A DNA stretch of 64,000 nucleotides from Methanobrevibacter sp. (GTDB taxonomy: Archaea > Methanobacteriota > Methanobacteria > Methanobacteriales > Methanobacteriaceae), in assembly GCA_016838945.1 (NCBI GenBank), contig JADLKP010000001.1, positions 1,608 through 65,607 of the forward strand. Reading direction: 5' to 3'. Within the stretch, counting starts at the first letter, position 1. Each line of letters starts with the position of its first letter. Shown piece by piece: positions 1 through 64,000 of this stretch. Position numbers and translations under genes: made by a program. The notes beneath the pieces were generated by a model, which did not search any database, was not told the DNA's origin, and saw nothing but the letters and a program-made list of their open reading frames with translations.

Positions 1-351
1 AAAGAGGGGGCAAGTCCTCAAGGGACTAAAAATGGAACTGGTAGTGGAACTGGATCATTAAGCGGTTCTGGAAGTGGAGAAGGCAACTTCACAGGTAGTG
101 GGATTAGTGTCGGTACATTGTCTGGCCAATCCAATGCCGGAACAGGAGATTCAGGTGAAAATGGTGGTGGAAGTGCTTCAGAAGGTCTAAATGCATATGA
201 AATATTGAAAGAGGAAAACACTCCTACTACAGCTAAAAACAGTCAATTGATTGCAGTGTTTTCAGTGGCTTTAGTTATATTGATCATTGCATTAGGTTAT
301 AGAAGCAAAAATAAGGATGAATATAAGGATGATGGAGATTATAGTCTCTAA
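1..351 (+). CDS. C-terminal end of an adhesin-like surface protein (5'-truncated by window)
   Basis: Frame open from base 1 (KEGASPQGTKNGTGSGTGSLSGSGSG...): G/S/T-rich linker, AYEI motif, hydrophobic helix LIAVFSVALVILIIALGY and charged tail, typical of Methanobacteriales adhesin anchors. Confidence 0.8.
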   Translation, partial: KEGASPQGTKNGTGSGTGSLSGSGSGEGNFTGSGISVGTLSGQSNAGTGDSGENGGGSASEGLNAYEILKEENTPTTAKNSQLIAVFSVALVILIIALGYRSKNKDEYKDDGDYSL

Positions 352-469
352 TTAGAATTATTATTTTTGATTTTTTATTTCATTCGTAATTTGTAAAACT
401 ATTAAGAAATTTATAGAATAACAGTTATAAAACCATTAAAAATTTATTAAAAAAGAAAATAGGATAAAT

Positions 470-961
470 TCATTTTATAAATCTATCATCAGCCTTTTGG
501 TTTTTAGCCTTTTGATGCTTGCTTTCAAACCAGCCTATTTTTAAATCATCAACTATTGTATCCTCAAACAATTGAGGAACATATGGCTTTATGTCAAGAA
601 GAGGTGTACCGTCAAGCATATCCACATTTGAAATGTATAGGATGTCATCTTCCACCTTATCCAACTTTACAGTGGTCATTCCGATATTGTTAGGCCTTTT
701 TGGAGATCTTGTTGCAAATACTCCATGGGTGGTGTTGTCCATGAATGGCTTGACTTCAAGTGCATTTCCGTTTGTTTTGTGCAAATGATATATGAGTATC
801 AGATGTGAAAATCCATCTATATCTTTTAATCCAGGCTTGAATTCATCTTTTAGGCATATTTTTCCTTCAATTCCCTTAGCGCCAGTTGGTTGGATTGGCA
901 TTCCATCTAACTCTTTGAATGGAGTGTGGATTCTTCCTATAATTTCAAATTCGATTTTCAT
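470..961 (-). CDS. tsaA: tRNA m6t6A37 methyltransferase TrmO/TsaA (UPF0066)
   Basis: IGRIHTPF, GVFATRSPKRPNNIG and DMLDGTPLLDIKPY motifs. Confidence 0.92.
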   Translation of the reverse strand: MKIEFEIIGRIHTPFKELDGMPIQPTGAKGIEGKICLKDEFKPGLKDIDGFSHLILIYHLHKTNGNALEVKPFMDNTTHGVFATRSPKRPNNIGMTTVKLDKVEDDILYISNVDMLDGTPLLDIKPYVPQLFEDTIVDDLKIGWFESKHQKAKNQKADDRFIK

Positions 962-1070
962 AATATCATATTTATTTTTGATGTATATAAATTTTTATAA
1001 CGGAGTTATTTTTAAATTATTTATGATTAATTAATCAAAAACTGTTAATCAGAATAGCTATTTTTTTAAA

Positions 1071-1673
1071 TTATTCAATGGAATTTAAAACATGAGTGAC
1101 GAATTGTGTTTTAGCTATCTCTTCCACAAACTCAACAAGTGCAGCCGCTTCCTTTACGGTTTCGCCGGTTGCAATGACTCCATGATTCTTCAAGATAATT
1201 GCATCTTCTGTTTTTAGGGATTCAGCTGCAGCTTCAGCAAGTTCCTTGCTTCCAGGCTTGAAGTATTCAATGTCCTTCAAATATTCTGACTTTATTGCAC
1301 CGAAACCTTCAAGACGCTTAATCCTTTTGTTTGAAAATGCAAATCCTGTTGCATAAGGAGAGTGTGTATGAGCTATTCCATAGACATCAGGTTTTTCCCT
1401 ATAGATTGCCAAGTGCATTCCAACTTCAGATGATGGCTTGCCTTTTGTCAGGAGTTCTCCCTTTTCATTTACAAGAACGATATCCTCTTCATTCAAGTCA
1501 GCAAGGGATTTAAGGGTTGGAGTGATTGCAACTATATCGCCTGATTCGGTCTTGAATCTTGCACTGACATTGCCTGCCTTTCCTGAAACCAATCCTCTTT
1601 CAAATACATATGCTGACATTTCAACAACTGATTTTACGATTTCCTTTTCCATATTATCATCCAAAATAAGCAT
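1071..1673 (-). CDS. fucA: Class II aldolase / L-fuculose-1-phosphate aldolase
   Basis: GNVSAR, ITPT, PSSEVGMHLAIY, HTHSP and LKNHGVI metal-binding motifs. Confidence 0.9.
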   Translation of the reverse strand: MLILDDNMEKEIVKSVVEMSAYVFERGLVSGKAGNVSARFKTESGDIVAITPTLKSLADLNEEDIVLVNEKGELLTKGKPSSEVGMHLAIYREKPDVYGIAHTHSPYATGFAFSNKRIKRLEGFGAIKSEYLKDIEYFKPGSKELAEAAAESLKTEDAIILKNHGVIATGETVKEAAALVEFVEEIAKTQFVTHVLNSIE

Positions 1674-1722
1674 AAGTTAATTAAAAAATAAAGAATAATT
1701 TTAATCCATCATTCCATTGCAG

Positions 1723-3618
1723 CTATTTATTGAAGTCCAATGGCTTGTATATTCCACCTACATCAATGATAGGAACGATTGCAGGTGTAGGCACAATGTT
1801 ATAGATCTTCTGGAACTCTGTCTGAGTCTGGAAAGTACCTGAATTTATGCAGTGAATTCCCTTATAGTTTGTATAGGTGTTAATGTGAACGTGGCCTGTA
1901 TGCAACACGTCAGGAACAGTGTCAATAACCAAATGGTCTTCAAGCTCTGAAGCAAGCGGAGTCCTTTCCCCGTACAATGGAGCCAAATGCCTTTTGTTTA
2001 GGAATTCTTTCATTACAAGGTCATTTCTTTCGTGTGAGAAATCATTTGAACCCATCACCATATCGTCTATTCCCCTTCCATGGTAAATCAATACCTTAAG
2101 TCCATCAAGGCTTACAGTACTTGGATTTGAAAGGAATTCAACGTTATTGAGCTTGTATAATGACTTAGCATACTTTTCAGGCACAGCAGGTTGTGGCTCC
2201 GCCACTCTTGATGCATCGTGGTTTCCAGGAGTGATGATTATCTTGACATCGCTTCTGATGTCACCAAGCAAACGTGCAGCTTCATCATATTGTGCTGTAA
2301 TGTCCTTGATTGCCAATTCCTTGTCCTGGTTAGGATACACTCCGATACCATCAACGATATCCCCACCGACAATCATGTATTTTACATTGTTTGCCATTTC
2401 CATCTGCTCTTCATTTCCAAAGTCTCCATTCAGCCATTTGACGAATCTGACAAATGCATCTTCAAGGAATGTTGAGCTTCCGATATGGACATCAGATGTG
2501 AATACGGTACCGAAATCCACCTCTTTTCTGTCGATTCTTGGAACACCCGGATCAATGAGGTTCTTGACGATTGCCAAACTGTTTTCGCTTCCTGGCCTTT
2601 TTTCAGCTATTACACCGATGACCTCATCCTTCATGAGGTTTTTGGCATATGCGACCAACTCGTCATTGTCCTTGCTTACAAGTATAGGAAGTGAGCCTGT
2701 ATCATCCTCAACTTCAATCAGATAATGGCCGTTTTTGGTGCTTCTGATATCAGTGATCATCACAATCAGGTTCAAGTCAGTCTGATTGTCTGTGATTTCA
2801 TTGATTTTCTGGAAGGTCCGAAGTTCAGGCCTTTGTGATAATATTCCGGAGAGCTTTTTGTATCTGTTTTGGAAATACTCGATAAGGTTTCCAATGTCTC
2901 CGCTTGTATAAGATTGATTGCTTGTGTCCTTTAGAACTTTGAACTTGTCGAAATTGACTGTAGATTCTGTAAGGTTTCTTTTGTATTTCATTTTGGTGTC
3001 TTCGGAGACATCTGTATCCTTGATTATGACTACATCCTCACGTGAATAGTTTGTGGTTTCAGGTTGAGGGATTGCTGGTGTTTCAATAGATTCTGTCTCT
3101 TCAGGAGTGTCCTTCTCCATAGCCTTGGTTTCGACAGGTGTGTCTTTTTGAATGGATTTTGTCTCTACTGCTTGTGTTTCTACAGTTCGCTTTTCAAATG
3201 CTTTTGCTTCAACTGCCGGTTTCGCTTTCTCCTCTTTCAATCCAAGATCAGGCTCTTTCGCTTTTTCCTCTTTCAATCCAAGATAAGGTTCTTCCTTATT
3301 GTCCATCAGCGGTTTCTCTTCTGTATGGCCGGTTTCTAATTTTGTTTCTGTTTGTGGTGGTTTGGATTCAACAGCTTCTTCTGCTGCAGACTGGCCTTTA
3401 TCTACACTATCCTTTTTTATATTTACGTTAAGGCCCATCCTTTCCAATGTTTCAAGATCAACTGGAACCATATCGTTAGAATAATTACCGCTTTTCAATT
3501 TGACGATTATGTCTGAACTTAAATTTATAGGATTATCAGAGTTCTTGATTAGCTCATAAGCCTCTGGAGATAAGATTATCCCTTTCCTTGCAAATTTAAT
3601 AAGTATTTCAGCTGACAT
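1723..3618 (-). CDS. polB: DNA polymerase II (PolD) small subunit DP1
   Basis: OB domain plus calcineurin-like exonuclease motifs SDVHIGS, GDIVDG, PGNHD, YHG and GHVH; long acidic linker with duplicated LGLKEEKAK. Confidence 0.95.
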
Positions 3619-3934
3619 ATTATCCTCTTTGTTTTTGCATTAAAAACTTGATTTGTTCCTTGTTTTTAACTTAATTGAAATAGTTCCATTACATTCGAAT
3701 ATCTAGATTTAAACTCTTTACTTATACTATCTTTTTATTAGTTAATAAAATAATCTATATTGCATCATTTTTCGATAATTTTATTATATATAAATAATAT
3801 AATTAAGCTCATTATAAGATACTAACTATATATTTTCATCACATTTAAAATTAATCATTGAAAAAATCGGGCTGATGAAAATTTTGCTTATAAAAACTTA
3901 TAAAAATTAGAGAATTAATTCATAAAGGGATAAA

Positions 3935-4765
3935 ATGAAAATTTCAAGAATCATACTTATATTGTTATTGTTTTTTGTATTTTTTGAAATAGGGCTATTC
4001 AGTTCCTACACCTTGGCAACTGGAGAAGTTCCGGATCCAGGAGAATTAATAAATATGCAGGTCGGCACAATAACCTCATTGTTCAGTGCCGATAATGTTG
4101 GCGGATTGCTTATTAAAGATCCAGATAGCGTAAATATTACAAACAAATATGAATTGGCTGACAAGCTGTCAGATATAGCCGATGTTGATGGGGTCAATGT
4201 GGATGACATCAACATTACAACTGTCGAAGATAGTGACGAAGACGAATTCAATGTTACAGTTACCGCTTTCGGTTATTCCAAACCTACAGGTAAGTCAGGC
4301 ACCATTGTAATCAATGCTGAACCGGATTACAAGATCATTGCAACTGGTGTTGCAAAGCACACAGTCAATGGTATTCAAGTTGATTTGGACACTTTGAAAG
4401 TGGATTCAATCTTAAAGATATTTGATGCGGATGACAGCAGCTATTCCATCTTGGACGATGACAACTCTACAAAATCAAGTTCAAGTTCAAGCTATAAGTC
4501 CTCATCCAAATACAGTTCAAGCTCCAGCAGTTCCAGTTCCAGCAGCTCAAGCTCAAGTGGCGGAAGTTCATCTGGTGGCAGTTCTGGCGGAGGATCTTAT
4601 GATGGAGGTTCCTCTGGTGATTCCGGAGGTGGATCTTCAGGTGGAGGTTCCTCAGGCGGAGGCTCTTCTGATGGTGGCAGTTCTGGCGGAGGTTCCGGCG
4701 GAGGTTCCTCAGGCGGAGGCAGTGAAGAAAGTGGATTATTGGTAACCATTTTCTCATTGATTTAA
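3935..4765 (+). CDS. Membrane-anchored/secreted hypothetical protein with Ser/Gly-rich C-terminus
   Basis: N-terminal hydrophobic helix, poly-Ser and GGSSGG repeats; divergent from DP1. Confidence 0.75.
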   Translation: MKISRIILILLLFFVFFEIGLFSSYTLATGEVPDPGELINMQVGTITSLFSADNVGGLLIKDPDSVNITNKYELADKLSDIADVDGVNVDDINITTVEDSDEDEFNVTVTAFGYSKPTGKSGTIVINAEPDYKIIATGVAKHTVNGIQVDLDTLKVDSILKIFDADDSSYSILDDDNSTKSSSSSSYKSSSKYSSSSSSSSSSSSSSSGGSSSGGSSGGGSYDGGSSGDSGGGSSGGGSSGGGSSDGGSSGGGSGGGSSGGGSEESGLLVTIFSLI

Positions 4766-4923
4766 ATTATTTGTTGGCTATTGTAGTTGATGTTTAATTT
4801 ATGCCTTTGATTTAGATTATTTGTTGGCTATATGCTTAATATTTAATTTAAACGCTATTGACCAAAATATTTATTAACGGATTACTAAATTAAAAAATAC
4901 AAACAAAAGGCCTTTTAGGTGAT

Positions 4924-6024
4924 ATGATGATTAATCTTGTTTATATCGGTTCTGATATAGGAGATATTACTGTAAATGCATTCAATGCAATAACAGAGTC
5001 TGACATTGTACTCAATTATGATAATATTGACTTGAGTATACTGGATGAATATTTGAAGGATAAAGAGATTATTTCAAACGTCGTTGAGGATAGTGAAGAC
5101 GGAGACATCTACTCTAAACTTGAGGAATCATATTCAAAGATAGAATATTGCGTCTACAAGTCAAGAGAGGATAAGACAGTCACAATCGTTTCCTCAAACA
5201 ATCCGAATATCTACACTGTAGCCAATGTCCTGATTCAAATCAGCTCAAAGCACAATGACATTGAGCTTAGGGTCTATCCTGGAGTCAGTCCTGTAGACTA
5301 TTCAGCATCCTTGTTAGGCGCTCCATTGAATGACTATGCAGCCATTGACCTAAACAGCATAATCGTATCCCAAGAGGAACTTGAAGGCAAGATCAAATCT
5401 GCTTTGGAGAATGATTTCGTCCTCTTTATCCATAATCTTAAAGGAATCTATGGTGAAGACGAGAATCATAACTTCAATTTATTGAAAAAAATCGTGAACG
5501 ATTTCAACAATGAGCTATTGGTTGGAATCGTGAATGGCGAATCACATGAAATCTGCAGATTCAAGGACATCAATGATGAGAAGATAAATGAAAAGACAAC
5601 TCTAATCATTGGAAACAGATTGACACATATCCTTGATGACTTTATGGTCACCTCATCCGACTATATTGTCAAGCCGAAATTCATTGAACAGAATATGGAC
5701 TTCTTTAAAAGATACCTTAAGGGCGAAACCCCTAGAGGCCTTGATATGGATTGCGATTATCTCCCATGCCATAAGGAATTGGAGGCATGCGATTTCTGCT
5801 ATTGTCCTTTCTATCCATGTGCAGATGGCGTCACTGGAGGAGAATGGATCAAGGAGAAGAACGTTTGGAGCTGCCAGTTCTGTGATTGGATTCATTTGGA
5901 AGAGCCATGTCTTGCAGTCAGGGAAGGGCTTGATGAAATCCTTGAGGAAACTGAAGATTTAAAGACCAAACATATAGAATTGTTGAAATTAAGACGCCAA
6001 AGTCTTTTGAAGACTTTAAAATAG
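4924..6024 (+). CDS. cbiH: CbiH/CobJ-like tetrapyrrole methyltransferase fused to a Cys-rich (zf-like) domain; active-site motifs degenerate
   Basis: PGVS..SASLLGAPLND motif; C-terminal CDYLPCH..CDFCYCPFYPC..WSCQFCDWIH. Confidence 0.7.
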   Translation: MMINLVYIGSDIGDITVNAFNAITESDIVLNYDNIDLSILDEYLKDKEIISNVVEDSEDGDIYSKLEESYSKIEYCVYKSREDKTVTIVSSNNPNIYTVANVLIQISSKHNDIELRVYPGVSPVDYSASLLGAPLNDYAAIDLNSIIVSQEELEGKIKSALENDFVLFIHNLKGIYGEDENHNFNLLKKIVNDFNNELLVGIVNGESHEICRFKDINDEKINEKTTLIIGNRLTHILDDFMVTSSDYIVKPKFIEQNMDFFKRYLKGETPRGLDMDCDYLPCHKELEACDFCYCPFYPCADGVTGGEWIKEKNVWSCQFCDWIHLEEPCLAVREGLDEILEETEDLKTKHIELLKLRRQSLLKTLK

Positions 6025-6116
6025 CTATTGACTTGTTAAAAATGCGTAAATAGGGTAAATAGGTTTAATTTATCATTACTTATTTATTACATATTAAAAT
6101 TGAAGAAGGATTTAAA

Positions 6117-6731
6117 ATGCCGAGTGTAAAAGATATTTTAATTGAAATGAAAGATATGTCGGAATTAATGGTCGATTTAGCATATTCTGCTGTATTGTTC
6201 AACAACAAGGCTGCAGCAGAAGAAGTGTTGACCCTTGAAAATAGACTCAACAGCATGAACTATGAAATAAAGAAACAGTCTCTTGTAGCTGCACGTTCAC
6301 TTGAAGATGCTGAAAAGTTGACAACCTTGCTTGAGATTGCAGAAGCTGCTGAATCTATGGGTAATGCTGCAAAGGATTTGGCTGACTTGACCCTTAAGGG
6401 ATTCGAACCGCACCCAGTATTCAAGATGGTTATGGAGGAATCCGAAAAGAACATCATTCGTTTGAATGTTGAAGAAAGTTCAGTTTTAGCAAACCATTCT
6501 TTAGGAGAGCTATTGTTGCTTAACCGTACTGGTATGAGAATCATTTCAATAAGACGTGGTGATTCCTGGATTTATGGTCCTGACAAAAACACTGTGCTCC
6601 TTGTTGGAGACGTTTTGATTGCTAAAGGATCTGAGACCGGAACCGAAATTATTGAAAAGTTAGCAGATGGAGAAATTAATTTAGATGATTTAGGAAATAT
6701 AGATGAAATCATTGACGACGATGACGATTAG
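6117..6731 (+). CDS. PhoU-like + TrkA-C domain potassium transport-associated protein
   Basis: [19 protein letters not shown]-terminus; TrkA-C motif [28 protein letters not shown]. Confidence 0.85.
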
Positions 6732-6922
6732 GTCATTTCAGTCAATTTATTTAAAAAAATTGTGTTTGACTATTTTAATCAGTCAAATTATTGAAATAAT
6801 GCTTTAGAAATAATTTTCAATTAAATTATTTTAAGACAATTTGTTTTTAGAGTTTAAGAGATAGTTTTCAATTAAATTATTTTAGTTTAATATGTATGGA
6901 TGTGACACTATGATGATGGGAG

Positions 6923-8272
6923 GTGAACCGATTGAAAAGTCTAATGATGATGATACGTCAGGTCGGGGAATCTACCATTTCAATAGTTGTTAGCATAATT
7001 CTATTTTTATTCAATGGCATAAAGTTCATCGTTTCACTTCCTGCCAAATTGATTTCCCATATCAAGGAATTTTTAGCCGACACTGATGCTGTTTTGAAGG
7101 AAAGTCTCATTGCCCTTTCCATATGTGCTGTCGGTGACTTGTGTGCAGGTATCATTTTAGGAAATATGGAATTCTTTTTAAAGACCTATCCTGGCCTTAT
7201 GGTAATCATTCCAGGAGCTATTGGCATGAGAGGAAACATCTTCGGATCTTTCGGTTCAAGATTAAGCACTCACCTTCACATCGGTACCTTGTCTCCGGAA
7301 TTCAAAAGGTCAGAGATATTGGATGAGAACATTACTGCATCCCTTATCTTGACTATGGTGCTTTCCGTATTGCTTGCAGTGATTGCCAAGATAATATGTA
7401 TCATATTCAATTTCGAAAGCATAAGCCTTTATGACTTTGTAATGATATCATTTATCGCAGGTCTCTTTTCAACAATAATCATGCTTCCTATTACAATGTT
7501 CATATCACTCAAGAGCTTTGAAGGCGGCTGGGACCCGGACAACATCACAACACCTTTCATTGCAGCGGTCGGTGACTTCTTTACCTTGCCTGCAATCATC
7601 TTAAGCGTGATGACAGTGAACCTAATAGGTTTCCATCCTATGGTCAAGATGATCCTGTTTGCGGTGATAATAATCATAACCCTTGCATCATTGATTTCAG
7701 GATACACTTCAGACAATGAGGTGAGACATATCGTAAGGCAATCCACTCCTGTCCTTTTCTTCTGTTCCATATTGGGAACCCTTGCAGGTGGAATATTAAA
7801 CAATTCAATCAGCACATTGCTCAACAATCAGACATTGCTTACCCTTGTGCCATTGTTCTCCGGTGAAAGTGGTGGTTTGGTAAGCATCTTGGGAGCAAGA
7901 TTATCATCCGCTCTCCACTCCGGTTTAATCGACCCTGTGCTCAGGCCTAAGAAGCACACCATGGAAAACTTCATAGCTATTGTGACCTTGGCTGTAGTGA
8001 TGTATCCTTTGATTGGATTCTTGGCGGAATCCTCAACATTGGCCTTTGGAAATGTTGGTGTAGGATTCCCTCAATCATTGTCAATAAGCTTCCTTGCAGG
8101 TATGATATTGATATTGATCATGTTGCTTGTAGTCTTCTATATATCTACAATTTCATATAGAAGAGGATTTGACCCTGACAATATAGTCATTCCACTGTCT
8201 ACAAGCCTTACAGATTCCATATCCACATTGATCTTGATAGTGGTGTCTTTAGGTATTTTAAGCATGTTTTAA
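6923..8272 (+). CDS. MgtE-family divalent cation transporter (duplicated membrane domain)
   Basis: PGAIGMRGNIFGSFGSRLST and two DPDNI motifs; TTG at 6932 after GGAGGTGA is the likelier start. Confidence 0.88.
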   Translation: MNRLKSLMMMIRQVGESTISIVVSIILFLFNGIKFIVSLPAKLISHIKEFLADTDAVLKESLIALSICAVGDLCAGIILGNMEFFLKTYPGLMVIIPGAIGMRGNIFGSFGSRLSTHLHIGTLSPEFKRSEILDENITASLILTMVLSVLLAVIAKIICIIFNFESISLYDFVMISFIAGLFSTIIMLPITMFISLKSFEGGWDPDNITTPFIAAVGDFFTLPAIILSVMTVNLIGFHPMVKMILFAVIIIITLASLISGYTSDNEVRHIVRQSTPVLFFCSILGTLAGGILNNSISTLLNNQTLLTLVPLFSGESGGLVSILGARLSSALHSGLIDPVLRPKKHTMENFIAIVTLAVVMYPLIGFLAESSTLAFGNVGVGFPQSLSISFLAGMILILIMLLVVFYISTISYRRGFDPDNIVIPLSTSLTDSISTLILIVVSLGILSMF

Positions 8273-8380
8273 GTGATTGTAAAATCACTCAATCTATTTT
8301 TTATCTATTTTTAATGGTGTTATTTTAATTTAAAAAAAGCTATTTTATCTTTTAACTACTTTTAAAAGTATAGCTAGAAA

Positions 8381-10666
8381 TTATTTCCCTTTCCATGACT
8401 TTTCCATTTCGGCCTTGAAGAATTTGTGTACATTTTCTGCACCGAATATCTCTTCATCCAATTCCCAATTGCTTGGATATAGTATAAACGGATATTGCTG
8501 GTTTCCTCCAGCTCCACCATGGTTTCCTATCAGTTCCTCAAATGCATAGACCTCATCATTCTCAACATCATATTCACTGTTTACGAGAATGTCTGGAACA
8601 TGAGCAAACTGATCTGTTCTTCTTAACTTTTCAATGATGTGCTCGCCATACTTTTCATAGAATTTTTCACCTGTGCAATGGCCGGTTTCAAGGTAAAGCA
8701 CACTATCTTTTGATAAGACAACAGTTTCATATATGCTGCTTTTCACCATGACAAAACCTATGCCGTCATGATGGGATAATGCCTTCAAGAGTCCAGGAAA
8801 TGCATCTTCAATCTGTTCATATGTCATTCTATTGGACCAGTCTGTAAAATAGATCAAACCTAAATTTCCAGAGGAAAGCACCATCGCTTGGGCAGTCTCT
8901 TCGCTGACTGTAGTCTTGTTTGAAAACTTGATGTCAAGGTCCAAATCTGTTGAAATATTGTTCAACTTATCTGTGAATGACTCGTCACCATTGAAGAATC
9001 TGTTGTCTAACCTAAGTTTTTCCATATATTCGGAAACCTTTGAGCTGTCCCTTATGTTGGACAGCCTTTCCATTGGATGAATGTCTATCCTTTCCTTTGC
9101 ATTGTCCACTTTGGTGTCTATTCTTTCTTTTGTGTTTTCTATTCTTTCCCTTGTATTGTCTACTTTGGTGTCTATTCTTTCTTTTGTGTTTTCTATTCTT
9201 TCCCTTGTATTGTCTACTTTGGTGTCTATTCTTTCTTTTGTATTGTCCACCTTTTCTTCAACATAATCACCCAAGGAATATTTCTTTCTGAAATAATCGT
9301 CGTTGGAGTGCAATATGCTGTGTATGCTGATATTGTCAGGGAGCATTTCACTTACCAGGTCATTCAAGGTCATTCCATACTTTTGCTTGAAGGTGAATCC
9401 ATTTGATTGGCCGTGATCTGAAAGTATGATGAGATTATATTTCCTTTGGGCCTTTTCGGTTGCCTTTTCGATTCTTCTGAATTGCTTGTCGATTTGCCTC
9501 AGTGCATAGAATGCATCATAATCCTCCACTCCTGAGTGATGTGCTATCTCGTCATAGCCTATATATGTTGCATAGATTGCATTGTATTGGCCTGCAAATA
9601 TGTCTCCAATTATTGTATATGTTGTGGCTTCCCTCATGCCCACATTTGTTCCTGCACGGGCCACATAGTATGCAATCCCTCTCCATTTGAGACGAGGCTG
9701 GGTATTGTTGAAGAGTTGCCTTATTCTTGAAATCAATTCCATAAGCATGTCAAAAAGGAAGAGTATGACAATTCTGGTAACTACATAAGGCTTAGAATAT
9801 AGATAGTACCAGCTGGTGGTTCCAATGCTTTTGGATTGTGTCAGGTTGCTGAAGGTCAGGATATGGTCCTCTGCATCTCCTGAAAACAGGTTGCTTCTGC
9901 TTGCTCCCTTATTTGAAAGGAGGCCTTTTCCATTTGATATTCTCCTTTCAATAATCTCTGAATTTTCCCTTCCGTTTGATGAGATTATTCTGTTGTCATT
10001 TTCCTTTTCAAGCCAGCGGAAGGCAGGTATATTGCTGTTGTTTCCATGAAGTATTCCTGCTTGGGATGAAGATGTCTGGCTTGAAAGATCTGTTTCCCAT
10101 CTTGTGAGCTTATGGTCTCCCTTTTCAATCCATTTGGATAATGTCGGCATGTCCCCCCTGTCCAAGGCCTTTTTTAAGGTATTGTAGGATAGGCCATCTA
10201 TTTCCAGAAAAATGAAGCCTTCCTTATCAGTATTATTCTTATAGATTACCTTCATTTCCTTTTCCAAAACGTTTTGATAATAGCTATTGTCATCGTCGAT
10301 ATTCAGGACAAGTGATAGGAATGAAGATATGAGGCCGATGAGAAGAGGAATTGAAAATAGGGATATTCCCTCTATCTGAATCCCTGGAATGAACAGGCTT
10401 ATGAAATAGAGAAGGATTCCGTCAATGAGGAATGTTCCAAAACCCAGTGTTATGACAACGAATCTGAGTGAAAAATAGCCTATAAGAGGCCATAATAAGG
10501 CGTTTATCAATGATAGGATGGCAATTACAAGAAAAGCGGTTTTCAGATTAGGTAATTCAATACCTCCAAGAACCTTAGTAAGGAAAAAGAAGATAACCAC
10601 TTCTAGAATGATGTATACAATGAATTTGATAAGCTCTTTCAAACTTTTCTGTATTGTACTTGCCAT
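8381..10666 (-). CDS. 4-TM phage-holin-like membrane domain + alkaline phosphatase/type I phosphodiesterase domain
   Basis: 4 N-terminal TM segments; EIDGL, DLSSQTSSSQAGILHG, YDEIAHHSG and SDHGQ motifs. Confidence 0.85.
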   Translation of the reverse strand: MASTIQKSLKELIKFIVYIILEVVIFFFLTKVLGGIELPNLKTAFLVIAILSLINALLWPLIGYFSLRFVVITLGFGTFLIDGILLYFISLFIPGIQIEGISLFSIPLLIGLISSFLSLVLNIDDDNSYYQNVLEKEMKVIYKNNTDKEGFIFLEIDGLSYNTLKKALDRGDMPTLSKWIEKGDHKLTRWETDLSSQTSSSQAGILHGNNSNIPAFRWLEKENDNRIISSNGRENSEIIERRISNGKGLLSNKGASRSNLFSGDAEDHILTFSNLTQSKSIGTTSWYYLYSKPYVVTRIVILFLFDMLMELISRIRQLFNNTQPRLKWRGIAYYVARAGTNVGMREATTYTIIGDIFAGQYNAIYATYIGYDEIAHHSGVEDYDAFYALRQIDKQFRRIEKATEKAQRKYNLIILSDHGQSNGFTFKQKYGMTLNDLVSEMLPDNISIHSILHSNDDYFRKKYSLGDYVEEKVDNTKERIDTKVDNTRERIENTKERIDTKVDNTRERIENTKERIDTKVDNAKERIDIHPMERLSNIRDSSKVSEYMEKLRLDNRFFNGDESFTDKLNNISTDLDLDIKFSNKTTVSEETAQAMVLSSGNLGLIYFTDWSNRMTYEQIEDAFPGLLKALSHHDGIGFVMVKSSIYETVVLSKDSVLYLETGHCTGEKFYEKYGEHIIEKLRRTDQFAHVPDILVNSEYDVENDEVYAFEELIGNHGGAGGNQQYPFILYPSNWELDEEIFGAENVHKFFKAEMEKSWKGK
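9084..9251 (-). repeat. Intragenic 54-bp (18-aa) tandem repeat, ~3 units
   Basis: Units start at 9101, 9155 and 9209; encode NTKERIDTKVD-NTRERIE. Confidence 0.95.
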
Positions 10667-10920
10667 GTTAAAACCCTTTTTATTTCAGTATTGTTAGTTA
10701 ATCTTTTTTATTGCATTAATTAATTATTTGGCTCTTTTTGATAATATTTTTTTATAAATTTAAGCACTTATTCTGATTTAATTTTTGGCTATTATGAATA
10801 TCTTTTAAATATTAACTTATATAAGTTTTTATTTCCTTTTGTTCTATTAAAATATTTTTAGTTGATTTGATTAAGTTTATGCCAATGTCTTTAATCAAAT
10901 AGATATTCATCAAATTTGCA

Positions 10921-10946
10921 AAATATTTAGGTATACCTAAATATTT
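10921..10946. promoter_or_regulatory. Perfect 26-bp palindrome AAATATTTAGGTATACCTAAATATTT overlapping a TATA box; candidate DtxR/SirR-type operator
   Basis: Perfect inverted repeat; TTTATATA at 10944-10951; same core at 38181-38202. Confidence 0.7.
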
Positions 10947-11040
10947 ATATAATTAAACATCCATATATACTAATTGAATATTGACTTTTTATTTTTTAGA
11001 ATTGATGAATGAGCTATTTTACTCTTTATTTAGTTGTTAA

Positions 11041-11216
11041 GCATAAATTATTTTTATCAGTTCACTAAATCAAATAAATATGAGCATAAGTTATTTTTAT
11101 CAGTTCACTAAATCAAATAAATATGTGCATAAGTTATTTTTATCAGTTCACTAAATCAAATAAATATGTGCATAGTTATTTTTATCAGTTCACTAAATCA
11201 AATAAATATGAGCATA
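11041..11216 (+). repeat. 43-bp tandem repeat x4 plus partial copy
   Basis: Units at 11041, 11084, 11127, 11170 (42 bp) and 11212; TATG-N2-CATA palindrome at the junctions. Confidence 0.95.
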
Positions 11217-11320
11217 TTATTTTTTTGTTGTCTGATTATTGGAATCAAGGCAAATGCTTTTTAATTTATTTTAAACTTTAATCAATGGAAAAATTCTTAA
11301 ATTTAATCTGAGGGGAATGT

Positions 11321-12025
11321 ATGACAGCAATGATAGAATTTGAAAACGTATCTAGAATATATAAAAGCGGAGAACATGTGCTGAAGGCTTTGGACAACTT
11401 GTCTCTCACAATCGACAAGGGGGAATTCGTCGTTATCTTAGGTCCTTCTGGTGCCGGAAAATCTACATTGCTGAATCTTCTTGGAGGATTGGATAAGGCC
11501 ACAAGCGGAAAGATCATCGTCGACGGCGAGAACATTGAGGGTTACGATGACGATGAGCTCACAAAGTATAGGGCCAAAAGCGTAGGCTTCATATTTCAAT
11601 TCTATAATCTCATTCCTAACCTCACCGCAAAGGAAAATGTCGAGCTGATGAAGGACATCACAGATGTGGATATAGACGGCGACAGGATTCTTGAGTCAGT
11701 TGGCCTAAGCGGCCATGGAAACCAGTTCCCTGCACAGCTCTCTGGTGGTGAACAGCAAAGGGTGTCAATTGCAAGGGCTTTGGCAAAGGAACCTGCAATG
11801 CTTTTGTGCGATGAGCCTACAGGTGCACTTGATTCAAATACAGGTGTATTGATCCTTTCATTGCTTCAGAGGATGTGCCATGAAAAGGAAACAACAGTTG
11901 TCATTGTAACCCACAACACAAATCTTGCTGATGCAGCTGACAAGCTGATTAGAATCAAGAACGGTAAGATTGAGGAAGTAAGCATCAATGAAAATCCTTT
12001 GGATGTAAATGAAATAGAATGGTAG
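11321..12025 (+). CDS. ABC transporter ATP-binding protein (LolD/MacB-like)
   Basis: [32 protein letters not shown] and VTH motifs. Confidence 0.95.
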
Positions 12026-12093
12026 AAAAGCTGCTTTTGAAAAATTAATAAGATGTTGAAGGAATATTTTGTTTTTTTAAAAAAAGTGATAAT

Positions 12094-14388
12094 ATGAAAA
12101 TGCTGTTTAGGAAGATGCTGCGTGACTTCAAGGATCATAAGGCCCAATTCATATCCATTTTTCTCATGGCTCTTATAGGGGTCTTCGCATTTACAGGAAT
12201 CAGCGGTGAAGTTGTAGGATTGGTTGACGTTTCAAGCCATTACTACGAGGACACAAACCTTGCTGACGGATGGGTCTATGGAGAGGATATAGACAATGAC
12301 ATATTCAAAGACATCAAGGATATGGACCAAATCAAGGATGCTCATCGGGAGATGGTTGTTGATACGATTGCAAACTACTCTTCGGACCCGGACATAAGTC
12401 TCCATATTGTGGAGGGTCATCAGAACATATCCAAGTTTCATCTCTTCGAGGGCGAGGACTTTGACGAGAATGACAAGGAAGGAATCTGGATAGACAAAAG
12501 GTTTGCTGACGGCCGCAATCTGGATGTTGGAGATAAGGTCACCTTGAAATTCGATGGAAAAAAGGTCTCCAAGACAATCAGAGGAACAATGTATTCGCCG
12601 GAATATGTCTTTTATATTCAGGAAGGAAGCCTTCTGCCTGATTTCTCTCAAGTGGGCTTTGCATATATTCCATCAAAAGGGGCGAATTTTGACATTGAGT
12701 ACAACACAATTGTTTTGGATGCATACGAGGATCTTGATGAAAAGGAATTCAAGGCTGATTTGGAAGAGACCTTAGGCCAAAAGGCTTACGTTCAGTATGT
12801 GGACCGTGACAATAATGTTGGCGTCAAGACCTTGCAGGACGAAATTGACCAGCATACAATGTTTTCAGGAATATTTCCTATTATATTTGTGCTTGTCTCC
12901 CTTTTGACCTTGGTTACAACCATGTCACGGGTGATTTCAGCTCAAAGGATTCAGATAGGCACATTGAAGGCAATGGGATATTCCAACAAGTCAATAGTCC
13001 TTCACTATCTCTCATACGGATTTGTGTTATCATTGGCAGGTTCAATTTTAGGACTTATAATAGGGCCTCTGACAATTCCGTATCTCTTCTATCCGACAAT
13101 GTCCTCAACATATTCACTTCCTAGCTGGGGACCTGCATGGGATGTAAGCTTCTTTGTCGTAGCTGCTCTGATTGTGATTTCTTCAGTATTGGTAAGCTAC
13201 ATTTCAGTCAAGGGAATCAGCGATGAGTATCCTGCAGAAACAATCAAGCCAAAGGCTCCGAAAATGGTTTCATCAGGATTCATTGAAAAAACAAAGATTT
13301 GGGAAAGATTCAGCTTCAATGAAAGATGGAACTATAGGGATGCAAAAAGGAACAAGACCCGAGCGATCATGAGCGTATTCGGCGTATTCGCTTGTGCACT
13401 TTTGGTGATGTCTGCATTTGGAATGAGCGACTCAATGAACGATGTTGAGGATTGGCAGTACAATCAGATATATAACTTCAATTCAAAGCTTTTCTTGGAA
13501 GAAAACATTACAGATGCACAGCTGGACCATGTATTGGCTGAAACCGACGGCGAAGGAATGATGGAAGAGGCCATAGAGCTGAAGTATAAGGGAAACAAGA
13601 AGACAGGAACCCTAACGGTGATGAACAAGTCAGAGTATTATAGGGTGACAGATGCCGATAGGAATAATATAAGCCTTGACCCTGATGGAATAGCCATTTC
13701 AGACAAGATGGCGGAAGTCTTAGGTCTCGAGGTTGGAGATAAGGTCAGATGGCATGTTGCAGGCAACCCTAAATGGATTGACTCTGAGATAAGCGAAACC
13801 TATTCAATTCCTTTCGGACAAGGAATGATAATGTCTCCTAAAGCCTTTGATAAGGAAGGTGGAGATGACTACAATTACAGCACAAATGTTGTTTTGACCA
13901 AAAAGAATGTAAATAAGAATTATACTGGAGTAAGCAGCATTACAACAAGGGATGATATCCAAAAGGGATGGAACACCATGACTGAAGCATTGGACCTTAT
14001 GGTCGGTGTCCTTACATCATTTGCGGTTGTTTTAGCTGTTGTGGTTCTCTATAATTTAGGACTATTGTCATTTACCGAAATTCAAAGAGAATTGGCCACA
14101 TTGAAGGTGCTTGGATTCAATTCAAAAAGCCTAAGAAGGCTTTTGCTTACTCAAAACCTATGGTTCTCAACTATTGGATTCATTCTGGCCATTCCAGGAG
14201 CTTATGTCTTGATGGGAATTATGATGGGATCAACAGGTGATGAATATTTCTTCCCAATCAACATTTACTTGTGGAACTTTATTGCCAGTTTCCTAATCAC
14301 CTTTGGATTGTCTGTTCTTGTCAATTTGGCATTTTCAAGAAAGATCAAAAGGGTGAATATGGTTGAGTCCTTGAAGAGCAATGAGTAG
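12094..14388 (+). CDS. ABC transporter permease with two FtsX-like domains
   Basis: QRIQIGTLKAMGYS and QRELATLKVLGF motifs, multiple TM segments, adjacent to the ATPase. Confidence 0.92.
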   Translation: MKMLFRKMLRDFKDHKAQFISIFLMALIGVFAFTGISGEVVGLVDVSSHYYEDTNLADGWVYGEDIDNDIFKDIKDMDQIKDAHREMVVDTIANYSSDPDISLHIVEGHQNISKFHLFEGEDFDENDKEGIWIDKRFADGRNLDVGDKVTLKFDGKKVSKTIRGTMYSPEYVFYIQEGSLLPDFSQVGFAYIPSKGANFDIEYNTIVLDAYEDLDEKEFKADLEETLGQKAYVQYVDRDNNVGVKTLQDEIDQHTMFSGIFPIIFVLVSLLTLVTTMSRVISAQRIQIGTLKAMGYSNKSIVLHYLSYGFVLSLAGSILGLIIGPLTIPYLFYPTMSSTYSLPSWGPAWDVSFFVVAALIVISSVLVSYISVKGISDEYPAETIKPKAPKMVSSGFIEKTKIWERFSFNERWNYRDAKRNKTRAIMSVFGVFACALLVMSAFGMSDSMNDVEDWQYNQIYNFNSKLFLEENITDAQLDHVLAETDGEGMMEEAIELKYKGNKKTGTLTVMNKSEYYRVTDADRNNISLDPDGIAISDKMAEVLGLEVGDKVRWHVAGNPKWIDSEISETYSIPFGQGMIMSPKAFDKEGGDDYNYSTNVVLTKKNVNKNYTGVSSITTRDDIQKGWNTMTEALDLMVGVLTSFAVVLAVVVLYNLGLLSFTEIQRELATLKVLGFNSKSLRRLLLTQNLWFSTIGFILAIPGAYVLMGIMMGSTGDEYFFPINIYLWNFIASFLITFGLSVLVNLAFSRKIKRVNMVESLKSNE

Positions 14389-14435
14389 TTCAAGCTTTTT
14401 TAAGGCCCGAAGGCCTTAAAAAACCTTGACCAAAA
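14389..14435 (+). terminator. 3'-UTR hairpin: CAAG-C-[12-bp stem]-C-CTTGACCAAAA
   Basis: TTTTTTAAGGCC-CGAA-GGCCTTAAAAAA perfect stem directly after the stop codon; same frame motif at 19521. Confidence 0.65.
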
Positions 14436-14705
14436 ATAATTTTTTATAGGGAGTTTATCCCTAACTATTTTTTTCTAATTTTTTAATTTCATTAGAGTTA
14501 TACTCTTTTTTAGTTTTTTTAATTTCACTAGAGTTTACTATATAAAACTATATTTGTTAATATCACTTTATTTTTACTATATCATTATAATATTTCTTTA
14601 TTTTAGTTAAAACACGATTAAAATTTAGTTAAGTTTAAATATAACTTATTTTATAGTTTTAATTAACTAATAATAAATTTTAACAATTTTTAAAAAGGTG
14701 ATTTT

Positions 14706-15056
14706 TTGTCAATTAAAGAGAACATATTGAATGATAATAAGGGGTGTGTATTGAATAATTTCAAGTTGATTAATAAAGAGGAAATAATTGATTTCATTAA
14801 AAATCATAATGGATTGTTGGAACTGATAGAAAAAGCTTTTCCTTTAGTAAGGAAATATTTTCCTAACTATAGTTACTGTTTATTATATTCCATAGATCCA
14901 GAGATTGTCAATCTAGAACATTTAATGCTTTTTATCAATGGCAATGAGGAGATTTATGATGAGGACAGTATGAAATTGCAAATGCTGGAACGGGAATTAA
15001 GAGATTTGAAAGTTTCTGATTCTAAGGTTAAACCTTTGCTTTTAGTGGATGTATGA
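14706..15056 (+). CDS. Hypothetical protein, putative HEPN-associated antitoxin partner
   Basis: GGTGA SD + TTG start; overlaps the HEPN gene by 4 nt; no GSxA nucleotidyltransferase motif. Confidence 0.65.
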   Translation: MSIKENILNDNKGCVLNNFKLINKEEIIDFIKNHNGLLELIEKAFPLVRKYFPNYSYCLLYSIDPEIVNLEHLMLFINGNEEIYDEDSMKLQMLERELRDLKVSDSKVKPLLLVDV

Positions 15057-15454
15057 TTATGAATTTATTTGATTGGAAAAAATTTTTTGGTGTTGGTGAA
15101 TGTTTGAGAAATTTATCACAGGATGAAGAATATCAACGTTCTGCAGTTGGTCGTTATTATTATGCTGCATTTGGATTAGTTAAAAATTACTTTGAGAAAA
15201 ATCATCATATGAAAGTTCCTTCTAATAATGGACATTCTTTTCTTATAAATAATTTAAAGAGATCAAATTTTGAGGAAGAGGAAAATTTGGGAACTAATTT
15301 AGAAAAATTAAGAGAGTATAGGAATCATGCAGATTATAGAAATAAATTTAATTTATATAATGTTAAACGTGCTCGTAAAAAATATGAAACGATTATAGAA
15401 ATTTTAAGCACGTTAGAAAAAAATCCTTTATATTTAAAATTTAATGAAAAATAG
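15053..15454 (+). CDS. HEPN domain protein
   Basis: RSAVGRYYYAAF N-terminal motif and LREYRNHADY motif. Confidence 0.8.
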   Translation: MIMNLFDWKKFFGVGECLRNLSQDEEYQRSAVGRYYYAAFGLVKNYFEKNHHMKVPSNNGHSFLINNLKRSNFEEEENLGTNLEKLREYRNHADYRNKFNLYNVKRARKKYETIIEILSTLEKNPLYLKFNEK

Positions 15455-15529
15455 AGTCTTTTTTGTTTTTTTAATTTAATTTGAACTAAATTAGATTCAG
15501 ATAAAAATAAGTAAAATAATAAAAGATAA

Positions 15530-16453
15530 TTACTCAAACCTATGAGTAATCACATTTTTTAAAATTGCCATACGGACAGGTATAGCATTTGCTGCCTGTT
15601 CAAAGTACTTGTTGTACTCTGTATCATCAACATCATATGCAATCTCATCCACTCTTGGAAGCGGGTGCATCACTATAAGATCCTTGCCTTCAAGCAAATC
15701 CCTATTGATCAGGTATGCTCCTTTGATGCGTTCGTATTCCTCTACATCCGGGAACCTTTCCTTTTGGATTCTGGTGACATAAAGCACATCAACATCATCA
15801 ATCACACATTTAAGTGAATTGGTTTCCTTATATTTGATGCTGTTTTCTTCAAGGTCGTGCAATGTCTCCTTAGGCATCTTGAGCTCATCCGGTGAGACAA
15901 AGGTCATTTCAACATCATACATTCCAAGTGCATATGCAAGGGAATGCACTGTACGGCCGTATTTCAAATCTCCCAGAAGCGCTATGTTCAAGCCGTCTAT
16001 TTTTCCGAAGTGTTTCTTGATTGTATAAAGGTCAAGCAATGTTTGGGTTGGGTGTTGGCCTGCACCGTCTCCAGCATTGATGATCGGCACATCAACTATA
16101 TCGGATAGGAATCTGGACACTCCTTCAAGGTTATGTCTGATTACTATCGCATCGCAGTATGACTCAAACATCTTTGCAGTGTCTGCCAAGCTTTCACCTT
16201 TTGAAACGGAACTGTGGGCTGCATCTCCAAGCTCTATGCAGTCTCCTCCAAGCCTTTTCATGGAAGTTTCAAAGGATAGCCTTGTTCTTGTGGAAGGCTC
16301 ATAAAATAGAAGCCCTAAGATCTTTCCTTCAAGCTCTCTAGATTTCTCCTTAGACTTTGCAACATCTTCAAGCTTGCTTGCTTCCTCTAAGATAAATTCA
16401 ATATCTTCCTTTTCAAAATCCTTCAATGAAATAACATTTTCATGTCCAAAAAT
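15530..16453 (-). CDS. pyrB: Aspartate carbamoyltransferase catalytic subunit (probable ATT start at 16453)
   Basis: [16 protein letters not shown] and HPLPR motifs; frame extends past the TTG at 16426 through [10 protein letters not shown] to ATT/ATC behind SD AAGGAGTG. Confidence 0.95.
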
Positions 16454-16584
16454 GATATTACACTCCTTATATTTTACACTTGAAATAGTGGTCTTTATAA
16501 ATAAAACTAAAAAATAGAAATATGAATCTTATATTTTTAAAAATTAAAAATAAAGTTTTTTAATTTAGATTAAAAAACTTTCAA

Positions 16585-16737
16585 TTATTCTCCTTTCATG
16601 AATCCGTATATTGCAACAGCTATTAGTATAATTATCAATACGATGAATAACCAAAAGCTTATTTTTATGAATAGCTGCAATAAGGTCAAGATTATTATTA
16701 AAGCGATTGCTGTTAAAACGATTCTGTTAAGCATCAT
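16585..16737 (-). CDS. 50-aa small membrane protein (not in ORF track)
   Basis: GAGGTG SD then ATG; MMLNRIVLTAIALIIILTLLQLFIKISFWLFIVLIIILIAVAIYGFMKGE. Confidence 0.75.
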   Translation of the reverse strand: MMLNRIVLTAIALIIILTLLQLFIKISFWLFIVLIIILIAVAIYGFMKGE

Positions 16738-16753
16738 GTTCTTTCACCTCACA

Positions 16754-16897
16754 TTAAAATATGTATCCTAATAATGCCATAATGATGAATATAAGAATTG
16801 CTATGATAAACACTTTCATGCCTATCTTCATCAACCATTTCAATATTCCAAATATGATCATCAATAGTATAGCTATTATTATAATCTCTATAATCAT
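16754..16897 (-). CDS. 47-aa small membrane protein (not in ORF track)
   Basis: AGGTGG SD then ATG; MIIEIIIIAILLMIIFGILKWLMKIGMKVFIIAILIFIIMALLGYIF. Confidence 0.75.
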   Translation of the reverse strand: MIIEIIIIAILLMIIFGILKWLMKIGMKVFIIAILIFIIMALLGYIF

Positions 16898-16970
16898 CTT
16901 TCCACCTTTTTTCAAGAACTCCTTCTTTTCAATAAAGGATATTCTATGTTATATTTATTGTCAGTATTAT

Positions 16971-17082
16971 AATAATTTATCTATTTAATTCATTTTTTTT
17001 CATTCTTTTTAAGTATTTTAATGATTTATCTATTTAATTCATTTTTTTTCATTCTTTTTAAGTATTTTAATAATTTATCTAT
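16971..17082. repeat. 49-bp tandem duplication (2 copies + partial)
   Basis: Units at 16971 and 17020, partial at 17069. Confidence 0.85.
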
Positions 17083-17108
17083 TTTTTCATTCATTGATTA
17101 AATAGTCC

Positions 17109-17918
17109 TTATTCTTCCTTGATTAAGTAGTTCTTTAATGTTCCAATCTCTTCTATTGTCACTTCAACAATGGAATCTGCCTTCATTTCACCAACACCTG
17201 GAGGTGTTCCTGTAGCTATTATATCTCCTGGATTCAATGTCATTGTCTGTGAAACGTATGATATTATTTCCTGTGGAGAGAAGATCATCTGTGAAGTGTT
17301 TGAGTTCTGTCTGATTTTTCCATTGACTTTGGTCACTATCTTCTGATTCAATGGGTCAAGCTCTGTTTCGATGAAAGGCCCTATTGGGGCAAATCCGTCA
17401 CAGCTCTTTCCTCTTGTCCATTGGCCGTCTGCCAGGGTGAAATCCCTTGCGGTGACATCGTTTATTATTGTGTATCCGAAGATGCATTCGTTTGCTTCTT
17501 CTGCTCTAACTTGTTTGGTTTCTTTTCCAATCACAACAGCAAGCTCTCCCTCATAGTCAACCTGCTTGGATATTTTAGGATAAACAACTATATTGTCTGT
17601 TCTGTTGACTGTTGTGGATGGCTTTATGAATATCACAGGACTTTCCGGCAATTCAAGATTCAATTCCTTTGCATGGTCCTTGTAGTTGAGGCCGATGCAG
17701 ACTATTTTTGATGGTTCTGTTGGGGACTGTATTTCTATATCCTCTAAGCTATGTGTTTGGACTGCATTTTCCAAAATTGTTTTTATTTCTTTATTGTGGT
17801 AGTCTAGAATGTCTCCTTTAAGTTCTATTACTTTATTTTCTTCATCTAAGAACCCTGCTTTGAGACTTAAATCATCGTTTAGACTGTCTGCATTATTTTT
17901 GAATCTCAAAAATTTCAT
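17109..17918 (-). CDS. Fumarylacetoacetate hydrolase family protein
   Basis: KIVCIGLNY..H, DYEGEL, NDVTARD, GKSCDGF and GDIIATGTP motifs. Confidence 0.92.
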   Translation of the reverse strand: MKFLRFKNNADSLNDDLSLKAGFLDEENKVIELKGDILDYHNKEIKTILENAVQTHSLEDIEIQSPTEPSKIVCIGLNYKDHAKELNLELPESPVIFIKPSTTVNRTDNIVVYPKISKQVDYEGELAVVIGKETKQVRAEEANECIFGYTIINDVTARDFTLADGQWTRGKSCDGFAPIGPFIETELDPLNQKIVTKVNGKIRQNSNTSQMIFSPQEIISYVSQTMTLNPGDIIATGTPPGVGEMKADSIVEVTIEEIGTLKNYLIKEE

Positions 17919-17959
17919 TTAATCACTTATTGTAATTTTCTGCTATTCCAAACTTCCCA

Positions 17960-18823
17960 TTATTGAATGATCCTTTCTATTGGAACAACAAGAATGTCAC
18001 GTGCACCTGCATTTCTTAACTTGTTAACAAGCTCGAATACCTCATCCTCGCCAACTACAGCTTGAACAGCCATTGTTTCCTCATGGGAGAGAACTTCAGA
18101 TACGGTAGGTCCGCTCATTGCAGGCATGACCTTTTGAACTTCACAAAGGTCCTTCTTAGCCACATTCATCATGATGAGCTTTTTCCTCCCTGCTTCAAGC
18201 ACACCTTGGATGGAAGTGCTTACAGCCTCTACGAGGTTTCTCTTCTCATCATAGGAATCCTTGTTTGAGATAAGCTTGATTGAGCTTTCAAGTATGGTGT
18301 CGACTATCTTCAAATGGTTCATGTTCAATGTTGTGCCAGTGCTTGTGAGATCTGTTATAGCATCAGCTATTCCAATGAATGGAGCTATTTCAGTGGATCC
18401 TGTCAATTTGACGATTTTGATGTCAAGATTGTTTTCATCCAAGTATCTTCTTGTAAGGTTTGGGAATTCTGTAGCTATTGTCATGCCGTCCTTCAAGTCA
18501 TCCTTGCTTGCTATTTCACTGTCATCAGGTGAAGCAAGGACCAATCTGGTTTGGCCGAACTGAAGGTCAAGAAGTATTTCAACCTCTGCACTGTTTTCTT
18601 CAATAAGGTCATAACCTGTGATTCCCATATCACAGATTCCTTCGGCTACAAATTCGGGAATGTCTGCTGCACGTGCAAACATCACATCTATATCTTCATT
18701 GTAGGTTTGTGAGAATAATTTTCTGTTTGAACTGTCCTTAAGGCCAAGTCCTGCCTTTTCCAAGATCTTCACTGCAGGATCGCTTATTCTGCCCTTTGAC
18801 GGCACTGCTATTTTAAGTTTCAT
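17960..18823 (-). CDS. hisG: ATP phosphoribosyltransferase (long form)
   Basis: KIAVPSKGRI, DMGITGYD, GSTE.AP..G.ADAI.D...TGTTL motifs; start 18823 preferred by SD spacing. Confidence 0.95.
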   Translation of the reverse strand: MKLKIAVPSKGRISDPAVKILEKAGLGLKDSSNRKLFSQTYNEDIDVMFARAADIPEFVAEGICDMGITGYDLIEENSAEVEILLDLQFGQTRLVLASPDDSEIASKDDLKDGMTIATEFPNLTRRYLDENNLDIKIVKLTGSTEIAPFIGIADAITDLTSTGTTLNMNHLKIVDTILESSIKLISNKDSYDEKRNLVEAVSTSIQGVLEAGRKKLIMMNVAKKDLCEVQKVMPAMSGPTVSEVLSHEETMAVQAVVGEDEVFELVNKLRNAGARDILVVPIERIIQ

Positions 18824-19317
18824 GTTAATCTCCATTGTTTTTTTATAATTTTATCTTTTGTTTTATTTCTATTTAATGTTAATTAATTATATAATTTTTC
18901 ACGTTAAATGAAATCCAAATATTTTAAAAAAATCATTCACTTTTTATCATGATTGATTTGTATATTTTCATTTTGTTTAATTCACACCATTACAAACAAA
19001 ATTTATATATTGTATATAAATTGTTTAATCATCGATGATATTATATATATTTTTTGATTTTTTATTATAAATCATTATAAATTAACAGTTTCAAATTTCA
19101 TATAGTATAGCACTATATTTTTAAAAAATAAGGCATTAGAGGCCATTTTTTTAGAAACATTTATATACTAGGAAGATAAACTAATAAGTAGTACTTATGA
19201 AAAAAAGCTTGTATAGCTAGTATTTTTAAAAAATATTAGTTTATATAAACTTTCACTAATTATTGCATTAGTAATAAGTATGTATTTTTTAAAATAAAAT
19301 TATGGAGAATGATATTT

Positions 19318-19521
19318 ATGGCAATTCCTGTAGCTCCTATCGGAAGAATCATTAAAGATGCTGGTGCTGAAAGAGTAAGTGAAGACGCTAAAAAAGAATT
19401 AAACGCTTATGTAGAAGCACAAGCTGCAAAAGTTGCTAAAAAAGCTATCAAATTCGCTGAATTAGCAAAACGTAAAACCGTTAAAGCTGAAGACATCGAA
19501 TTAGCTATTAGCGAATTATAG
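19318..19521 (+). CDS. Archaeal histone (HMf family)
   Basis: MAIPVAPIGRIIKDAGAERVSEDA...RKTVKAEDIELA; GGAGA SD. Confidence 0.95.
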   Translation: MAIPVAPIGRIIKDAGAERVSEDAKKELNAYVEAQAAKVAKKAIKFAELAKRKTVKAEDIELAISEL

Positions 19522-19600
19522 GTACAAGCTTCACGGACCTATGGTCCGTAGAACCTTGACCAAAACTCTTATCACTAGGTGTTAGTGATAGGTTTTATTT
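19521..19600 (+). terminator. Histone 3'-UTR: CAAG-C-[stem]-C-CTTGACCAAAA hairpin, then second hairpin and T-tract
   Basis: ACGGACC-TAT-GGTCCGT stem; TTATCACTA-GGTGT-TAGTGATAG stem followed by T-runs. Confidence 0.7.
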
Positions 19601-19637
19601 TTTTACTATTTTTTTACATTTTTTTTAAATTTAAGAT

Positions 19638-19862
19638 CTATTTTTTTTGAGCATTTTGCTTTAGTTTGTTTATTTCGTTTTGGTCTAGTTTTGTTATTCT
19701 TTTTATTGTTTCATCGTCGAATCCTTCTTTTATTAGGTTTTCTGCTACTTCGTGTCTGTTTTTTTCTATTCCTTCTTCTATTCCATCTTCATAGTATATC
19801 TTACCTATTCTTCCTAGTATTCCATCGAAATCAATTCACTTTTATCTATCATTTTCATCACT
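19638..19862 (-). pseudogene. Duplicated C-terminal cassette of the adjacent Rpn-like gene, with a 1-nt deletion and an extra EGIE repeat
   Basis: Near-identical to 19885-20073; begins at the AGTGATGAAAATG SD/start; AATCAATTC versus parent AATCCAATTC. Confidence 0.85.
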
Positions 19863-19864
19863 TT

Positions 19865-20725
19865 TTATTTGGAGTGTTGTTGTTTTAGTTTGTTTATTTC
19901 GTTTTGGTCTAGTTTTGTTATTCTTTTTATTGTTTCATCGTCGAATCCTTCTTTTATGAGGTTTTCTGCTACTTCGTGTCTGTTTTTTTCTATTCCATCT
20001 TCATAGTATATCTTACCTATTCTTCCTAGTATTCCATCGAAATCCAATTCACTTTTATCTATCATTTTCATCACTTCCTTATATTCCTCATCATCAGTTA
20101 TGAATTTTTTAGCCAAAAAGGATAGAAGTGCTGCTGTATGCAATCTATCCCTTTCATTCATCTTTGCTTCTTGTGTCAACTCAATGGATTTAATCAGCAA
20201 TTCCTTTGGAGACCTTTTTGATTTCATGAATGTCAGTATTCTCAAATCCCCTATTTCTGATTTAGTGAGCTCTTCGTTGTTCTTATTTTTCAAACTTATA
20301 TTATTTATAGTTTTATCTCCATCAAAGCTCTTAAACGATTTATAAGGTATAGTAAACTCGTTATTATTGTGCCATTTCAATATAACTTGCTTATTATCCT
20401 TATAATGAGTGCTAATGACTAATGTGTGGACTTTTCTTCTATATCTGGTTCTCATATAACAGGCATAATCAAAAAACTTTTCCTTATCTTCCTTTCCTAT
20501 TGCAGTTGAATGGGCCTCTAAGGAGAGTATCTCATCATTATCCAATAGCCCTATAAAATCTGCCCTCCTTTCCTTTCCATCATATGTTATGATCTTGGTA
20601 GGACAGGGTCTCGTTATCCTATATGGAAATTCGAACTTCTCAAGAATGGAATTTATTCCAGGAAATAGAAGGCAAAAGTATTTGTCTTCCACCTTTTTTA
20701 AATCCTTTTTCTTATCGTTTTTCAT
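19865..20725 (-). CDS. Rpn/YhgA-like PD-(D/E)XK nuclease family protein with internal in-frame start at 20065
   Basis: RRADFIG..SLEAHS catalytic-type motif; C-tail EDGIEKNRHEVAENLIKEGFDDETIKRITKL; internal AGGAAGTGAT-GAAA-ATG. Confidence 0.7.
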   Translation of the reverse strand: MKNDKKKDLKKVEDKYFCLLFPGINSILEKFEFPYRITRPCPTKIITYDGKERRADFIGLLDNDEILSLEAHSTAIGKEDKEKFFDYACYMRTRYRRKVHTLVISTHYKDNKQVILKWHNNNEFTIPYKSFKSFDGDKTINNISLKNKNNEELTKSEIGDLRILTFMKSKRSPKELLIKSIELTQEAKMNERDRLHTAALLSFLAKKFITDDEEYKEVMKMIDKSELDFDGILGRIGKIYYEDGIEKNRHEVAENLIKEGFDDETIKRITKLDQNEINKLKQQHSK

Positions 20726-20889
20726 CTTTTTCCCCTAAACAATCTATAAATAATCTTAGTTTAAAGTTTATATTATTTAAATGGATTAGTTTTTTTAAAC
20801 AACTAATTTCAAGCTTTTATTAATCTTATAACGAATTTAAAATAATTTTTTAAGATGACAATAATCTTGAAATATTAGGGAAAAGTTTA

Positions 20890-20944
20890 AATATAACAAT
20901 TGTTATATTATAGTATAGAAAAATATAACAATCGTTATATTTTT
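20890..20944. promoter_or_regulatory. Tandem pair of palindromic operator-like sites ATATAACAAT(T/C)GTTATAT
   Basis: Perfect 20-bp palindrome 20890-20909 and near-perfect 26-bp palindrome 20919-20944; centres 32 bp apart. Confidence 0.6.
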
Positions 20945-21188
20945 CTAAAGAAATTTTAATCATTTCTAAAATTTCTTTTTTTAAAGTTTAGGGACTTTTG
21001 ACTTTATCGTCAATTTTTCTTTGCAAACAAACACGAAAATTTTTATATCGCTCTTAAAACACAAATCATAACACACACATGCAGTTTCTATGATTAAAAT
21101 AATTGATATCTATAATCTCCTTGTACAAAAATAAATCAAATCTCAACCATTTAATTATTTTAATCATATTGACTCCTATTTTTATTAG

Positions 21189-22025
21189 TTATCCTGTTAT
21201 TTCTTTTATTTCTTCAGTTTTCATTCCTTTTTCTTTTAGTTTTCTTTCTATAATTTGTATTTTTCTTTCTGTGTTTTCTTTTTCCATTTTTCTTCCTTTT
21301 TCTTCGTATATTTCCTTTATTTGTCGTACAGTGCTTTCAAGTATTCCACCTTCCATTTTCACCAACCTCTCTATTTCTTCAAATTCCTCTATTGTATCTG
21401 TGTATTTGTTTGCTAAAAACATCAATAGGTTTTTTATCTCATTTATTTTATCCTTATTCACTGTGCTTATCCTTGCCAATTTTAAGCATTCAACTATCAA
21501 TTCCTTAGGCTTTTTATCAGATTCCATAAATGGAATCAACAGGAGATGATCAAGCTCTTCAGTTTCATCATCCATCTTTCCCTCATCAATCAAATTCTTC
21601 AGCCTGTCCAATTTTTCCTCTGCATTAAACTCCTTGAAGGTCTTTAATGGAATGGTATATTTATCGTCATTGTGCCATATCTCACCATATTCATCGTTTT
21701 TCTTCTTTTTAGTGCTGATGATGTAGCTGTTTGTTTTCTTGTCATGCTTTATTCTAAGATAGCTTGCATAATCAAGGGAATTAATTATATCCTTTTTGCT
21801 TACATAAGTTGATTTGAATTCAAGATTCAATGTCTCATCATCCAAATCAAAAACCAGATCCATCATCTTGCTTTCGTTCCTGTAGTTTTGATATTCGGTT
21901 GGGAGTATTCCCCTTATCTCTCCAGGTATATCCAGCAACTTCAACAGGCGGTTCAATCCAGGTATGCTTTGCTTGAAATATTTGTCCTCTATATTGTACT
22001 TATCCTCCCTATTTTCTTCTTTCAT
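21189..22025 (-). CDS. Rpn/YhgA-like PD-(D/E)XK nuclease family protein with internal in-frame start at 21356
   Basis: MMDLVF..NLEFKS motif; C-tail KLKEKGMKTEEIKEITG; internal GAGGT-N8-ATG. Confidence 0.7.
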   Translation of the reverse strand: MKEENREDKYNIEDKYFKQSIPGLNRLLKLLDIPGEIRGILPTEYQNYRNESKMMDLVFDLDDETLNLEFKSTYVSKKDIINSLDYASYLRIKHDKKTNSYIISTKKKKNDEYGEIWHNDDKYTIPLKTFKEFNAEEKLDRLKNLIDEGKMDDETEELDHLLLIPFMESDKKPKELIVECLKLARISTVNKDKINEIKNLLMFLANKYTDTIEEFEEIERLVKMEGGILESTVRQIKEIYEEKGRKMEKENTERKIQIIERKLKEKGMKTEEIKEITG

Positions 22026-22477
22026 AATTGGTTAAATCCTCCATAAATTTATATTTAAATTTATTTTGGATTTAATCCTATTTAAATTCTTTTAATCTGT
22101 ATTTTAACTATAATTTAGTCTTTATATTGTCATTTACGAGATAATTATAATTTTTTAAAATTGATATAGTGCAATAAATTTCGACTTTTCGCTTGATTGA
22201 CAAATCATCATGATCAAATTTCCATTTTTCCCATGCATTGACAAATCATCATCTTCCTTAATTTTTCATTGAAGGATTATTCGATGCTTATACTCTGATT
22301 TTCCTATTATATAAGGTTTTTTTATTAAAACAAGTTGTTTACTATTTAGAATAAATAGTTTACCAATTCTAAATAATTTATAGTAAAAATCAGCAATATT
22401 AAATCATTTTCAAAAAGGGATACAATTATATGTTAGTAAGTTTATAATACTATTAATTTATATAATAAAATGCGGGG

Positions 22478-22744
22478 ATGATTCCAATTAATACCTTGAT
22501 TATTGAAACTGATAAAGAATATGTGTTTAAGACTGTTGAACAAGCTATTGTGGAAATTCCTGATTGGGACTGCGATTATGTGAATGTGGTCCTGTGGGAT
22601 GAGAATACATGCAGCCAGGATGGCTGCAGGTTCACAATAAATGACTGCGGAGAGCTATTGCTTAAGGCGGTCAATGTGGATGAAGTCAAGACAATCGATC
22701 TTGAGGAGTATGAAGGTGAGGACGTTTTGATAGTGCAGATTTAA
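22478..22744 (+). CDS. Small acidic hypothetical protein
   Basis: GCGGGG SD, upstream TATA-like box, coding-like composition; 3' end duplicated at 23888-23933. Confidence 0.6.
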   Translation: MIPINTLIIETDKEYVFKTVEQAIVEIPDWDCDYVNVVLWDENTCSQDGCRFTINDCGELLLKAVNVDEVKTIDLEEYEGEDVLIVQI

Positions 22745-22841
22745 ATAAGTTGTAGCTGACATGATTGGCAATATTGTAAATGTGGATGGCTGATTCAAAT
22801 ATTTTTATGCTTGAATTTAAAAAATTAAAGTAGGTGATAGA

Positions 22842-23327
22842 ATGAAATTCAAATATTTGCTATTAAGCTTAATGATATTAATGATCGCTTCCAGCATTGC
22901 AGCCATTGCAGCTGATGAAGCCATCATAGAAGATTTTAAGTTTACGGTGCCTGACAATTTCACCATTGTAAACAGCACCGAGCATTTTGTCTCTTTGGCA
23001 GTTGATGATGAGCATTCCATCTACTTGTCTGTTCCAGATGATGCAATGACAGCCGACCAGTTCAAGGCAAACCTTGAAAAGGAAGGATACAAATTTGACA
23101 ACGAATCAATGGCAAACTTCACAAGCGGCAATTTCAATATAGATGCAATCAATCTCACCCAAGGAAACTCCAAAGGAGTTCTCTATGTTTGCGATGATGT
23201 TGTAGATGTGGATGAGGATGATGATCTGTTTATTGTTTATCTATATCCGGCCAATGAAGGAAACATTGATCCTTTGAACAATACAGTAACCGACATGATT
23301 GGCAATATTGTAAATGTGGATGACTGA
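22842..23327 (+). CDS. Secreted acidic protein, paralog 1 of array
   Basis: Signal peptide; DFKFTVPDNF motif. Confidence 0.75.
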   Translation: MKFKYLLLSLMILMIASSIAAIAADEAIIEDFKFTVPDNFTIVNSTEHFVSLAVDDEHSIYLSVPDDAMTADQFKANLEKEGYKFDNESMANFTSGNFNIDAINLTQGNSKGVLYVCDDVVDVDEDDDLFIVYLYPANEGNIDPLNNTVTDMIGNIVNVDD

Positions 23328-23458
23328 TTCAACTATTTTTTTATTTTTTTTAACTTTTTTTATGTATGCTTTTTAATAGGTTCATGTCAATATCACTTTC
23401 GTTTTTTTATTTTTTATTTTTGGGCTAATATTGGTTTATTTCGTAATTCTTATTTTTT

Positions 23459-23550
23459 GGTCAATATTATAATTAAACTGTGAAATTATATTGATATGGT
23501 TAAAAATAAGTAAAATTAGGAGAGAAATTTATGTATAGTTTTGTATGGTA
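23459..23550. repeat. Copy of a dispersed intergenic element (core AAAATTAG.GGAGAAATTTAT.TATAGTTTT.TAT.GTA)
   Basis: Matches 29993-30078, 31864-31925 and 32367-32463. Confidence 0.75.
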
Positions 23551-23887
23551 TGCTTTCGTGGGATGTGATTTAAAAAAAATTATAAAGTGGGTTCATGGCA
23601 GCTTGTCCTTTAAATAATGAGATTATTATTGTCTCTATGTACTAAGAATTTAATGCATGCTAAAATTTTATTATGTTTTATATGTACTAATGATTTAGTA
23701 CATGCTATAAAGTTAGTATATTTGATCAATGACTTTTTTATATTAGTGGTGAAAAATTTTTGCATTGTTTTTTTCATATGATTAGAGTCAGCTCTAAATT
23801 CCCCTTAAGGAGATTTAAGTACAAGTCAGAGAATTGCACTTATCTATATCTTTGAGGGCAGTGATCAATTTTAAGATATGATTTAGA

Positions 23888-23933
23888 GCTTGAGGAGTAT
23901 GCAGGTGAGAATGTATTGATAGTGCAGATTTAA
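23888..23933 (+). pseudogene. 3' remnant of a paralog of 22478..22744
   Basis: LEEYAGENVLIVQI* versus LEEYEGEDVLIVQI*. Confidence 0.75.
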
Positions 23934-23969
23934 ATAAAAGGTCTTAAATAGTATTTATTAGGTGATGCT

Positions 23970-24419
23970 ATGAGATTTAAATATATTTTTTTAGGGGTTC
24001 TGGTTCTGATTTTGGCAGCTGGCGTTGCAGCTGCTGATGACTATGAATCAGTGGGGGACTATACCTTTGACATTCCGGATGGATATCAAGTTGCAGACAA
24101 GGATGACGTTTCAGTTGGAATGGAATTGGATGAAAATCATACGGTTCTTGTTTATCAGCTTGATTCAGATAGGGATATTAGCTTATTCAAGACAATGCTT
24201 GAAACTGCTGGATGCCAGTTCAGTGATGAACAGGACTTGAAAGTAGGCAATTTCAATGTAAGTCAATCCACTTACAAACTTGAAGAGGCTCAAGGATATT
24301 TCTATATTTGCAGTGATGGTGGAAAACATATTGTAGTTGCTGATGGAATGCCTGCAAGTGAAGAACTTCCTGCAGCAGATGATAATCCTACTTATGAAGT
24401 TGTTAGTTCTTTAGAATAA
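23970..24419 (+). CDS. Secreted acidic protein, paralog 2 of array
   Basis: Signal peptide MRFKYIFLGVLVL; DYTFDIPDGY motif. Confidence 0.75.
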   Translation: MRFKYIFLGVLVLILAAGVAAADDYESVGDYTFDIPDGYQVADKDDVSVGMELDENHTVLVYQLDSDRDISLFKTMLETAGCQFSDEQDLKVGNFNVSQSTYKLEEAQGYFYICSDGGKHIVVADGMPASEELPAADDNPTYEVVSSLE

Positions 24420-24475
24420 TACAAGCTTTTTGAATAAGTATTATTACTTATTCTCTTTTTTATTTTTTTGTTATT

Positions 24476-24919
24476 ATGAATAAAAAACTTTTAATTATCA
24501 TTGGATTGATATTAATCTTATTTTATAGTATCTTAACTATTTCGGCTGCTAATTATAGCAATCCAGATTATAATTTGAATATTCCAGATGGTTACCATAG
24601 AGTTAATCAATCTGATAACTTTGTTCTGCTTCAGAGTGATAAATATCATAGCATTTCCATTTCCACTTTAGATGGCAGTACAGATAAGGATCTTTTGAAG
24701 TACCTGCTTGAAAGGTCAATGTATGATTTTACTTATTCTACCAATTACACTAAGGGAAGCTATGATGTAGAGGAGAACTATTATAATCAGGAGTATCAAA
24801 GTGGTATTCTGTATTTATGTGATAATGGTCAGGAGATGATTGTTATAGATTATAATGGTCCTTTAGGTGAAGATTTAGAGGATAGTCCTGTTGGTGTAAT
24901 TTTAGATGTTTTAGATTAA
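24476..24919 (+). CDS. Secreted protein, paralog 3 of array
   Basis: Signal peptide; DYNLNIPDGY motif. Confidence 0.75.
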   Translation: MNKKLLIIIGLILILFYSILTISAANYSNPDYNLNIPDGYHRVNQSDNFVLLQSDKYHSISISTLDGSTDKDLLKYLLERSMYDFTYSTNYTKGSYDVEENYYNQEYQSGILYLCDNGQEMIVIDYNGPLGEDLEDSPVGVILDVLD

Positions 24920-25303
24920 TTTTATTATTTGGTTTTCTGTCAGGTTGGTTGCAGTAGCTATTTCCTTTATGGAAAATTCTTCATCAAGCATTTCATATGC
25001 GCGTTTAAATTGATTTTTCATATATTCCACTTCTTCATCATATTTTTGTTCTATTTCATAATCCAATTCATATATTTCTCTTTTAAGATTAATCATTTCA
25101 ATATATTTCTTTCTTTTTAAATCCATCAGTTTAGCTACTTCATAATCAATCCCTGTTCTAGATGTTACTTTTCGTGGGGGGTGAAAGTCTATATCAAATT
25201 CTGCATTTGAGTATTTATTATGAATTTCTCCTTCTTCATTAAATAATATTGATTCTAATGATTTTTTTTTAGTTTCATTTCCTTCTTCACACATTTTAAT
25301 CAC
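24911..25303 (-). CDS. Hypothetical protein ending in an Rpn-like C-terminal tail
   Basis: AYEMLDEEFSIKEIATATNLTENQIIKL resembles the Rpn tails in this window; ATG at 25294 after AGTGAT is the likelier start. Confidence 0.6.
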   Translation of the reverse strand: MIKMCEEGNETKKKSLESILFNEEGEIHNKYSNAEFDIDFHPPRKVTSRTGIDYEVAKLMDLKRKKYIEMINLKREIYELDYEIEQKYDEEVEYMKNQFKRAYEMLDEEFSIKEIATATNLTENQIIKLI

Positions 25304-25532
25304 TTATGATATTTTTTATTATTAAAGGATGTAATTAGTTTATTTTGTGTTTATCTTATTATTTAAGTGTTATTTATTTAAATTATGTGTTTACTATTTG
25401 TATTTGATAGTTTAAGTATTTTTTAGTTTTTTTATTGATTTTTAAGCATGGTAAACTATTTTTTATAATTTTACAAAATTTTATATTAAATTAATTTTAT
25501 AATATAACTATAAATGTAATTGAGGTTATTTA

Positions 25533-25922
25533 ATGAAAGAGCTTTATGTAGTTGCTGCCATCATAAAAAAAGATAATAAAATTTTAGCTACCCAAAGAGG
25601 ATATGGGGAATTTGAAGGTCTTTGGGAATTTCCAGGCGGCAAGATAGAAGAGGGGGAAACTAAGGAAGAAGCTTTAATTCGTGAAATTAAGGAAGAATTG
25701 AATGCAGACATCATTGTTGAAAAATTTGCCCTAGATTTGGAATGGCAATATCCTAATTTTTACCTTTATATGTCTTGTTTTGAATGCATTTTAAAAAGTG
25801 ATATAGAGCTATTGGAACACATGGGAGCTCGATGGCTCTCTTTAGATGAACTTGATTCAGTTGAATGGATTGAAGCTGACATCAAGGCCGTAAATTATAT
25901 TAAGGAATCTTTAAGTTTCTAA
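25533..25922 (+). CDS. Nudix hydrolase (MutT/NudG-like dNTP pyrophosphohydrolase)
   Basis: Nudix box GGKIEEGETKEEALIREIKEEL. Confidence 0.92.
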   Translation: MKELYVVAAIIKKDNKILATQRGYGEFEGLWEFPGGKIEEGETKEEALIREIKEELNADIIVEKFALDLEWQYPNFYLYMSCFECILKSDIELLEHMGARWLSLDELDSVEWIEADIKAVNYIKESLSF

Positions 25923-25936
25923 TTTTTGGTGTTTAA

Positions 25937-28900
25937 ATGACTAAAGAGCTAAATAAAATTATATTGGAAGGTGCAGAGACTGCCTTTATTGATGAAAATT
26001 TTGAATCTTCCAACGAGTATAGGCCAAGATTACTTGTTAACAACAATGGCCATAAGGTCTTGAATTCAATTAAGGATGAATTAAAGGATTGTGAAGAGTT
26101 CTTCATCAGCGTTGCATTTATCACTAAAGGGGGACTTACTCCACTATTACAAGATTTGAAGGAACTTGAAAAAAGAGGTATTAAAGGGAAAATAATTACT
26201 ACCGACTATTTATATTTTACCGAACCTGAAGCTTTAAGAAAGCTCAATGATTTAAGCAATATTGAAATAAAAATGTATGAAACCGATGAGACTGACGGTT
26301 TCCATACCAAAGGTTATATTTTTAAAAACAATGGAATTTATAAGGCCATTATAGGCAGTTCCAATCTTACTTTAAATGCTTTGACAATCAATAAGGAATG
26401 GAATATTGGATTTTCATCCCTTTATGATGGGGAAATTCTAAAAAGTCTAATCGATGAATTCAATGATTTATGGGGAAAGTCTTCAAACATTGATGATATC
26501 CTGGTTGAATATGAGAATATTTATAATCATAAAAAGAATTTCAGAGATTTCAATAGAGATTATAAGGAAACAAAAGAGGAAACAGAAGTAGATCTTGTAC
26601 CAAATTCTATGCAAAGAGACTTTTTGGATAATCTAAGAACACTTGTTTTAAATGGAGAAGATAGGGCACTTCTTGTATCAGCTACTGGTACAGGAAAAAC
26701 ATATGCAGCTGCATTTGCAGTTAAGGATTTTGCTCCAAAGAAATTCTTATTTATTGTTCACAGGGAACAGATTTTAAAACAGGCAATTAAGTCATTTAAA
26801 AGAGTATTTAATGGTGAAGATAATAAATTCGGCCTTCTTTCAGGAAATTCAAAGGAATATGATAAGGATTATTTGTTTTCAACTGTACAGACCATGTCTA
26901 AAGAGGATGTCTATACAAAATTTGATATGGATGAATTTGATTTCATTGTCATAGATGAAGTTCATAAGGCAGGAGCTTTAAGTTATAAAAAGCTTTTAAG
27001 CTATTTCAAACCTAAATTCTGGCTTGGAATGACTGCTTCACCTGACAGAACCGATGGTGAAAACATCTATGAATTGTTTGACTATAATGTACCTCTTGAC
27101 ATCAGACTTCAGGATGCTTTGGAAGAGGACTTGTTGTGTCCTTTCCATTACTTTGGAATAAGTGATTTGACAGTTGATGGTGAAGTCTTGGATGATGAAA
27201 GCGATTTCAGATATTTGGTATCAGATGAACGTGTAAAATATTTGCTTGAAAAATCCGAATATTATGGCCATACTGGAGAAAGATGCAAAGCTCTTGTATT
27301 CTGCAGCACTAAAAGAGAAGCAAGAGAATTGGCTGAAGCATTTACACAAAGAGGCCACCCTTCACAGTTTTTAAGTGGTGATGATTCCCAAGAAAAACGT
27401 GAAGAAGCTATTTACAGATTAACAAATGATGATGCAGGAGATCCTATAGAATACATTTTCACCGTAGATATCTTCAATGAAGGAGTAGACATTCCAGAAG
27501 TCAATCAGGTCCTCTTGGTCAGGCCAACCCAATCTTCAATCATTTTCATTCAGCAATTAGGAAGAGGATTGCGCAAATTCAAAAACAAGGAATACGTTGT
27601 CATCATTGACTTTATTGGTAATTACAAGAACAATTTCCTGATTCCTATTGCCTTATCAGGTGACAGAACCTATGATAAGGATAATATTCGCAGATATTTG
27701 ATGGAAGGATCAAAGGTAATTCCAGGTCAATCTTCAATCAGTTTTGATGAAATATCCAAAAAGAGAATCTATAAAGCTATTGACAATACAACCTTTTCTA
27801 GAATTGCATTGTTCAAGGAAAAATATCAAAATCTTAAATTCAGACTTGGTAGAATCCCATACCTTTGTGATTTCTATGAAAATGGAGAATTCAATCCGGA
27901 ATTAATTTTAAATCATAGTCAATATGATTCCTACCATAATTTCTTAAATAAAATTGATGACAGCTATGAAGAATCAATCGATGATGTAGACAATCTTTCG
28001 TTAAAATTCATCTCATCCAAAATCATTAAGGGAATAAGGCCACATGAGGCGGTTATTTTAAGATATTTAAGATATAATAAGTATTTCACCATTCAAGCTA
28101 TTGAAAACTTTTTGCATGAAGAATATGGACTTGAAAATCAATTTGAATCCATTAAAGGAGCTATTAATTTATTAAGCTTGAATTTCTATAAGAAGGAAAG
28201 CACTCAAAATAGAGACAGCCAAACCACTTTGATTGAAACCAAGGACAAAGTAAGTTTTGAGGATTACCAAGCAAACACTGTATCTAGTGCTATTGGAAAA
28301 ATAGACGGTTTTGATTATGAAAACATTTTCTTTAATTTAGATATTAGTTTAGATAGTTTAGAAAACAATAAAGATCATAAATTTGTTATTTCTGATTACT
28401 TTAGAAAGGCCCTAACCAATAGTACTTACTTAAAACACTTTGAAGACGCTATAGAGTATACTCTACTCAAATATGATTCTGTCTATAGAGTCGAAGATGA
28501 TGAATTTAAGAGATATGCTAAATATTCAAGAGAAGATGTTTTAAAACTCTTGAATTGGAAATTCTTTATGAACGGCCAGAATATTGGTGGATATAAGATA
28601 AAATATAATACCTGCCCTATTTTTGTAACCTATGATAAAAAAGAGGATATTTCTGAAACAATTAATTATGAAGATGAATTCGATTCAAGAGACATATTCA
28701 GTTGGATGAGTAGGAATAATCGTAGGGTAGAAAGTAATGAGCTTAAACCGCTTGTCAATTACACTGATTTGGATGTACGCTTATTCATTAAAAAGAGTGA
28801 TGATGAGGGGCTTGACTTTTATTATATTGGAAAATTAAGTCCTTTGGGAGAACCTATACAGCTTTATAGAACTATTGATGGCAGGGAAAATCCTATTGTT

Positions 28901-28978
28901 AACTTTAAGTTTAAAATAGATCATACAGTTGATGAGAATCTATATAATTATTTCATGGATAAACTGGATGAGGAATAG
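25937..28978 (+). CDS. PLD nuclease-SF2 helicase-DUF3427 protein (SauUSI-like type IV restriction enzyme)
   Basis: HTKGY..GSSNLT (HKD-type), SATGTGKT, DEVH, GMTASP and QQLGRGLR motifs; C-terminal NGQNIGGYK/FSWMSR region. Confidence 0.85.
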   Translation: MTKELNKIILEGAETAFIDENFESSNEYRPRLLVNNNGHKVLNSIKDELKDCEEFFISVAFITKGGLTPLLQDLKELEKRGIKGKIITTDYLYFTEPEALRKLNDLSNIEIKMYETDETDGFHTKGYIFKNNGIYKAIIGSSNLTLNALTINKEWNIGFSSLYDGEILKSLIDEFNDLWGKSSNIDDILVEYENIYNHKKNFRDFNRDYKETKEETEVDLVPNSMQRDFLDNLRTLVLNGEDRALLVSATGTGKTYAAAFAVKDFAPKKFLFIVHREQILKQAIKSFKRVFNGEDNKFGLLSGNSKEYDKDYLFSTVQTMSKEDVYTKFDMDEFDFIVIDEVHKAGALSYKKLLSYFKPKFWLGMTASPDRTDGENIYELFDYNVPLDIRLQDALEEDLLCPFHYFGISDLTVDGEVLDDESDFRYLVSDERVKYLLEKSEYYGHTGERCKALVFCSTKREARELAEAFTQRGHPSQFLSGDDSQEKREEAIYRLTNDDAGDPIEYIFTVDIFNEGVDIPEVNQVLLVRPTQSSIIFIQQLGRGLRKFKNKEYVVIIDFIGNYKNNFLIPIALSGDRTYDKDNIRRYLMEGSKVIPGQSSISFDEISKKRIYKAIDNTTFSRIALFKEKYQNLKFRLGRIPYLCDFYENGEFNPELILNHSQYDSYHNFLNKIDDSYEESIDDVDNLSLKFISSKIIKGIRPHEAVILRYLRYNKYFTIQAIENFLHEEYGLENQFESIKGAINLLSLNFYKKESTQNRDSQTTLIETKDKVSFEDYQANTVSSAIGKIDGFDYENIFFNLDISLDSLENNKDHKFVISDYFRKALTNSTYLKHFEDAIEYTLLKYDSVYRVEDDEFKRYAKYSREDVLKLLNWKFFMNGQNIGGYKIKYNTCPIFVTYDKKEDISETINYEDEFDSRDIFSWMSRNNRRVESNELKPLVNYTDLDVRLFIKKSDDEGLDFYYIGKLSPLGEPIQLYRTIDGRENPIVNFKFKIDHTVDENLYNYFMDKLDEE

Positions 28979-29130
28979 AATAATTTTAATTAAATATGTA
29001 ATCAATTAAAATTACAAATAGTATATCAACTGTTAATTAAAAAGAGGCTACATTTTATTTACTTAAACCTAAATTAAAAATAATTTGTTTTAATCTAGAA
29101 CATGTATATAAAAAATTTATTTTTACTAAA

Positions 29131-29207
29131 AACTTCCTTTTTCTACCAATCACTCTACCAAAGTGATTGTTCTCCCTAATCAAATCTCCATCAATATAAT
29201 ACTTTTG
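29131..29207 (-). pseudogene. 3' remnant paralogous to the 41430..42041 protein
   Basis: QKYYIDGDLIRENNHFGRVIGRKRK versus PKYYIDGDLIKESNQFGKVVGRRRK. Confidence 0.8.
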
Positions 29208-29438
29208 CCTTACATGCATTTCATTCACTAAAAAGTTTCATTGTGCAGTGACTTTTTGTGCTTCAATCATTCCTTCAATTATTACTTTTTTATAGCCAAT
29301 AATATTTAAAATTAGTTATTTTTAGTAATAAGGATTAAATTTTCCTTATAATATTGATTCAAGATTGTAAAATTGCTTTTATTTCGTAATTCTAAAAATA
29401 AGAAACTTTTATATATCATAAAATTAATAATATCAATT

Positions 29439-29535
29439 GCATCAATTTGATGTCTACGGTCATTATGACCAATATTGTCTTTGGATAGGGATGTGTCAAA
29501 ATTTGCATTTGCAAATTTATCCTTATTCCTTTTTT
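29439..29535 (+). ncRNA. Candidate small RNA
   Basis: BRE/TATA AGAAACTTTTATATA at 29401-29415, several inverted repeats, long stem 29483-29529, then T6. Confidence 0.4.
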
Positions 29536-29737
29536 AAAGTGCTGTTTTTTTCTTGTTTTTTATAAGTTCATTGCTTCAGAATATTAAAGTGCATTTATAC
29601 ATCGATTTCAATATTTTTTAAACAATAAAAAGGGTATTCACCTCAAAATAGAATGGAAGTTGATAATATTGTTGAAGTGTATTTAAAAGTTTGATTTTTA
29701 AAAACAGTTATAATATTTTTTAAAAAAAATAGTTTTT

Positions 29738-29926
29738 TCAATTCATTTCAAGCTGATTGAATATTTTTTCCATATGAGCAATTGCATCGGAGACTTCCTT
29801 TTGACTTATGTCTAAAGAAAGGCCATAATCTGCTTTTTTTCTAAGTGCAGTAAATCTTTTCAGTTCTTCTGTGTAGATCTTTTTGGGTTCTTCCATTTCA
29901 ATTTTAAATTCATCTATTTTTCTCAT
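29738..29926 (-). pseudogene. Shortened paralog of 32013..32297
   Basis: MRKIDEFKIEMEEPKKIYTEELKRFT versus MQKIDRFRMRMETQKEMYTEELKKFT; near-identical promoter. Confidence 0.65.
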
Positions 29927-29930
29927 GCTT

Positions 29931-30078
29931 CCTCCATTTGTTTTTAAAAATACTTTGTATATGGTATTATATAAAGCTTATCTAAAATTTAAGGTCAATA
30001 TTCTTGCTATACTGTAAAATTAAAGTTATATGGTAAAATTAGGGGAGAAAATTTATGTATAGTTTTATATGGTAAACT
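29931..30078. repeat. ~150-bp direct repeat, copy 1 (copy 2 at 32306-32463)
   Basis: Near-identical stretch TACTTTGTATATGGTATTATATAAAGCTTATCTAAAATTTAAGGTCAATATTCTTG. Confidence 0.9.
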
Positions 30079-30418
30079 TGTTTACAAAATTAAAAATTAG
30101 TGGTGATTTTTATCTCTTTTTTTACCGACCAAACTTTTTAAGAAAGCTTGACTCAAATTCATCATTTTCCACCTTCATAAACATCAATCCTATCCAAATT
30201 TTTCAGCTATTTTTTCATTGAAAAACTCACATATTTTAATTGAATTTCATTAGCTTTTTTTCTTTTTGCAAAATTATTATAATTTTATAATCAAATTAAA
30301 ATATTGTATGAACTTCAAATATTAAAATAAGACTGTAAAATTCTAATTAGATTAAACTGACTAATTTAAATACTAGTTTTTACAAATTAAGATTACTTAC
30401 AAATTTAGAGGAGGTGAT

Positions 30419-31384
30419 ATGATATCTAAGCCGGTTTATGATAAGAATTTCAAGAACATTTTTGACATGTATCCTCAGGGAATCCTTGATATCATTCATC
30501 AGGTGATTTCAGATAACTGGTCTGAACTGATTAGGGAAAACTGCCCGCCAGAGATTCGGGAAAAATTCGGCAGGGACATTCTGGAAAGCGATTCCATACA
30601 GATATCATGCGGCGAAGATTTTCGTTTGCACTTTAAGGAAAAGCTTCCGAATGAATTGAATCTAAAAAACGGCATGAGGTTCATTGCTGATGTGCCTTTT
30701 GATACAGATGAGGGTCTGATATTGAATCTTGAGTTTCACTCATCAAAGATAGATTTCGAACAGAGATCAAAGTTTAATGTATATCAGGCGGTATTGCATA
30801 ATGTGCATGGCAAATATGTTTTTACAGTTGTTTTTAGCATGGATAACGACAAGCATGAGATTATTCATCATAAAATCAATCAATTTGATGGGTTTACAAT
30901 GTTTATCATATCGTTAAAGGCTCTAAACAAAAAACAAACTTTAAATAACTGTTCAAATAAAATATCAAACAATATTATAATGTCAGATAAGGAAAAGGCC
31001 CTCTTTCTAATGTGTCCGGCAATGGATGATGGGAATAGGGTTGAGACATTAAAGGAAACCATTCGGCTTACGCAATTGATTGAGACAATAGGCATTCAGG
31101 AGAAAAGGGATATGCTAATGATTTTGTTTAACTTTGCGGATGAATGGTTTGATGGGAATGATTTTAATGAAATAGGAGGTAATGAGATGGTGGTTGAGTT
31201 GACTGAATCTGCTAAGAAGCGTTTGGAGAAGATGGCTATAAAAAGCATAAAAGAGGAAGGTAGGTTGGAAGATAGGATTGATATTATTTCAAGTATTCTT
31301 TCCAAGGGTCTTTCTTTTGAGGAGGTTTCTAGGCTTACTGGTGTAAGTGTTGATGAGATTTCTGATATTGCTAATGGAAAGTGA
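30419..31384 (+). CDS. Rpn/YhgA-like PD-(D/E)XK nuclease family protein with internal in-frame start at 31187
   Basis: YDKNFK N-terminus, FIADVPF..NLEFHS motif; internal AGGAGGT-AATGAG-ATG. Confidence 0.75.
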   Translation: MISKPVYDKNFKNIFDMYPQGILDIIHQVISDNWSELIRENCPPEIREKFGRDILESDSIQISCGEDFRLHFKEKLPNELNLKNGMRFIADVPFDTDEGLILNLEFHSSKIDFEQRSKFNVYQAVLHNVHGKYVFTVVFSMDNDKHEIIHHKINQFDGFTMFIISLKALNKKQTLNNCSNKISNNIIMSDKEKALFLMCPAMDDGNRVETLKETIRLTQLIETIGIQEKRDMLMILFNFADEWFDGNDFNEIGGNEMVVELTESAKKRLEKMAIKSIKEEGRLEDRIDIISSILSKGLSFEEVSRLTGVSVDEISDIANGK

Positions 31385-31418
31385 TTATTTTGGATTTTGA
31401 GTTATTGGAGGTAATGAG

Positions 31419-31652
31419 ATGGTGGTTGAGTTGACTGAATCTGCTAAGAAGCGTTTGGAGAAGATGGCTATAAAAAGCATAAAAGAGGAAGGCCGATTGG
31501 AAGGTAAGTTGGAAGGTAAGTTGGAAGGTAGGTTGGAAGATAGGATTGATATTATTTCAAGTATTCTTTCCAATGGTCTTTCTTTTGAGGAGGTTTCTAG
31601 GCTTACTGGTGTGAGTGTTGATGAGATTTCTGATATTGCAAATGGAAAGTGA
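31419..31652 (+). CDS. Stand-alone copy of the Rpn C-terminal domain (RpnS-like, 77 aa)
   Basis: GGAGGT-AATGAG-ATG; nearly identical to 31187-31384 plus a 36-nt EG(R/K)L expansion. Confidence 0.85.
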   Translation: MVVELTESAKKRLEKMAIKSIKEEGRLEGKLEGKLEGRLEDRIDIISSILSNGLSFEEVSRLTGVSVDEISDIANGK

Positions 31653-31683
31653 ATTGGATTTAAAGTGGATTGGAGGTAATGGG

Positions 31684-31860
31684 ATGGTGGTTTTGACCCC
31701 TGAGGCTAAAAAGCTTAAAGAAGGACTATTTAATCAAGGAATTGAGAAAAGTTTCATAGCTATTGATATGATTAAAAAAGGGGCTGATTTAGAGGAAGTA
31801 TCTAAAGCCACTGGCTTGACTAAAATTCAAATTAATCAGTTATGCACATTAATATTATAA
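31684..31860 (+). CDS. Divergent RpnS-like cassette (58 aa)
   Basis: GGAGGT-AATGGG-ATG; MVVLTPEAKKLKEGLFNQGIEK..MIKKGADLEEVSKATGLTKIQI. Confidence 0.75.
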   Translation: MVVLTPEAKKLKEGLFNQGIEKSFIAIDMIKKGADLEEVSKATGLTKIQINQLCTLIL

Positions 31861-31863
31861 TGA

Positions 31864-32005
31864 TTTTGTAAAAAAATAAGCAAAATTAGTGGAGAAATTT
31901 ATATGTAGTTTTATATGGTAAACTTGTTTATAAAAATTAAGTTGGCATGATTTTATTTTCTTCTACTAGCAAATTATTTAAAAGAGTTTGATCAAATTCA
32001 TTCAA
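31864..32005. repeat. Dispersed element copy; degenerate direct repeat of 30020-30165
   Basis: AAAATTAGTGGAGAAATTTAT..AGTTTTATATGGTAAACTTGTT..TTGATCAAATTCAT. Confidence 0.7.
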
Positions 32006-32012
32006 TCACCTC

Positions 32013-32297
32013 TTAAAAAAAGATAAATGCATTTTCGCTGAATTCATCGATTCCATTGTCCTCTGAGAATTTTATCATATGATTATATATTTCATCGCGT
32101 GTGGAATTTAGAATCTCTTTGCTGGTTCCATTCAGATTATTGAAATGATAGATATAATCTACAGTATCAATGTCTCGCTCTTCCATTATGACAAAATCAC
32201 CTAAAAAATCATATTTTTCAGTGAATTTTTTTAATTCTTCTGTGTACATTTCTTTCTGTGTTTCCATTCTCATTCTGAATCTATCGATTTTTTGCAA
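32013..32297 (-). CDS. Small acidic hypothetical protein
   Basis: GGAGGTGA SD + TTG start; paralog at 29738. Confidence 0.75.
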   Translation of the reverse strand: MQKIDRFRMRMETQKEMYTEELKKFTEKYDFLGDFVIMEERDIDTVDYIYHFNNLNGTSKEILNSTRDEIYNHMIKFSEDNGIDEFSENAFIFF

Positions 32298-32305
32298 TTA
32301 TTTCA

Positions 32306-32463
32306 CCTCCATTTATTTTTAAAATACTTTGTATATGGTATTATATAAAGCTTATCTAAAATTTAAGGTCAATATTCTTGTCATACTGTAAAATTATAGT
32401 TATATGGTAAAAAATAAGCAAAATTAGAGGAGAAATTTATGTATAGTTTTATATAGTAAACTA
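32306..32463. repeat. ~150-bp direct repeat, copy 2
   Basis: Matches 29931-30078. Confidence 0.9.
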
Positions 32464-32554
32464 GAATCTTTTAAATAGTTTACTTGCACAATATATAATT
32501 ATATCAGTTAATCCAATGATTTTAAATTTAAAACGAATGCCGGTGATGAATAGG

Positions 32555-34519
32555 ATGGAAATTATCAATGAAAAGCAAACCCCGAAAAGAAGTTTCAAGA
32601 GAAGTCTGATAGTGTTTATTGGAAACATCATAGGAATATACCTGATAAGCTTTTTAGGCTTGGGAGTCAAGATCAGCTCATTTGATGACATATTCTTTTT
32701 AGTGCTCTTCATCGGTTTGATCAATTCCATCCTCTGGCCTGTGCTGACAAGAATTGCGATGCCGTTTTTGGTTTTGACCTTCGGATTTGGAGCTTTGATA
32801 TTGAATGGAATTCTCCTTGAGGAACTCGCACCATTGTTTTTCGTAGAAATTCAAGGCCCTGCAGTCATTCTTGCCCCATTAGCTATGGCTGCCGTTACAA
32901 CCTTACTCTCCTCATTGATAACAATTGAGGATGACAGTTCATATTACCGTGCTGTTTTTAATGATGCTAAAAAGAAAAGAAAAGCTGAAGTCAAGGATTA
33001 TCCTGGAGTGATAATCGTTGAAATCGACGGGCTTGCCTATGAAGTGCTGCGCGAAGCTGTCGAAAGGGGAGATATGCCAACCGTCAAGGAAATGATTGAG
33101 AGCAATGAGTACACTCTTAGGATGTGGGAAACTGATCTTTCTTCACAAACCGGTGCAAGCCAGGCCGGAATCCTTCATGGAAACAATGAAGGCATCGTCG
33201 CATTCAGATGGATAGAAAAAGGAAACGGCAATCAGATGATGCAATGCTCCGGAATCACCAAAGTCCCTGAACTGGAGGAGAGAATCTCAAATGGAGACGG
33301 TTTGCTTACGGATAATGGAGCAAGCAGAAGCAACCTCTTCTCCGGAGACACTGACAATGTGATATTCACATTCAGCAAGATAATGGATTTTAAGAAGCTC
33401 TACAATAAGGCATGGTATTCCGTATTTTCCAATCCGAGCAATTTTGCACGTATCATCGCATTGTTCATTGCAGATATGGTGCATGAAGTATGGTCACAGA
33501 TTACACATTCCCTAAGAAATGTCAAGCCAAGGATAAAACGTGGAATAGTTTACATTCCAACAAGGGCTGCCACAAACGTCTTCATGAGGGAAATCAACAC
33601 CTCAACACTGATTGGAGACATGATGGTGGGGGATGTTGATGTTGCATACTCAACATATCTGGGCTATGATGAGATAGCCCACCACTCTGGAGTCAGGGAC
33701 AGTGATGCATGGCTAGCCTTAAGGCAAATGGACAAGCAGATCAAACGCTTGATTGATGGAAACAAGTATTCCCCTAGGGAATATCAGTTCGTGATCCAAT
33801 CAGACCACGGCCAAACAAACGGTGCAACATTCACCCAGAGATATGGCGAAAGCTTTGAGGACTTTGTCAAGTCATTGCTGCCTGAAGACATGTCAGTCTT
33901 TGCAAAAATGGATTCAAATGACGACCATTTTGTATCCGACTACACTCCATTTGCAAGAAGGGAAAAGAAAATAGCCAAAGAGGAAAAGGAGGCACAGGAA
34001 TTAAGTGACTCTGAAGTCATCGTATTGGCTTCAGGAAACCTTGCAATGATCTATTTGACACAATGGAGCCAAAGATTGACATATGAGGAGCTTAACAGCT
34101 ATTTCCCTGAACTGATACCAGGAATCATAAATAATGAGTATGTTGGGTTTATTTTAGTTAATTCAGCCGAACATGGTGACTTAGCCATTGGTAAGAATGG
34201 AACATACTATCTTGATAGCGGCAAGATTGATGGTGAAAATCCACTTATTGGGTTTGGAGATAATATTGTCAGACATTTGAAAAGAACAAGTTCATTTGAA
34301 CATACACCGGATATTCTTGTCAACAGCTTTTATGATGAGAGGTCAGATGAGGTATGTGCTTTTGAGGAATTGGTTGGAAGCCATGGAGGAGCAGGGGGAG
34401 ACCAATCCAAGCCATTCATATTGTACCCTTCAAGCTGGAATGTGAGCGATGATGAGATCATTGGTGCAGAAAGCATATATAAGATATTGAAGGAGAATTT
34501 GCTTAAATTGAAAAGGTAG
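32555..34519 (+). CDS. 4-TM holin-like + alkaline phosphatase/phosphodiesterase protein, paralog of 8381..10666
   Basis: EIDGL, DLSSQTGASQAGILHG, YDEIAHHSG and SDHGQ motifs; start chosen by GGTGA SD. Confidence 0.85.
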   Translation: MEIINEKQTPKRSFKRSLIVFIGNIIGIYLISFLGLGVKISSFDDIFFLVLFIGLINSILWPVLTRIAMPFLVLTFGFGALILNGILLEELAPLFFVEIQGPAVILAPLAMAAVTTLLSSLITIEDDSSYYRAVFNDAKKKRKAEVKDYPGVIIVEIDGLAYEVLREAVERGDMPTVKEMIESNEYTLRMWETDLSSQTGASQAGILHGNNEGIVAFRWIEKGNGNQMMQCSGITKVPELEERISNGDGLLTDNGASRSNLFSGDTDNVIFTFSKIMDFKKLYNKAWYSVFSNPSNFARIIALFIADMVHEVWSQITHSLRNVKPRIKRGIVYIPTRAATNVFMREINTSTLIGDMMVGDVDVAYSTYLGYDEIAHHSGVRDSDAWLALRQMDKQIKRLIDGNKYSPREYQFVIQSDHGQTNGATFTQRYGESFEDFVKSLLPEDMSVFAKMDSNDDHFVSDYTPFARREKKIAKEEKEAQELSDSEVIVLASGNLAMIYLTQWSQRLTYEELNSYFPELIPGIINNEYVGFILVNSAEHGDLAIGKNGTYYLDSGKIDGENPLIGFGDNIVRHLKRTSSFEHTPDILVNSFYDERSDEVCAFEELVGSHGGAGGDQSKPFILYPSSWNVSDDEIIGAESIYKILKENLLKLKR

Positions 34520-34607
34520 TTTTGATAAAAATTAGCCAATGGATCTATTTTTTAATTATGTGAGTGGTATACTATATTTTATAAAATGTATTCTTTAACA
34601 ATTTGAA

Positions 34608-34748
34608 GTACTTCATTTAAATGTAGTTAAAAACATTACTTCAAATAAATGAAGTGCTATAAAAAAATGAAGAATGACTTTCAACTTCAAATGAATGAAG
34701 TGCTATAAAAAAATGAAGAATGAATTTCAACTTCAAATGAATGAAGTG
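34608..34748. repeat. 46-bp tandem repeat (2.5 copies), each with an ACTTCA-N6-TGAAGT inverted repeat
   Basis: Units at 34638, 34684 and 34730; related TGAAGTACTTCA just upstream. Confidence 0.9.
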
Positions 34749-34927
34749 ATATGGTCTCCAACTGAGTCTTGTTAACTAATTGTATTGATGATTTAATTTT
34801 ATTTTTTTTAATTTATTAGTTTTGTAAGTTATATTTTTTATTTTTTTTTAATTTATTAGTTTTGTAAGTTATAACTGACAAATTTATATATGAGTATAAT
34901 CTAAATATAGTATTAAGAAGTGATTGT

Positions 34928-36148
34928 ATGATTAAAAGAGAAGAGTATCTTAAAGTTTTTTATAACTATTTGGACACGGATTTTATTAAAATCATTATTG
35001 GATTGCGTAGATGTGGAAAAACAACATTTTTAAAAAGTATTATCGAGGAACTTAAGGGTTTAGGTATTAATGATGAGAATATAATTTACATATCATTTGA
35101 AAATGTGAAATATAGACATATTAAGACCTCAAAAGAATTGGATGAAGTTGTTTTAGATAAAGTTAAAGATATTGAAGGTAAGGTCTATTTGTTGTTTGAT
35201 GAAATTCAATTGGTTGATAAATGGGAAGAGTCAATTAATTCATATAGGGTTTCTTTTGATTCGGATATTTATGTTACTGGATCTAATTCAAAATTATTTT
35301 CATCTGAACTTTCTACATTGGTTGCAGGAAGATATGTTCATATAAACATTTATCCTTTTTCATTTAAAGAAATTTTAAAGTATCATGATGAAATTAACAA
35401 TATTGAAATGGATAAATCTAAAATATATGAATATTTCATGCAATACATGCAATACGGGGGAATGCCTTCATTGCTTTCTTTAAAAGATGAAGACGCCAAA
35501 ATCAATGCACTTTTAGATATCTATGATTCGATTATTATCAGCGATATTCTCTCAAGGCATGAAATCAGAGGAATTGATACATTTAAAAGGTTCATTTATT
35601 ACATTATGAATTCCATTGGACAAACATTCTCTAAAAAAAGCATAGCAAATTTTTTAAAATCCGAAACTAAAAAAACTTCAAGAGAAACCATCAATAATTA
35701 TACAAACTTCATTGTTGAATCACTATTTTGCCATAGGGTGTTACGTGAAGACATATTAGGAAAAAAACTCTTATCTACACAAGAAAAATACTATTTAACT
35801 GATCATGGATTTCACCATGCATTGGTTGATGAAAATAATAAATGGTTAGCTAGAATAATTGAAAACATTGTCTATATTGAACTTTTAAGAAGAGGATATT
35901 CAGTTAAAGTGGGTTGGATTAAAAATAAGGAAGTGGATTTCATAGCTAAAAATAAGAATAATAAAATTTATATTCAAGTTGCTTATCTTTTAGCTTCTGA
36001 TGAAGTAATAGAAAGGGAATTTACACCGTTATTGAACATTCCTGATAAATATGATGCATATGTCTTAAGCATGGATGAATTTAACATGTCTAGGGACGGA
36101 ATAAAACATATGAATATAATTGACTTTTTATTAGGTGATGAAATTTAA
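34928..36148 (+). CDS. AAA_14 ATPase + DUF4143 (COG1373-like)
   Basis: GLRRCGKTT, FDEIQ, VTGSNS, GGMP and KEVDFIA motifs. Confidence 0.9.
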   Translation: MIKREEYLKVFYNYLDTDFIKIIIGLRRCGKTTFLKSIIEELKGLGINDENIIYISFENVKYRHIKTSKELDEVVLDKVKDIEGKVYLLFDEIQLVDKWEESINSYRVSFDSDIYVTGSNSKLFSSELSTLVAGRYVHINIYPFSFKEILKYHDEINNIEMDKSKIYEYFMQYMQYGGMPSLLSLKDEDAKINALLDIYDSIIISDILSRHEIRGIDTFKRFIYYIMNSIGQTFSKKSIANFLKSETKKTSRETINNYTNFIVESLFCHRVLREDILGKKLLSTQEKYYLTDHGFHHALVDENNKWLARIIENIVYIELLRRGYSVKVGWIKNKEVDFIAKNKNNKIYIQVAYLLASDEVIEREFTPLLNIPDKYDAYVLSMDEFNMSRDGIKHMNIIDFLLGDEI

Positions 36149-36210
36149 AAAACGGTTATTTAGGGATTGTCCACTATATGAAACAAATTTCAATTTTTAG
36201 TATATAATTT

Positions 36211-36368
36211 CTATACTGTTATGCCAATGCCAACATGAAGTTGGTTAAAAAGAACCAAAAATTGCATAATCCTGATTCACCTCTCTGATTGGGGACGTTA
36301 AAGGTGGTGATGTTGTAAAAGAGGTTAAAGAACTTAGTTATGTTGATGCACAAACTAGGTTGTTTTAA
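36211..36368 (+). pseudogene. C-terminal remnant of a DUF1848-like protein
   Basis: LYCYANANMKLVKKNQKLHNPDSPL[frameshift]IGDVKGGDVVKEVKELSYVDAQTRLF. Confidence 0.6.
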
Positions 36369-37555
36369 ATGCTTCTAAATGGATATATTCCATTTTTTTC
36401 ATAACTGTTCTTAAGCCAGTATGTGAAAATAGGGTCTGTAATTTGATATTTGTCATTTGCATATTCAATTAAATCATAATCTAGAAGGCGATTTAGTGGT
36501 CGGTTTAGTGATCCGCTGGTTACTTTGAGGAAATTTGCTACTTCTATTCTTTTTTTGGGACTTTCAAGTAGTGAAATTATGATTTTTTGTTCTTGAAATG
36601 TTAATTTAGACCACATATATATGAAATGGATAGCAAGATAATCAATCGAATCCTTGAATAATTCAATGATATTATTTTCAGTTAATTTTATGTTTTCTGG
36701 AAGATATTTTGCAAATATGTTGATGTAATATGGAATTCCACGTGTACATTTGTAAAATCTTTCAAATCCATCATCATCGAGCTGTATGTTTCTTGTCATT
36801 GATTTAATATAGTTTTCAGTGGTTTGTTTTGAAAATGGTTGAATTTCAATTGTCAGCATCCGTCCTCCAAATGCTCCTTTATTGCCATTCAAATCATTTA
36901 TTAAACTATCTTTTAAGCTCATGCTTCCGCAGAATAGGTATGCAACATTTTTTTGTGTTTGGATGAAACTGCGCATATACCATAAAAATCCATTCAGCTC
37001 ATCACCCAAATCTTTCATTAATTGGATTTCATCAATGAATATGAAAACTCCTTTCAGTTTATCTTTATTGTCTTCATAAATTTTTTGAGGTAATTCCATT
37101 ACAAATTCCGCTAATTTTTCATAATTGTCTTCCCTTTCGAATATTGGAATTGGAATGTGTTCGTAGGATAAAAGTTTATCTATTTTGAAATTTTTTGTTT
37201 TAAAATATTTTTCTATTTGCTTGTTGATTGTTTTTAAGCCAAATTCTTTGGATGATTTGATAATTGTGTCATAAATTATTTTAATTATGCTTGCTCTTGT
37301 GAGGTTTTTCTGTTGGTATGCATCGCTTCTGGATAAGTCGATGTCCACAACCAAATATTCTCTTTTGAACTTGCTTTTGATTTTTTTGATGAGTGCTGTT
37401 TTTCCAACTCCTCTAATCCCTGTTAGAAGTATTGTGGGTGCGGAATTGAATTCAGTGCTAATTAATAAGTTTGATAATATGTTGATTTCATCTGTTCGGT
37501 TGAAAAATTGTGTTTCGGTTAAATTTGTGTCTGTTATGCTTGCAATTTCATCCAT
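36365..37555 (-). CDS. Archaeal ATPase (ATPase_2-like) with C-terminal winged helix
   Basis: FFNRTDE, GIRGVGKT, IDEIQ, CGS and TRGIPYYI motifs. Confidence 0.88.
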   Translation of the reverse strand: MDEIASITDTNLTETQFFNRTDEINILSNLLISTEFNSAPTILLTGIRGVGKTALIKKIKSKFKREYLVVDIDLSRSDAYQQKNLTRASIIKIIYDTIIKSSKEFGLKTINKQIEKYFKTKNFKIDKLLSYEHIPIPIFEREDNYEKLAEFVMELPQKIYEDNKDKLKGVFIFIDEIQLMKDLGDELNGFLWYMRSFIQTQKNVAYLFCGSMSLKDSLINDLNGNKGAFGGRMLTIEIQPFSKQTTENYIKSMTRNIQLDDDGFERFYKCTRGIPYYINIFAKYLPENIKLTENNIIELFKDSIDYLAIHFIYMWSKLTFQEQKIIISLLESPKKRIEVANFLKVTSGSLNRPLNRLLDYDLIEYANDKYQITDPIFTYWLKNSYEKNGIYPFRSI

Positions 37556-37727
37556 TTGCTTCCCTCCTGTAATGTATTTTTCATTATATAATTTTATGTA
37601 TTGTATTTTGAATTATATAATTAATTTTTCATTATATGTTGTAATATAATGTATTTTTCATTATATATAATCTTGATTATTTTTTTTTTAAAATTATGGT
37701 TCAATTAAGTATTGCATAACTTAATTT

Positions 37728-37947
37728 CTGCTAATGGGTGATGTTGCAAGGAGATTAAAAAACTGGCATTGCCTTTGATGCTGTCAATGATGGTAATTTC
37801 ACTATACAATACCATCGATTCCTTTTGGGGTGCAGTCTTGGCGCAGACCAGCTTGCAGCAGTCGGATTTGCAATACCGTTGGAATTTTTAATAATAATCA
37901 TTGGAGCAATTCTTGGAGCAGGTATCACATCTGTGGTGTCAAAATAT
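37728..37947 (+). pseudogene. N-terminal remnant of a MATE efflux transporter
   Basis: LLMGDVA..IKKLALPLMLSMMVISLYNTIDSFW..LGADQLAAVGF with two frameshifts. Confidence 0.8.
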
Positions 37948-38180
37948 GCATTTAAATTTTTAAAGGTTTGTTCGTGTTTTTATGCTTTTTATATATAGGT
38001 GTCCAATCTTTTGGATATTTGATATGGATTTTTATGAATAATTGCAAATATTTTTTTCTAGCTGATTGTTTTATATTTACAGCAATTTATCATTATTAAA
38101 AATTTATCTGAAACTGCATTTTCCTATTTTTCACTTAAATAACTAAAAGCAGCTGTTTTTTATATAAAATGCAAATATTT

Positions 38181-38202
38181 ATATTTAGGTATACCTAAAT
38201 AT
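38181..38202. promoter_or_regulatory. 22-bp palindrome ATATTTAGGTATACCTAAATAT in the adhesin promoter
   Basis: Identical core to 10921-10946; overlaps TTTATAT at 38178-38184. Confidence 0.7.
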
Positions 38203-38285
38203 TAAAGTATGCATATAATATTTATTAACTTAATTTAGTTTAGTTATATGATATGCACTATATTTTTAAAAATCTAAAGCGATAG

Positions 38286-41282
38286 GTGAAAAATATCATG
38301 ATAAATAAAAAATTATGGGCTGCACTAATAATTTTGACTTTAGTGTCATTATCTATAGGTGCGGTTTCAGCAGCAGATGCCGAATCACAGGCAAACGATG
38401 ATATTTCAATTGCAACATCCCAAGATTCAAGTCAAATGGGTGGGAATGAATTAATTCAAGAAGATGCAAAGACAGATGAATCTACGGATATTCTCTCTTC
38501 ATCCGATGACGAAGAGATATTGGCTGGAGATATGGGAATATCTGTAGTAGGAGGACAAAAGGAATCATATGATGTTGGCGAAGAGGTATACCTTAAATTA
38601 GGTACTGAGCAAAGCAGCTACACTCCCGCTGATATTTACATTCAAGTTCAAGGCGGAGGATATACTGACAATCCTGTAGGAACATATTCACAGGCAACCA
38701 GCGCAACAGGAGTGCCATATACATTCGACACTCCTGGAAATGTAAGCCTAAGATTTGTTCAAGTGCATTACAGCACTTATTACTTTTCAGATTACATAAC
38801 CTTCAATGTAGTCGAAGCGGGACCAAGTGTCGCACCTGGAACATTCACTGATTTGAAATCATTGATAGACAGAAGTGAAGGGGTTTTAGAGCTTCCATAT
38901 GATTTCACCTACGATCCTGAATATGATTCAGGATATGTGGATGGAATATTGGTGGATAAGGACATTACCATAAAAGGCAACGGCCATATAATCAATGCTC
39001 TAAAGCTTGCTAAAATATTTGATGTCTACAAGGCAAATGTAGTTTTGGAAGGTGTCACTTTAGCCAATGGCAAATCCAATAATGGCGGGGCAATCATTGT
39101 TTCCAATAGCATTACCAGCTTGCTTCTTAAGGATTCAGTCATCAAGGACAGTTCCAGCAATCAGGGTGGTGCAATCCATGTCATGGGAGGTACCTTAACC
39201 GTTGAAAACACTACATTCACCAATAACTCAGCTAATTGCGGCGGTGCAATTTACCATAATGCACATTCATCCACTTTGAATGTTAAGGATTCAAGCTTCG
39301 AGGCAAATAAGGCAACATCCACCGGCACTGCTGGCGGTGCAGGTGCAATCCATATGAATTCAGGCAAATTGAATGTTGAAAATACCGATTTCAATGATAA
39401 CACTGCCGTTTCAAACGGCGGTGCAATAAATGTTTTCAATTTCGCAAATGCCATAAATGTAACCGGTTCCAGATTCAACAGGAACTCTGCAAGCGATGGC
39501 GGAGCAATCTATGCTCATCTAACATCCTGTGACATATCAATCAATGATTCCAATTTCACAGAAAACTCCGCTAACGGTCAAGGCGGAGCAGCATACCTTC
39601 AAGGAGCTGGAATAACAAGCGCTTTTGACAATGTCAAGTTTGCCGATAACTCTGCAAGCTATGGCGGTGCATTTGCAAATAAGCTCTCAAGCTCAACAAT
39701 TGAAAAATCAATCTTTGAAGGCAACACTGCAAGCAATCAGGGTGGTGCAATCTATGCAAGCGGAAAAGTGACCGTCAACGAATCCTCATTTGCAGGCAAT
39801 CAGGCAAGCTCAGACTATAATATGCATCAGATTGTCGAAAATGCCATCAGCATAGAAAACTCTAACATAACAGTTCAAGCTCCAGATTATAATGTTAAGG
39901 AAAGCTATGAAAACGGTGAAGACATTGTGATTTCAGGCACTTTCGAATCAGGAATCACAAATCAGCCATTGGCATTGGCATATTCCTTAAATGGAAGTGA
40001 TGCAAGCGCATCAGTCGATAAAAACATCTTCAGCATTGACTTAGGCAATGCATTGAAATATGGCGACTACACAATTTCAATCAAGTCATTCACTGATGAT
40101 GCAGGAAACTCCTACCTCTTTGAGCCAGTTGAAAAGGCTTTCACAGTCAAAAGGGAAGTCAGGACTGCAGCTGATCTTCAAGCATTGATTGACAATGCAG
40201 AGGAAGGTGCCATAATTGAATTGGGCAACTATTCATTTGAAAACATTTCCAATGTTAAGATTACCAAGAATGTGACAATCAAAGGAAGCGAAGACACTAG
40301 CATTTCATCTGCCGGTGACGGAAATCCAATCTTCATTGTTCCGGCTAAATCCGAAAACGGCCCAGATAGCGTAAACATCACTGGCATTGACTTTAAGGTA
40401 AAAAATGGAGATGTGATCGTTAAGGCAACTGCAGACAACGACACCAATCCATTGTCCATTGACACTCAAGCAATCAGCATTACAGGCAACACTATCGAAG
40501 CTGCTGATGAAGATGTAGTGCCTGAATCCGTCATTGTATTGAAACTTGAGTCTGAAAGAGGAGTCCTTGCTCCAACCAATGACATTGTCATTTCAGGAAA
40601 TGCAATGGATGCAGGAATAAACCCATTCGACTTTGACGTGACAAGTGTAGTCTCAGGAGGTGATGTGAACATTCCTGCTGGTCCTGCTAAAGCAGATAGA
40701 ATAGAGACTCAAATTGTCTACGAAAACATGACAAGCACTGCAGTGGACGTTGATACTGACGGAAGGGTAGGCAAATACTTCTACATTACTTTAAAGGACA
40801 AAAACAACAACCTATTGAAAAACAAACCTGTGCAAATCGGATTCAATGGTAACGTATACGACAGAGTGACTGATGAAAACGGTCAGGCAAGACTCCAAAT
40901 CAACCTCAAGAACGCAGGAACCTACACATTCGCTGTAAGCTACCTCGGTGATGACGAGTACAACGGATCATTCATCGTTGCAAAAATCGTTGTAAGCAAA
41001 CAGAAAGGAAGCCTAACCGTTCCTAACAAATCCTACAAGGCAAGCGCAACAAGCAAAACATTGACCGCAACATTCAAATCAGCTAGCGGAAAATTAGTGA
41101 AAGGCAAGAAAGTCACATTCACCGTTAACGGCAAGACCTACTCTGCCACCACCAATGCTAAAGGAGTTGCAACTGTCAAGGTAAGCCTAAGCAAAAAAGG
41201 AACCTACAGCTTCACAGCCAAGTTTGCTGGAAACAACATGTATGCAGCAATGAGCAAAACTGCAAAGCTTACTATAAATTAA
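38286..41282 (+). CDS. Adhesin-like protein (signal peptide, GGAI beta-helix repeats, C-terminal Ig-like domains)
   Basis: Repeated N.A..GGAI motifs; TDENGQA and TNAKGVA Ig-like repeats. Confidence 0.92.
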   Translation: MKNIMINKKLWAALIILTLVSLSIGAVSAADAESQANDDISIATSQDSSQMGGNELIQEDAKTDESTDILSSSDDEEILAGDMGISVVGGQKESYDVGEEVYLKLGTEQSSYTPADIYIQVQGGGYTDNPVGTYSQATSATGVPYTFDTPGNVSLRFVQVHYSTYYFSDYITFNVVEAGPSVAPGTFTDLKSLIDRSEGVLELPYDFTYDPEYDSGYVDGILVDKDITIKGNGHIINALKLAKIFDVYKANVVLEGVTLANGKSNNGGAIIVSNSITSLLLKDSVIKDSSSNQGGAIHVMGGTLTVENTTFTNNSANCGGAIYHNAHSSTLNVKDSSFEANKATSTGTAGGAGAIHMNSGKLNVENTDFNDNTAVSNGGAINVFNFANAINVTGSRFNRNSASDGGAIYAHLTSCDISINDSNFTENSANGQGGAAYLQGAGITSAFDNVKFADNSASYGGAFANKLSSSTIEKSIFEGNTASNQGGAIYASGKVTVNESSFAGNQASSDYNMHQIVENAISIENSNITVQAPDYNVKESYENGEDIVISGTFESGITNQPLALAYSLNGSDASASVDKNIFSIDLGNALKYGDYTISIKSFTDDAGNSYLFEPVEKAFTVKREVRTAADLQALIDNAEEGAIIELGNYSFENISNVKITKNVTIKGSEDTSISSAGDGNPIFIVPAKSENGPDSVNITGIDFKVKNGDVIVKATADNDTNPLSIDTQAISITGNTIEAADEDVVPESVIVLKLESERGVLAPTNDIVISGNAMDAGINPFDFDVTSVVSGGDVNIPAGPAKADRIETQIVYENMTSTAVDVDTDGRVGKYFYITLKDKNNNLLKNKPVQIGFNGNVYDRVTDENGQARLQINLKNAGTYTFAVSYLGDDEYNGSFIVAKIVVSKQKGSLTVPNKSYKASATSKTLTATFKSASGKLVKGKKVTFTVNGKTYSATTNAKGVATVKVSLSKKGTYSFTAKFAGNNMYAAMSKTAKLTIN

Positions 41283-41429
41283 GGAAAATTGTTATAAAAA
41301 TCATTTTTTATAATCAATTTTCAATTTTTATTTTTTTAAAATAGGAGTTGGATCAATAAAAAACAGAATAATTAAAAACTATTTTTAAAAAAAGCATATA
41401 AAATTTTACAGTCTCCATTATAAAAAAAT

Positions 41430-42041
41430 TCATAATTTTCTCCTTCTGCCAACCACTTTGCCGAATTGATTGCTCTCTTTGATCAAGTCACCATCGATAT
41501 AGTACTTAGGCTTTCCATACATTCCTTCCCTTATGTAGTTGCCCTCTATTCTATAAGCTGGCCTTCCGAATCGGTTATTTTCCCTGATTATGTCTCCATC
41601 GATATAGTATTTTGGTTTTCCGCAGATTCCTTCAAACATATAGTTTCCTTCTGTAGACACTGATGGCTTTCCGAACATTCCTTCTGAAATTACTTCTTTT
41701 CCATTTTCTTTAATTTCATAAGTTTCTACAAGCTCTTCCATTTCCTCTTCAGGGAAAATCATTTTAGACTCCCTGATGGACTTTAGAGGATTATAATCCT
41801 TATGGATCGCACTTTCTGATTCCATTTCCTCTTCTGCAGCTATTTTGTCCTTTATAGGTGAATTGATTCTTTCAAGGTAATCGTTATAGGATTCGCCTTT
41901 TAATGGTTCGTATTTCTTTCTTGAGTCCTTGTTGAAATTTTCTCTCCTTTGCTTGTACTCTCTTAAGTCAATGCCGCATTTTATGCAGAACTTCTGGTCC
42001 TTATCCATTAGTTCAGATCCACAGTTGAAACAGTAGTTCAT
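41430..42041 (-). CDS. Zinc-ribbon protein with C-terminal ~14-aa Gly/Tyr repeats
   Basis: CFNCG..KFCIKCG; repeats EG..GKP.Y.I(D/E)G(D/N).I. Confidence 0.8.
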   Translation of the reverse strand: MNYCFNCGSELMDKDQKFCIKCGIDLREYKQRRENFNKDSRKKYEPLKGESYNDYLERINSPIKDKIAAEEEMESESAIHKDYNPLKSIRESKMIFPEEEMEELVETYEIKENGKEVISEGMFGKPSVSTEGNYMFEGICGKPKYYIDGDIIRENNRFGRPAYRIEGNYIREGMYGKPKYYIDGDLIKESNQFGKVVGRRRKL

Positions 42042-42147
42042 ATTATCCCCTTTGCCTTTTCTATATTTATGCTTATTTATGCATTTGAATTATTTAAAAG
42101 TTTATTTATCTTTTGGAATATGAAATTTTGAAATAATTATTTTATAA

Positions 42148-42247
42148 AAATTGATCTTTTGATTAAAGGATAGGAAGGGGGAAATCCAATAATAAATTGA
42201 TCTTTTGATTAAAGGATAGGAAGGGGGAAATCCAATAATAAATTGAT
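42148..42247. repeat. 46-bp tandem duplication
   Basis: Units at 42148 and 42194, partial at 42240. Confidence 0.9.
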
Positions 42248-42427
42248 GGAAGAAAGAATCATTGAATTGAATGAGCTATTGGAGAAAAAGCAGGTAGTGA
42301 GATAAAGAGGCATATAAATTATTGTAAAGGAATAGAGAAGGCATATCGTGACAAGCTTGATGAATACTTTGATAAGATAGTCAGGCTTGAAAAGGAAAAC
42401 TTTCTCTTGAAGTATAGGATCCAAAAA

Positions 42428-42560
42428 CCTTAATCATCAACCTTAATCATCAACAGCTTGATTTTTTTATTTTTAATTAAAATAGTTTAAATAATGAAAT
42501 AAACAATTTAAAGGATTTAAAAAAATTAATCATCAACCAAATGATATCTTAATCATCAAC
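42428..42560. repeat. Four direct copies of TTAATCATCAAC
   Basis: At 42430, 42443, 42526 and 42549. Confidence 0.85.
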
Positions 42561-42696
42561 TACTGAACATCTGATTTTAAATATAATTGCAAGCTACATA
42601 ATGAAAAATTCATCCTGTAATATTATATGATGAAAATTGCATTACATATTGTCAAAAAGAGTTATATTGAAATTTTTGGTTTTGGTAAATTTATGA

Positions 42697-42753
42697 AAAG
42701 TAGTTCGGCAGATTTTGTAAAAGTAGTTCGGTGAATTTGTGGAAAGTAGTTCG
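42697..42753. repeat. Three copies of AAAGTAGTTCG with 23-bp period
   Basis: At 42697, 42720 and 42743. Confidence 0.85.
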
Positions 42754-42771
42754 TTTATGTAAATTTGTATC

Positions 42772-42821
42772 ATGACCTATTTTATTGCAAAACTTTATAT
42801 ATTTTTAAGGTCATAATATGA
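42772..42821 (+). promoter_or_regulatory. Island operon promoter: TATA box flanked by inverted ATGACCT/AGGTCAT
   Basis: ATGACCT 42772-42778, TTTATATA 42794-42801, AGGTCAT 42808-42814. Confidence 0.5.
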
Positions 42822-42845
42822 TTACTTAAAAATTGGGGGATAAAA

Positions 42846-43169
42846 ATGAATAATCTATATGGTGAACGTATTAAAAATCTAAGGGAGGAACATAAATATA
42901 CTCAAAAGCAAGTAGCTGACTTTTTAGAAATTGATCAAAGCAATCTATCTAAAATTGAGCTTGGAAAAAGAACAATAAGCATGGATTTAATAGAGGAATT
43001 ATGTTCATTGTTTAATTGTTCAGAAGAATATATTTTAGGTGAATCAGATGAGTATACACCTTCCAATATAGCATTTCGTAAGAATAAAAAGATGGATTTA
43101 AATGTAATCGCTCAAATCAATGAAACTATGGGTTATATAAAAATGTTAAGGGAGTTAGATGAGGATTAA
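42846..43169 (+). CDS. XRE-family HTH transcriptional regulator
   Basis: IKNLREEHKYTQKQVADFLEIDQSNLSKIELGKR. Confidence 0.92.
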   Translation: MNNLYGERIKNLREEHKYTQKQVADFLEIDQSNLSKIELGKRTISMDLIEELCSLFNCSEEYILGESDEYTPSNIAFRKNKKMDLNVIAQINETMGYIKMLRELDED

Positions 43170-43170
43170 T

Positions 43171-43908
43171 ATGTTGGAATATCACGAAACTAATGATTTG
43201 GCATTGTCTTTAAGAAGGCAATGGGGTATTGATGATTACAGCCCTATAGATATTTTTTCTTTAGCTTTAGAAAAAATAAAGAATCTTACAATTATTTGGA
43301 TGAAAATAGATAAGGATATAAGCGGGGCTTGTTCTAAAAATGATGGAGATTCTGTTGTTGTAATTAATTCTATTCACTCCAAGGGCAGACAGAATTTTAC
43401 ATTGGCACATGAGATATACCATTTATTATATGATGATTCCAATAACCAGTTCTTTTGTGCTGATGATGATAATGATGAAGTCGAAGAGGAAGCAAACAAT
43501 TTTGCATCTTGTCTTTTGATGCCAATGCCTGCTTTAAGAGAGTTTAAAAGAGAAAATGTTAGGGAGAAATGGACAATTAAAAATATTATTAAATGTGAAC
43601 AATGGTTTGCCATCAGCCATAAAAGTATGTTGTACCGTTTAAGACGTGAAAAAGATATTAGTTTATATGATTTTGAGAGATTTAAATATGGTGTTAAAGG
43701 TAATGCTCTTAGATTAGGTTATGATTTGGATTTATATGAACCTTCAGATGAAAATAAGCAATATTATGCCGTAGGACATTTAATCCCTCTTGTTGAAAAG
43801 ATTCATTCTAAAGGAAAAATCTCCACTGGACTAAAAAATGAAATTTTAAACAGTAATTTTAGGTCAGATATGGTTTATGACTTGAAGGAAGATTATTTCT
43901 TTGATTGA
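43171..43908 (+). CDS. ImmA/IrrE-family metallopeptidase
   Basis: RQNFTLAHEIYHLL (HExxH), EEEANNFASCLLMP; ATG 1 nt after the XRE stop. Confidence 0.9.
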   Translation: MLEYHETNDLALSLRRQWGIDDYSPIDIFSLALEKIKNLTIIWMKIDKDISGACSKNDGDSVVVINSIHSKGRQNFTLAHEIYHLLYDDSNNQFFCADDDNDEVEEEANNFASCLLMPMPALREFKRENVREKWTIKNIIKCEQWFAISHKSMLYRLRREKDISLYDFERFKYGVKGNALRLGYDLDLYEPSDENKQYYAVGHLIPLVEKIHSKGKISTGLKNEILNSNFRSDMVYDLKEDYFFD

Positions 43909-44518
43909 AATTCTTGTTTTTGTAAAGGGGAGGGATTATTTGATTGATAAAATAATTTTTTATGATGCTGATTTTTTAATTTGCTTTTTGACAATAGGAG
44001 AAACTTTCATTTTAAAAAAAGCTTTTAATGAAATTATAGTTCCTATGCAAGTTTTTAAGGAATTGACTAGGAAAAAATCTCCTAATATAGTAAAGGAAAC
44101 AATCATCGATTTAAGGGATTCAGGTTTTGTTAAAGTCCCTGTTATAAAATCTAATTCTAGAGTAAATATAGCTTATAGGGCTATTAAAAATGGGTACTGG
44201 CATGAAGATTTTAAAAAGTTAGGTAAAGGTGAATCCGCAGCCCTTGCATTTGCTATAGAAAGGGAAGGGGTTATTGCATCCAATAATTTTTATGACATTA
44301 AGGATTATGTTGATAAGTATGAATTGCCTTTGCTTACCACATCATATTTTCTGGCTTTAGCATTTGATAAAGATATTATAGATTATGATGAAGCTTGTGA
44401 TTTGTATTATAGGATGATTGAGAAAGAAAGGGGTATGCCTTGCAGTAGTTTTGAGGAGTATTATAATTCTTTATATAAAGAGGATACTGAAAATTTTGGT
44501 TTTAGGTTGTTTGAATAA
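43901..44518 (+). CDS. PIN-like domain protein
   Basis: FYDADFL, VFKEL and LGKGESAALAFA..IASNN motifs. Confidence 0.75.
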   Translation: MIEILVFVKGRDYLIDKIIFYDADFLICFLTIGETFILKKAFNEIIVPMQVFKELTRKKSPNIVKETIIDLRDSGFVKVPVIKSNSRVNIAYRAIKNGYWHEDFKKLGKGESAALAFAIEREGVIASNNFYDIKDYVDKYELPLLTTSYFLALAFDKDIIDYDEACDLYYRMIEKERGMPCSSFEEYYNSLYKEDTENFGFRLFE

Positions 44519-44543
44519 ATCAATTTAAGAAAGAAGGTAAATC

Positions 44544-45314
44544 ATGTCAAATTTAGAAAAATTAAACAAATTATATGAAGAAGGTCAAGATTTATTAAAA
44601 ACTAGAATGGGTCATAAACCGGGAATCGCATTTCCAGAGGAGGTTAATCATGCAAAATTTGTTAAATGGAAACATAAAACATTAAGTTTTTTACAAATTA
44701 TTTCAATTGATGAATTTAGATTTAATACTTTTAAAAATGAATTGGATCATAATTATTATTATTTAGCTGAGAAAGGAGTAAGTATATTAGAGTCTATAAT
44801 TGAAGATATTGAAGATGGAACTCTTGATATAAATAGTAGTCCTAAAGCAAATTTAGATAAAATACAAATTTTAGAAGAAGTTTTAAATAATTTCCATAGG
44901 GTTGTTAGGCAATTGCGTAATAGGCATGATAACAGAACAACTTTAGAAATAAAAGATGAGTATGATGTACAAGATTTGCTTCATTCATTATTACTTATCC
45001 ATTTTGATGATGTCCGTCCTGAAGAGTATACCCCATCATATGCTGGTGCAACTAGTAGAATGGACTTTTTAATTAAGGATATTAATACAGTAATTGAAAC
45101 AAAAATGACTAGAGAAAATCTTAAGGATAAAAAACTTGGTGAAGAGTTAATAATTGATATAGAAAAATATGCAAAACACCTAGATTGTGAAAAGTTATAT
45201 TGTTTTGTATATGATCCTAAAGAGTTTATTAATAATCCTAAGGGATTAGAAAAAGATTTATCTAATAATTCTGATGAAATAGAGGTAAAAACTATAATTG
45301 TTCCTAAATATTGA
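44544..45314 (+). CDS. PD-(D/E)XK nuclease, REase_DpnII-MboI-like C-terminal domain
   Basis: EYDVQDLLHSLL..DDVRPEE.TPSYAG..SRMDFLI..VIETK. Confidence 0.75.
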   Translation: MSNLEKLNKLYEEGQDLLKTRMGHKPGIAFPEEVNHAKFVKWKHKTLSFLQIISIDEFRFNTFKNELDHNYYYLAEKGVSILESIIEDIEDGTLDINSSPKANLDKIQILEEVLNNFHRVVRQLRNRHDNRTTLEIKDEYDVQDLLHSLLLIHFDDVRPEEYTPSYAGATSRMDFLIKDINTVIETKMTRENLKDKKLGEELIIDIEKYAKHLDCEKLYCFVYDPKEFINNPKGLEKDLSNNSDEIEVKTIIVPKY

Positions 45315-46813
45315 ATTTGAGGTATTTCATGTATAATGAGGATTTAGTTAATAAAGCATACGATTATTTAAACAATGGTCAAGTTGATTTCAGTGAAAAA
45401 ATTTTAGAAAAACTTAAAGATGAAAAATTTGAATTTAAATATCAAATAGGGGCATTACTTATAGATATAGGGTCAGTTTCAAAAAATATGGACTATGTTG
45501 ATGAAGGAATAGAAATTTTTGAAGATTTAAAAGAGTCTACAAATATAAATGTTAATTATAATTTAGCTAATGGGTATTTTGCCAAATTTGTTTTAAATAA
45601 AAATAACTATTTAATTAAAGATGATCATTTACTATTTAAAGCTAAAAAATTATATAGGGAAGAAATCAATCATACACCCCCTCAAGAAAATCCAGATTTG
45701 TATATTAATTTAGCTAATACATATAATTATATTGGTAGAACAATAGATGGCTTAGAATATTATGAGAAAGTTTTAGATATTTCTAAAGATAGTAGAGCTC
45801 TAGTTAATAAAGGAATTGCTCTTTATCAATATTCATTTTTTACTAAAGATTATTTAGTAATTTTAAAAGATGCCTATAACTGTTTTAAATTAGCATTGGA
45901 AAATTCTGGATTGTATTCTGATTTTAGAGCCATTTCAGAAGAATATGTAAATATCATTGAAGAGAATTTAAATGAAGAAATTCTTAATCAAGAAATACCT
46001 GCTGATTTACAAAGACCTTCAGGGGATGAATTTGAAGGGTTTATGATTAATTTTTGTTTAGATAATAAATTATATTTAAATTTATGTAATTTCTGTCAAA
46101 GATGTGAAAATTCCATAGGAGATACTATAGTAATAGATAATATGATTGTTGAAACTAAATATGGACTTGAAGATGATCCATTTCTAATTTTATCTTCATA
46201 TTTAAATCAAATTAAAATGGATTATGTTTCAGCAAGGTTTTTGTTAATTCTATCTCAATATGAAGGCATAGATTTGGATTTCATTACTAAGAATGTTTTT
46301 ATTATTAATACACTAAACTATGAAGAAAACGATATAAGAATACAACTATTAAAAAATTCTTTCACAAATCTTTTTAATATACTAGATAAAATAGCATATT
46401 TCATTAATGATTATTTAGAAATAGGAAAATCTTCAAAAAAAGCTGATTTTCGTCATATTTGGTTTAATAGTAAAGGGAGTAAAATAAATAAAAAAATAGA
46501 ATCTTTAAATAATCCTGGTTTAAATGCTTTATATGATATTTATTTAGATTTTGAATATGGAAATGAAAAGGAATATTTAAGAAATATTCGAAATAGTTTA
46601 ACTCATAAATTTTTAAGAATTTCTTTTATAAAACTTAATGAAGAAGATAGAACTATTGAAGAGTTTACAAAGGATACTATAGAATTAGCTAAAATTGTTA
46701 AAAATGCAATTATATATTTAATTAGATTAGTTAAAGTTCATGAAGATTTTAAATATAAAAAAATAGATGGTAAAACTGTCCATCAATTAAATGCAGATTT
46801 AATTAAATTATAA
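45311..46813 (+). CDS. TPR + LA2681-like HEPN domain protein
   Basis: TPR-like NLANTYNYIGR..ALVNKG; LNLCNFC; SYLNQIKMDYVSARFLL; RNSLTH (RxxxxH). Confidence 0.75.
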   Translation: MNLRYFMYNEDLVNKAYDYLNNGQVDFSEKILEKLKDEKFEFKYQIGALLIDIGSVSKNMDYVDEGIEIFEDLKESTNINVNYNLANGYFAKFVLNKNNYLIKDDHLLFKAKKLYREEINHTPPQENPDLYINLANTYNYIGRTIDGLEYYEKVLDISKDSRALVNKGIALYQYSFFTKDYLVILKDAYNCFKLALENSGLYSDFRAISEEYVNIIEENLNEEILNQEIPADLQRPSGDEFEGFMINFCLDNKLYLNLCNFCQRCENSIGDTIVIDNMIVETKYGLEDDPFLILSSYLNQIKMDYVSARFLLILSQYEGIDLDFITKNVFIINTLNYEENDIRIQLLKNSFTNLFNILDKIAYFINDYLEIGKSSKKADFRHIWFNSKGSKINKKIESLNNPGLNALYDIYLDFEYGNEKEYLRNIRNSLTHKFLRISFIKLNEEDRTIEEFTKDTIELAKIVKNAIIYLIRLVKVHEDFKYKKIDGKTVHQLNADLIKL

Positions 46814-46832
46814 TTTTATCAAGTGATTTATT

Positions 46833-48893
46833 ATGTTAAATGAAGATAAAGATATCAATATTGGGGAAGATAGTTTAAATAGATCAAATTTTGCAAAAAA
46901 TTTAGCGGCAAATATTCAAAATTATTTTAATAGAAATGAAGTTAATAATTGTTTAACAATTGGTTTAATGGGGGAATGGGGATCAGGTAAAACTTCTCTT
47001 TTAAATATGACAGAAGAGTATCTAAAAGATTCTGATATTAAAATCATAAAATTCAATCCTTGGCTTCATTCAACTTATCATCAATTAGTAGAACAGTTTT
47101 TCGACGAATTGATAAAGGAATTTACAAACTCAAGAGATAATTCTTTAAAGGATATTTTAAAAAGATATAAATTTAAAGTAAATGAATTGGAGATACTAAA
47201 GAAGATAGCTGTTTCCGCTTCTTTGCTCTATGACCCTAAAGTAGGTAGTAGTCTTGAAAATATTTTGACTTATTCTTCTGAAGAAGAAAACTTAGCATCT
47301 CTTAAGGAAAAAATTGATGAAGAATTTGTTAATCAAAAAGTAGTATGTATTATTGATGATTTAGATAGATTATCTAGAGATGAAATCGCGGAGATGTTTA
47401 AATTAATTAAAATAATGGCAGATTTTAAAAATATGGTTTATTTAGTTGCATTTGATAAAGATTTTATTGCTGAGGCTCTAAAAATAGATTATGGTGGTGA
47501 AAGATACATCGAAAAGATTATTAATGTTCCATTGAAGGTACCATCTATAGATTACATTGAACTGAAGGATTGTTTAATTAAACACTTTAAAAGAATTTCA
47601 CGAGAATATCAAATTAGTTTAGATTTTACTAGATTAAATCAATTTTTAGATTTTCAACATAATCAATATGGTAAACGTTGTGGCATTTTATATTTTTTTA
47701 AAAATATGAGAGATATCGTTCGTTTTATTAATATTTTAGAATTTAATTTAGAATTAGTAAATGGAGAAGTAAATTTTGTAGATTTTATAGTTATCACTGC
47801 TATTCAAGTTTTTTATTCTGAAGTTTATGATAAAATAAAGTTAAATGAATTTTTATTAATTAATTATCATTATACTATCGTAGATGAGCTTACTAAAGAA
47901 ATTCTTCTAATTGAAAAATCTGAATTTGAGGAAATAGTTAATGATAACGAAAATTTAAATTTTATCCTTCAAAAGTTGTTTCCCAAAATGGAGAATATGT
48001 ATATAAGTCGACCTTCTTTTAAGTTTGAAAATAAAGATTTTGCAGATAAAAATTTATTGATTTCTCATCCTAATCATTTTAAAGCTTATTTTAAGTTAAA
48101 TAGCGTTATTAAAGATTTATCCGAAGCAGAAATTGATTTTATAGTAAATTATATTAATTCTAAAGATAATGCTTCTGTAGTTATGCAATTTATTAGATTA
48201 TTTAAGGAAAATAAATTAAGGCCATTTTTTGAAAATATTAAAAATAGATTAGATAAGATTCATAAAAATAAATTCTTCTTAAATTTCCTTTTCACAATTG
48301 ATACTCAGATGTGGGAAGATATTTTCTTTACCAATAGGGAGGAAATTGAGACTTTATGTTTAGAGTTGATTTATCAGATAGGTAACAAAGATAGGTTTAA
48401 TGTGTTGAAAGAAGTTTATCAAAATTCAAATAATATAATTTTGCTATTTAATTTATTAAATAATATAAAAAAGAGAAATTTCATGCCATATAATTATGAT
48501 GAACCTATTTTAACTGATGAAGAGATTATTGAATTAACTGAAATAACTAAAGAAAAATTCAATGATATTGAAAATAATAGTTTCATTGTTGAAAATAGGT
48601 TAAGAGAAATATTGTATATTGGTTCAGAATTACATTTAGAAAGTAAAAATGATTTTATTATTGATGAGTTGATTTCTACTTCTTCAGGAATATTTAAATT
48701 ATTAAGTTCTTTTTTATCTCTAAGGGAAAATTCTAGTTTTTTATTGCGAAATGTTGATGAATTAAATAGTTACAGAAGTGTTGATGAAATCAAAATATTA
48801 ATTGATAGTGATAATTCTATTAAGGATGAACAAATAGTTAAAAATTTTTTAGATGGGTATGAGTTGTTTAAAAGTCAAAATGATGTTGATTAA
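46833..48893 (+). CDS. KAP-family P-loop NTPase
   Basis: DSLNRSNFA, GLMGEWGSGKTS, KFNPW, IIDDLDRL and YIEKIINVP motifs. Confidence 0.9.
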   Translation: MLNEDKDINIGEDSLNRSNFAKNLAANIQNYFNRNEVNNCLTIGLMGEWGSGKTSLLNMTEEYLKDSDIKIIKFNPWLHSTYHQLVEQFFDELIKEFTNSRDNSLKDILKRYKFKVNELEILKKIAVSASLLYDPKVGSSLENILTYSSEEENLASLKEKIDEEFVNQKVVCIIDDLDRLSRDEIAEMFKLIKIMADFKNMVYLVAFDKDFIAEALKIDYGGERYIEKIINVPLKVPSIDYIELKDCLIKHFKRISREYQISLDFTRLNQFLDFQHNQYGKRCGILYFFKNMRDIVRFINILEFNLELVNGEVNFVDFIVITAIQVFYSEVYDKIKLNEFLLINYHYTIVDELTKEILLIEKSEFEEIVNDNENLNFILQKLFPKMENMYISRPSFKFENKDFADKNLLISHPNHFKAYFKLNSVIKDLSEAEIDFIVNYINSKDNASVVMQFIRLFKENKLRPFFENIKNRLDKIHKNKFFLNFLFTIDTQMWEDIFFTNREEIETLCLELIYQIGNKDRFNVLKEVYQNSNNIILLFNLLNNIKKRNFMPYNYDEPILTDEEIIELTEITKEKFNDIENNSFIVENRLREILYIGSELHLESKNDFIIDELISTSSGIFKLLSSFLSLRENSSFLLRNVDELNSYRSVDEIKILIDSDNSIKDEQIVKNFLDGYELFKSQNDVD

Positions 48894-49036
48894 ATTTATA
48901 TCAAATGGGGTTAAAAATGTCTAGATGATGTTTATGATTAAAGATTTTTTAAAATTTTTTATAAATTAATTGAAGTTATTTGTATGCCAAAATTTTAATT
49001 ATTAATATCTTAAAATAATATGATGGGAGGTTTCAA

Positions 49037-49746
49037 ATGGATGAAAAAGGGATAAAAGAAAAATTTGCTAAATTATTTGATGATCCTAATAGAAAAACTT
49101 TTAAAATAGCATTGGATAATTTAACTGGTGAATATGATGATTTAGAATTTAAAGAACAAGAGATTGATGTACATATATTGGCAAAAATATTTTAGGATTT
49201 GCAAATACATCTGGAGGAATCATATGTTTAGGTGTAAAGGAAAGTGAAGATGGCCTAATTCCAATCGGGATTGATAATAGTAGTGATTCTACAGATTTAA
49301 AGAAAAAATTATCTAAATATTTACCTTACAATTTAGATTATGAAATTCATCCAATTGATTATGTTGATGACGAATTCTGGGGGGATATACGAAATAAATC
49401 ATTTAAAATTATCACTGTTGAATACACTCCAGAAAATATTCTATTCATGCCAATGAAAGGTAGTGTGGATTATAAAAAAACAGATATTTTTTGCAGAAAA
49501 AATTCCAGTACTAATCGGTGCGAATATGAGGATTTACAAGATATTCTTAATAAAAGAATAACCTATAATCAAAATATTATAAATCTTAATCAGGAATTAA
49601 AAGAATTGGAAATTCTAATGGAACGTACTTCAATTCATTATAAACTATTTTATTCAATTAATCATTCTGATTTTTTAAAAATAATGTACAAATTTAAAGA
49701 AAAGAAAATAAAAAGAATAGAAAAATGTTTGCGGATAGATGATTAA
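49037..49746 (+). pseudogene. Schlafen/AlbA_2 domain protein split by a frameshift in A5 (49183-49187)
   Basis: GGGAGG SD; LEFKE then (-1 frame) NILGFANTSGGIICLGVKE; 236 aa when joined. Confidence 0.8.
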
Positions 49747-49975
49747 GATGATCTTGATATTATTTTTTCTTCTTCTATTATTAAAGTGATTTTAATATTA
49801 TTTGTATGTTATTATTTTTTGATTTATTAGAAAAAATTATTTTATCTTAATTCAAATCTTATATATAGTCATTTTGCTTGGGGAATCATTAGTCTTAAAA
49901 ATAAAAGAAAAACATTTAAGAATTATTTTAGGGTTTGAATTTTAATAAATAAAAAAATTTTTATCGGGTGTTTTT

Positions 49976-51820
49976 ATGGATTATGTTGAGTTTAATGATT
50001 ATAAAATGTGGAAATACAGTATATACGAAGAAAATGATAAATTTTTATTTGATGAAATTGTAACATGTATAGAAAATGAGGCATATAGGTCAGCATCTGT
50101 CATGATATGGGTTTTATGTGCAGAATCTTTATATAAAAAGCTTAATATATTATCTGAAAGTAATAAAGCACTTAAAAATGATTTAGATAAAAAATATTTG
50201 AAAAATAAAAATGAATTTGAATTATTAAATTTAGCTAAAGATTATAATTTAGTTAATGATGTCGAATATTCTCAATTAAATACTGTTAGGGAAGCTAGGA
50301 ATAACTATGCACACCCAAATTTTGAAGAACCTAATAAAAATGAAGTTTTATCTTCATTATTTTATATTACCCATATAGTTTTATCAAAATCACCTATGTA
50401 TTCATATACTTATGGTGAAAATTTAATAAAATCTCATTTATTATCAGATCCTTATTATTTAGGTAATAAAAATGATTATCAAATAAAAGATTTTGCTTCA
50501 GACTTTTTTAAAAGAGTAGATTCCAAATATTATAAATCATATTTAAAATTATTTTTTAGACTTACTGAAGATTTGCTTAAAGAGCATAATATAAAAAATC
50601 AAATGTGTTCTAATGTAGGATTGATTTTTATAAAAAATTTAATTCTTCTAGACTCTAATTTGTTAAAAAATATTAATGAATTTTTAGATAAGTATAAGAT
50701 TACTTCTTGCAATGTTTTTTCTGAAGAGGATATTTGGCAATTATTAGATGAAAATTCTAAATTTAGAGTTTTTAATTATTCATTTGATTTTCAAAATAAT
50801 ATTTTCACTGAAGTTGAATTTTTAAATAAATATTTCCCATTATATGAAAAAGATATGTTAGAAGTAAATTTAAAAGAAAAAATTGATGAATTTATTGATA
50901 AAAATCCACCCATATTGATTTTAAATTCTTCTTTACCTATTTTTAAGTTATATGAAAAAATTATTCATGATTTTAAATCATATGATTATTATATACAAAA
51001 TGATGTAGCTAAACTTTTGAAATCAATAGATTTAACATTGTTTGAGAAAAATCAACTAGAAGAAATTGGCAGAAATTTATTACAAGCAGCGGATGGAGGG
51101 TCTTGGACTTCTAAAAGGATTTTAAATTTCTATTTGGATAATATGGGGGATGAAAAAATTCCAATTTCTCTAATTAGGGGAATTCTTTTTGAAGTATTTA
51201 TAAATGAAAACAATGAATTTAGATTTAAAGAAAAACATTCCACCAATGTTTTAATTAATGTCTTAAATGATAAATCTTGTAATTCAATGGTAGAAGACTT
51301 ATTAGAATTAATTAAACATTCAATAATAAAAAATAATTATTTTTATCATTATGATTTTGCAATTAAAAAAATTAATTTATTAAATGAACAAGAAAAGGTA
51401 AAACATTTGGAGGATTTAATTAATTCTATACAAATTTCACGATGTTATAGTATTAATAAGATTTTTGAAGAGGATAACTCTGCATTATTTATATTGCCGG
51501 AAAAAGAGATTATTTATCCTCATATTTTTAGTTGCTTGAAAAGGGAAAATAAAGCAAGATTTATAAATTTTTCTAAGGAAAATATTTTCGATTTTATAAA
51601 ATTTTTCGCTAATACAAGATATTCCCAAAAGGAATCAAAATATATATCAATAGATTTAGAATGGAATTTATTGAGCCAATTTATTGATTTAAATGATTTA
51701 AAAGAGATTTTAGAAAAAAATTTAGAAGATGATAATCTTTATTTTAAAGAAAGGTATTTGGGAGAGTATTTTTTAGATAATTATTTGTATCATATTGATG
51801 AAACTGAGGATGATATATAA
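49976..51820 (+). CDS. Hypothetical protein with N-terminal HEPN-like domain
   Basis: AYRSASVMIW..E..REARNNYAHPN (RxxxxH); remainder unrecognised. Confidence 0.6.
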   Translation: MDYVEFNDYKMWKYSIYEENDKFLFDEIVTCIENEAYRSASVMIWVLCAESLYKKLNILSESNKALKNDLDKKYLKNKNEFELLNLAKDYNLVNDVEYSQLNTVREARNNYAHPNFEEPNKNEVLSSLFYITHIVLSKSPMYSYTYGENLIKSHLLSDPYYLGNKNDYQIKDFASDFFKRVDSKYYKSYLKLFFRLTEDLLKEHNIKNQMCSNVGLIFIKNLILLDSNLLKNINEFLDKYKITSCNVFSEEDIWQLLDENSKFRVFNYSFDFQNNIFTEVEFLNKYFPLYEKDMLEVNLKEKIDEFIDKNPPILILNSSLPIFKLYEKIIHDFKSYDYYIQNDVAKLLKSIDLTLFEKNQLEEIGRNLLQAADGGSWTSKRILNFYLDNMGDEKIPISLIRGILFEVFINENNEFRFKEKHSTNVLINVLNDKSCNSMVEDLLELIKHSIIKNNYFYHYDFAIKKINLLNEQEKVKHLEDLINSIQISRCYSINKIFEEDNSALFILPEKEIIYPHIFSCLKRENKARFINFSKENIFDFIKFFANTRYSQKESKYISIDLEWNLLSQFIDLNDLKEILEKNLEDDNLYFKERYLGEYFLDNYLYHIDETEDDI

Positions 51821-52016
51821 GTTAATAAATTAATTATTTTTAAAATTTAGAATAATCAAAGTATTATTTGACTGGAAATATAATTTTACATTACTGAGAT
51901 GTGTTTTCCAAAATTTATTATAGTTTTTTGTATTTTCTTATTTTTCAAATGCTCTCTTAATATTTATTAACTATCTAAACTAAATTATAATTAGAACTAA
52001 TTGAGGAATTTTTATC

Positions 52017-52955
52017 ATGCAGTATGACCTTTCGAATAATCCCGTCTTTGAAGCTAAACCTTTTTTAAAATGGGCTGGAGGAAAAAAACAATTAATTGAA
52101 ACCATTGAATCTAAGTTTCCTGATGAAATTAAATCATCAAGGAAAATAGAAAAATACTTTGAACCTTTTGTCGGAGGAGGTGCTTTATTTTTCTATTTGA
52201 TGTCTAATTATCATATTAGCGAAGCTTATATTTATGATATCAATAGGGAACTTATTTTAACTTATGATGCTATTAAAAATAATCCTAATGAATTAATTGA
52301 AGAGCTTAAAAGTCTTTCTGAGGAATATATTCCTAAAAGCCAAGATGAAAGAAAAGAAATGTATTTAGATATTAGGCAAAAATTCAATGATGCTATTCCT
52401 GATTTTGATTTTAAAAATTATAATGAAGATTACATTCAGAGGGCAGCATATACTATTTTTATGAATAAAACATGTTTTAATGGTTTATTTAGATTAAATC
52501 GAAATATGGAATTTAATGTTCCTCATGGAAGATATAAAAAGCCATTGATATGTGATGATGAAAATATTCGTAATGTATCTAAAGTTCTTCAGCATACTAC
52601 AATAGTTTGTGGTAGCTTTTTAGAATCAGAGGATTTAATTGATGATAAATCTCTTGTTTATTTGGATCCTCCTTATAGGCCAATTAGCAACACTTCTAAT
52701 TTCAATACATATGCAGGCAATGATTTTAATGATGACAGTCAAAGGGAATTGGGAGAGTACTATAAAAGAATTTCCAATAAGGGAGCAAAAGCTATTTTAA
52801 GTAATTCAGACCCTAAAAATGTAGATGAAAATGATAATTTCTTTGATGATATTTATGCAGGTTATACTATAGATAGAGTTTATGCAAAAAGATCTATTAA
52901 TTCCAATGCTTCTAAAAGAGGAGCTATTACTGAGATTTTAGTTAGAAATTATTAA
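52017..52955 (+). CDS. dam: Dam/DpnM-type N6-adenine DNA methyltransferase (GATC)
   Basis: PFLKWAGGK, YFEPFVGGGA, NKTCFNGLFR.N..EFNVPHG and DPPY motifs. Confidence 0.93.
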   Translation: MQYDLSNNPVFEAKPFLKWAGGKKQLIETIESKFPDEIKSSRKIEKYFEPFVGGGALFFYLMSNYHISEAYIYDINRELILTYDAIKNNPNELIEELKSLSEEYIPKSQDERKEMYLDIRQKFNDAIPDFDFKNYNEDYIQRAAYTIFMNKTCFNGLFRLNRNMEFNVPHGRYKKPLICDDENIRNVSKVLQHTTIVCGSFLESEDLIDDKSLVYLDPPYRPISNTSNFNTYAGNDFNDDSQRELGEYYKRISNKGAKAILSNSDPKNVDENDNFFDDIYAGYTIDRVYAKRSINSNASKRGAITEILVRNY

Positions 52956-52999
52956 TTTTTTATATAAATTTATATATCATTTAATCAAGATCTTTAAAC

Positions 53000-53851
53000 A
53001 TGGTTAAATATGCATCATTAGGTTACGAATCATTAGATGATTATAATCAAGATTTTTTTGGTACTTTATTAGAAACTAATCATACTTATGAATTCTTTGT
53101 TAATTGGAAAAAAGTTTTTAATAATTTAGAAGATTATATTATTGAAATTAGTATTTTAAATAGTCTAAATAAGGTTGAATTAACTAAAGTTGAGCCTCAT
53201 TTTAGAGAAATCTTAAGGAAATATCCTAATGTTTTAAAGGTGTTACCAACAATTTTAGCTATTCGTGATAAAAGAGTAGATGTTTTGGATATTGAAGAAA
53301 ATGAGTTTAAAGTTGTTGATTTCTCTAATGAACAATTTGATGTTGATGAGGTTGTAGATTTTTGTAAAAAATCCGGATTATTAGATTTATTTTCTAAAAT
53401 TGATGATTTATATTCTTATCTTGTTGGAACTGAAGTTGGATTAGATACCAATGGCCGAAAAAATAGAAGTGGGCATGTTTTTGAAGATATTGTTGGAGAA
53501 TTACTTGCTAAAAAAATAGAGAATCATCCAGAATATCGTTTAGGAAAGGAAGAAACAATTAGATTTCAAAGAACAAAGCGTTGGGATTATGTAATTTATT
53601 ATAATAATATTCCTAAATATTTATTTGAGTGTAATTTTTATAATGGAACTGGTAGTAAACCTATTGAAGTTGCTAATGCTTATGTAGATTTACAGAATCA
53701 AATTAATGATTCTCATTTAACATTTATATGGGTAACAGATGGAAAAGGTTGGAGAAAGATGGATAAAGCTTTAAAAGAAGTTTCTCCTGGAATAGATTAT
53801 ATTGTTAATTATAATATTTTGAGTAAATCAATAGATAAGATTTTATTCTGA
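53000..53851 (+). CDS. DpnII/MboI-like type II restriction endonuclease
   Basis: VGTEVGLDTNGRKNRSG, KRWDY and ECNFYNGTGSK motifs; adjacent to the MTase. Confidence 0.9.
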   Translation: MVKYASLGYESLDDYNQDFFGTLLETNHTYEFFVNWKKVFNNLEDYIIEISILNSLNKVELTKVEPHFREILRKYPNVLKVLPTILAIRDKRVDVLDIEENEFKVVDFSNEQFDVDEVVDFCKKSGLLDLFSKIDDLYSYLVGTEVGLDTNGRKNRSGHVFEDIVGELLAKKIENHPEYRLGKEETIRFQRTKRWDYVIYYNNIPKYLFECNFYNGTGSKPIEVANAYVDLQNQINDSHLTFIWVTDGKGWRKMDKALKEVSPGIDYIVNYNILSKSIDKILF

Positions 53852-53979
53852 ATGTCTATCATTAAAATCAATTAAGTATAATTTTTTAAATTTCAGGTGT
53901 TTTTTATGGTTAAAAAAAGAAAACAGATATTAAATATCTTGATTTTATTAAGAAATAATTAAAAATGTAGGAGTTAATT

Positions 53980-55178
53980 ATGATTACATTGTTTAATATG
54001 AATTCCAATTTATATGATTATACCGAAAATATAAAAAGAAACATTGATGAAAGAATTAAGTCTATGGATGATATTGAAATATTATCAAATAATGAAAATG
54101 ATTGCATTCAATATTTGATAAAATTATTCAAAGTTGATTTTATAGAGTTGTATCCTGATGAAATATCATACGCTAAAAAATCAAAAAAGATTTATAAAAA
54201 AGATTTACCAAGAAAAATTTCATTTAATCCTTATGAAAAAGTAGAAGTTCCCAGTATTGTTCTCAGTGTTCCTTTCAAGGGTGATATGGACTTATTAATC
54301 TATCGCCCAAGTCGTTTTCAGTTACCTCCAAATAATTTTTATATTGAAAATGGGAGTATTTGTTTTGATTTATTAAAATTAAATAATGATTCTGAAGGTT
54401 TTAAAAGAGAAGTAAATAAGTCAAAGGATTATTTAACTATAATGTTTGAAAATATGAATAATGATATTGTAAAAATTAATCAAGATTTGGAAATTTATAT
54501 AAAAAATGCTTTTAAAAATAAAAAAGAAAATTTAATAAAGGAAAATGATTTTTTTGTTTCATTAGATATTCCAGAATCTAATTCAGGAAAAATTAATAAA
54601 AAAACTTATTCAATTCCAATAAATTATCAAAATAAAATTTCAATTAATTTTGAAAAACTTTCTAAATTAAATCCTACTTTAGATTATAATACTTATAAAG
54701 AAATACTTACTTCTATCTATAAATACTGTTCCTCTTTTGAACAGCATCCAGAAACATGTAAACATCATGATGAAGAAGGCATACGTGATTTGGTATTAGC
54801 TCATTTAAGTTCAATTATTGATGAAAGTGTGACCGCTGAATCAATAAATAAATCTGGTAAAACAGATATTCTAATTAAACATGGTATTTCTAATATTTTT
54901 GTTTCAGAATGTAAAATTTGGTATGGGAAAAAGGTTATCTTAAAGCAATTGACCAATTATTAAGTTATTTAACTTGGAAGGATTCAAAAACAACAATAAT
55001 TATCTTTGTAAGAAATCAAGGGATTAATCATGTTCTTAATGAGATAGAAAAATATACTAAAACTCATAATAATTTTAATAAATTTAATGGACGCTTTGAG
55101 AAAAATTGGTTTGAGTACGAATTTTTTAATGAAGATATTGAGTTTATTTTATCAGTTTTAGTTTTTAAGATTGATTAA
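53980..55178 (+). pseudogene. PD-(D/E)XK nuclease-domain protein split by a frameshift at GGGAAAAA (54925-54932)
   Basis: GKTDILI..SECKIWYG then (-1 frame) EKGYLKAIDQLLSYLTW reads as one continuous domain. Confidence 0.7.
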
Positions 55179-55430
55179 GTATAAATAAAGAAAATCATTC
55201 TTAGAAAACATCATTTAACATTAGCTAAGAATATAAAAATTTCAGATCTCAGATAATTTAATTTTTTGAGAAAAGTTTTAATAAATTTAAAACGATTAAT
55301 TTATAATTTTGAAGTATTTTTTCTATTTTCACATGTTTTTTTTAAAAAATTTTATAAGTTTATAAATAGTAAACTATATATTAATTATAGTTTTAAAACA
55401 AATAGTTTTATTTATAAATAGGGGGGTTTA

Positions 55431-57818
55431 ATTATTTTAAAACAAGGCTTTGAAAAGGTATTAAGAGAATATCTTGATGCTAAAGAGAGTATAGGCACAA
55501 CAAATGCACCAATAGCTCATTTTATTAATCATGATTTTAAAAAAGATCTTGAAGAACTTATTGATTTAGAAAAAATTTATGTTTCATCATCTTCTGGTAG
55601 AGGAAATTTATCAGATGTTCCATGGATTTCTTGTACTTCTTATGGACAAAATTTAGGGGTGGATATCACATATTTATTTAAATCCGACATGACTGGTTTT
55701 TATTTGACTTTAAGAGTTTTTTATAATCACAATTTTAAAATTTCATCTATAAATTCTAAATATTATGTTAAAGCCAAGGCAGATTCAATTAGAGATTTTT
55801 TAACAAAATATAACTTTAACAATTCTGACTTTTTATTCAACATTGATTTATGTAGTGATAATATTTTATCAACTATTCATGAATCAGGCACTATTTTGGC
55901 TAAATATTACGATTCACAGGATATTCCATCTGAAAAAGAATTAATAAATGATTTAAATTTTTTCATTGATTTAAATGAATTTATTTTTGAGAATTATAAT
56001 AATGATATAGATATTTCTAATGAGGAATGGTTAGATGCTTTATCTAACACTGATGTAATTAATACAGAAATGTTTAGCATAATGAAAATTCTCACAGAAA
56101 ATGATGATTATACCTCTACTTTTGAGGAAATTTCTGAAAAAATGAAGCTCTTAGGCTTTGATAATTTAAATATTTTTACAACTGTAGTTATTAATTCCCT
56201 AAACGTGAAAAAATATTTGAAAAAAAGAAAAATTCTAGATTCAGATAATAATGATTTGTTTTGGATGGTATTTTTTAATTGGGATATAGTTAAAGATCAT
56301 AAATTAGTTTTAAGGGATGATCTTATAGAAATTTTTAAAAATAACTTTGAAATTATTGAGGAAAATAGAATGAATTATGAAATTGAAAAGAATGGTATTT
56401 CTTTCTATAATTATCTTTTGAAAGAAAATTATTATTTTGATAAAGAGTTAATTGAGAATTTTTTACTTTCTTTAAAGATTAAGCCTTTTATACTTTGTGT
56501 AGGAAATTCAGGTACTGGTAAGACAAAATTGTCTCAGTTATTTGCTAAATATTTAATCGAAAAAACTTTAAAAAATAAAAACGGGGAAACTTATTCTGTG
56601 GGTGATGAATCAAAATCTTTTTTAGCATCAGTTAAAGTTGGTAAATCTGCAATTAATAAAGGATGGGCGATCCCAAGAGAAGATAGTATAAATTTAATAC
56701 CAAAGATGAATTGTGAAGAGTCTTTTCCTGCTTTAATAGATGGAATTCCTGCTAAAGGAAAAATTAATTTTAATGTAAGATTTTTCTATGAAACTGATGA
56801 CAAAGTGAAAAATCATCTTAAAAAATTAGCTGATGAAAATCCTAATCAAAGAATAACTTTGAAGTTAGATGTTCCTTCTGAATTAACTGAAAAAGAAACT
56901 AAAATGTTAGAAGATAAGTATTATGATTCAAATTACAAAATAATCCCAGTAGGTGCCAATTGGACTGAAAACAGACACATAGTAGGCTACTACAATGTAA
57001 TCACAAACGAATACCAATCCACACCTGCATATGACTTAATAAAAGCAGCAAACAACTCTACAGAACCACATTTCCTCATACTAGACGAAATGAACCTATC
57101 ACATGTAGAACGCTATTTCGCCGACTTCCTATCAGCTATTGAAAGTAAAGAGAAAATCCCACTATACGGAGAGGAGGAACTAACACTACCTCAAAACCTA
57201 TTCATCATAGGTACAGTAAACGTAGATGAAACCACATACATGTTCTCTCCAAAAGTCTTGGATCGTGCCAATGTCATAGAATTCGAGACCTATTCTGCTA
57301 TTGATTATATGAACAATGGAATCAATCTGCTCTCTCCAAGCGGAAACATATCATATCTCGAAGACCCATTGGCAGGAAATCATATTCGTGATTATGGAAT
57401 AGGTGAATTAAGAGACTTATTCATTGAAGTCACTGCAGAGGAACAATCATTCTGGAACATATTGACAGAGGAAATATTCTCTTTCCAATCCATATTAAAG
57501 GAATCCGGATTTGATTTTGGATTTAGAGTCATAAACGAAATGGTTCGCTTCATGGCTGTAGCTTGGGAATATGAGGACAAGCCACTTAATTTTACAAACT
57601 GGACTCGCTACTTTGATGCCTGCATAAAGCAAAAGCTACTTCCTAAATTGCATGGTTCTGAAAAGATCATTGGAGAAACATTGGATGAATTATACAAAAA
57701 ATGCTTAAGCAGTGCTGTAGAGACGGAAGATATGGCTAAATATCCTGAATCCTATAAAAAATTAAAGGAAATGAGGGAAGTGTTAAGAAAGCAACGTTAT
57801 GTCTCATTCATAAATTAA
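55431..57818 (+). CDS. mcrB: McrB-family GTPase with N-terminal DUF3578-like domain (probable ATT start)
   Basis: GNSGTGKT, LDEMNL and GTVNVDETT..FSPKVLDRAN motifs; frame open 76 codons upstream of the called GTG, including GRGNLSDVPWI. Confidence 0.85.
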   Translation: MILKQGFEKVLREYLDAKESIGTTNAPIAHFINHDFKKDLEELIDLEKIYVSSSSGRGNLSDVPWISCTSYGQNLGVDITYLFKSDMTGFYLTLRVFYNHNFKISSINSKYYVKAKADSIRDFLTKYNFNNSDFLFNIDLCSDNILSTIHESGTILAKYYDSQDIPSEKELINDLNFFIDLNEFIFENYNNDIDISNEEWLDALSNTDVINTEMFSIMKILTENDDYTSTFEEISEKMKLLGFDNLNIFTTVVINSLNVKKYLKKRKILDSDNNDLFWMVFFNWDIVKDHKLVLRDDLIEIFKNNFEIIEENRMNYEIEKNGISFYNYLLKENYYFDKELIENFLLSLKIKPFILCVGNSGTGKTKLSQLFAKYLIEKTLKNKNGETYSVGDESKSFLASVKVGKSAINKGWAIPREDSINLIPKMNCEESFPALIDGIPAKGKINFNVRFFYETDDKVKNHLKKLADENPNQRITLKLDVPSELTEKETKMLEDKYYDSNYKIIPVGANWTENRHIVGYYNVITNEYQSTPAYDLIKAANNSTEPHFLILDEMNLSHVERYFADFLSAIESKEKIPLYGEEELTLPQNLFIIGTVNVDETTYMFSPKVLDRANVIEFETYSAIDYMNNGINLLSPSGNISYLEDPLAGNHIRDYGIGELRDLFIEVTAEEQSFWNILTEEIFSFQSILKESGFDFGFRVINEMVRFMAVAWEYEDKPLNFTNWTRYFDACIKQKLLPKLHGSEKIIGETLDELYKKCLSSAVETEDMAKYPESYKKLKEMREVLRKQRYVSFIN

Positions 57819-58019
57819 TATTTTCATGTAAAATGTAGTGTATATTAAAAATTATTTCAATATTGTTATTATTTTACGAAATAAAGTAAATATTGTGGTT
57901 ATTTTTTTAAAAAAACTTATATACTACTTTTTACACACCTATTTTTACTTCTATACTTTTTAATTTGATTTTTAGAAAAATATTTATAGTATACTCAGTA
58001 TACTATTATTTGTGATATC

Positions 58020-58283
58020 ATGATGACTAAAACTATTAAAATATCTCAAGATACCCATAAATCCTTATCTGACTTGGCATCAAAAAATGATACATTCAAT
58101 GATGTCATAAGATTTTTAATTGATTATTATAAATCAAATGAGGAATTCACTGATGAAGAAGCGGAATTTTATAATAGGGAGATAGAAAAATTCGAAAATG
58201 ATGATTTGGAAAATCTTAACGAATTAAGTTTAAAAAGTTTAGAGGAAAGAATAAGCAAGTTGGAAAATGAGATAAAAAAATGA
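58020..58283 (+). CDS. RHH-type antitoxin
   Basis: TKTIKISQDTHKSL..DTFNDVIRFLI; acidic tail; overlaps the toxin gene. Confidence 0.75.
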   Translation: MMTKTIKISQDTHKSLSDLASKNDTFNDVIRFLIDYYKSNEEFTDEEAEFYNREIEKFENDDLENLNELSLKSLEERISKLENEIKK

Positions 58284-58564
58284 GTTATAAACTTTTTGAG
58301 CATGATAGAGTAATAAAATTTTTTAAGAAACATAAAAAGGATAAAGAATTGTTATTAAGAATTCATAAAAAATATTTAAAAATTCTGGAAAACCCATATG
58401 ATTCTAGTTTTAAAGAATTAACTAGCATTAAATGCCCAAAATGTCATCGTGCTAGAGTTGGGGATTATAGGATAATATTTTATGTTAGCGAGAGAAAAAA
58501 GCAAATAGAAATAATTGACATTATTGCTCGTAAGGATAATTACAAACTATTTTCAATTATTTGA
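58280..58564 (+). CDS. RelE/ParE-family toxin
   Basis: ENPY..KEL..HRARVGDYRIIF..IEIIDI..R. Confidence 0.85.
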   Translation: MSYKLFEHDRVIKFFKKHKKDKELLLRIHKKYLKILENPYDSSFKELTSIKCPKCHRARVGDYRIIFYVSERKKQIEIIDIIARKDNYKLFSII

Positions 58565-58579
58565 ATTCATGGTAATAAT

Positions 58580-60382
58580 ATGGAACAATATATAAAAATA
58601 ACAGCCAAAAATGAGGAAGGAGACCTCTTAGGAACTTTCAAGCTTTCCATAGACATCAATTTTTCTACTCGATCCATAAATTCTATTGTAGAAAAGCATA
58701 CAGAAATCACACTGGACAGCTCAATATACAATATACCTTCAAATTCTACTGTAACATTGTATAATGTTCCTATAGTCTATGAATACGACAACAGGACTCC
58801 AATCCAATTCCATAAGAACAGCGAGAGCAATGTCAACCTAATGCTTCTGGAGGAGCATAAGTATAACTTATCCTTCAATGCCAACCATGAATTGGATAAG
58901 GAGTATCTTAATCAGTTAGACATATTTCATTCATTGCTAAAATTTACCGATGAAGTCTTGGAGCTCGTTTCAAACACTAACATTGGATTCCTATCCTTCG
59001 GATCCTATGTTGGAAAAAGCTATTTGGACATATACAAAGACAAAAAACCTATTTTCAAGATTCCATTTGAAGTCCGTTCAAGAAAGATAGACTATGCAAC
59101 CGAATACGCCGCCATGATCGGAGACCTGTCCAAGCATGCCCAAGGGCTTCTTTATGAATCCAAATCTCCTTTGTTCCAGTCATTCGAACTAGACAATCTA
59201 CAGAACAAGTCAAGCTATGAGGACTTCATGCTTCTTGAATATCTGTTTAAGGACGAAAATCTCCCATCTACAATAGAATACCTGTCAAGAAACCTGTATT
59301 CTGCACTTACAAGCACAGTGGAAGAAGTCCCTACTTCATTTGCATCAAACATAAATCCGAATGACCTTATAGATGTGTTCTCAAATTCAGATAATCTTGC
59401 AAAGACTGATGAGGGTATGTGGCAGGAACGTACCAAAGGCCATATTCCACTAAAGATCAATGAAACAAAATATATCGATGACATCGATGTTCCAGAGAAC
59501 AGGTTCTACAAGAACTTTTTGGAATCAATTGAGAATCTGATTAACGAATTGTTGAAAAAGTCTCACGAAGGATATATCCGTGACCAGCTTCTTATCTATA
59601 AAGAGACAATAAGTGCGTATCTTTCACAGAGGTACTTTAAAGATATAAGTATGATGGATTATGTGCCTTTAAATTCACAGCTTCTTCAAAAAAAAGAGGG
59701 GTATCGTGACATCCTCCAATACTACCTCATGTTTGAGATGGGATTCAAGATGAATTGGGCTGAAGTCACCAATGAGTTCAAGGGCAATGAGAAAAAGCTC
59801 TTTGAGCTTTATGAATACTGGTGCTATTTTGAGCTCATTGATGCATTGAATCAGATATCCATAAACCCTATAGATTTCGCTGACATATTCGATAAGGTGA
59901 AGGATGAGGAAATGGATGAATTTTCCATTTCCCTAAAGCATAATCTCTTGAATGCATTTTATGTCAATGTTGGTGATAGGACCATAGATGTGGATTTGAC
60001 ATACAACAGATCCTTTTATAGAACAAGCAATGAATTCAAATCATATTCAGTGACATTGAGGCCGGATTACAGCTTGATTGTTCGTGATGGTGGAAAGAAG
60101 CATATAATTCATTTTGATGCCAAGTATAAGCTTTATATTGACAGCGAATCCTTCAAGAATGAGGATATAGTCAAGATGCATGCCTATAAGGATGCAATAG
60201 TTGGAACCGTTGGAGCATATGTTCTATATCCTGGAGAGAAGAAAAGGTTGTATTATCAACATTTGGATGATAGGTTGGAATCTGTAGGTGCATTTCCATT
60301 AAGTCCTGGTGAAAACAAACACAATAGAGACTCTTTGAGGGATTTTGTTCTTTCTATGATCTATAAGCTAATTGAAAATTAG
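58580..60382 (+). CDS. McrC-like partner (DUF2357 + PD-(D/E)XK)
   Basis: DVPENRFYK, LYEYWCYF, RPDY..FDAKYK and DIVKMHAYKDAI motifs. Confidence 0.85.
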   Translation: MEQYIKITAKNEEGDLLGTFKLSIDINFSTRSINSIVEKHTEITLDSSIYNIPSNSTVTLYNVPIVYEYDNRTPIQFHKNSESNVNLMLLEEHKYNLSFNANHELDKEYLNQLDIFHSLLKFTDEVLELVSNTNIGFLSFGSYVGKSYLDIYKDKKPIFKIPFEVRSRKIDYATEYAAMIGDLSKHAQGLLYESKSPLFQSFELDNLQNKSSYEDFMLLEYLFKDENLPSTIEYLSRNLYSALTSTVEEVPTSFASNINPNDLIDVFSNSDNLAKTDEGMWQERTKGHIPLKINETKYIDDIDVPENRFYKNFLESIENLINELLKKSHEGYIRDQLLIYKETISAYLSQRYFKDISMMDYVPLNSQLLQKKEGYRDILQYYLMFEMGFKMNWAEVTNEFKGNEKKLFELYEYWCYFELIDALNQISINPIDFADIFDKVKDEEMDEFSISLKHNLLNAFYVNVGDRTIDVDLTYNRSFYRTSNEFKSYSVTLRPDYSLIVRDGGKKHIIHFDAKYKLYIDSESFKNEDIVKMHAYKDAIVGTVGAYVLYPGEKKRLYYQHLDDRLESVGAFPLSPGENKHNRDSLRDFVLSMIYKLIEN

Positions 60383-60524
60383 TTTTTTTATTCATATTTT
60401 TCATTCATTTACATTTCCCCTAAATCAAAAATAACTCACGATTTTTTCTTTTTTTAAAAAAATCAATTTTAAAATCATATTTTTTAATAAATGCTCATAT
60501 TTTTTCTCTAAATCCAATTTAAAG

Positions 60525-60561
60525 ATGCAAGCAAGCACTTGCATTCGAAAATATTTATATA
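60525..60561 (+). promoter_or_regulatory. Inverted repeat ATGCAAG-N6-CTTGCAT directly upstream of BRE/TATA
   Basis: IR at 60525-60544, CGAAAA BRE-like, TTTATATA at 60554-60561, no long ORF downstream. Confidence 0.5.
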
Positions 60562-60583
60562 TGGCCTTTCATATACTTAATAG

Positions 60584-60693
60584 TAGGTATGATTGAATAA
60601 ATCGTACTCAGAATTTAATTTCATAGTTGTCCTCATTTTGATATGCAAGAAAAACAAAAGCAGAATTGTTTTTCTTGTATATTAAACTTTTTT
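60584..60693 (+). ncRNA. Candidate small RNA with two hairpins
   Basis: 8-bp stem 60587-60607, 17-bp stem 60641-60682, then T7; canonical promoter upstream. Confidence 0.45.
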
Positions 60694-60861
60694 TAATATA
60701 CGGTTAAATGCAAGATTATAATTTTATAATCCTCTCTTTTAACTGAAACTGCTTTTTTTAAAATTTCTATTTTTATGATGATGTTATACAAAAAATTAAT
60801 ATACTAATTTTCACAAAATAATTATTAGAAAATAATATTTAATATTATTGTCTATTAATAG

Positions 60862-61105
60862 AAGGGTTGGTTACAGTTGTCCTTGAATGAAGTTGGCTAT
60901 TCTCTCTAGAAACATATGGCAATCATTGATGGCCTGAATCTGGAGCATTAGTTGTCTTAAAGGGGTTTGACTAAAGGTTCCTTTTTTAAAGATCGTCGGT
61001 GGCAAAATTGTCATATCGGGGGTCTGGATGGCAAACGTAACTTGAGGATGATTTTCTAAGCTATAGAAAATGTTGGCTTTGCCGATATTGTAGGGGTTGG
61101 TTATC
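60862..61105. other. GC-richer non-coding block bounded by GGGTTGGTTA direct repeats
   Basis: Repeats at 60864 and 61094; no convincing ORF; T-rich downstream. Confidence 0.4.
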
Positions 61106-61184
61106 TTTTATTTTATAGGTCATTTTGGACATATTCTTTTTTTTTATTTTTTAAACATTATTCATAATTTTTGGAGATATTATC

Positions 61185-61343
61185 TTGAAAAAAGGAAAAA
61201 TCAACGAAAAGAGTCTTTCATATGATAATGATGAAGATATGGAATTTATCAACAGAACTAATCTGGCTTTGGAACGTATGGATAAGTCTGATATGAAAGG
61301 ATTATCTAAAAAAGAGTTTTTAGAAGAGATTGAGTCATGGTAG
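61185..61343 (+). CDS. Orphan duplicate of the downstream antitoxin (52 aa), followed by a truncated toxin start
   Basis: GGAGA SD + TTG; FINRTNLALERMDKSDMKGLSKKEFLEEIESW; then ATGGTAGATTCAATT decays. Confidence 0.7.
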   Translation: MKKGKINEKSLSYDNDEDMEFINRTNLALERMDKSDMKGLSKKEFLEEIESW

Positions 61344-61557
61344 ATTCAATTAAATTTTTCACTGATTTTAATATTGTTATAATCTTATCATAAGATTATA
61401 ATCCTTTTATTTTTTACTATTTTTTTACAAATAGTTTACTAAACTTGTTATTTTTCAATTTAACTGTTATATTGCTCTTATTTTTTAGAAAAAACTTATA
61501 TGCTTCTTTTAATAAATTATTTTTATCTAAAAAACATTTGCTGCAAAGTGTTTAGCA

Positions 61558-61815
61558 ATGTTTTTAAAATTTTTGGAGAAATTTTTCATGTTAAAAAGAG
61601 AATTTGTAATTGAAAAAATAAAAGAAGGTAAAAAATCCGATGGTTTTGATCAAGAAGTTATAGATAAAAATATTAATAACGGTGAAAATCAGTTTAGCCT
61701 ATGTGAAGATCCTGATTTCATTAATGGGACTAATCTGGCTTTGGAACGTATGGATAAGTCTGACATGAAGGCCTTATCAAAAGAGGAATTTTTAAAAGAG
61801 TTAAAAACATGGTAG
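61558..61815 (+). CDS. Putative antitoxin
   Basis: Overlaps the RelE gene; LSKEEFLKELKTW tail; start may be ATG at 61588. Confidence 0.65.
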   Translation: MFLKFLEKFFMLKREFVIEKIKEGKKSDGFDQEVIDKNINNGENQFSLCEDPDFINGTNLALERMDKSDMKALSKEEFLKELKTW

Positions 61816-62063
61816 ATTCAATTTCTATTTTTTATGATAAAAATTTCAAAAAATGCTTTGGAAAATTGGATTCTTCTTATAAGATAAAATTAAAAAAACA
61901 AATGATTAAAATCATTGATAACCCTGAAATTGGCAAACCTATGAAATATACTAGAAAAAATACTAGAGAAGTTTATATTTGTCCATTTAGATTATCTTAC
62001 TTTTATAGCAAGAAAGAAAATAAATTAATTTTTTTAGATTTTTATCATAAAGATAAGCAATAA
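61809..62063 (+). CDS. RelE/StbE-family toxin
   Basis: NPEIGKPMKY..TREVYICPFRLSY..LDFYHKD. Confidence 0.82.
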   Translation: MVDSISIFYDKNFKKCFGKLDSSYKIKLKKQMIKIIDNPEIGKPMKYTRKNTREVYICPFRLSYFYSKKENKLIFLDFYHKDKQ

Positions 62064-62120
62064 TTTCAAAATTTATGATTCTAGCCTTAAAAAAAGTTTA
62101 AGTACTGATCATATCAGTGA

Positions 62121-62732
62121 TCAGTACCCATAAGTCAATATGTTTCCATCCTCATCCACGATTCTGAAGTATCCGTCATCATAGGTTATTCTGTATGTTC
62201 CATCTCCGAGGTCTTCTCTTGAAACCTCATGTTCTGATGGATCCCATCCGTCTATAACATCATCCACCTTATTGTCTGTTTTATAGTTCGGATTTGTATA
62301 CTTGCTTCCACCGCTTTGGTTGCTTTGGTTGCTTTCTGTACTTGTGCTGGATGCTTTCTTCACATATATGTTTCCGCTGAGGCTTGATGCTTTGTATTCC
62401 TTGTTTCCATCGTATTTTGCAGAAAGTGTAAAGTTGTCTGCGATGAGATCCTCGAGTTTGCACTCTCCATTTGAATTTGTCTTCAGTGTGAAGTTTTCAG
62501 TTATTCCATTGCTGCTGTGTGTCAGGTTTATTTCAACCTTTTGATTTGCAATGGCAGTTCCGTTTTCATCGCTAAGCTTCAGTATCATGCTGTCCCCTTC
62601 ATAGAGGTATGGACTGTTTGTCATTGTTATGACGCTTTCATCTTGAGCATTTCCATTCATCATCACGTAGGCTCCGATTGAAAGAAGCACAATGATTGTT
62701 ATGCAAATGATTATTATGTCTCTTGTATTCAT
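62121..62732 (-). CDS. Membrane-anchored Ig-like domain protein
   Basis: N-terminal TM; KLSDENGTAIANQKV..KTNSNGE..YDGNKEY Ig-like repeat. Confidence 0.78.
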   Translation of the reverse strand: MNTRDIIIICITIIVLLSIGAYVMMNGNAQDESVITMTNSPYLYEGDSMILKLSDENGTAIANQKVEINLTHSSNGITENFTLKTNSNGECKLEDLIADNFTLSAKYDGNKEYKASSLSGNIYVKKASSTSTESNQSNQSGGSKYTNPNYKTDNKVDDVIDGWDPSEHEVSREDLGDGTYRITYDDGYFRIVDEDGNILTYGY

Positions 62733-63165
62733 ATTTAACCCCCATTGAATTATTTTGATTCTATGTTTAATATTATTATTCCAATCTTATTTTATTCTTT
62801 TCTATTTTTTTATAGTATTATTCTAATCTATTTTTATTCTTTTCTATTTTGAAATTGAAATAAATTTAAAAATGCAATTAGGAAAAATATTTTAATGACT
62901 TGAATGATACATTTATATGTGATATTTCCTAATCTCTGAATTGGAAAACATATCACTTTAGTTATCAAATCATGTTGAGCAATATAACTTGTTTATATTG
63001 CTCTTTTTTATACTTATTTTTACTTTTCCTAATTTTATTTTTTCAAAACTTCTTTTTATGAAATCATATAAAATCACTAATCAATAATATAAATATTAAA
63101 AAAATTAGATATTAAATTAAGAATTTAAAATTATCAATTAATCATAAAGACTTAAAGGTGTTTTA

Positions 63166-64000
63166 ATGGAAAGTCAAAATATTTTAATTAAGAATGCTAC
63201 TATATTAAATCCATTAGGAAATGGAAAAACAGAAGAGAAAAATGCAGATGTATTAATCATTGAAGATAAGATTGCAGAAATCAACGAGACAATCGATGAA
63301 TCAAATGCAGAAAAGATAATTGATGCAAGCGATAAGATATTGATGCCTGGACTTGTCAACACTCACACTCACATTTCAATGTCACTTCTTAGAGGCATTG
63401 CCGATGATTTGGAATTGGACACTTGGCTTAACGATCATATCTGGCCTATGGAAGCGCACCTCAATAGGGAATACTGCTACATAGGTGCACTTCTTGGAGC
63501 GGTTGAAATGATCAAGTCAGGCACCACCACATTTTCAGACATGTACTTCTATATGGATGGTGTCGCTCAAGCAGTCGAGGAAATTGGTATGAGGGCAGTG
63601 CTGTCATATGGTATGATTGATTTCGGCATTGAGGAAAAACGGGATCAGGAGTTCAAGGAAAACATATCCCTAATAAGGAATCACCACAATACTGCTGATG
63701 GAAGAATCACTACAATGTTCGGTCCACACTCAATTTATACCACTTCAAGTGAGCTTCTTGAGAGGGTCAGAAAGGAAGCGGATAAGTACCAAGTTGGTAT
63801 CCACATTCATATGAATGAAACTATGAAGGAAATTAATGACTGTAAGGAGAACCATCAAAATAAACGACCGTTTGAGTATTTAGATGACATTGGCATATTA
63901 GGTTCTGATATTGTTGCTGCTCATGGTGTATGGTTAGACCAAAATGAGATAGATTTGATCAAAAAGTATGATGTCAAGGTTTCACACAACCCATGCAGCA
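63166..64000 (+). CDS. mtaD: Amidohydrolase, MTA/SAH/5'-deoxyadenosine deaminase (3'-truncated by window)
   Basis: MPGLVNTHTH, GTTTFSDMY, GPHS, HIHMNET, AHGV and HNPCS motifs; GGTG SD. Confidence 0.88.
   Translation, partial: MESQNILIKNATILNPLGNGKTEEKNADVLIIEDKIAEINETIDESNAEKIIDASDKILMPGLVNTHTHISMSLLRGIADDLELDTWLNDHIWPMEAHLNREYCYIGALLGAVEMIKSGTTTFSDMYFYMDGVAQAVEEIGMRAVLSYGMIDFGIEEKRDQEFKENISLIRNHHNTADGRITTMFGPHSIYTTSSELLERVRKEADKYQVGIHIHMNETMKEINDCKENHQNKRPFEYLDDIGILGSDIVAAHGVWLDQNEIDLIKKYDVKVSHNPCS

Follow-up and report, generated by a model that had tools for sequence, protein, structure and literature searches.

A 321-codon gene of Methanobrevibacter sp. contains, in its 3' part, an in-frame ATG preceded by a perfect Shine-Dalgarno (SD) sequence, and two small ORFs opened by the same signal lie directly behind it. 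What does the gene encode, is its tail a product in its own right, and what are the free copies of that tail? These questions were addressed within the window, i.e. the whole 64-kb stretch of DNA that was analysed. The locus comprises the following features.

30408..30418, + strand: Shine-Dalgarno sequence of the long gene, GAGGAGGTGAT, immediately 5' of the ATG (read from the sequence)
30419..31384, + strand: RpnL-like long ORF, 321 aa, with an N-terminal YDKNFK motif, a PD-(D/E)xK core, a helical linker and a C-terminal tail
30440-30442, + strand: codon of D8, upstream of the nuclease core
30596..30913, + strand: predicted PD-(D/E)xK nuclease core (aa ~60-165)
30689-30691, 30731-30733 and 30737-30739, + strand: core codons D91, E105 and H107, assigned from the RpnA alignment
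31174..31189, + strand: internal initiation signal, AGGAGGT (31174-31180), 6 nt, in-frame ATG (31187-31189, M257)
31187..31384, + strand: intragenic RpnS-like ORF, 65 aa, sharing the stop of the long gene; one EGRL unit (31256-31267) and a class-A HTH-like end
31392..31652, + strand: free cassette 1; spacer, GGAGGT (31407-31412), ORF 31419-31652 (77 aa), EG(R/K)L ×4 (31488-31535)
31657..31860, + strand: free cassette 2; spacer, GGAGGT (31672-31677), ORF 31684-31860 (58 aa), no repeats, class-B HTH-like end

The long protein as a divergent Rpn

None of the other 33 long-ORF starts in the window has an SD as strong as GAGGAGGTGAT at 30408-30418. This signal is presumably complementary to the 3' end of the Methanobacteriales 16S rRNA, which lies outside the window. 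Close homologues of the 321-aa protein (n = 23) all came from Methanobrevibacter genomes or MAGs, and the window carries an ORF (19309-19521) that we take to be an archaeal-type histone. Both points bear out the archaeal host. A second assembly, L020 (GCA_016839045.1), differed from the window by 1 nt in 6,966, and Logan contigs from five independent DNA runs (X1, X3, X4, X5 and X6) crossed both junctions of the order main gene-cassette 1-cassette 2. The tandem arrangement is therefore no assembly artefact. Two apparent variants in these runs were discounted. At 85% stringency one X6 contig lacked 12 nt at 31261; this deletion was gone at 90% and was attributed to a paralogue rather than to a strain repeat polymorphism. 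A joint 30074-32316 in X1, which would signify loss of a 2.2-kb segment, had a flank of 26 nt inside a repeated element. The locus was absent from 15 RNA runs filed under the same species label: four were mapped and gave zero gene coverage, the strains being without the locus.

When the long protein, its paralogues and the cassettes were scanned as single sequences against Pfam, NCBIfam and PADLOC, no nuclease domain emerged, and the only matches were sub-threshold ones to HTH models and the TIGR01784 C-terminus (for the long protein, 14.5 bits against a TIGR01784 cutoff of 52.1). Using the same proteins, PADLOC 2.0.0 did not detect the system. PF04754 and PF12784 matched neither the window protein nor its close homologues nor 97 distant relatives, DUF4351 was not matched in the single-sequence scan of the window proteins, and PF14261 was not matched by either cassette or by the intragenic tail at E values up to 1. 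Rfam gave no match in the 64-kb window.

Relatedness to Rpn proteins emerged with profiles. A family profile of 97 sequences, built from a search of 1.84 billion proteins, was required for a full-length alignment with RpnA. In hhalign it matched RpnA with a probability of 92.4% (E 5.3e-7) over 254 aligned columns, covering profile columns 21-297 and RpnA residues 5-288, at an identity of merely ~12-16%. RpnE was matched over its full length (probability 95.6%, E 1.1e-8), and a narrow 23-sequence profile aligned with RpnA in the tail alone (E 4.6e-4). TIGR01784 was matched by 47 of the 97 relatives (E < 1e-3). The tail was also recognized, the family profile matching the sequence of the RpnA-S crystal structure (PDB 7TH0) with E 2.2e-4. 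RpnA and the family have an N-terminal (H/Y)D..FK motif and the D...E-x-Q-S catalytic residues at equivalent positions, and the tail resembles RpnA-S in having a long helix followed by an HTH-like end. Hypervariable 4-aa repeats are likewise common to both, including the KGIE type in family members.

In the RpnA alignment, residues D11, D63, E82 and Q84, all four of which are essential in RpnA (PMC5350276), correspond to D8, D91, E105 and H107 of the window protein. The family alignment shows no variation at D91 or E105. Residue 107 is usually Q, with H in the window protein and K in the third paralogue described below. As RpnA Q84K is inactive, nuclease activity of the long form with H at this position is not to be assumed. 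The AF2 model of the 321-aa protein (pLDDT 80.5) has a mixed beta-sheet core. Its best Foldseek matches in the PDB were PD-(D/E)xK nucleases (McrC, R.BspD6I, the Cas4-like ACE1, NucS, Card1 and Can2), with weak, non-significant scores (E >= 0.018, TM ~0.2), and a full-length Rpn structure was absent from these matches. By homology, the 321-aa protein is assigned as a divergent member of the Rpn family (YhgA-like, COG5464/TIGR01784) with an RpnS-type C-terminal tail. The first-pass annotation had called it an Rpn-like nuclease, and the hhalign matches to RpnA and RpnE, the aligned catalytic residues, the 7TH0 tail match and the TIGR01784 matches of relatives uphold that description.

Putative internal start and free cassettes

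The perfect SD-N6-ATG that was said to open an in-frame 65-aa ORF was found with all its elements in place. The motif GGAGGT-N4-8-ATG occurs five times on the two strands of the 64-kb window, against 1.3 expected from shuffles, and three of these occurrences are at this locus. Of the 23 homologues, at least 90% retain M257. GGAGGT-N6-ATG was present in 11 of 16 sequences examined, the remaining ones having GGAGAT, AGAGGT or GGAGGA. Judged at the sequence level from these alignments, the internal SD and ATG are conserved across the Methanobrevibacter family. Pfam gave only weak HTH and Trp_repressor matches on the 65-aa tail. A tail profile retrieved hundreds of small proteins, many of them labelled TIGR01784/Rpn and carrying PF27070, some also PF12784.

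The intragenic tail and both cassettes begin with the common start signal GGAGGTAATG(A/G)GATGGTGGTT, or in its longer form TGGAGGTAATG(A/G)GATGGTGGTT. Similarity is weaker for ~15 nt 5' of this signal (78-81% over 36 nt). Cassette 1 shares 93-98% identity with the intragenic tail and has 36 nt added: it reads EGRL-EGKL-EGKL-EGRL where the tail has a single EGRL, i.e. three extra 12-nt repeats (TRF, period 12, 3.6 copies). It matched the C-terminal part of TIGR01784 with E 7e-7 and 29.3 bits, below the curated cutoff. Its AF2 model (pLDDT 69) consists of a long helix (residues 7-51) and two short helices, and superposed on 7TH0 with TM 0.64 and an rmsd of 1.6 Å over 38 columns, a match that is not significant alone. 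In cassette 2, BLASTP aligned the HTH part alone with the intragenic tail (33% identity), and the tail HMM recognized the cassette with E 1e-23. Its class-B HTH-like end is the majority type in the family. The earlier picture of two free cassettes with a common start signal, one near-identical to the tail with three EG(R/K)L repeats added and one divergent, thus stands. Runs X3, X4 and X6 have one G more after 31779, which would end the cassette 2 ORF after ...MIKKGG.

The duplication boundaries had been placed on the SD. The duplicated unit does keep the SD, but it begins ~15-25 nt upstream, not exactly on it. In a small boundary survey (11 additional loci from genome and metagenome scans), the boundary lay ~60 nt upstream for the third fragment of locus L025 and at least 180 nt upstream in locus L024; the boundaries suggest a translated unit and do not, as had been claimed, imply one. 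Free cassettes were found in about 2 of 13 distinct family loci. This rarity makes selection for the cassettes doubtful. P0176 in L024 was set aside as a third free cassette: a scaffold gap and part of a head domain lie upstream of it, so that it is either a second paralogue in part or an artefact of scaffolding.

Paralogues and tail exchange

Three Rpn-like paralogues were present in the window, and copies of an intergenic repeat bracket the locus:

19641..19860, - strand: degenerate free tail copy of paralogue 2, starting at AAGTGATGAAAATG, with one extra 12-nt repeat
19865..20725, - strand: second Rpn-like paralogue, 286 aa, more divergent, motif LSLEAHS (head HMM E 5e-16, tail HMM E 2e-5)
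21189..22025, - strand: third Rpn-like paralogue, 278 aa, canonical LNLEFKS (E-x-K), head HMM E 8e-8
29942..30078, no strand assigned: left copy of the intergenic repeat (29942-30038 is 96% identical to 32316-32412)
31871..31924, no strand assigned: middle 54-nt copy, directly 3' of cassette 2
32316..32462, no strand assigned: right copy, pairing with the left copy

Copies of the 54-nt repeat family start at 30025, 31871 and 32409. In paralogue 2, an SD-like GGAAGTGAT precedes the internal ATGs of the tail. Its free copy has a 1-nt deletion that causes a frameshift after 14 codons, and the downstream frame still matches the C-terminus of TIGR01784 (E 2.7e-6). The tail of paralogue 3 is shortened by a stop within the HTH part.

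Variable repeats had been noted for enterobacterial RpnS, and the 4-aa repeats of the tails vary in this family as well, where 0-6 units of the KGIE/EGxx type were counted. Near-identical tails hold one (intragenic tail), two (P0129) and four (cassette 1) EGxL units. Head and tail identities disagree between paralogues. The intragenic HTH part shares 86% identity with the P0009 and P0010 tails, while the heads are only 50% and 43% identical. The closest match of cassette 2 is the tail of P0015 (67% identity), whose head is only 49% identical. Mosaic cassettes are present in L025, which retains a start-competent cassette (GGAGGT-N6-TTG). This discordance and the mosaic cassettes indicate, from sequence comparison, that tails have been exchanged between paralogues, and they back the earlier suggestion of swappable tails. 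The P0004 tail is broken.

Comparison with known systems and possible roles of the cassettes

Zhong et al. (2023, PNAS, PMC10400941) described intragenic RpnS antitoxins: RpnS blocks RpnL, and a repeat mismatch abolishes the block. Downstream stand-alone RpnS copies are known too and are translated (rpnESs, i.e. ypaA, and rpnCSs; PMC10400941), so that such copies per se are already described in E. coli. The first-pass annotation knew of no description in archaea; this does not hold, since COG5464 was reported in two archaeal phyla in the same work and a commentary on it mentions 'some archaeal genomes'.

The closest layout is E. coli rpnE-ypaA. There too, a long Rpn gene has an in-frame internal start for its tail, and a stand-alone tail copy follows a few nt after the stop. 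The copy, ypaA, begins exactly on the SD inside rpnE (AAAGGAGAGATTAATG in E. coli, GGAGGTAATGAGATG at the window locus) and has gained repeats of 12 nt, one KLEG-type unit against three EGxL units in cassette 1. The two loci differ in that E. coli has one copy, whereas two tandem cassettes stand here, the second being a heterologous tail class. The host here is archaeal, H replaces Q at the E-x-Q position, and the window proteins are too divergent for the curated models of the nuclease domain. RpnE itself is annotated as inactive. On its sequence, cassette 1 is an RpnSs-type copy, namely a separate small tail-homologous ORF just 3' of its parent and derived from it; cassette 2 is homologous to the tail but comes from another tail class. 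Stand-alone RpnS-like genes (DUF4351/PF14261, or PF27070 only) also encode separate Rpn C-terminus homologues of 50-130 aa, but the window cassettes are without PF14261 and form a tandem array directly behind the parent gene. Neisseria pilE/pilS and shufflons offer a mechanistic analogy only. They have partial copies beside an expressed gene, as here, and mosaic tails occur in the family, but the window cassettes come with start signals of their own; neither a recombinase nor a guide sequence was identified, and there is no sign of programmed or frequent switching.

Because the layout matches rpnE-ypaA, what the locus shows is a known system reaching into archaea, not one of a new kind: the gene-within-gene Rpn design, with its internal start and 4-aa repeat code, extends to gut and rumen methanogens. 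The modest new points are a methanogen family annotated as 'hypothetical protein', a two-cassette array with one heterologous member, and head/tail mosaicism. The family escapes PADLOC 2.0.0 and the curated HMMs. How Rpn tails are generated and shuffled was explicitly raised and left open by Zhong et al. (PMC10400941). Copies made at the internal start with extra 12-nt repeats recur three times (this locus, paralogue 2 and rpnE-ypaA) and, together with the mosaicism, suggest a general process that generates and shuffles tails. The compact natural array, with its one, four and zero repeats, lends itself well to testing how repeat number governs specificity.

We consider it likely that the gene encodes a PD-(D/E)xK DNA endonuclease toxin and, as a second product, the C-terminal tail of this toxin, which would serve as its antitoxin. 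By sequence and homology, the long form combines a predicted Rpn nuclease core (D8, D91, E105, H107) with a tail made of a long helix and an HTH-like end. Ribosomes would also start at the conserved AGGAGGT-N6-ATG signal and produce the 65-aa RpnS-like tail. By analogy with E. coli RpnA, RpnB and RpnC, this short form would use its long first helix to bind the identical tail in the long form and so block the nuclease, infection by a virus or another mobile element would release the nuclease, and specificity would be set by how many 4-aa repeats that helix contains. The cassettes, by comparison with ypaA, are RpnSs-type copies that arose by local tandem duplication or recombination. Since the duplicated unit takes in a short stretch 5' of the internal start signal, each cassette keeps its own SD and ATG. 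Under the E. coli rule, a differing repeat number prevents neutralization of RpnL; cassette 1, with four repeats against one, is therefore probably no spare antitoxin for the resident toxin, and cassette 2, of a heterologous class, probably does not neutralize the resident long form either. Both are most likely stored or left-over alternative tails, and homologous recombination could exchange them for the 3'-terminal part of the long gene and so change the specificity allele.

The cassettes might be decaying, non-functional debris of unequal crossing-over, slippage or tail replacement at the SD-ATG-GTGGTT block, a reading that we regard as a serious possibility without favouring it. The frameshift of cassette 2 in three sister-strain runs and the broken free copy of paralogue 2 mean that the cassettes may be recombination by-products as much as functional antitoxins. 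The truncated tail of paralogue 3, the broken P0004 tail, the rarity of free cassettes and the boundaries of L024 and of the third L025 fragment, which are off the SD, point the same way, and cassette 1 differs from its parent by only ~3 substitutions and the repeats, too recent a divergence to show selection. Against decay, both cassettes are intact ORFs in the window strain with a perfect SD at 6 nt, and L025 has kept a cassette able to start. The same anatomy also arose independently at least three times (the window locus, the in-window paralogue 2 and E. coli rpnE-ypaA), and the E. coli copy is translated (PMC10400941). The SD-ATG-GTGGTT block is the only nucleotide stretch conserved between the tail classes, and even if the cassettes are debris, the long gene could well belong to an Rpn L/S system.

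It is unlikely that the cassettes are orphan antitoxins against other Rpn long forms, paralogous or incoming on mobile elements or viruses, which would confer cross-immunity or anti-addiction. Cassette 2 does belong to the majority tail class, as found in P0015, and P0009-like paralogues are carried by the same genomes. Neutralization in E. coli is specific for tail and repeats, so a different tail implies a different partner. However, a cognate long form with four EGxL repeats, or with a tail identical to cassette 2, was not found among the homologues, and cassette 2 is dispensable in sister strains.

Rather improbable is a working specificity reservoir, in which recombination between a downstream cassette and the 3' end of the gene would switch the repeat number or class of the toxin tail, and hence the antitoxins, or the viral inhibitors or triggers, to which the toxin reacts. 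Displaced tails would stay expressed as orphan antitoxins. If true, an archaeal toxin-antitoxin defence gene would here change its specificity by cassette switching. Recombination would possibly be promoted by the Rpn nuclease itself.

Improbable, too, is an internal SD-ATG that is a by-product of a conserved Gly-Gly-x-x-Met, the tail being a DNA-binding or dimerization domain of a single-product nuclease or transposase-like protein. The codons at Gly253 and Gly254 are GGA in 12/12 and GGT in 11/12 cases, and these are the two commonest Gly codons here (47% and 26%); codon invariance is not unique to the SD, as several other conserved columns are equally invariant, and the family was historically annotated as 'putative transposase'. 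Yet a purine-rich SD remnant persists where the peptide is altered (RG, GD), the start signal is retained in all independent free copies, and at the homologous site in E. coli internal initiation has been proven by experiment (Zhong et al., 2023). An insertion sequence or transposase (ISNCY, 'transposase_31') was rejected because no terminal inverted repeats were found around the gene, only imperfect direct copies of the intergenic element; the ISNCY model matches were negligible (E 0.14-0.18).

The likely assignment as an Rpn-type toxin with its own antitoxin has a genomic context that would fit defence. A Type IV restriction enzyme is encoded 1.4 kb upstream, and all three paralogues lie within the one window. 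Some homologues adjoin TIR-domain genes, and others adjoin a DUF2326/MC6-MC7/HNH-CTD10 gene set that is ABC-three-component-like.

Organization of the tandem array and its start signals

The array comprises five features on the forward strand:

30419–31384, +, long ORF of 321 aa (RpnL-like), preceded by GAGGAGGTGAT
31174–31180, +, internal Shine–Dalgarno (SD) sequence AGGAGGT, followed after 6 nt by an in-frame ATG at 31187 (Met257)
from ATG 31187, +, intragenic tail ORF of 65 aa, with the same stop as the 321-aa ORF
31419 (ATG) to 31652, +, cassette 1, a free tail ORF of 77 aa; GGAGGT at 31407–31412, 22 nt past the long-gene stop
31684 (ATG) to 31860, +, cassette 2, a free tail ORF of 58 aa; GGAGGT at 31672–31677, 19 nt past cassette 1

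The internal SD–ATG, the 65-aa ORF and the two free cassettes described in the first-pass annotation were all borne out by reading of the sequence. The three tails have a common start, TGGAGGTAATG(A/G)GATGGTGGTT, and the periods of the tandem unit are 232 and 265 nt. Upstream of this block, about 15 nt more of weaker similarity were found, so the unit begins slightly upstream of the SD; the duplication boundary, which had been placed on the SD, is near it but not on it. The 64-kb window contains five matches to GGAGGT-N4-8-ATG (1.3 expected from shuffled sequences), and three are at this locus. The array is not an assembly artefact, since a second public assembly (L020) differed from the window at one of 6,966 positions and contigs of five independent DNA runs cross the junctions.

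Conservation of the internal start was examined in homologues. Met257, preceded by Gly-Gly, is nearly invariant among the 23 close homologues. Start signals were compared in 16 sequences (long genes of the family and free cassettes): GGAGGT-N6-ATG was present in 11, and the others carry GGAGAT, AGAGGT or GGAGGA, kept even where the peptide differs. The codons of the two glycines are GGA (12/12) and GGT (11/12), whereas some other conserved glycines have mixed codons; some other columns are equally codon-invariant, and glycine is most often encoded by GGA or GGT. These data support, without proving, a putative nucleotide-level signal at the internal start. The strains behind the RNA runs examined do not carry the locus.

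Within 12 kb there are three Rpn-like paralogues, two of them 10 kb upstream of the long gene:

19865–20725, −, much more divergent Rpn-like paralogue, followed by a free copy of its own tail
19641–19860, −, this free tail copy, frameshifted, starting at AAGTGATGAAAATG
21189–22025, −, much more divergent Rpn-like paralogue with a canonical E-x-K (LNLEFKS) and a stop that shortens the tail

Assignment to the Rpn family

In single-sequence searches the N-terminal part of the long protein matched no Pfam PD-(D/E)xK family, the TIGR01784 score was far below the model cutoff and PADLOC returned no match for this protein. A profile made from the family and the two paralogues was then used to search 1.84 billion representative proteins, and 1,258 relatives were retrieved. 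An alignment of 97 distant full-length relatives was compared with the E. coli proteins using hhalign. It aligned end to end with RpnA (probability 92%, E 5e-7) and RpnE (probability 96%, E 1e-8). Mutation of D11, D63, E82 or Q84 abolishes all RpnA phenotypes (Kingston et al., 2017; PMC5350276), and in the alignment their counterparts in the window protein are D8, D91, E105 and H107. Every family member has D91 and E105; at position 107, most have Q, the window protein has H and the 21189–22025 paralogue has K. The AF2 model of the long protein (pLDDT 80.5) has as best PDB neighbours, with weak E-values, the PD-(D/E)xK enzymes McrC, R.BspD6I, Cas4-like ACE1, NucS, Card1 and Can2; these predicted similarities are consistent with the assignment but do not decide it.

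The tail was identified separately. The family profile matched the sequence of the RpnA-S crystal structure (7TH0) at E 2e-4. The C-terminus of TIGR01784 was matched by cassette 1 (E 7e-7), by the free copy at 19641–19835 (E 3e-6) and, for the model as such, by 47 of the 97 relatives. A profile of 15 tails retrieved 314 proteins, many of which are small, come from bacteria, are annotated as ‘TIGR01784 family’ or ‘Rpn family ... partial’ and contain PF27070, in some cases with PF12784 as well. The model of cassette 1 has one long helix (residues 7–51) and two short helices, a predicted topology like that described for RpnA-S; superposed on 7TH0, it gives TM 0.64 and 1.6 Å over 38 columns, values that by themselves do not reach significance. 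Homology of the long protein and of its tail to Rpn is well supported at the level of sequence, and the original identification of an Rpn-type nuclease with an RpnS-type tail in an archaeon was essentially right.

Within the long gene, nucleotides of segment 30892–30999, encoding FTM(L/F)IISLKALN(Q/K)KQTLNN, are unusually conserved between paralogues otherwise 45–60% identical. Ala168 is encoded by GCT (13/13 sequences) and Thr174 by ACT (12/12); paralogue contigs from other runs align to this segment at about 85%. Gene conversion or a nucleic-acid-level function is possible.

Comparison with E. coli and exchange of tails

Rpn genes are toxin–antitoxin defence systems: the RpnL nuclease is bound and blocked by RpnS, the product of an internal translation start (Zhong et al., 2023; PMC10400941). 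According to the same study, the long first helix of the tail common to both contains 4-aa repeats whose number is hypervariable, and a single-repeat mismatch abolishes neutralization. Stand-alone copies (RpnSs) of independent origins lie downstream of rpnE (ypaA) and rpnC; they are translated, and fusion with the N-terminal part can eliminate them. COG5464 is present in two archaeal phyla (PMC10400941). Read directly from the E. coli K-12 sequence, ypaA starts exactly at the internal SD of rpnE, AAAGGAGAGATTAATG, and is longer than the parent tail by a single 12-nt unit, which encodes KLEG. This is the anatomy of the window locus, repeat type included. The free copy at 19641–19860, with one extra 12-nt unit and a 1-nt deletion causing the frameshift, adds an independent example from the window itself.

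The locus is best explained as an archaeal Rpn L/S system with RpnSs-type copies downstream. The sequence signal and the bacterial precedent suggest internal translation of the tail, and we infer a toxin–antitoxin and defence function of the locus. Counterparts of all its architectural elements are known from bacteria; the locus adds the first example worked out in methanogens, and its comparison with relatives gives evidence of tail shuffling.

Cassette 1 is 93–98% identical to the intragenic tail, the main difference being 36 extra nucleotides: it has four 12-nt units (EGRL EGKL EGKL EGRL, 31488–31535) and the intragenic tail one (31256–31267). Cassette 2 has in common with the intragenic tail the start block and the HTH-like end, nothing more; its tail class is the one most common in the family, and its nearest match is the tail of P0015 (67% identity), a homologue whose head is only 49% identical to the window head. 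Among heads, that of P0002 is the most similar to the window head (71%), and proteins with the closest heads are only about 20% identical in the HTH part of the tail. That part is 86% identical to P0009 and P0010, which carry one common tail on different heads (50% and 43% identical to the window head). In the related metagenomic contig L025 the array differs: a class-A tail is followed by a free cassette (GGAGGT-N6-TTG start; class-A first helix joined to a class-B end), then by a fragment comprising about 60 nt from the end of a head and a further mosaic tail. The discordant head and tail identities and the mosaic L025 array show that paralogues have exchanged tails and even tail halves. The two cassettes, the second heterologous, the discordant head and tail histories and the different L025 array go beyond the E. 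coli picture.

The cassettes are candidates for a store of alternative tails, orphan antitoxins or debris. By the E. coli repeat-specificity rule, cassette 1, with four repeats, should not neutralize the resident one-repeat long form. Contigs of three sequencing runs (X3, X4 and X6) have an extra G after 31779 (GGGGG; GGGG in the window, L020 and X1) that would truncate cassette 2 after 33 residues (...MIKKGG), reflecting either decay or a variable homopolymer. Among the 13 distinct family loci for which downstream sequence was available, only about 2 have free cassettes; an apparent one in L024 was a partial paralogue across a scaffold gap. The expectation that boundaries would fall on the SD at other loci held for ypaA but not always elsewhere.

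Host and genomic context

The window has a G+C content of 31%. The host is a Methanobrevibacter-type methanogen, since ORF 19309–19521 reads as an archaeal histone and all of the 23 close homologues and of the genome matches belong to isolates or MAGs of Methanobrevibacter. RefSeq ‘hypothetical protein [Methanobrevibacter ruminantium]’ represents a more distant cluster. Two further features flank the locus:

25937–28978, +, Type IV methyl-directed restriction enzyme, 1,013 aa (PLD + SF2 helicase + DUF3427; PADLOC model, E 4.5e-223), ending 1.4 kb upstream of the long gene
29942–30078, 31871–31924 and 32316–32462, repeated intergenic element of about 100–150 nt, outer copies 96% identical

Given this restriction enzyme, the 19–32 kb stretch looks like a defence island. 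The element, with a 54-nt core present three times, brackets the Rpn locus as imperfect direct copies, and its outer copies each lie upstream of paralogous small ORFs, 29738–29926 (−) and 32013–32297 (−), with weak HEPN and AbiJ_NTD3 similarity. This suggests that the locus either forms part of a duplicated unit or entered by recombination between copies of the element. No inverted repeats bracket the locus, which agrees with published work that does not regard rpn genes as transposons (PMC10400941).

Between the Rpn paralogues and the restriction enzyme, ORFs 22842–23327, 23970–24419 and 24476–24919 (+) are three tandem paralogues of about 150 aa with signal-peptide-like N-termini and a common motif ‘F.IPD.Y...’, and look like a small family of secreted proteins or lipoproteins. 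The 130-aa ORF 24911–25303 (−) ends in EFSIKEIATATNLTENQIIKLI, which matches the Rpn-tail HMM (E 1.4e-5), and has no nuclease head. It also has weak sigma-70 region 3/4 matches, and may be a further orphan tail-like protein, or else an HTH unrelated to Rpn.

In metagenomic contig L023 (1–10021), three family members stand in a row (2–468, a fragment; 4798–5727, 309 aa; 6001–6843, 280 aa with a broken tail), directly followed by two TIR-domain (ThsB-like) genes. In L001–L006 (e.g. L003 987–3674) the P0009 paralogue adjoins an opposite-strand trio, DUF2326/AAA_23, MC6/MC7 and HNH/CTD10, reminiscent of ABC-three-component conflict systems. Past the P0009 gene, the otherwise A+T-rich intergenic region contains about 90 G+C-rich nucleotides (L003 5000–5095; …CCTACAGCCACCTAATTGACC…GTCACCTGCGGCGACAAGGACTTGTAGGC…), which may be a small structured RNA.

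What the first reader, a model, noticed from the sequence alone, without database searches (positions are those of the whole stretch)
42772..44518. Split XRE + IrrE peptidase + PIN module heading the defence operon
Seen: three coupled genes, an inverted repeat around the TATA box, and only 25 nt to the next defence gene. Known: CapH/CapP-type HTH+peptidase pairs de-repress CBASS after DNA damage, and XRE-IrrE proteins also act as antitoxins. Inference: a damage- or infection-triggered switch for a non-CBASS archaeal effector operon, or a three-part TA.
Basis: partly seen in the sequence, partly recalled or inferred. Interest (0 to 1): 0.7.

Follow-up and report, generated by a model that had tools for sequence, protein, structure and literature searches.

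The report
Repressor–peptidase–PIN nuclease cassette heading defence genes
A rumen methanogen carries a three-gene cassette (a DNA-binding repressor, the zinc peptidase predicted to cleave it, and a VapC-like PIN nuclease) of a kind already predicted by comparative genomics in bacteria and archaea, and here it sits in front of an interchangeable set of antiviral genes.

Summary
Three tightly packed + strand genes (XRE repressor 42846-43169, M78/ImmA-IrrE peptidase 43159/43171-43908, PIN nuclease 43940-44518) follow a promoter whose TATA box is bracketed by ATGACCT-N29-AGGTCAT. The next gene starts 25 nt after the PIN stop.

The cassette is not specific to this operon. The same trio occurs in Lachnospiraceae, Hathewaya, Acetoanaerobium, a Hymenobacter plasmid and M. 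olleyae, usually standing alone. One archaeal locus has a two-gene form with XRE fused to M78. So it is a member of the three-component HTH–COG2856–PIN toxin-antitoxin-like kind predicted in 2009 and 2017, related to RosmerTA.

The PIN keeps the VapC catalytic tetrad. The peptidase has a CapP-like cysteine-switch loop but no GAF domain. The repressor keeps an F-R pair where CapH is cut. The operator half-sites change on both arms together between lineages.

In rumen Methanobrevibacter the cargo behind the trio varies (REase/HEPN/KAP, TIR/HNH, Abi_C, PycTM), with gaps of about 25 nt, so it is probably read through from the gated promoter.

This is not a CapH/CapP member: it is co-directional with its cargo and lacks GAF. 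Verdict: real, a new archaeal member of a predicted but untested kind. Interest is moderate.

The parts
42772..42778 (+). Left operator arm, ATGACCT (half-site TGACCTA). It lies just upstream of the BRE.
   Evidence: It is identical in the window, L001/2/5, L006/7, L012 and L015, and the flank upstream of it diverges completely between these loci. TGACCT sits 14-15 nt before the TATA box in the more distant L008 and L013.
42794..42801 (+). TATA box, TTTATATA. The inferred transcription start is near 42823-42825.
   Evidence: The octamer occurs 34 times in the window against 14 expected, mostly in intergenic regions. The transcription start is inferred from the usual archaeal spacing and was not measured.
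42808..42814 (+). Right operator arm, AGGTCAT. It lies between the TATA box and the inferred transcription start.
42846..43169 (+). XRE-family repressor, 107 aa. The HTH covers residues 5-64, followed by a C-terminal helix. The A76-F77-R78 motif is conserved.
   Evidence: Pfam HTH_3 E=2.4e-14. PADLOC HTH_VI E=2.6e-15 and capH E=1e-11 over residues 1-98. R78 is nearly invariant across archaeal and bacterial partners.
43159..43908 (+). ImmA/IrrE (M78) zinc peptidase. The likely start is ATG 43171, giving 245 aa. H84-E85-x-x-H88 and E109 are the zinc-site residues. The C100-A-D-D-D loop resembles the CapP cysteine switch. The C-terminal domain is helical.
   Evidence: Pfam Peptidase_M78 E=2.4e-15; PADLOC capP E=2e-24. 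H84, H88, C100 and E109 are invariant and E85 nearly invariant (>=90%) in 40 homologues. AF2 model pLDDT is 90. Foldseek top hits are CapP 7t5t and IrrE 3dti, over about 170 columns only.
43940..44518 (+). VapC-like PIN nuclease, 192 aa, TTG start behind GGGGAGGG. The predicted catalytic residues are D9, E41, E98 and D119, and the SNN114-116 motif is present.
   Evidence: AF2 pLDDT 92. Foldseek top hits are VapC/PIN structures. The family profile hits R. felis VapC2 (3zvk) at E=0.0016, with GxGE aligned to GNND and ASNN to TNN. In 56 diverse members D9 and E98 are invariant, and E41 and D119 are conserved in 90% or more.
44470..44477 (+). Exact TTTATATA inside the PIN 3' end, 66 nt before the cargo start codon. 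It is a candidate internal promoter and weakens the co-regulation claim.
   Evidence: In L001, which has the same cargo, the sequence is TTTATACA.
44544..45314 (+). First cargo gene, carrying a DpnII-MboI-type REase domain. It starts 25 nt after the PIN stop.
   Evidence: Pfam PF18742 E=1e-56. It is conserved behind the trio in L001/L002, and a relic of its 5' end remains in L006.
45311..46813 (+). Second cargo gene, TPR + HEPN_LA2681. It overlaps the previous gene by 4 nt.
   Evidence: E=1.5e-37.
46833..48893 (+). Third cargo gene, a KAP-family P-loop NTPase that is PifA-like.
   Evidence: Pfam KAP_NTPase E=1e-45; PADLOC PifA E=5e-62.

Best explanation
Windows 42772-44518 is a self-contained, horizontally mobile three-gene cassette.

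Proposed mechanism (each step inferred unless marked):
1. The XRE protein binds the two half-sites that bracket BRE/TATA and represses its own promoter.
2. The M78 peptidase is held inactive by a cysteine-switch loop. An unknown signal activates it and it cleaves XRE, probably at F77|R78. This separates the HTH from the C-terminal helix.
3. The promoter is de-repressed and more of the VapC-like PIN nuclease is made. The PIN is the conserved output of the cassette. It acts as a toxin or abortive-infection effector and probably cuts RNA.

This is the split form of a two-gene XRE-M78 fusion plus PIN module. That kind of module is RosmerTA-like and corresponds to the predicted three-component HTH-COG2856-PIN TA.

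In rumen Methanobrevibacter, interchangeable defence genes have been inserted directly behind the PIN. They are most likely read through from the same gated promoter, so the cassette also serves as the regulatory head of a variable defence array.

What is shown: gene order, domains, catalytic residues, conservation of the cassette and its operator, variable cargo, and decay of the PIN in some lineages.
What is inferred: DNA binding, cleavage, the trigger, PIN toxicity and co-transcription of the cargo.
For: The cassette is autonomous.
- The same split trio is followed by convergent or unrelated genes in Lachnospiraceae (L016-21), Hathewaya (L025-27), Acetoanaerobium (L035) and Methanobacteriaceae L008. 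In a further Firmicute (L022-24), a Hymenobacter plasmid (L034) and M. olleyae (L030/31) it is followed by small or unclassified co-directional genes.
- A fused XRE-M78 (342 aa) plus PIN pair sits between ArgRS and a convergent gene in L013. Fused relatives P0324, P0326 and P0365 are 44-53% identical to the window's M78.

Operator.
- The block is conserved starting exactly at the left arm while the upstream flank diverges.
- Half-sites change on both arms together. Bacterial trios have TGTCATA-N26-TATGACA over the -35 region. The archaeal form is TGACCT-N29-AGGTCA around the TATA box. L008 and L013 are intermediate.
- PIN-less M. ruminantium M1 and M. olleyae (trio) use a different repeat, GGAATAT/ATATTCC, again bracketing TTTATATA.
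- The composite operator occurs once in the window.

Peptidase and substrate.
- H84, H88, C100 and E109 are invariant and E85 nearly invariant.
- C100-A-DDD parallels the CapP switch loop (C114, D117, D118).
- [A/S]-F-R is conserved in the XRE partners. CapH is cut at F82|R83.

PIN.
- The fold is VapC-like and the tetrad is complete.

Cargo.
- Five different cargo sets follow the trio, at gaps of 24-25 nt or overlapping it. L006 keeps a relic of the previous cargo gene.

Transcripts.
- Low-depth contigs from RNA-Seq-labelled libraries, some of uncertain RNA origin, span XRE/M78 (X31), M78/PIN (X25), PIN/cargo (X31, 44456-44619) and HEPN/KAP (X27).

Literature.
- The arrangement was predicted in PMC2701414 and PMC5499597. 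ImmA-type antitoxins are linked to PIN-like toxins in PMC10440598.
Against: - There is no experimental evidence for any step.
- The half-sites are 35-36 bp apart centre to centre. That is unusual for a simple XRE dimer, so the binding stoichiometry is unknown.
- All three genes share one autoregulated promoter, so some PIN is made at the basal level. Transcriptional gating alone does not explain how it is tolerated. A protein-level antidote, for example through the distinctive M78 C-terminal domain, may be needed.
- The PIN is broken in L011 (67-nt duplication) and truncated in L015/L032, and it is absent in M. ruminantium M1. XRE+M78 persist in all of these. XRE+M78 therefore have a function without the PIN.
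- An exact TATA box at 44470 could drive the cargo independently.
- The RNA evidence comes from assembled contigs at depth 2-7. Some libraries are flagged 'GENOMIC', so DNA carry-over is possible.
Confidence: 0.6

Rival explanations
1. XRE+M78 are a dedicated CapH/CapP-type transcriptional switch for the downstream defence operon. On this reading the PIN is just the first of several cargo effectors and not a partner of the switch.
For: - capH (E=1e-11) is among the top and capP (E=2e-24) the top named PADLOC hit.
- Foldseek's top hit for the peptidase is CapP 7t5t.
- The cysteine-switch loop and the F-R site are present.
- XRE+M78 persist without an intact PIN in L011, L015 and M. ruminantium M1. 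They lie upstream of Abi_C or Gabija-like genes in L011 and M1.
- Cargo follows the PIN at 24-25 nt.
Against: - CapH/CapP are reported as always upstream of, and on the opposite strand to, their operon. Here the genes are co-directional.
- The GAF domain that forms the ssDNA groove is absent.
- In every context sampled for this PIN family, XRE/M78 lie directly upstream, and several of these contexts have no defence operon behind the PIN. The PIN is therefore the conserved partner.
- The fused two-gene form has no cargo.
Confidence: 0.2
2. The cassette is a protein-level toxin-antitoxin or addiction module. M78 and/or XRE neutralise the PIN by direct binding, as the RosmerTA antitoxin does. The module stabilises the island or acts as its own abortive-infection system. 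The cargo has its own promoter and is not controlled by it.
For: - Both halves hit RmrA profiles: E=7e-11 for XRE and E=5e-18 for M78.
- NCBIfam hits the 'spr1629 family repressor/antitoxin' model.
- NetFlax links ImmA-type antitoxins with PIN-like toxins.
- The toxin gene decays while the upstream genes stay intact, which is typical of TA loci.
- The M78 C-terminal domain is conserved from bacteria to archaea within the trios.
- An internal TATA box lies at 44470.
- L006 has a 119-nt gap containing a T5 run before its cargo.
Against: - No complex was modelled or measured.
- The M78 C-terminal domain is also conserved in M. ruminantium M1, which has no PIN.
- Three unrelated cargo sets abut the PIN at 25 nt or less, which leaves no room for an intergenic promoter.
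- The internal TATA box is not conserved in L001, which has the same cargo.
- A contig from an RNA library starts upstream of that TATA box and crosses into the cargo.
Confidence: 0.15
3. The cassette is a remnant immunity region (ImmR/ImmA type) of a provirus or integrative element, and it controls mobile-element genes.
For: - ImmR/ImmA are the founding XRE+M78 pair.
- The Hathewaya copies sit next to serine recombinases and transposases.
- The Hymenobacter copy is on a mobilizable plasmid.
Against: - No integrase, capsid or conjugation genes were seen in the genes inspected around the cassette: 34.9-62.7 kb was family-scanned, not the whole window.
- No tRNA gene is present in the window.
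- Neither the archaeal nor a bacterial PIN matches anything in 50,697 phage records, and the IMG/VR scan found nothing.
- The conserved downstream partner is a PIN, not an excision or lysis module.
Confidence: 0.05

Closest known systems
Predicted three-component HTH (Xre) – COG2856/DUF955 peptidase – PIN-like TA systems (Makarova 2009, PMC2701414; Matelska 2017, PMC5499597)
   Same: The three domains, the gene order, the co-directional tight packing and the existence of both fused and split HTH-peptidase forms all match. The proposed logic also matches: the peptidase cleaves the Xre repressor and releases PIN expression.
   Different: The published class is a computational prediction with no experimental model. 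This PIN family is not captured by any Pfam model at its threshold (only 3 of 56 members hit DUF3368 at E<0.01). Here the cassette is archaeal, its operator brackets a TATA box, and it is followed by swappable defence cargo.
RosmerTA (RmrA HTH-M78 antitoxin + diverse RmrT toxins; Millman 2022; Ernits 2023, PMC10440598)
   Same: An HTH plus ImmA-type peptidase sits next to a toxin and is found in defence islands. Both halves hit RmrA profiles. A fused form exists in L013.
   Different: RmrA is one fused protein, whereas here it is split into two genes. The PIN gene lies downstream of XRE and M78. No toxicity or defence data exist for this family.
CapH/CapP (Lau 2022; Calloji 2026, PMC13228613) and IrrE/DdrO
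   Same: Both have an HTH repressor with a C-terminal helix, a conserved F-R pair where CapH is cut, and an M78 peptidase with a cysteine-switch loop followed by acidic residues. CapP and IrrE are the best structural matches.
   Different: There is no GAF domain and so no IrrE/CapP-type ssDNA groove. The genes are co-directional with the downstream genes rather than divergent from them. A PIN gene is an obligatory third partner in most loci.
VapBC type II TA
   Same: The PIN fold, the D-E-D/E-D/E tetrad and the (T/S)NN motif of VapC/FitB-type toxins are all present.
   Different: There is no VapB-type (RHH, AbrB or Phd) antitoxin. The protein is 192 aa because of an insert (about residues 49-95) and a C-terminal helical extension of about 60 aa.
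PADLOC candidates PDC-S70 (a single-gene PIN enriched in archaea, PMC12988326) and PDC-M69A/B
   Same: The PIN hits PDC-S70 profiles weakly (E=9e-9). XRE hits PDC-M69A and M78 hits PDC-M69B, the latter at E=1e-19 and including the C-terminal domain.
   Different: The PDC-S70 match is partial (profile positions 3-90 of 161). PADLOC treats the two as separate, unvalidated candidates, whereas here they form one cassette.

Membership tests
Three-component HTH–COG2856–PIN module (predicted TA) | Xre HTH, HExxH COG2856/DUF955 peptidase and a PIN-like gene, co-directional and adjacent | tested here: met
   Gaps are -11/+1 nt and 31 nt. The arrangement is conserved in more than 10 independent loci.
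Three-component HTH–COG2856–PIN module (predicted TA) | The PIN belongs to COG2405/DUF3368, or to DUF4411, PIN_14, PIN_20 or PIN_26 | tested here: inconclusive
   The database's precomputed Pfam field lists PF11848 for nearly all homologues. My own hmmscan finds DUF3368 in only 3 of 56 members at E<0.01, and none for the window protein. The PIN_14/20/26 models are not available.
Three-component HTH–COG2856–PIN module (predicted TA) | PIN toxicity, and its neutralisation or gating by the other two proteins | not testable with these tools
   Needs expression assays.
CapH/CapP | HTH repressor with a C-terminal oligomerisation helix, cleaved in the linker | tested here: inconclusive
   The capH profile matches residues 1-98 (E=1e-11). 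A-F-R is conserved and CapH is cut at F82|R83. Cleavage itself was not tested.
CapH/CapP | M78 peptidase with HExxH plus Glu and, in about a third of members, a cysteine-switch loop | tested here: met
   H84, H88, C100 and E109 are invariant and E85 nearly invariant. DDD102-104 follow the cysteine.
CapH/CapP | C-terminal GAF domain forming the ssDNA-binding groove | tested here: not met
   In the AF2 model (pLDDT 90), residues 140-240 are helical with a single short strand. Foldseek aligns only about 170 columns to 7t5t and 3dti.
CapH/CapP | Encoded upstream of, and on the opposite strand to, the regulated operon | tested here: not met
   All genes from 42846 to 48893 are on the + strand. The published rule is quoted.
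RosmerTA | RmrA: a single protein with an N-terminal HTH and an ImmA-type peptidase | tested here: not met
   It is split into two genes in the window. Both halves hit RmrA profiles. Fused orthologues exist elsewhere (L013; P0324 and others).
RosmerTA | An adjacent toxin neutralised by RmrA, and anti-phage activity | not testable with these tools
   An adjacent PIN is present. Function is untested.
VapC-type PIN toxins | PIN fold with four conserved acidic residues | tested here: met
   D9 and E98 are invariant in 56 members, and E41 and D119 are conserved in 90% or more.
VapC-type PIN toxins | A cognate small VapB antitoxin (RHH, AbrB or Phd) immediately upstream | tested here: not met
   The upstream genes are XRE and M78.
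ImmR/ImmA of integrative elements or prophages | Located at the edge of a mobile element next to integrase or excision genes | tested here: not met
   No integrase or virion genes were seen in the genes inspected between 34.9 and 62.7 kb, and no tRNA gene is present in the window. There are no phage-database matches.

The most novel reading that the evidence does not exclude
The XRE–M78–PIN cassette works as a portable, signal-gated expression head for archaeal defence islands. Unrelated defence cassettes (REase/HEPN/KAP, TIR/HNH, Abi_C, PycTM) are repeatedly captured directly behind the PIN stop codon and are induced together with the PIN when the peptidase destroys the repressor. The trigger is sensed by a GAF-less, cysteine-switch M78 and differs from the ssDNA signal of CapP/IrrE.
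Probability: 0.25. Interest if true: 0.7.

Novelty: new member of a known kind. Interest (0 to 1): 0.45.

Why it matters
Three-component repressor–peptidase–PIN modules have been predicted since 2009, but in the literature searched here I found no worked-out example. Regulators of archaeal defence genes are also little studied.

This locus gives specific, testable predictions:
- a 43-bp operator across an archaeal core promoter;
- a candidate cleavage site, F77|R78;
- a cysteine-switch residue, C100;
- a PIN catalytic tetrad.

Natural variation adds controls: split and fused forms, loci with and without the PIN, and five different cargo sets. It could show how a bacterial-type ImmR/ImmA switch is wired onto TBP/TFB-dependent transcription. 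It could also show whether defence cargo in methanogen islands is induced rather than constitutive. Rumen Methanobrevibacter are targets for methane mitigation, so how they defend against viruses has practical interest.

Tried and rejected
- Scans with the broad PIN alignments A2 and A3 failed because no stretch was conserved enough.
- With the close alignment A1, the genome-contig scan found one locus (L015, Methanobrevibacter sp. RUG020). The metagenome-contig scan found two (L032, the same arrangement as L015, and a fragment). The viral-contig scan found none. The cargo census therefore rests on the exact-protein look-ups.
- tblastn of the window PIN and of a bacterial relative against 50,697 phage records found no match.
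- Rfam on 41900-45000 found no RNA family at E<=1.
- No tRNA gene is present in the window.
- A second perfect 9-nt inverted repeat (ATTTTTAAG/CTTAAAAAT) was considered as an operator and rejected. It is not maintained as a repeat in L001 or L006.
- The 'SNN' in place of the DUF3368 'DD' first looked like an inactivated PIN. The alignment to VapC2 shows that SNN equals the VapC TNN motif and that E98 takes the place of the third acidic residue. That idea was dropped.
- The sigma-70 promoter and terminator scanner was not used because the host is an archaeon.
- RNA support is limited to low-depth Logan contigs. No raw-read stranded data were available.
Full report
**1. What is in the sequence**

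The window is AT-rich and comes from a rumen-type Methanobrevibacter. The only hit among species-representative genomes is an uncultured Methanobrevibacter sp. RUG020. Close homologues are labelled Methanobacteriaceae or Methanobrevibacter.

Six + strand genes run with minimal spacing from 42846 to 48893:
- XRE, 42846-43169;
- M78 peptidase, 43159-43908;
- PIN, 43940-44518;
- a DpnII-MboI-type REase-domain protein, 44544-45314;
- a TPR + HEPN_LA2681 protein, 45311-46813;
- a KAP NTPase that is PifA-like, 46833-48893.

Two starts need correcting.
- All PIN homologues begin MIDKIIFYD. This corresponds to TTG 43940 behind GGGGAGGG, not 43901.
- The M78 homologues are 245 aa, which points to ATG 43171, 1 nt after the XRE stop.

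The 25-nt gap to the fourth gene is exact.

Upstream, ATGACCT (42772-42778) and AGGTCAT (42808-42814) bracket TTTATATA (42794-42801). GGGGG at 42835-42839 serves the ATG at 42846.

**2. Is the inverted repeat more than chance?**

Taken alone, only weakly. 127 of 2000 shuffles of the 120-nt upstream region reach a 10/11 match. The composite TGACCT-N24-34-AGGTCA occurs once in 64 kb against 0.04 expected.

The comparative evidence is stronger.
- In four diverged relatives (L001/2/5, L006/7, L012, L015) the conserved block begins exactly at the left arm. The sequence upstream of it is unrelated between loci. Both arms are invariant while the spacer takes substitutions.
- In the more distant L008 (PIN 53% identical) the arms are TGACCT and AGGACA. 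In L013 (39%) they are TGACCT and ATGACA. TGACCT lies 14-15 nt before the TATA box in both.
- Three bacterial trios (Lachnospiraceae L016, Firmicute L022, Hathewaya L025) carry TGTCATA-N26-TATGACA over the -35 element. Their spacers are unrelated to each other.
- The half-site family is therefore TG[A/T]C[C/A]TA. The two arms change together between lineages. This is expected for the site of a symmetric protein whose specificity drifts.
- XRE–M78 cassettes in M. ruminantium M1 (no PIN) and M. olleyae (trio) use a different repeat, GGAATAT/ATATTCC, again bracketing TTTATATA.

I take the repeat to be the operator. With usual archaeal spacing the transcription start would be near 42824. That places the right arm between the TATA box and the start, and the left arm just upstream of the BRE. 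The arms are 36 bp apart centre to centre, so the stoichiometry of binding is open.

**3. The three proteins**

*XRE (107 aa).*
- The HTH covers residues 5-64 (HTH_3 E=2e-14).
- The best PADLOC hit is HTH_VI (E=2.6e-15). The capH profile matches residues 1-98 at E=1e-11.
- An alignment with partners from archaeal and bacterial trios shows a conserved [A/S]-F-R (A76-F77-R78), with R78 nearly invariant. A helix follows it.
- E. coli CapH is cleaved between F82 and R83, at the start of its dimerisation domain. I infer by analogy that F77|R78 is the cut site.

*M78 peptidase.*
- Peptidase_M78 E=2e-15; PADLOC capP E=2e-24 over the peptidase domain.
- In 40 homologues H84, H88, C100 and E109 are invariant and E85 is nearly invariant.
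- C100 lies between HExxH and the third zinc ligand and is followed by D102-D104. In CapP the autoinhibitory cysteine-switch loop has C114 followed by D117 and D118 in the same position. The AF2 model has its only internal low-confidence stretch there.
- Foldseek ranks CapP (7t5t, E=1.5e-7) and IrrE/PprI first, but over about 170 columns only.
- Residues 140-240 are helical, so there is no GAF domain. In IrrE and CapP, ssDNA binds in the groove between the peptidase and GAF domains. The ssDNA or DNA-damage trigger cannot simply be carried over to this protein.
- The C-terminal domain is conserved between the archaeal and bacterial trios.

*PIN (192 aa).*
- The AF2 model has pLDDT 92. The top PDB matches are VapC/PIN structures: 1v96, VapC4 5h4g and VapC11 6a7v, with TM-scores of 0.65-0.70 on the target.
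- The family comprises 785 clusters at 50% identity with E<=1e-3, nearly all 175-200 aa and matched over the full length.
- No Pfam model reaches its threshold, although the database's precomputed field lists DUF3368.
- The profile of 56 members hits R. felis VapC2 (3zvk) at E=0.0016. GxGE98 aligns to GNND and ASNN-x-x-D119 aligns to TNN-x-x-E.
- D9, E41, E98 and D119 thus occupy the four VapC catalytic positions (positions recalled from Shigella VapC, my own knowledge). In 56 members D9 and E98 are invariant, and E41 and D119 are conserved in 90% or more. The enzyme is probably active.

**4. The cassette elsewhere**

Look-ups of PIN relatives gave the following.

| Loci | Organism or source | Upstream partners | What follows the PIN |
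|---|---|---|---|
| L001/L002 | rumen metagenome | XRE + M78 | DpnII-MboI, HEPN, then in L001 also GIY-YIG, PycTM |
| L006/L007 | rumen metagenome | XRE + M78 | SEFIR/TIR + HNH_5 |
| L011 | rumen metagenome | XRE + M78 | Abi_C (PIN gene frameshifted) |
| L012 | rumen metagenome | XRE + M78 | a 309-aa protein + PycTM |
| L008 | Methanobacteriaceae | XRE + M78 | convergent gene |
| L013 | archaeal metagenome | fused XRE-M78 (342 aa) | convergent gene; ArgRS lies upstream |
| L015/L032 | Methanobrevibacter sp. RUG020 | XRE + M78 | convergent gene (PIN truncated after about residue 67) |
| L030/L031 | M. olleyae | XRE + M78 | a 130-aa ORF |
| L016-21 | Lachnospiraceae | XRE + M78 | convergent HSP90 |
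| L022-24 | a Firmicute | XRE + M78 | a 142-aa gene (weak DUF6290 hit) |
| L025-27 | Hathewaya | XRE + M78 | convergent recombinase |
| L034 | Hymenobacter plasmid | XRE + M78 | co-directional small genes (first annotated DUF2188) |
| L035 | Acetoanaerobium | XRE + M78 | unrelated gene |

- In every one of these contexts, XRE and M78 (or their fusion) lie directly upstream of the PIN.
- Many have no co-directional defence gene after it. The PIN is the conserved third partner and the cassette is autonomous and mobile.
- This is the arrangement predicted as a three-component TA by Makarova et al. 2009 and Matelska et al. 2017.
- The fused form is RosmerTA-like. NetFlax also linked ImmA-type antitoxins to PIN-like toxins.

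**5. What is particular here**

In the rumen Methanobrevibacter lineage the trio is constant but the genes behind it differ.
- The cargo abuts the PIN at 24-25 nt in the window, L001 and L012, and overlaps it in L011.
- L006 has the same upstream neighbour as the window, a Zn-ribbon gene. It keeps about 60 nt of the 5' end of the DpnII-MboI-like gene after the PIN stop and then carries a TIR/HNH cassette. The cargo was therefore replaced behind a stable head.
- The operator occurs nowhere else in the window. If XRE controls the cargo, it does so by read-through.
- Contigs from RNA-Seq-labelled libraries, some of uncertain RNA origin, span each junction. X31 43038-43200 spans XRE/M78. X25 43779-43975 spans M78/PIN. 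X31 44456-44619 spans PIN/cargo. X27 46668-46918 spans HEPN/KAP.
- These contigs have depth 2-7, are assembled, and come partly from libraries flagged 'GENOMIC'. They are weak support.

Against simple co-regulation, an exact TTTATATA lies at 44470-44477 inside the PIN 3' end, 66 nt before the cargo start. The only other + strand copy between 42.7 and 48.9 kb is the main promoter. It encodes the conserved SLYK and reads TTTATACA in L001. Its role is open.

**6. XRE+M78 without the PIN**

- The PIN carries a 67-nt tandem duplication in L011 and is truncated in L015/L032. XRE and M78 are intact in both.
- M. ruminantium M1 has XRE + M78 (mru_1159) and no PIN. They lie 310 nt upstream of an OLD-TOPRIM ATPase and a PIF1/UvrD-type helicase, a Gabija-like pair.
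- M78 homologues are much more numerous in Methanobrevibacter than PIN homologues: 116 against 16 in the word-indexed searches.
- This fits either decay of a toxin that leaves an orphan antitoxin, or a switch that stays useful for the cargo. It keeps the pure-regulator rival alive.

**7. Mechanism**

My best reading, with a confidence of about 0.6:
1. XRE represses its own promoter across BRE/TATA.
2. M78, released from its cysteine switch by an unknown signal, cuts XRE at F77|R78.
3. The operon is de-repressed.
4. The VapC-like PIN, and very likely the read-through cargo, rise together.

Two things remain unknown. One is whether the basal level of PIN is also held in check by protein contact, for example with the M78 C-terminal domain. 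The other is what the trigger is.

**8. Comparison, novelty and score**

- The cassette is a member of the predicted HTH–COG2856–PIN three-component kind.
- It is a split relative of RosmerTA-type modules.
- It works like CapH/CapP/IrrE in its peptidase-repressor chemistry.
- It is not a CapH/CapP member, because it is co-directional with its cargo and has no GAF domain.
- It is not a VapBC pair, because it has no VapB.

I rate it a new (archaeal) member of a known but experimentally uncharacterised kind. The head-of-variable-cargo arrangement and the GAF-less cysteine-switch peptidase are the points worth following up. Interest: 0.45.

Noticed in passing
window 42681-42753; L001, L002, L005, L006, L012 upstream regions: A 23-nt tandem repeat (core AAAGTAGTTCG) lies immediately upstream of the operator. 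There are 3 copies in the window, 2 in L002, 1 in L001/L005 and none in L006/L012, so copy number varies between otherwise near-identical promoters. Its function is unknown.
   Followed up: partly
window 42042-42680: The spacer between the Zn-ribbon gene and XRE is about 800 nt, against 211 nt in L006. It contains TTAATCATCAAC five times (42430-42562) and a direct duplication of about 46 nt (roughly 42150-42245). No Rfam match was found for 41900-45000.
   Followed up: partly
L006 2550-2670 (also L007): About 60 nt homologous to the 5' end of the window's DpnII-MboI-like cargo gene survive right after the PIN stop. A different cargo (SEFIR/TIR + HNH_5) follows, leaving a footprint of cargo replacement.
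   Followed up: yes
L011 1075-1735; L015 8001-8548; L032: The PIN gene is inactivated in two ways. L011 has a 67-nt tandem duplication that shifts the frame. L015/L032 are truncated after about residue 67 and continue into unrelated sequence. XRE and M78 stay intact in both.
   Followed up: yes
L028 (M. ruminantium M1, CP001719) 7651-12681: XRE + M78 (mru_1159) occur without a PIN, 310 nt upstream of an OLD-TOPRIM ATPase and a PIF1/UvrD-like helicase (Gabija-like), next to an MmeI-type RM gene. The promoter has a different inverted repeat (GGAATAT/ATATTCC) that again brackets TTTATATA.
   Followed up: partly
window 44470-44477: An exact archaeal TATA octamer lies inside the PIN coding 3' end, 66 nt before the first cargo gene. 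It is a possible internal promoter and is not conserved in L001.
   Followed up: partly
window 49976-60382: The defence island continues downstream. It holds a PD-T7-3-like protein (49976-51820), a Dam-type MTase + DpnII REase (52017-53851), a McrB-like AAA protein (55659-57818), a small ParE-like ORF (58280-58564) and a McrC-like DUF2357+PDDEXK_7 protein (58580-60382).
   Followed up: partly
window 34928-37555: Two archaeal ATPase genes face each other just upstream of the adhesin-like gene at 38286-41282: AAA_14+DUF4143 on the + strand and ATPase_2/KAP-like on the - strand.
   Followed up: no
window 42773-42790 vs L016 promoter: The archaeal left arm and adjacent spacer (TGACCTATTTTATTGC) resemble the Lachnospiraceae one (TGTCATATTTTATTGC) in 14 of 16 positions, although the proteins are only 30-38% identical. 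This could be chance in AT-rich DNA or a constrained extended operator.
   Followed up: no
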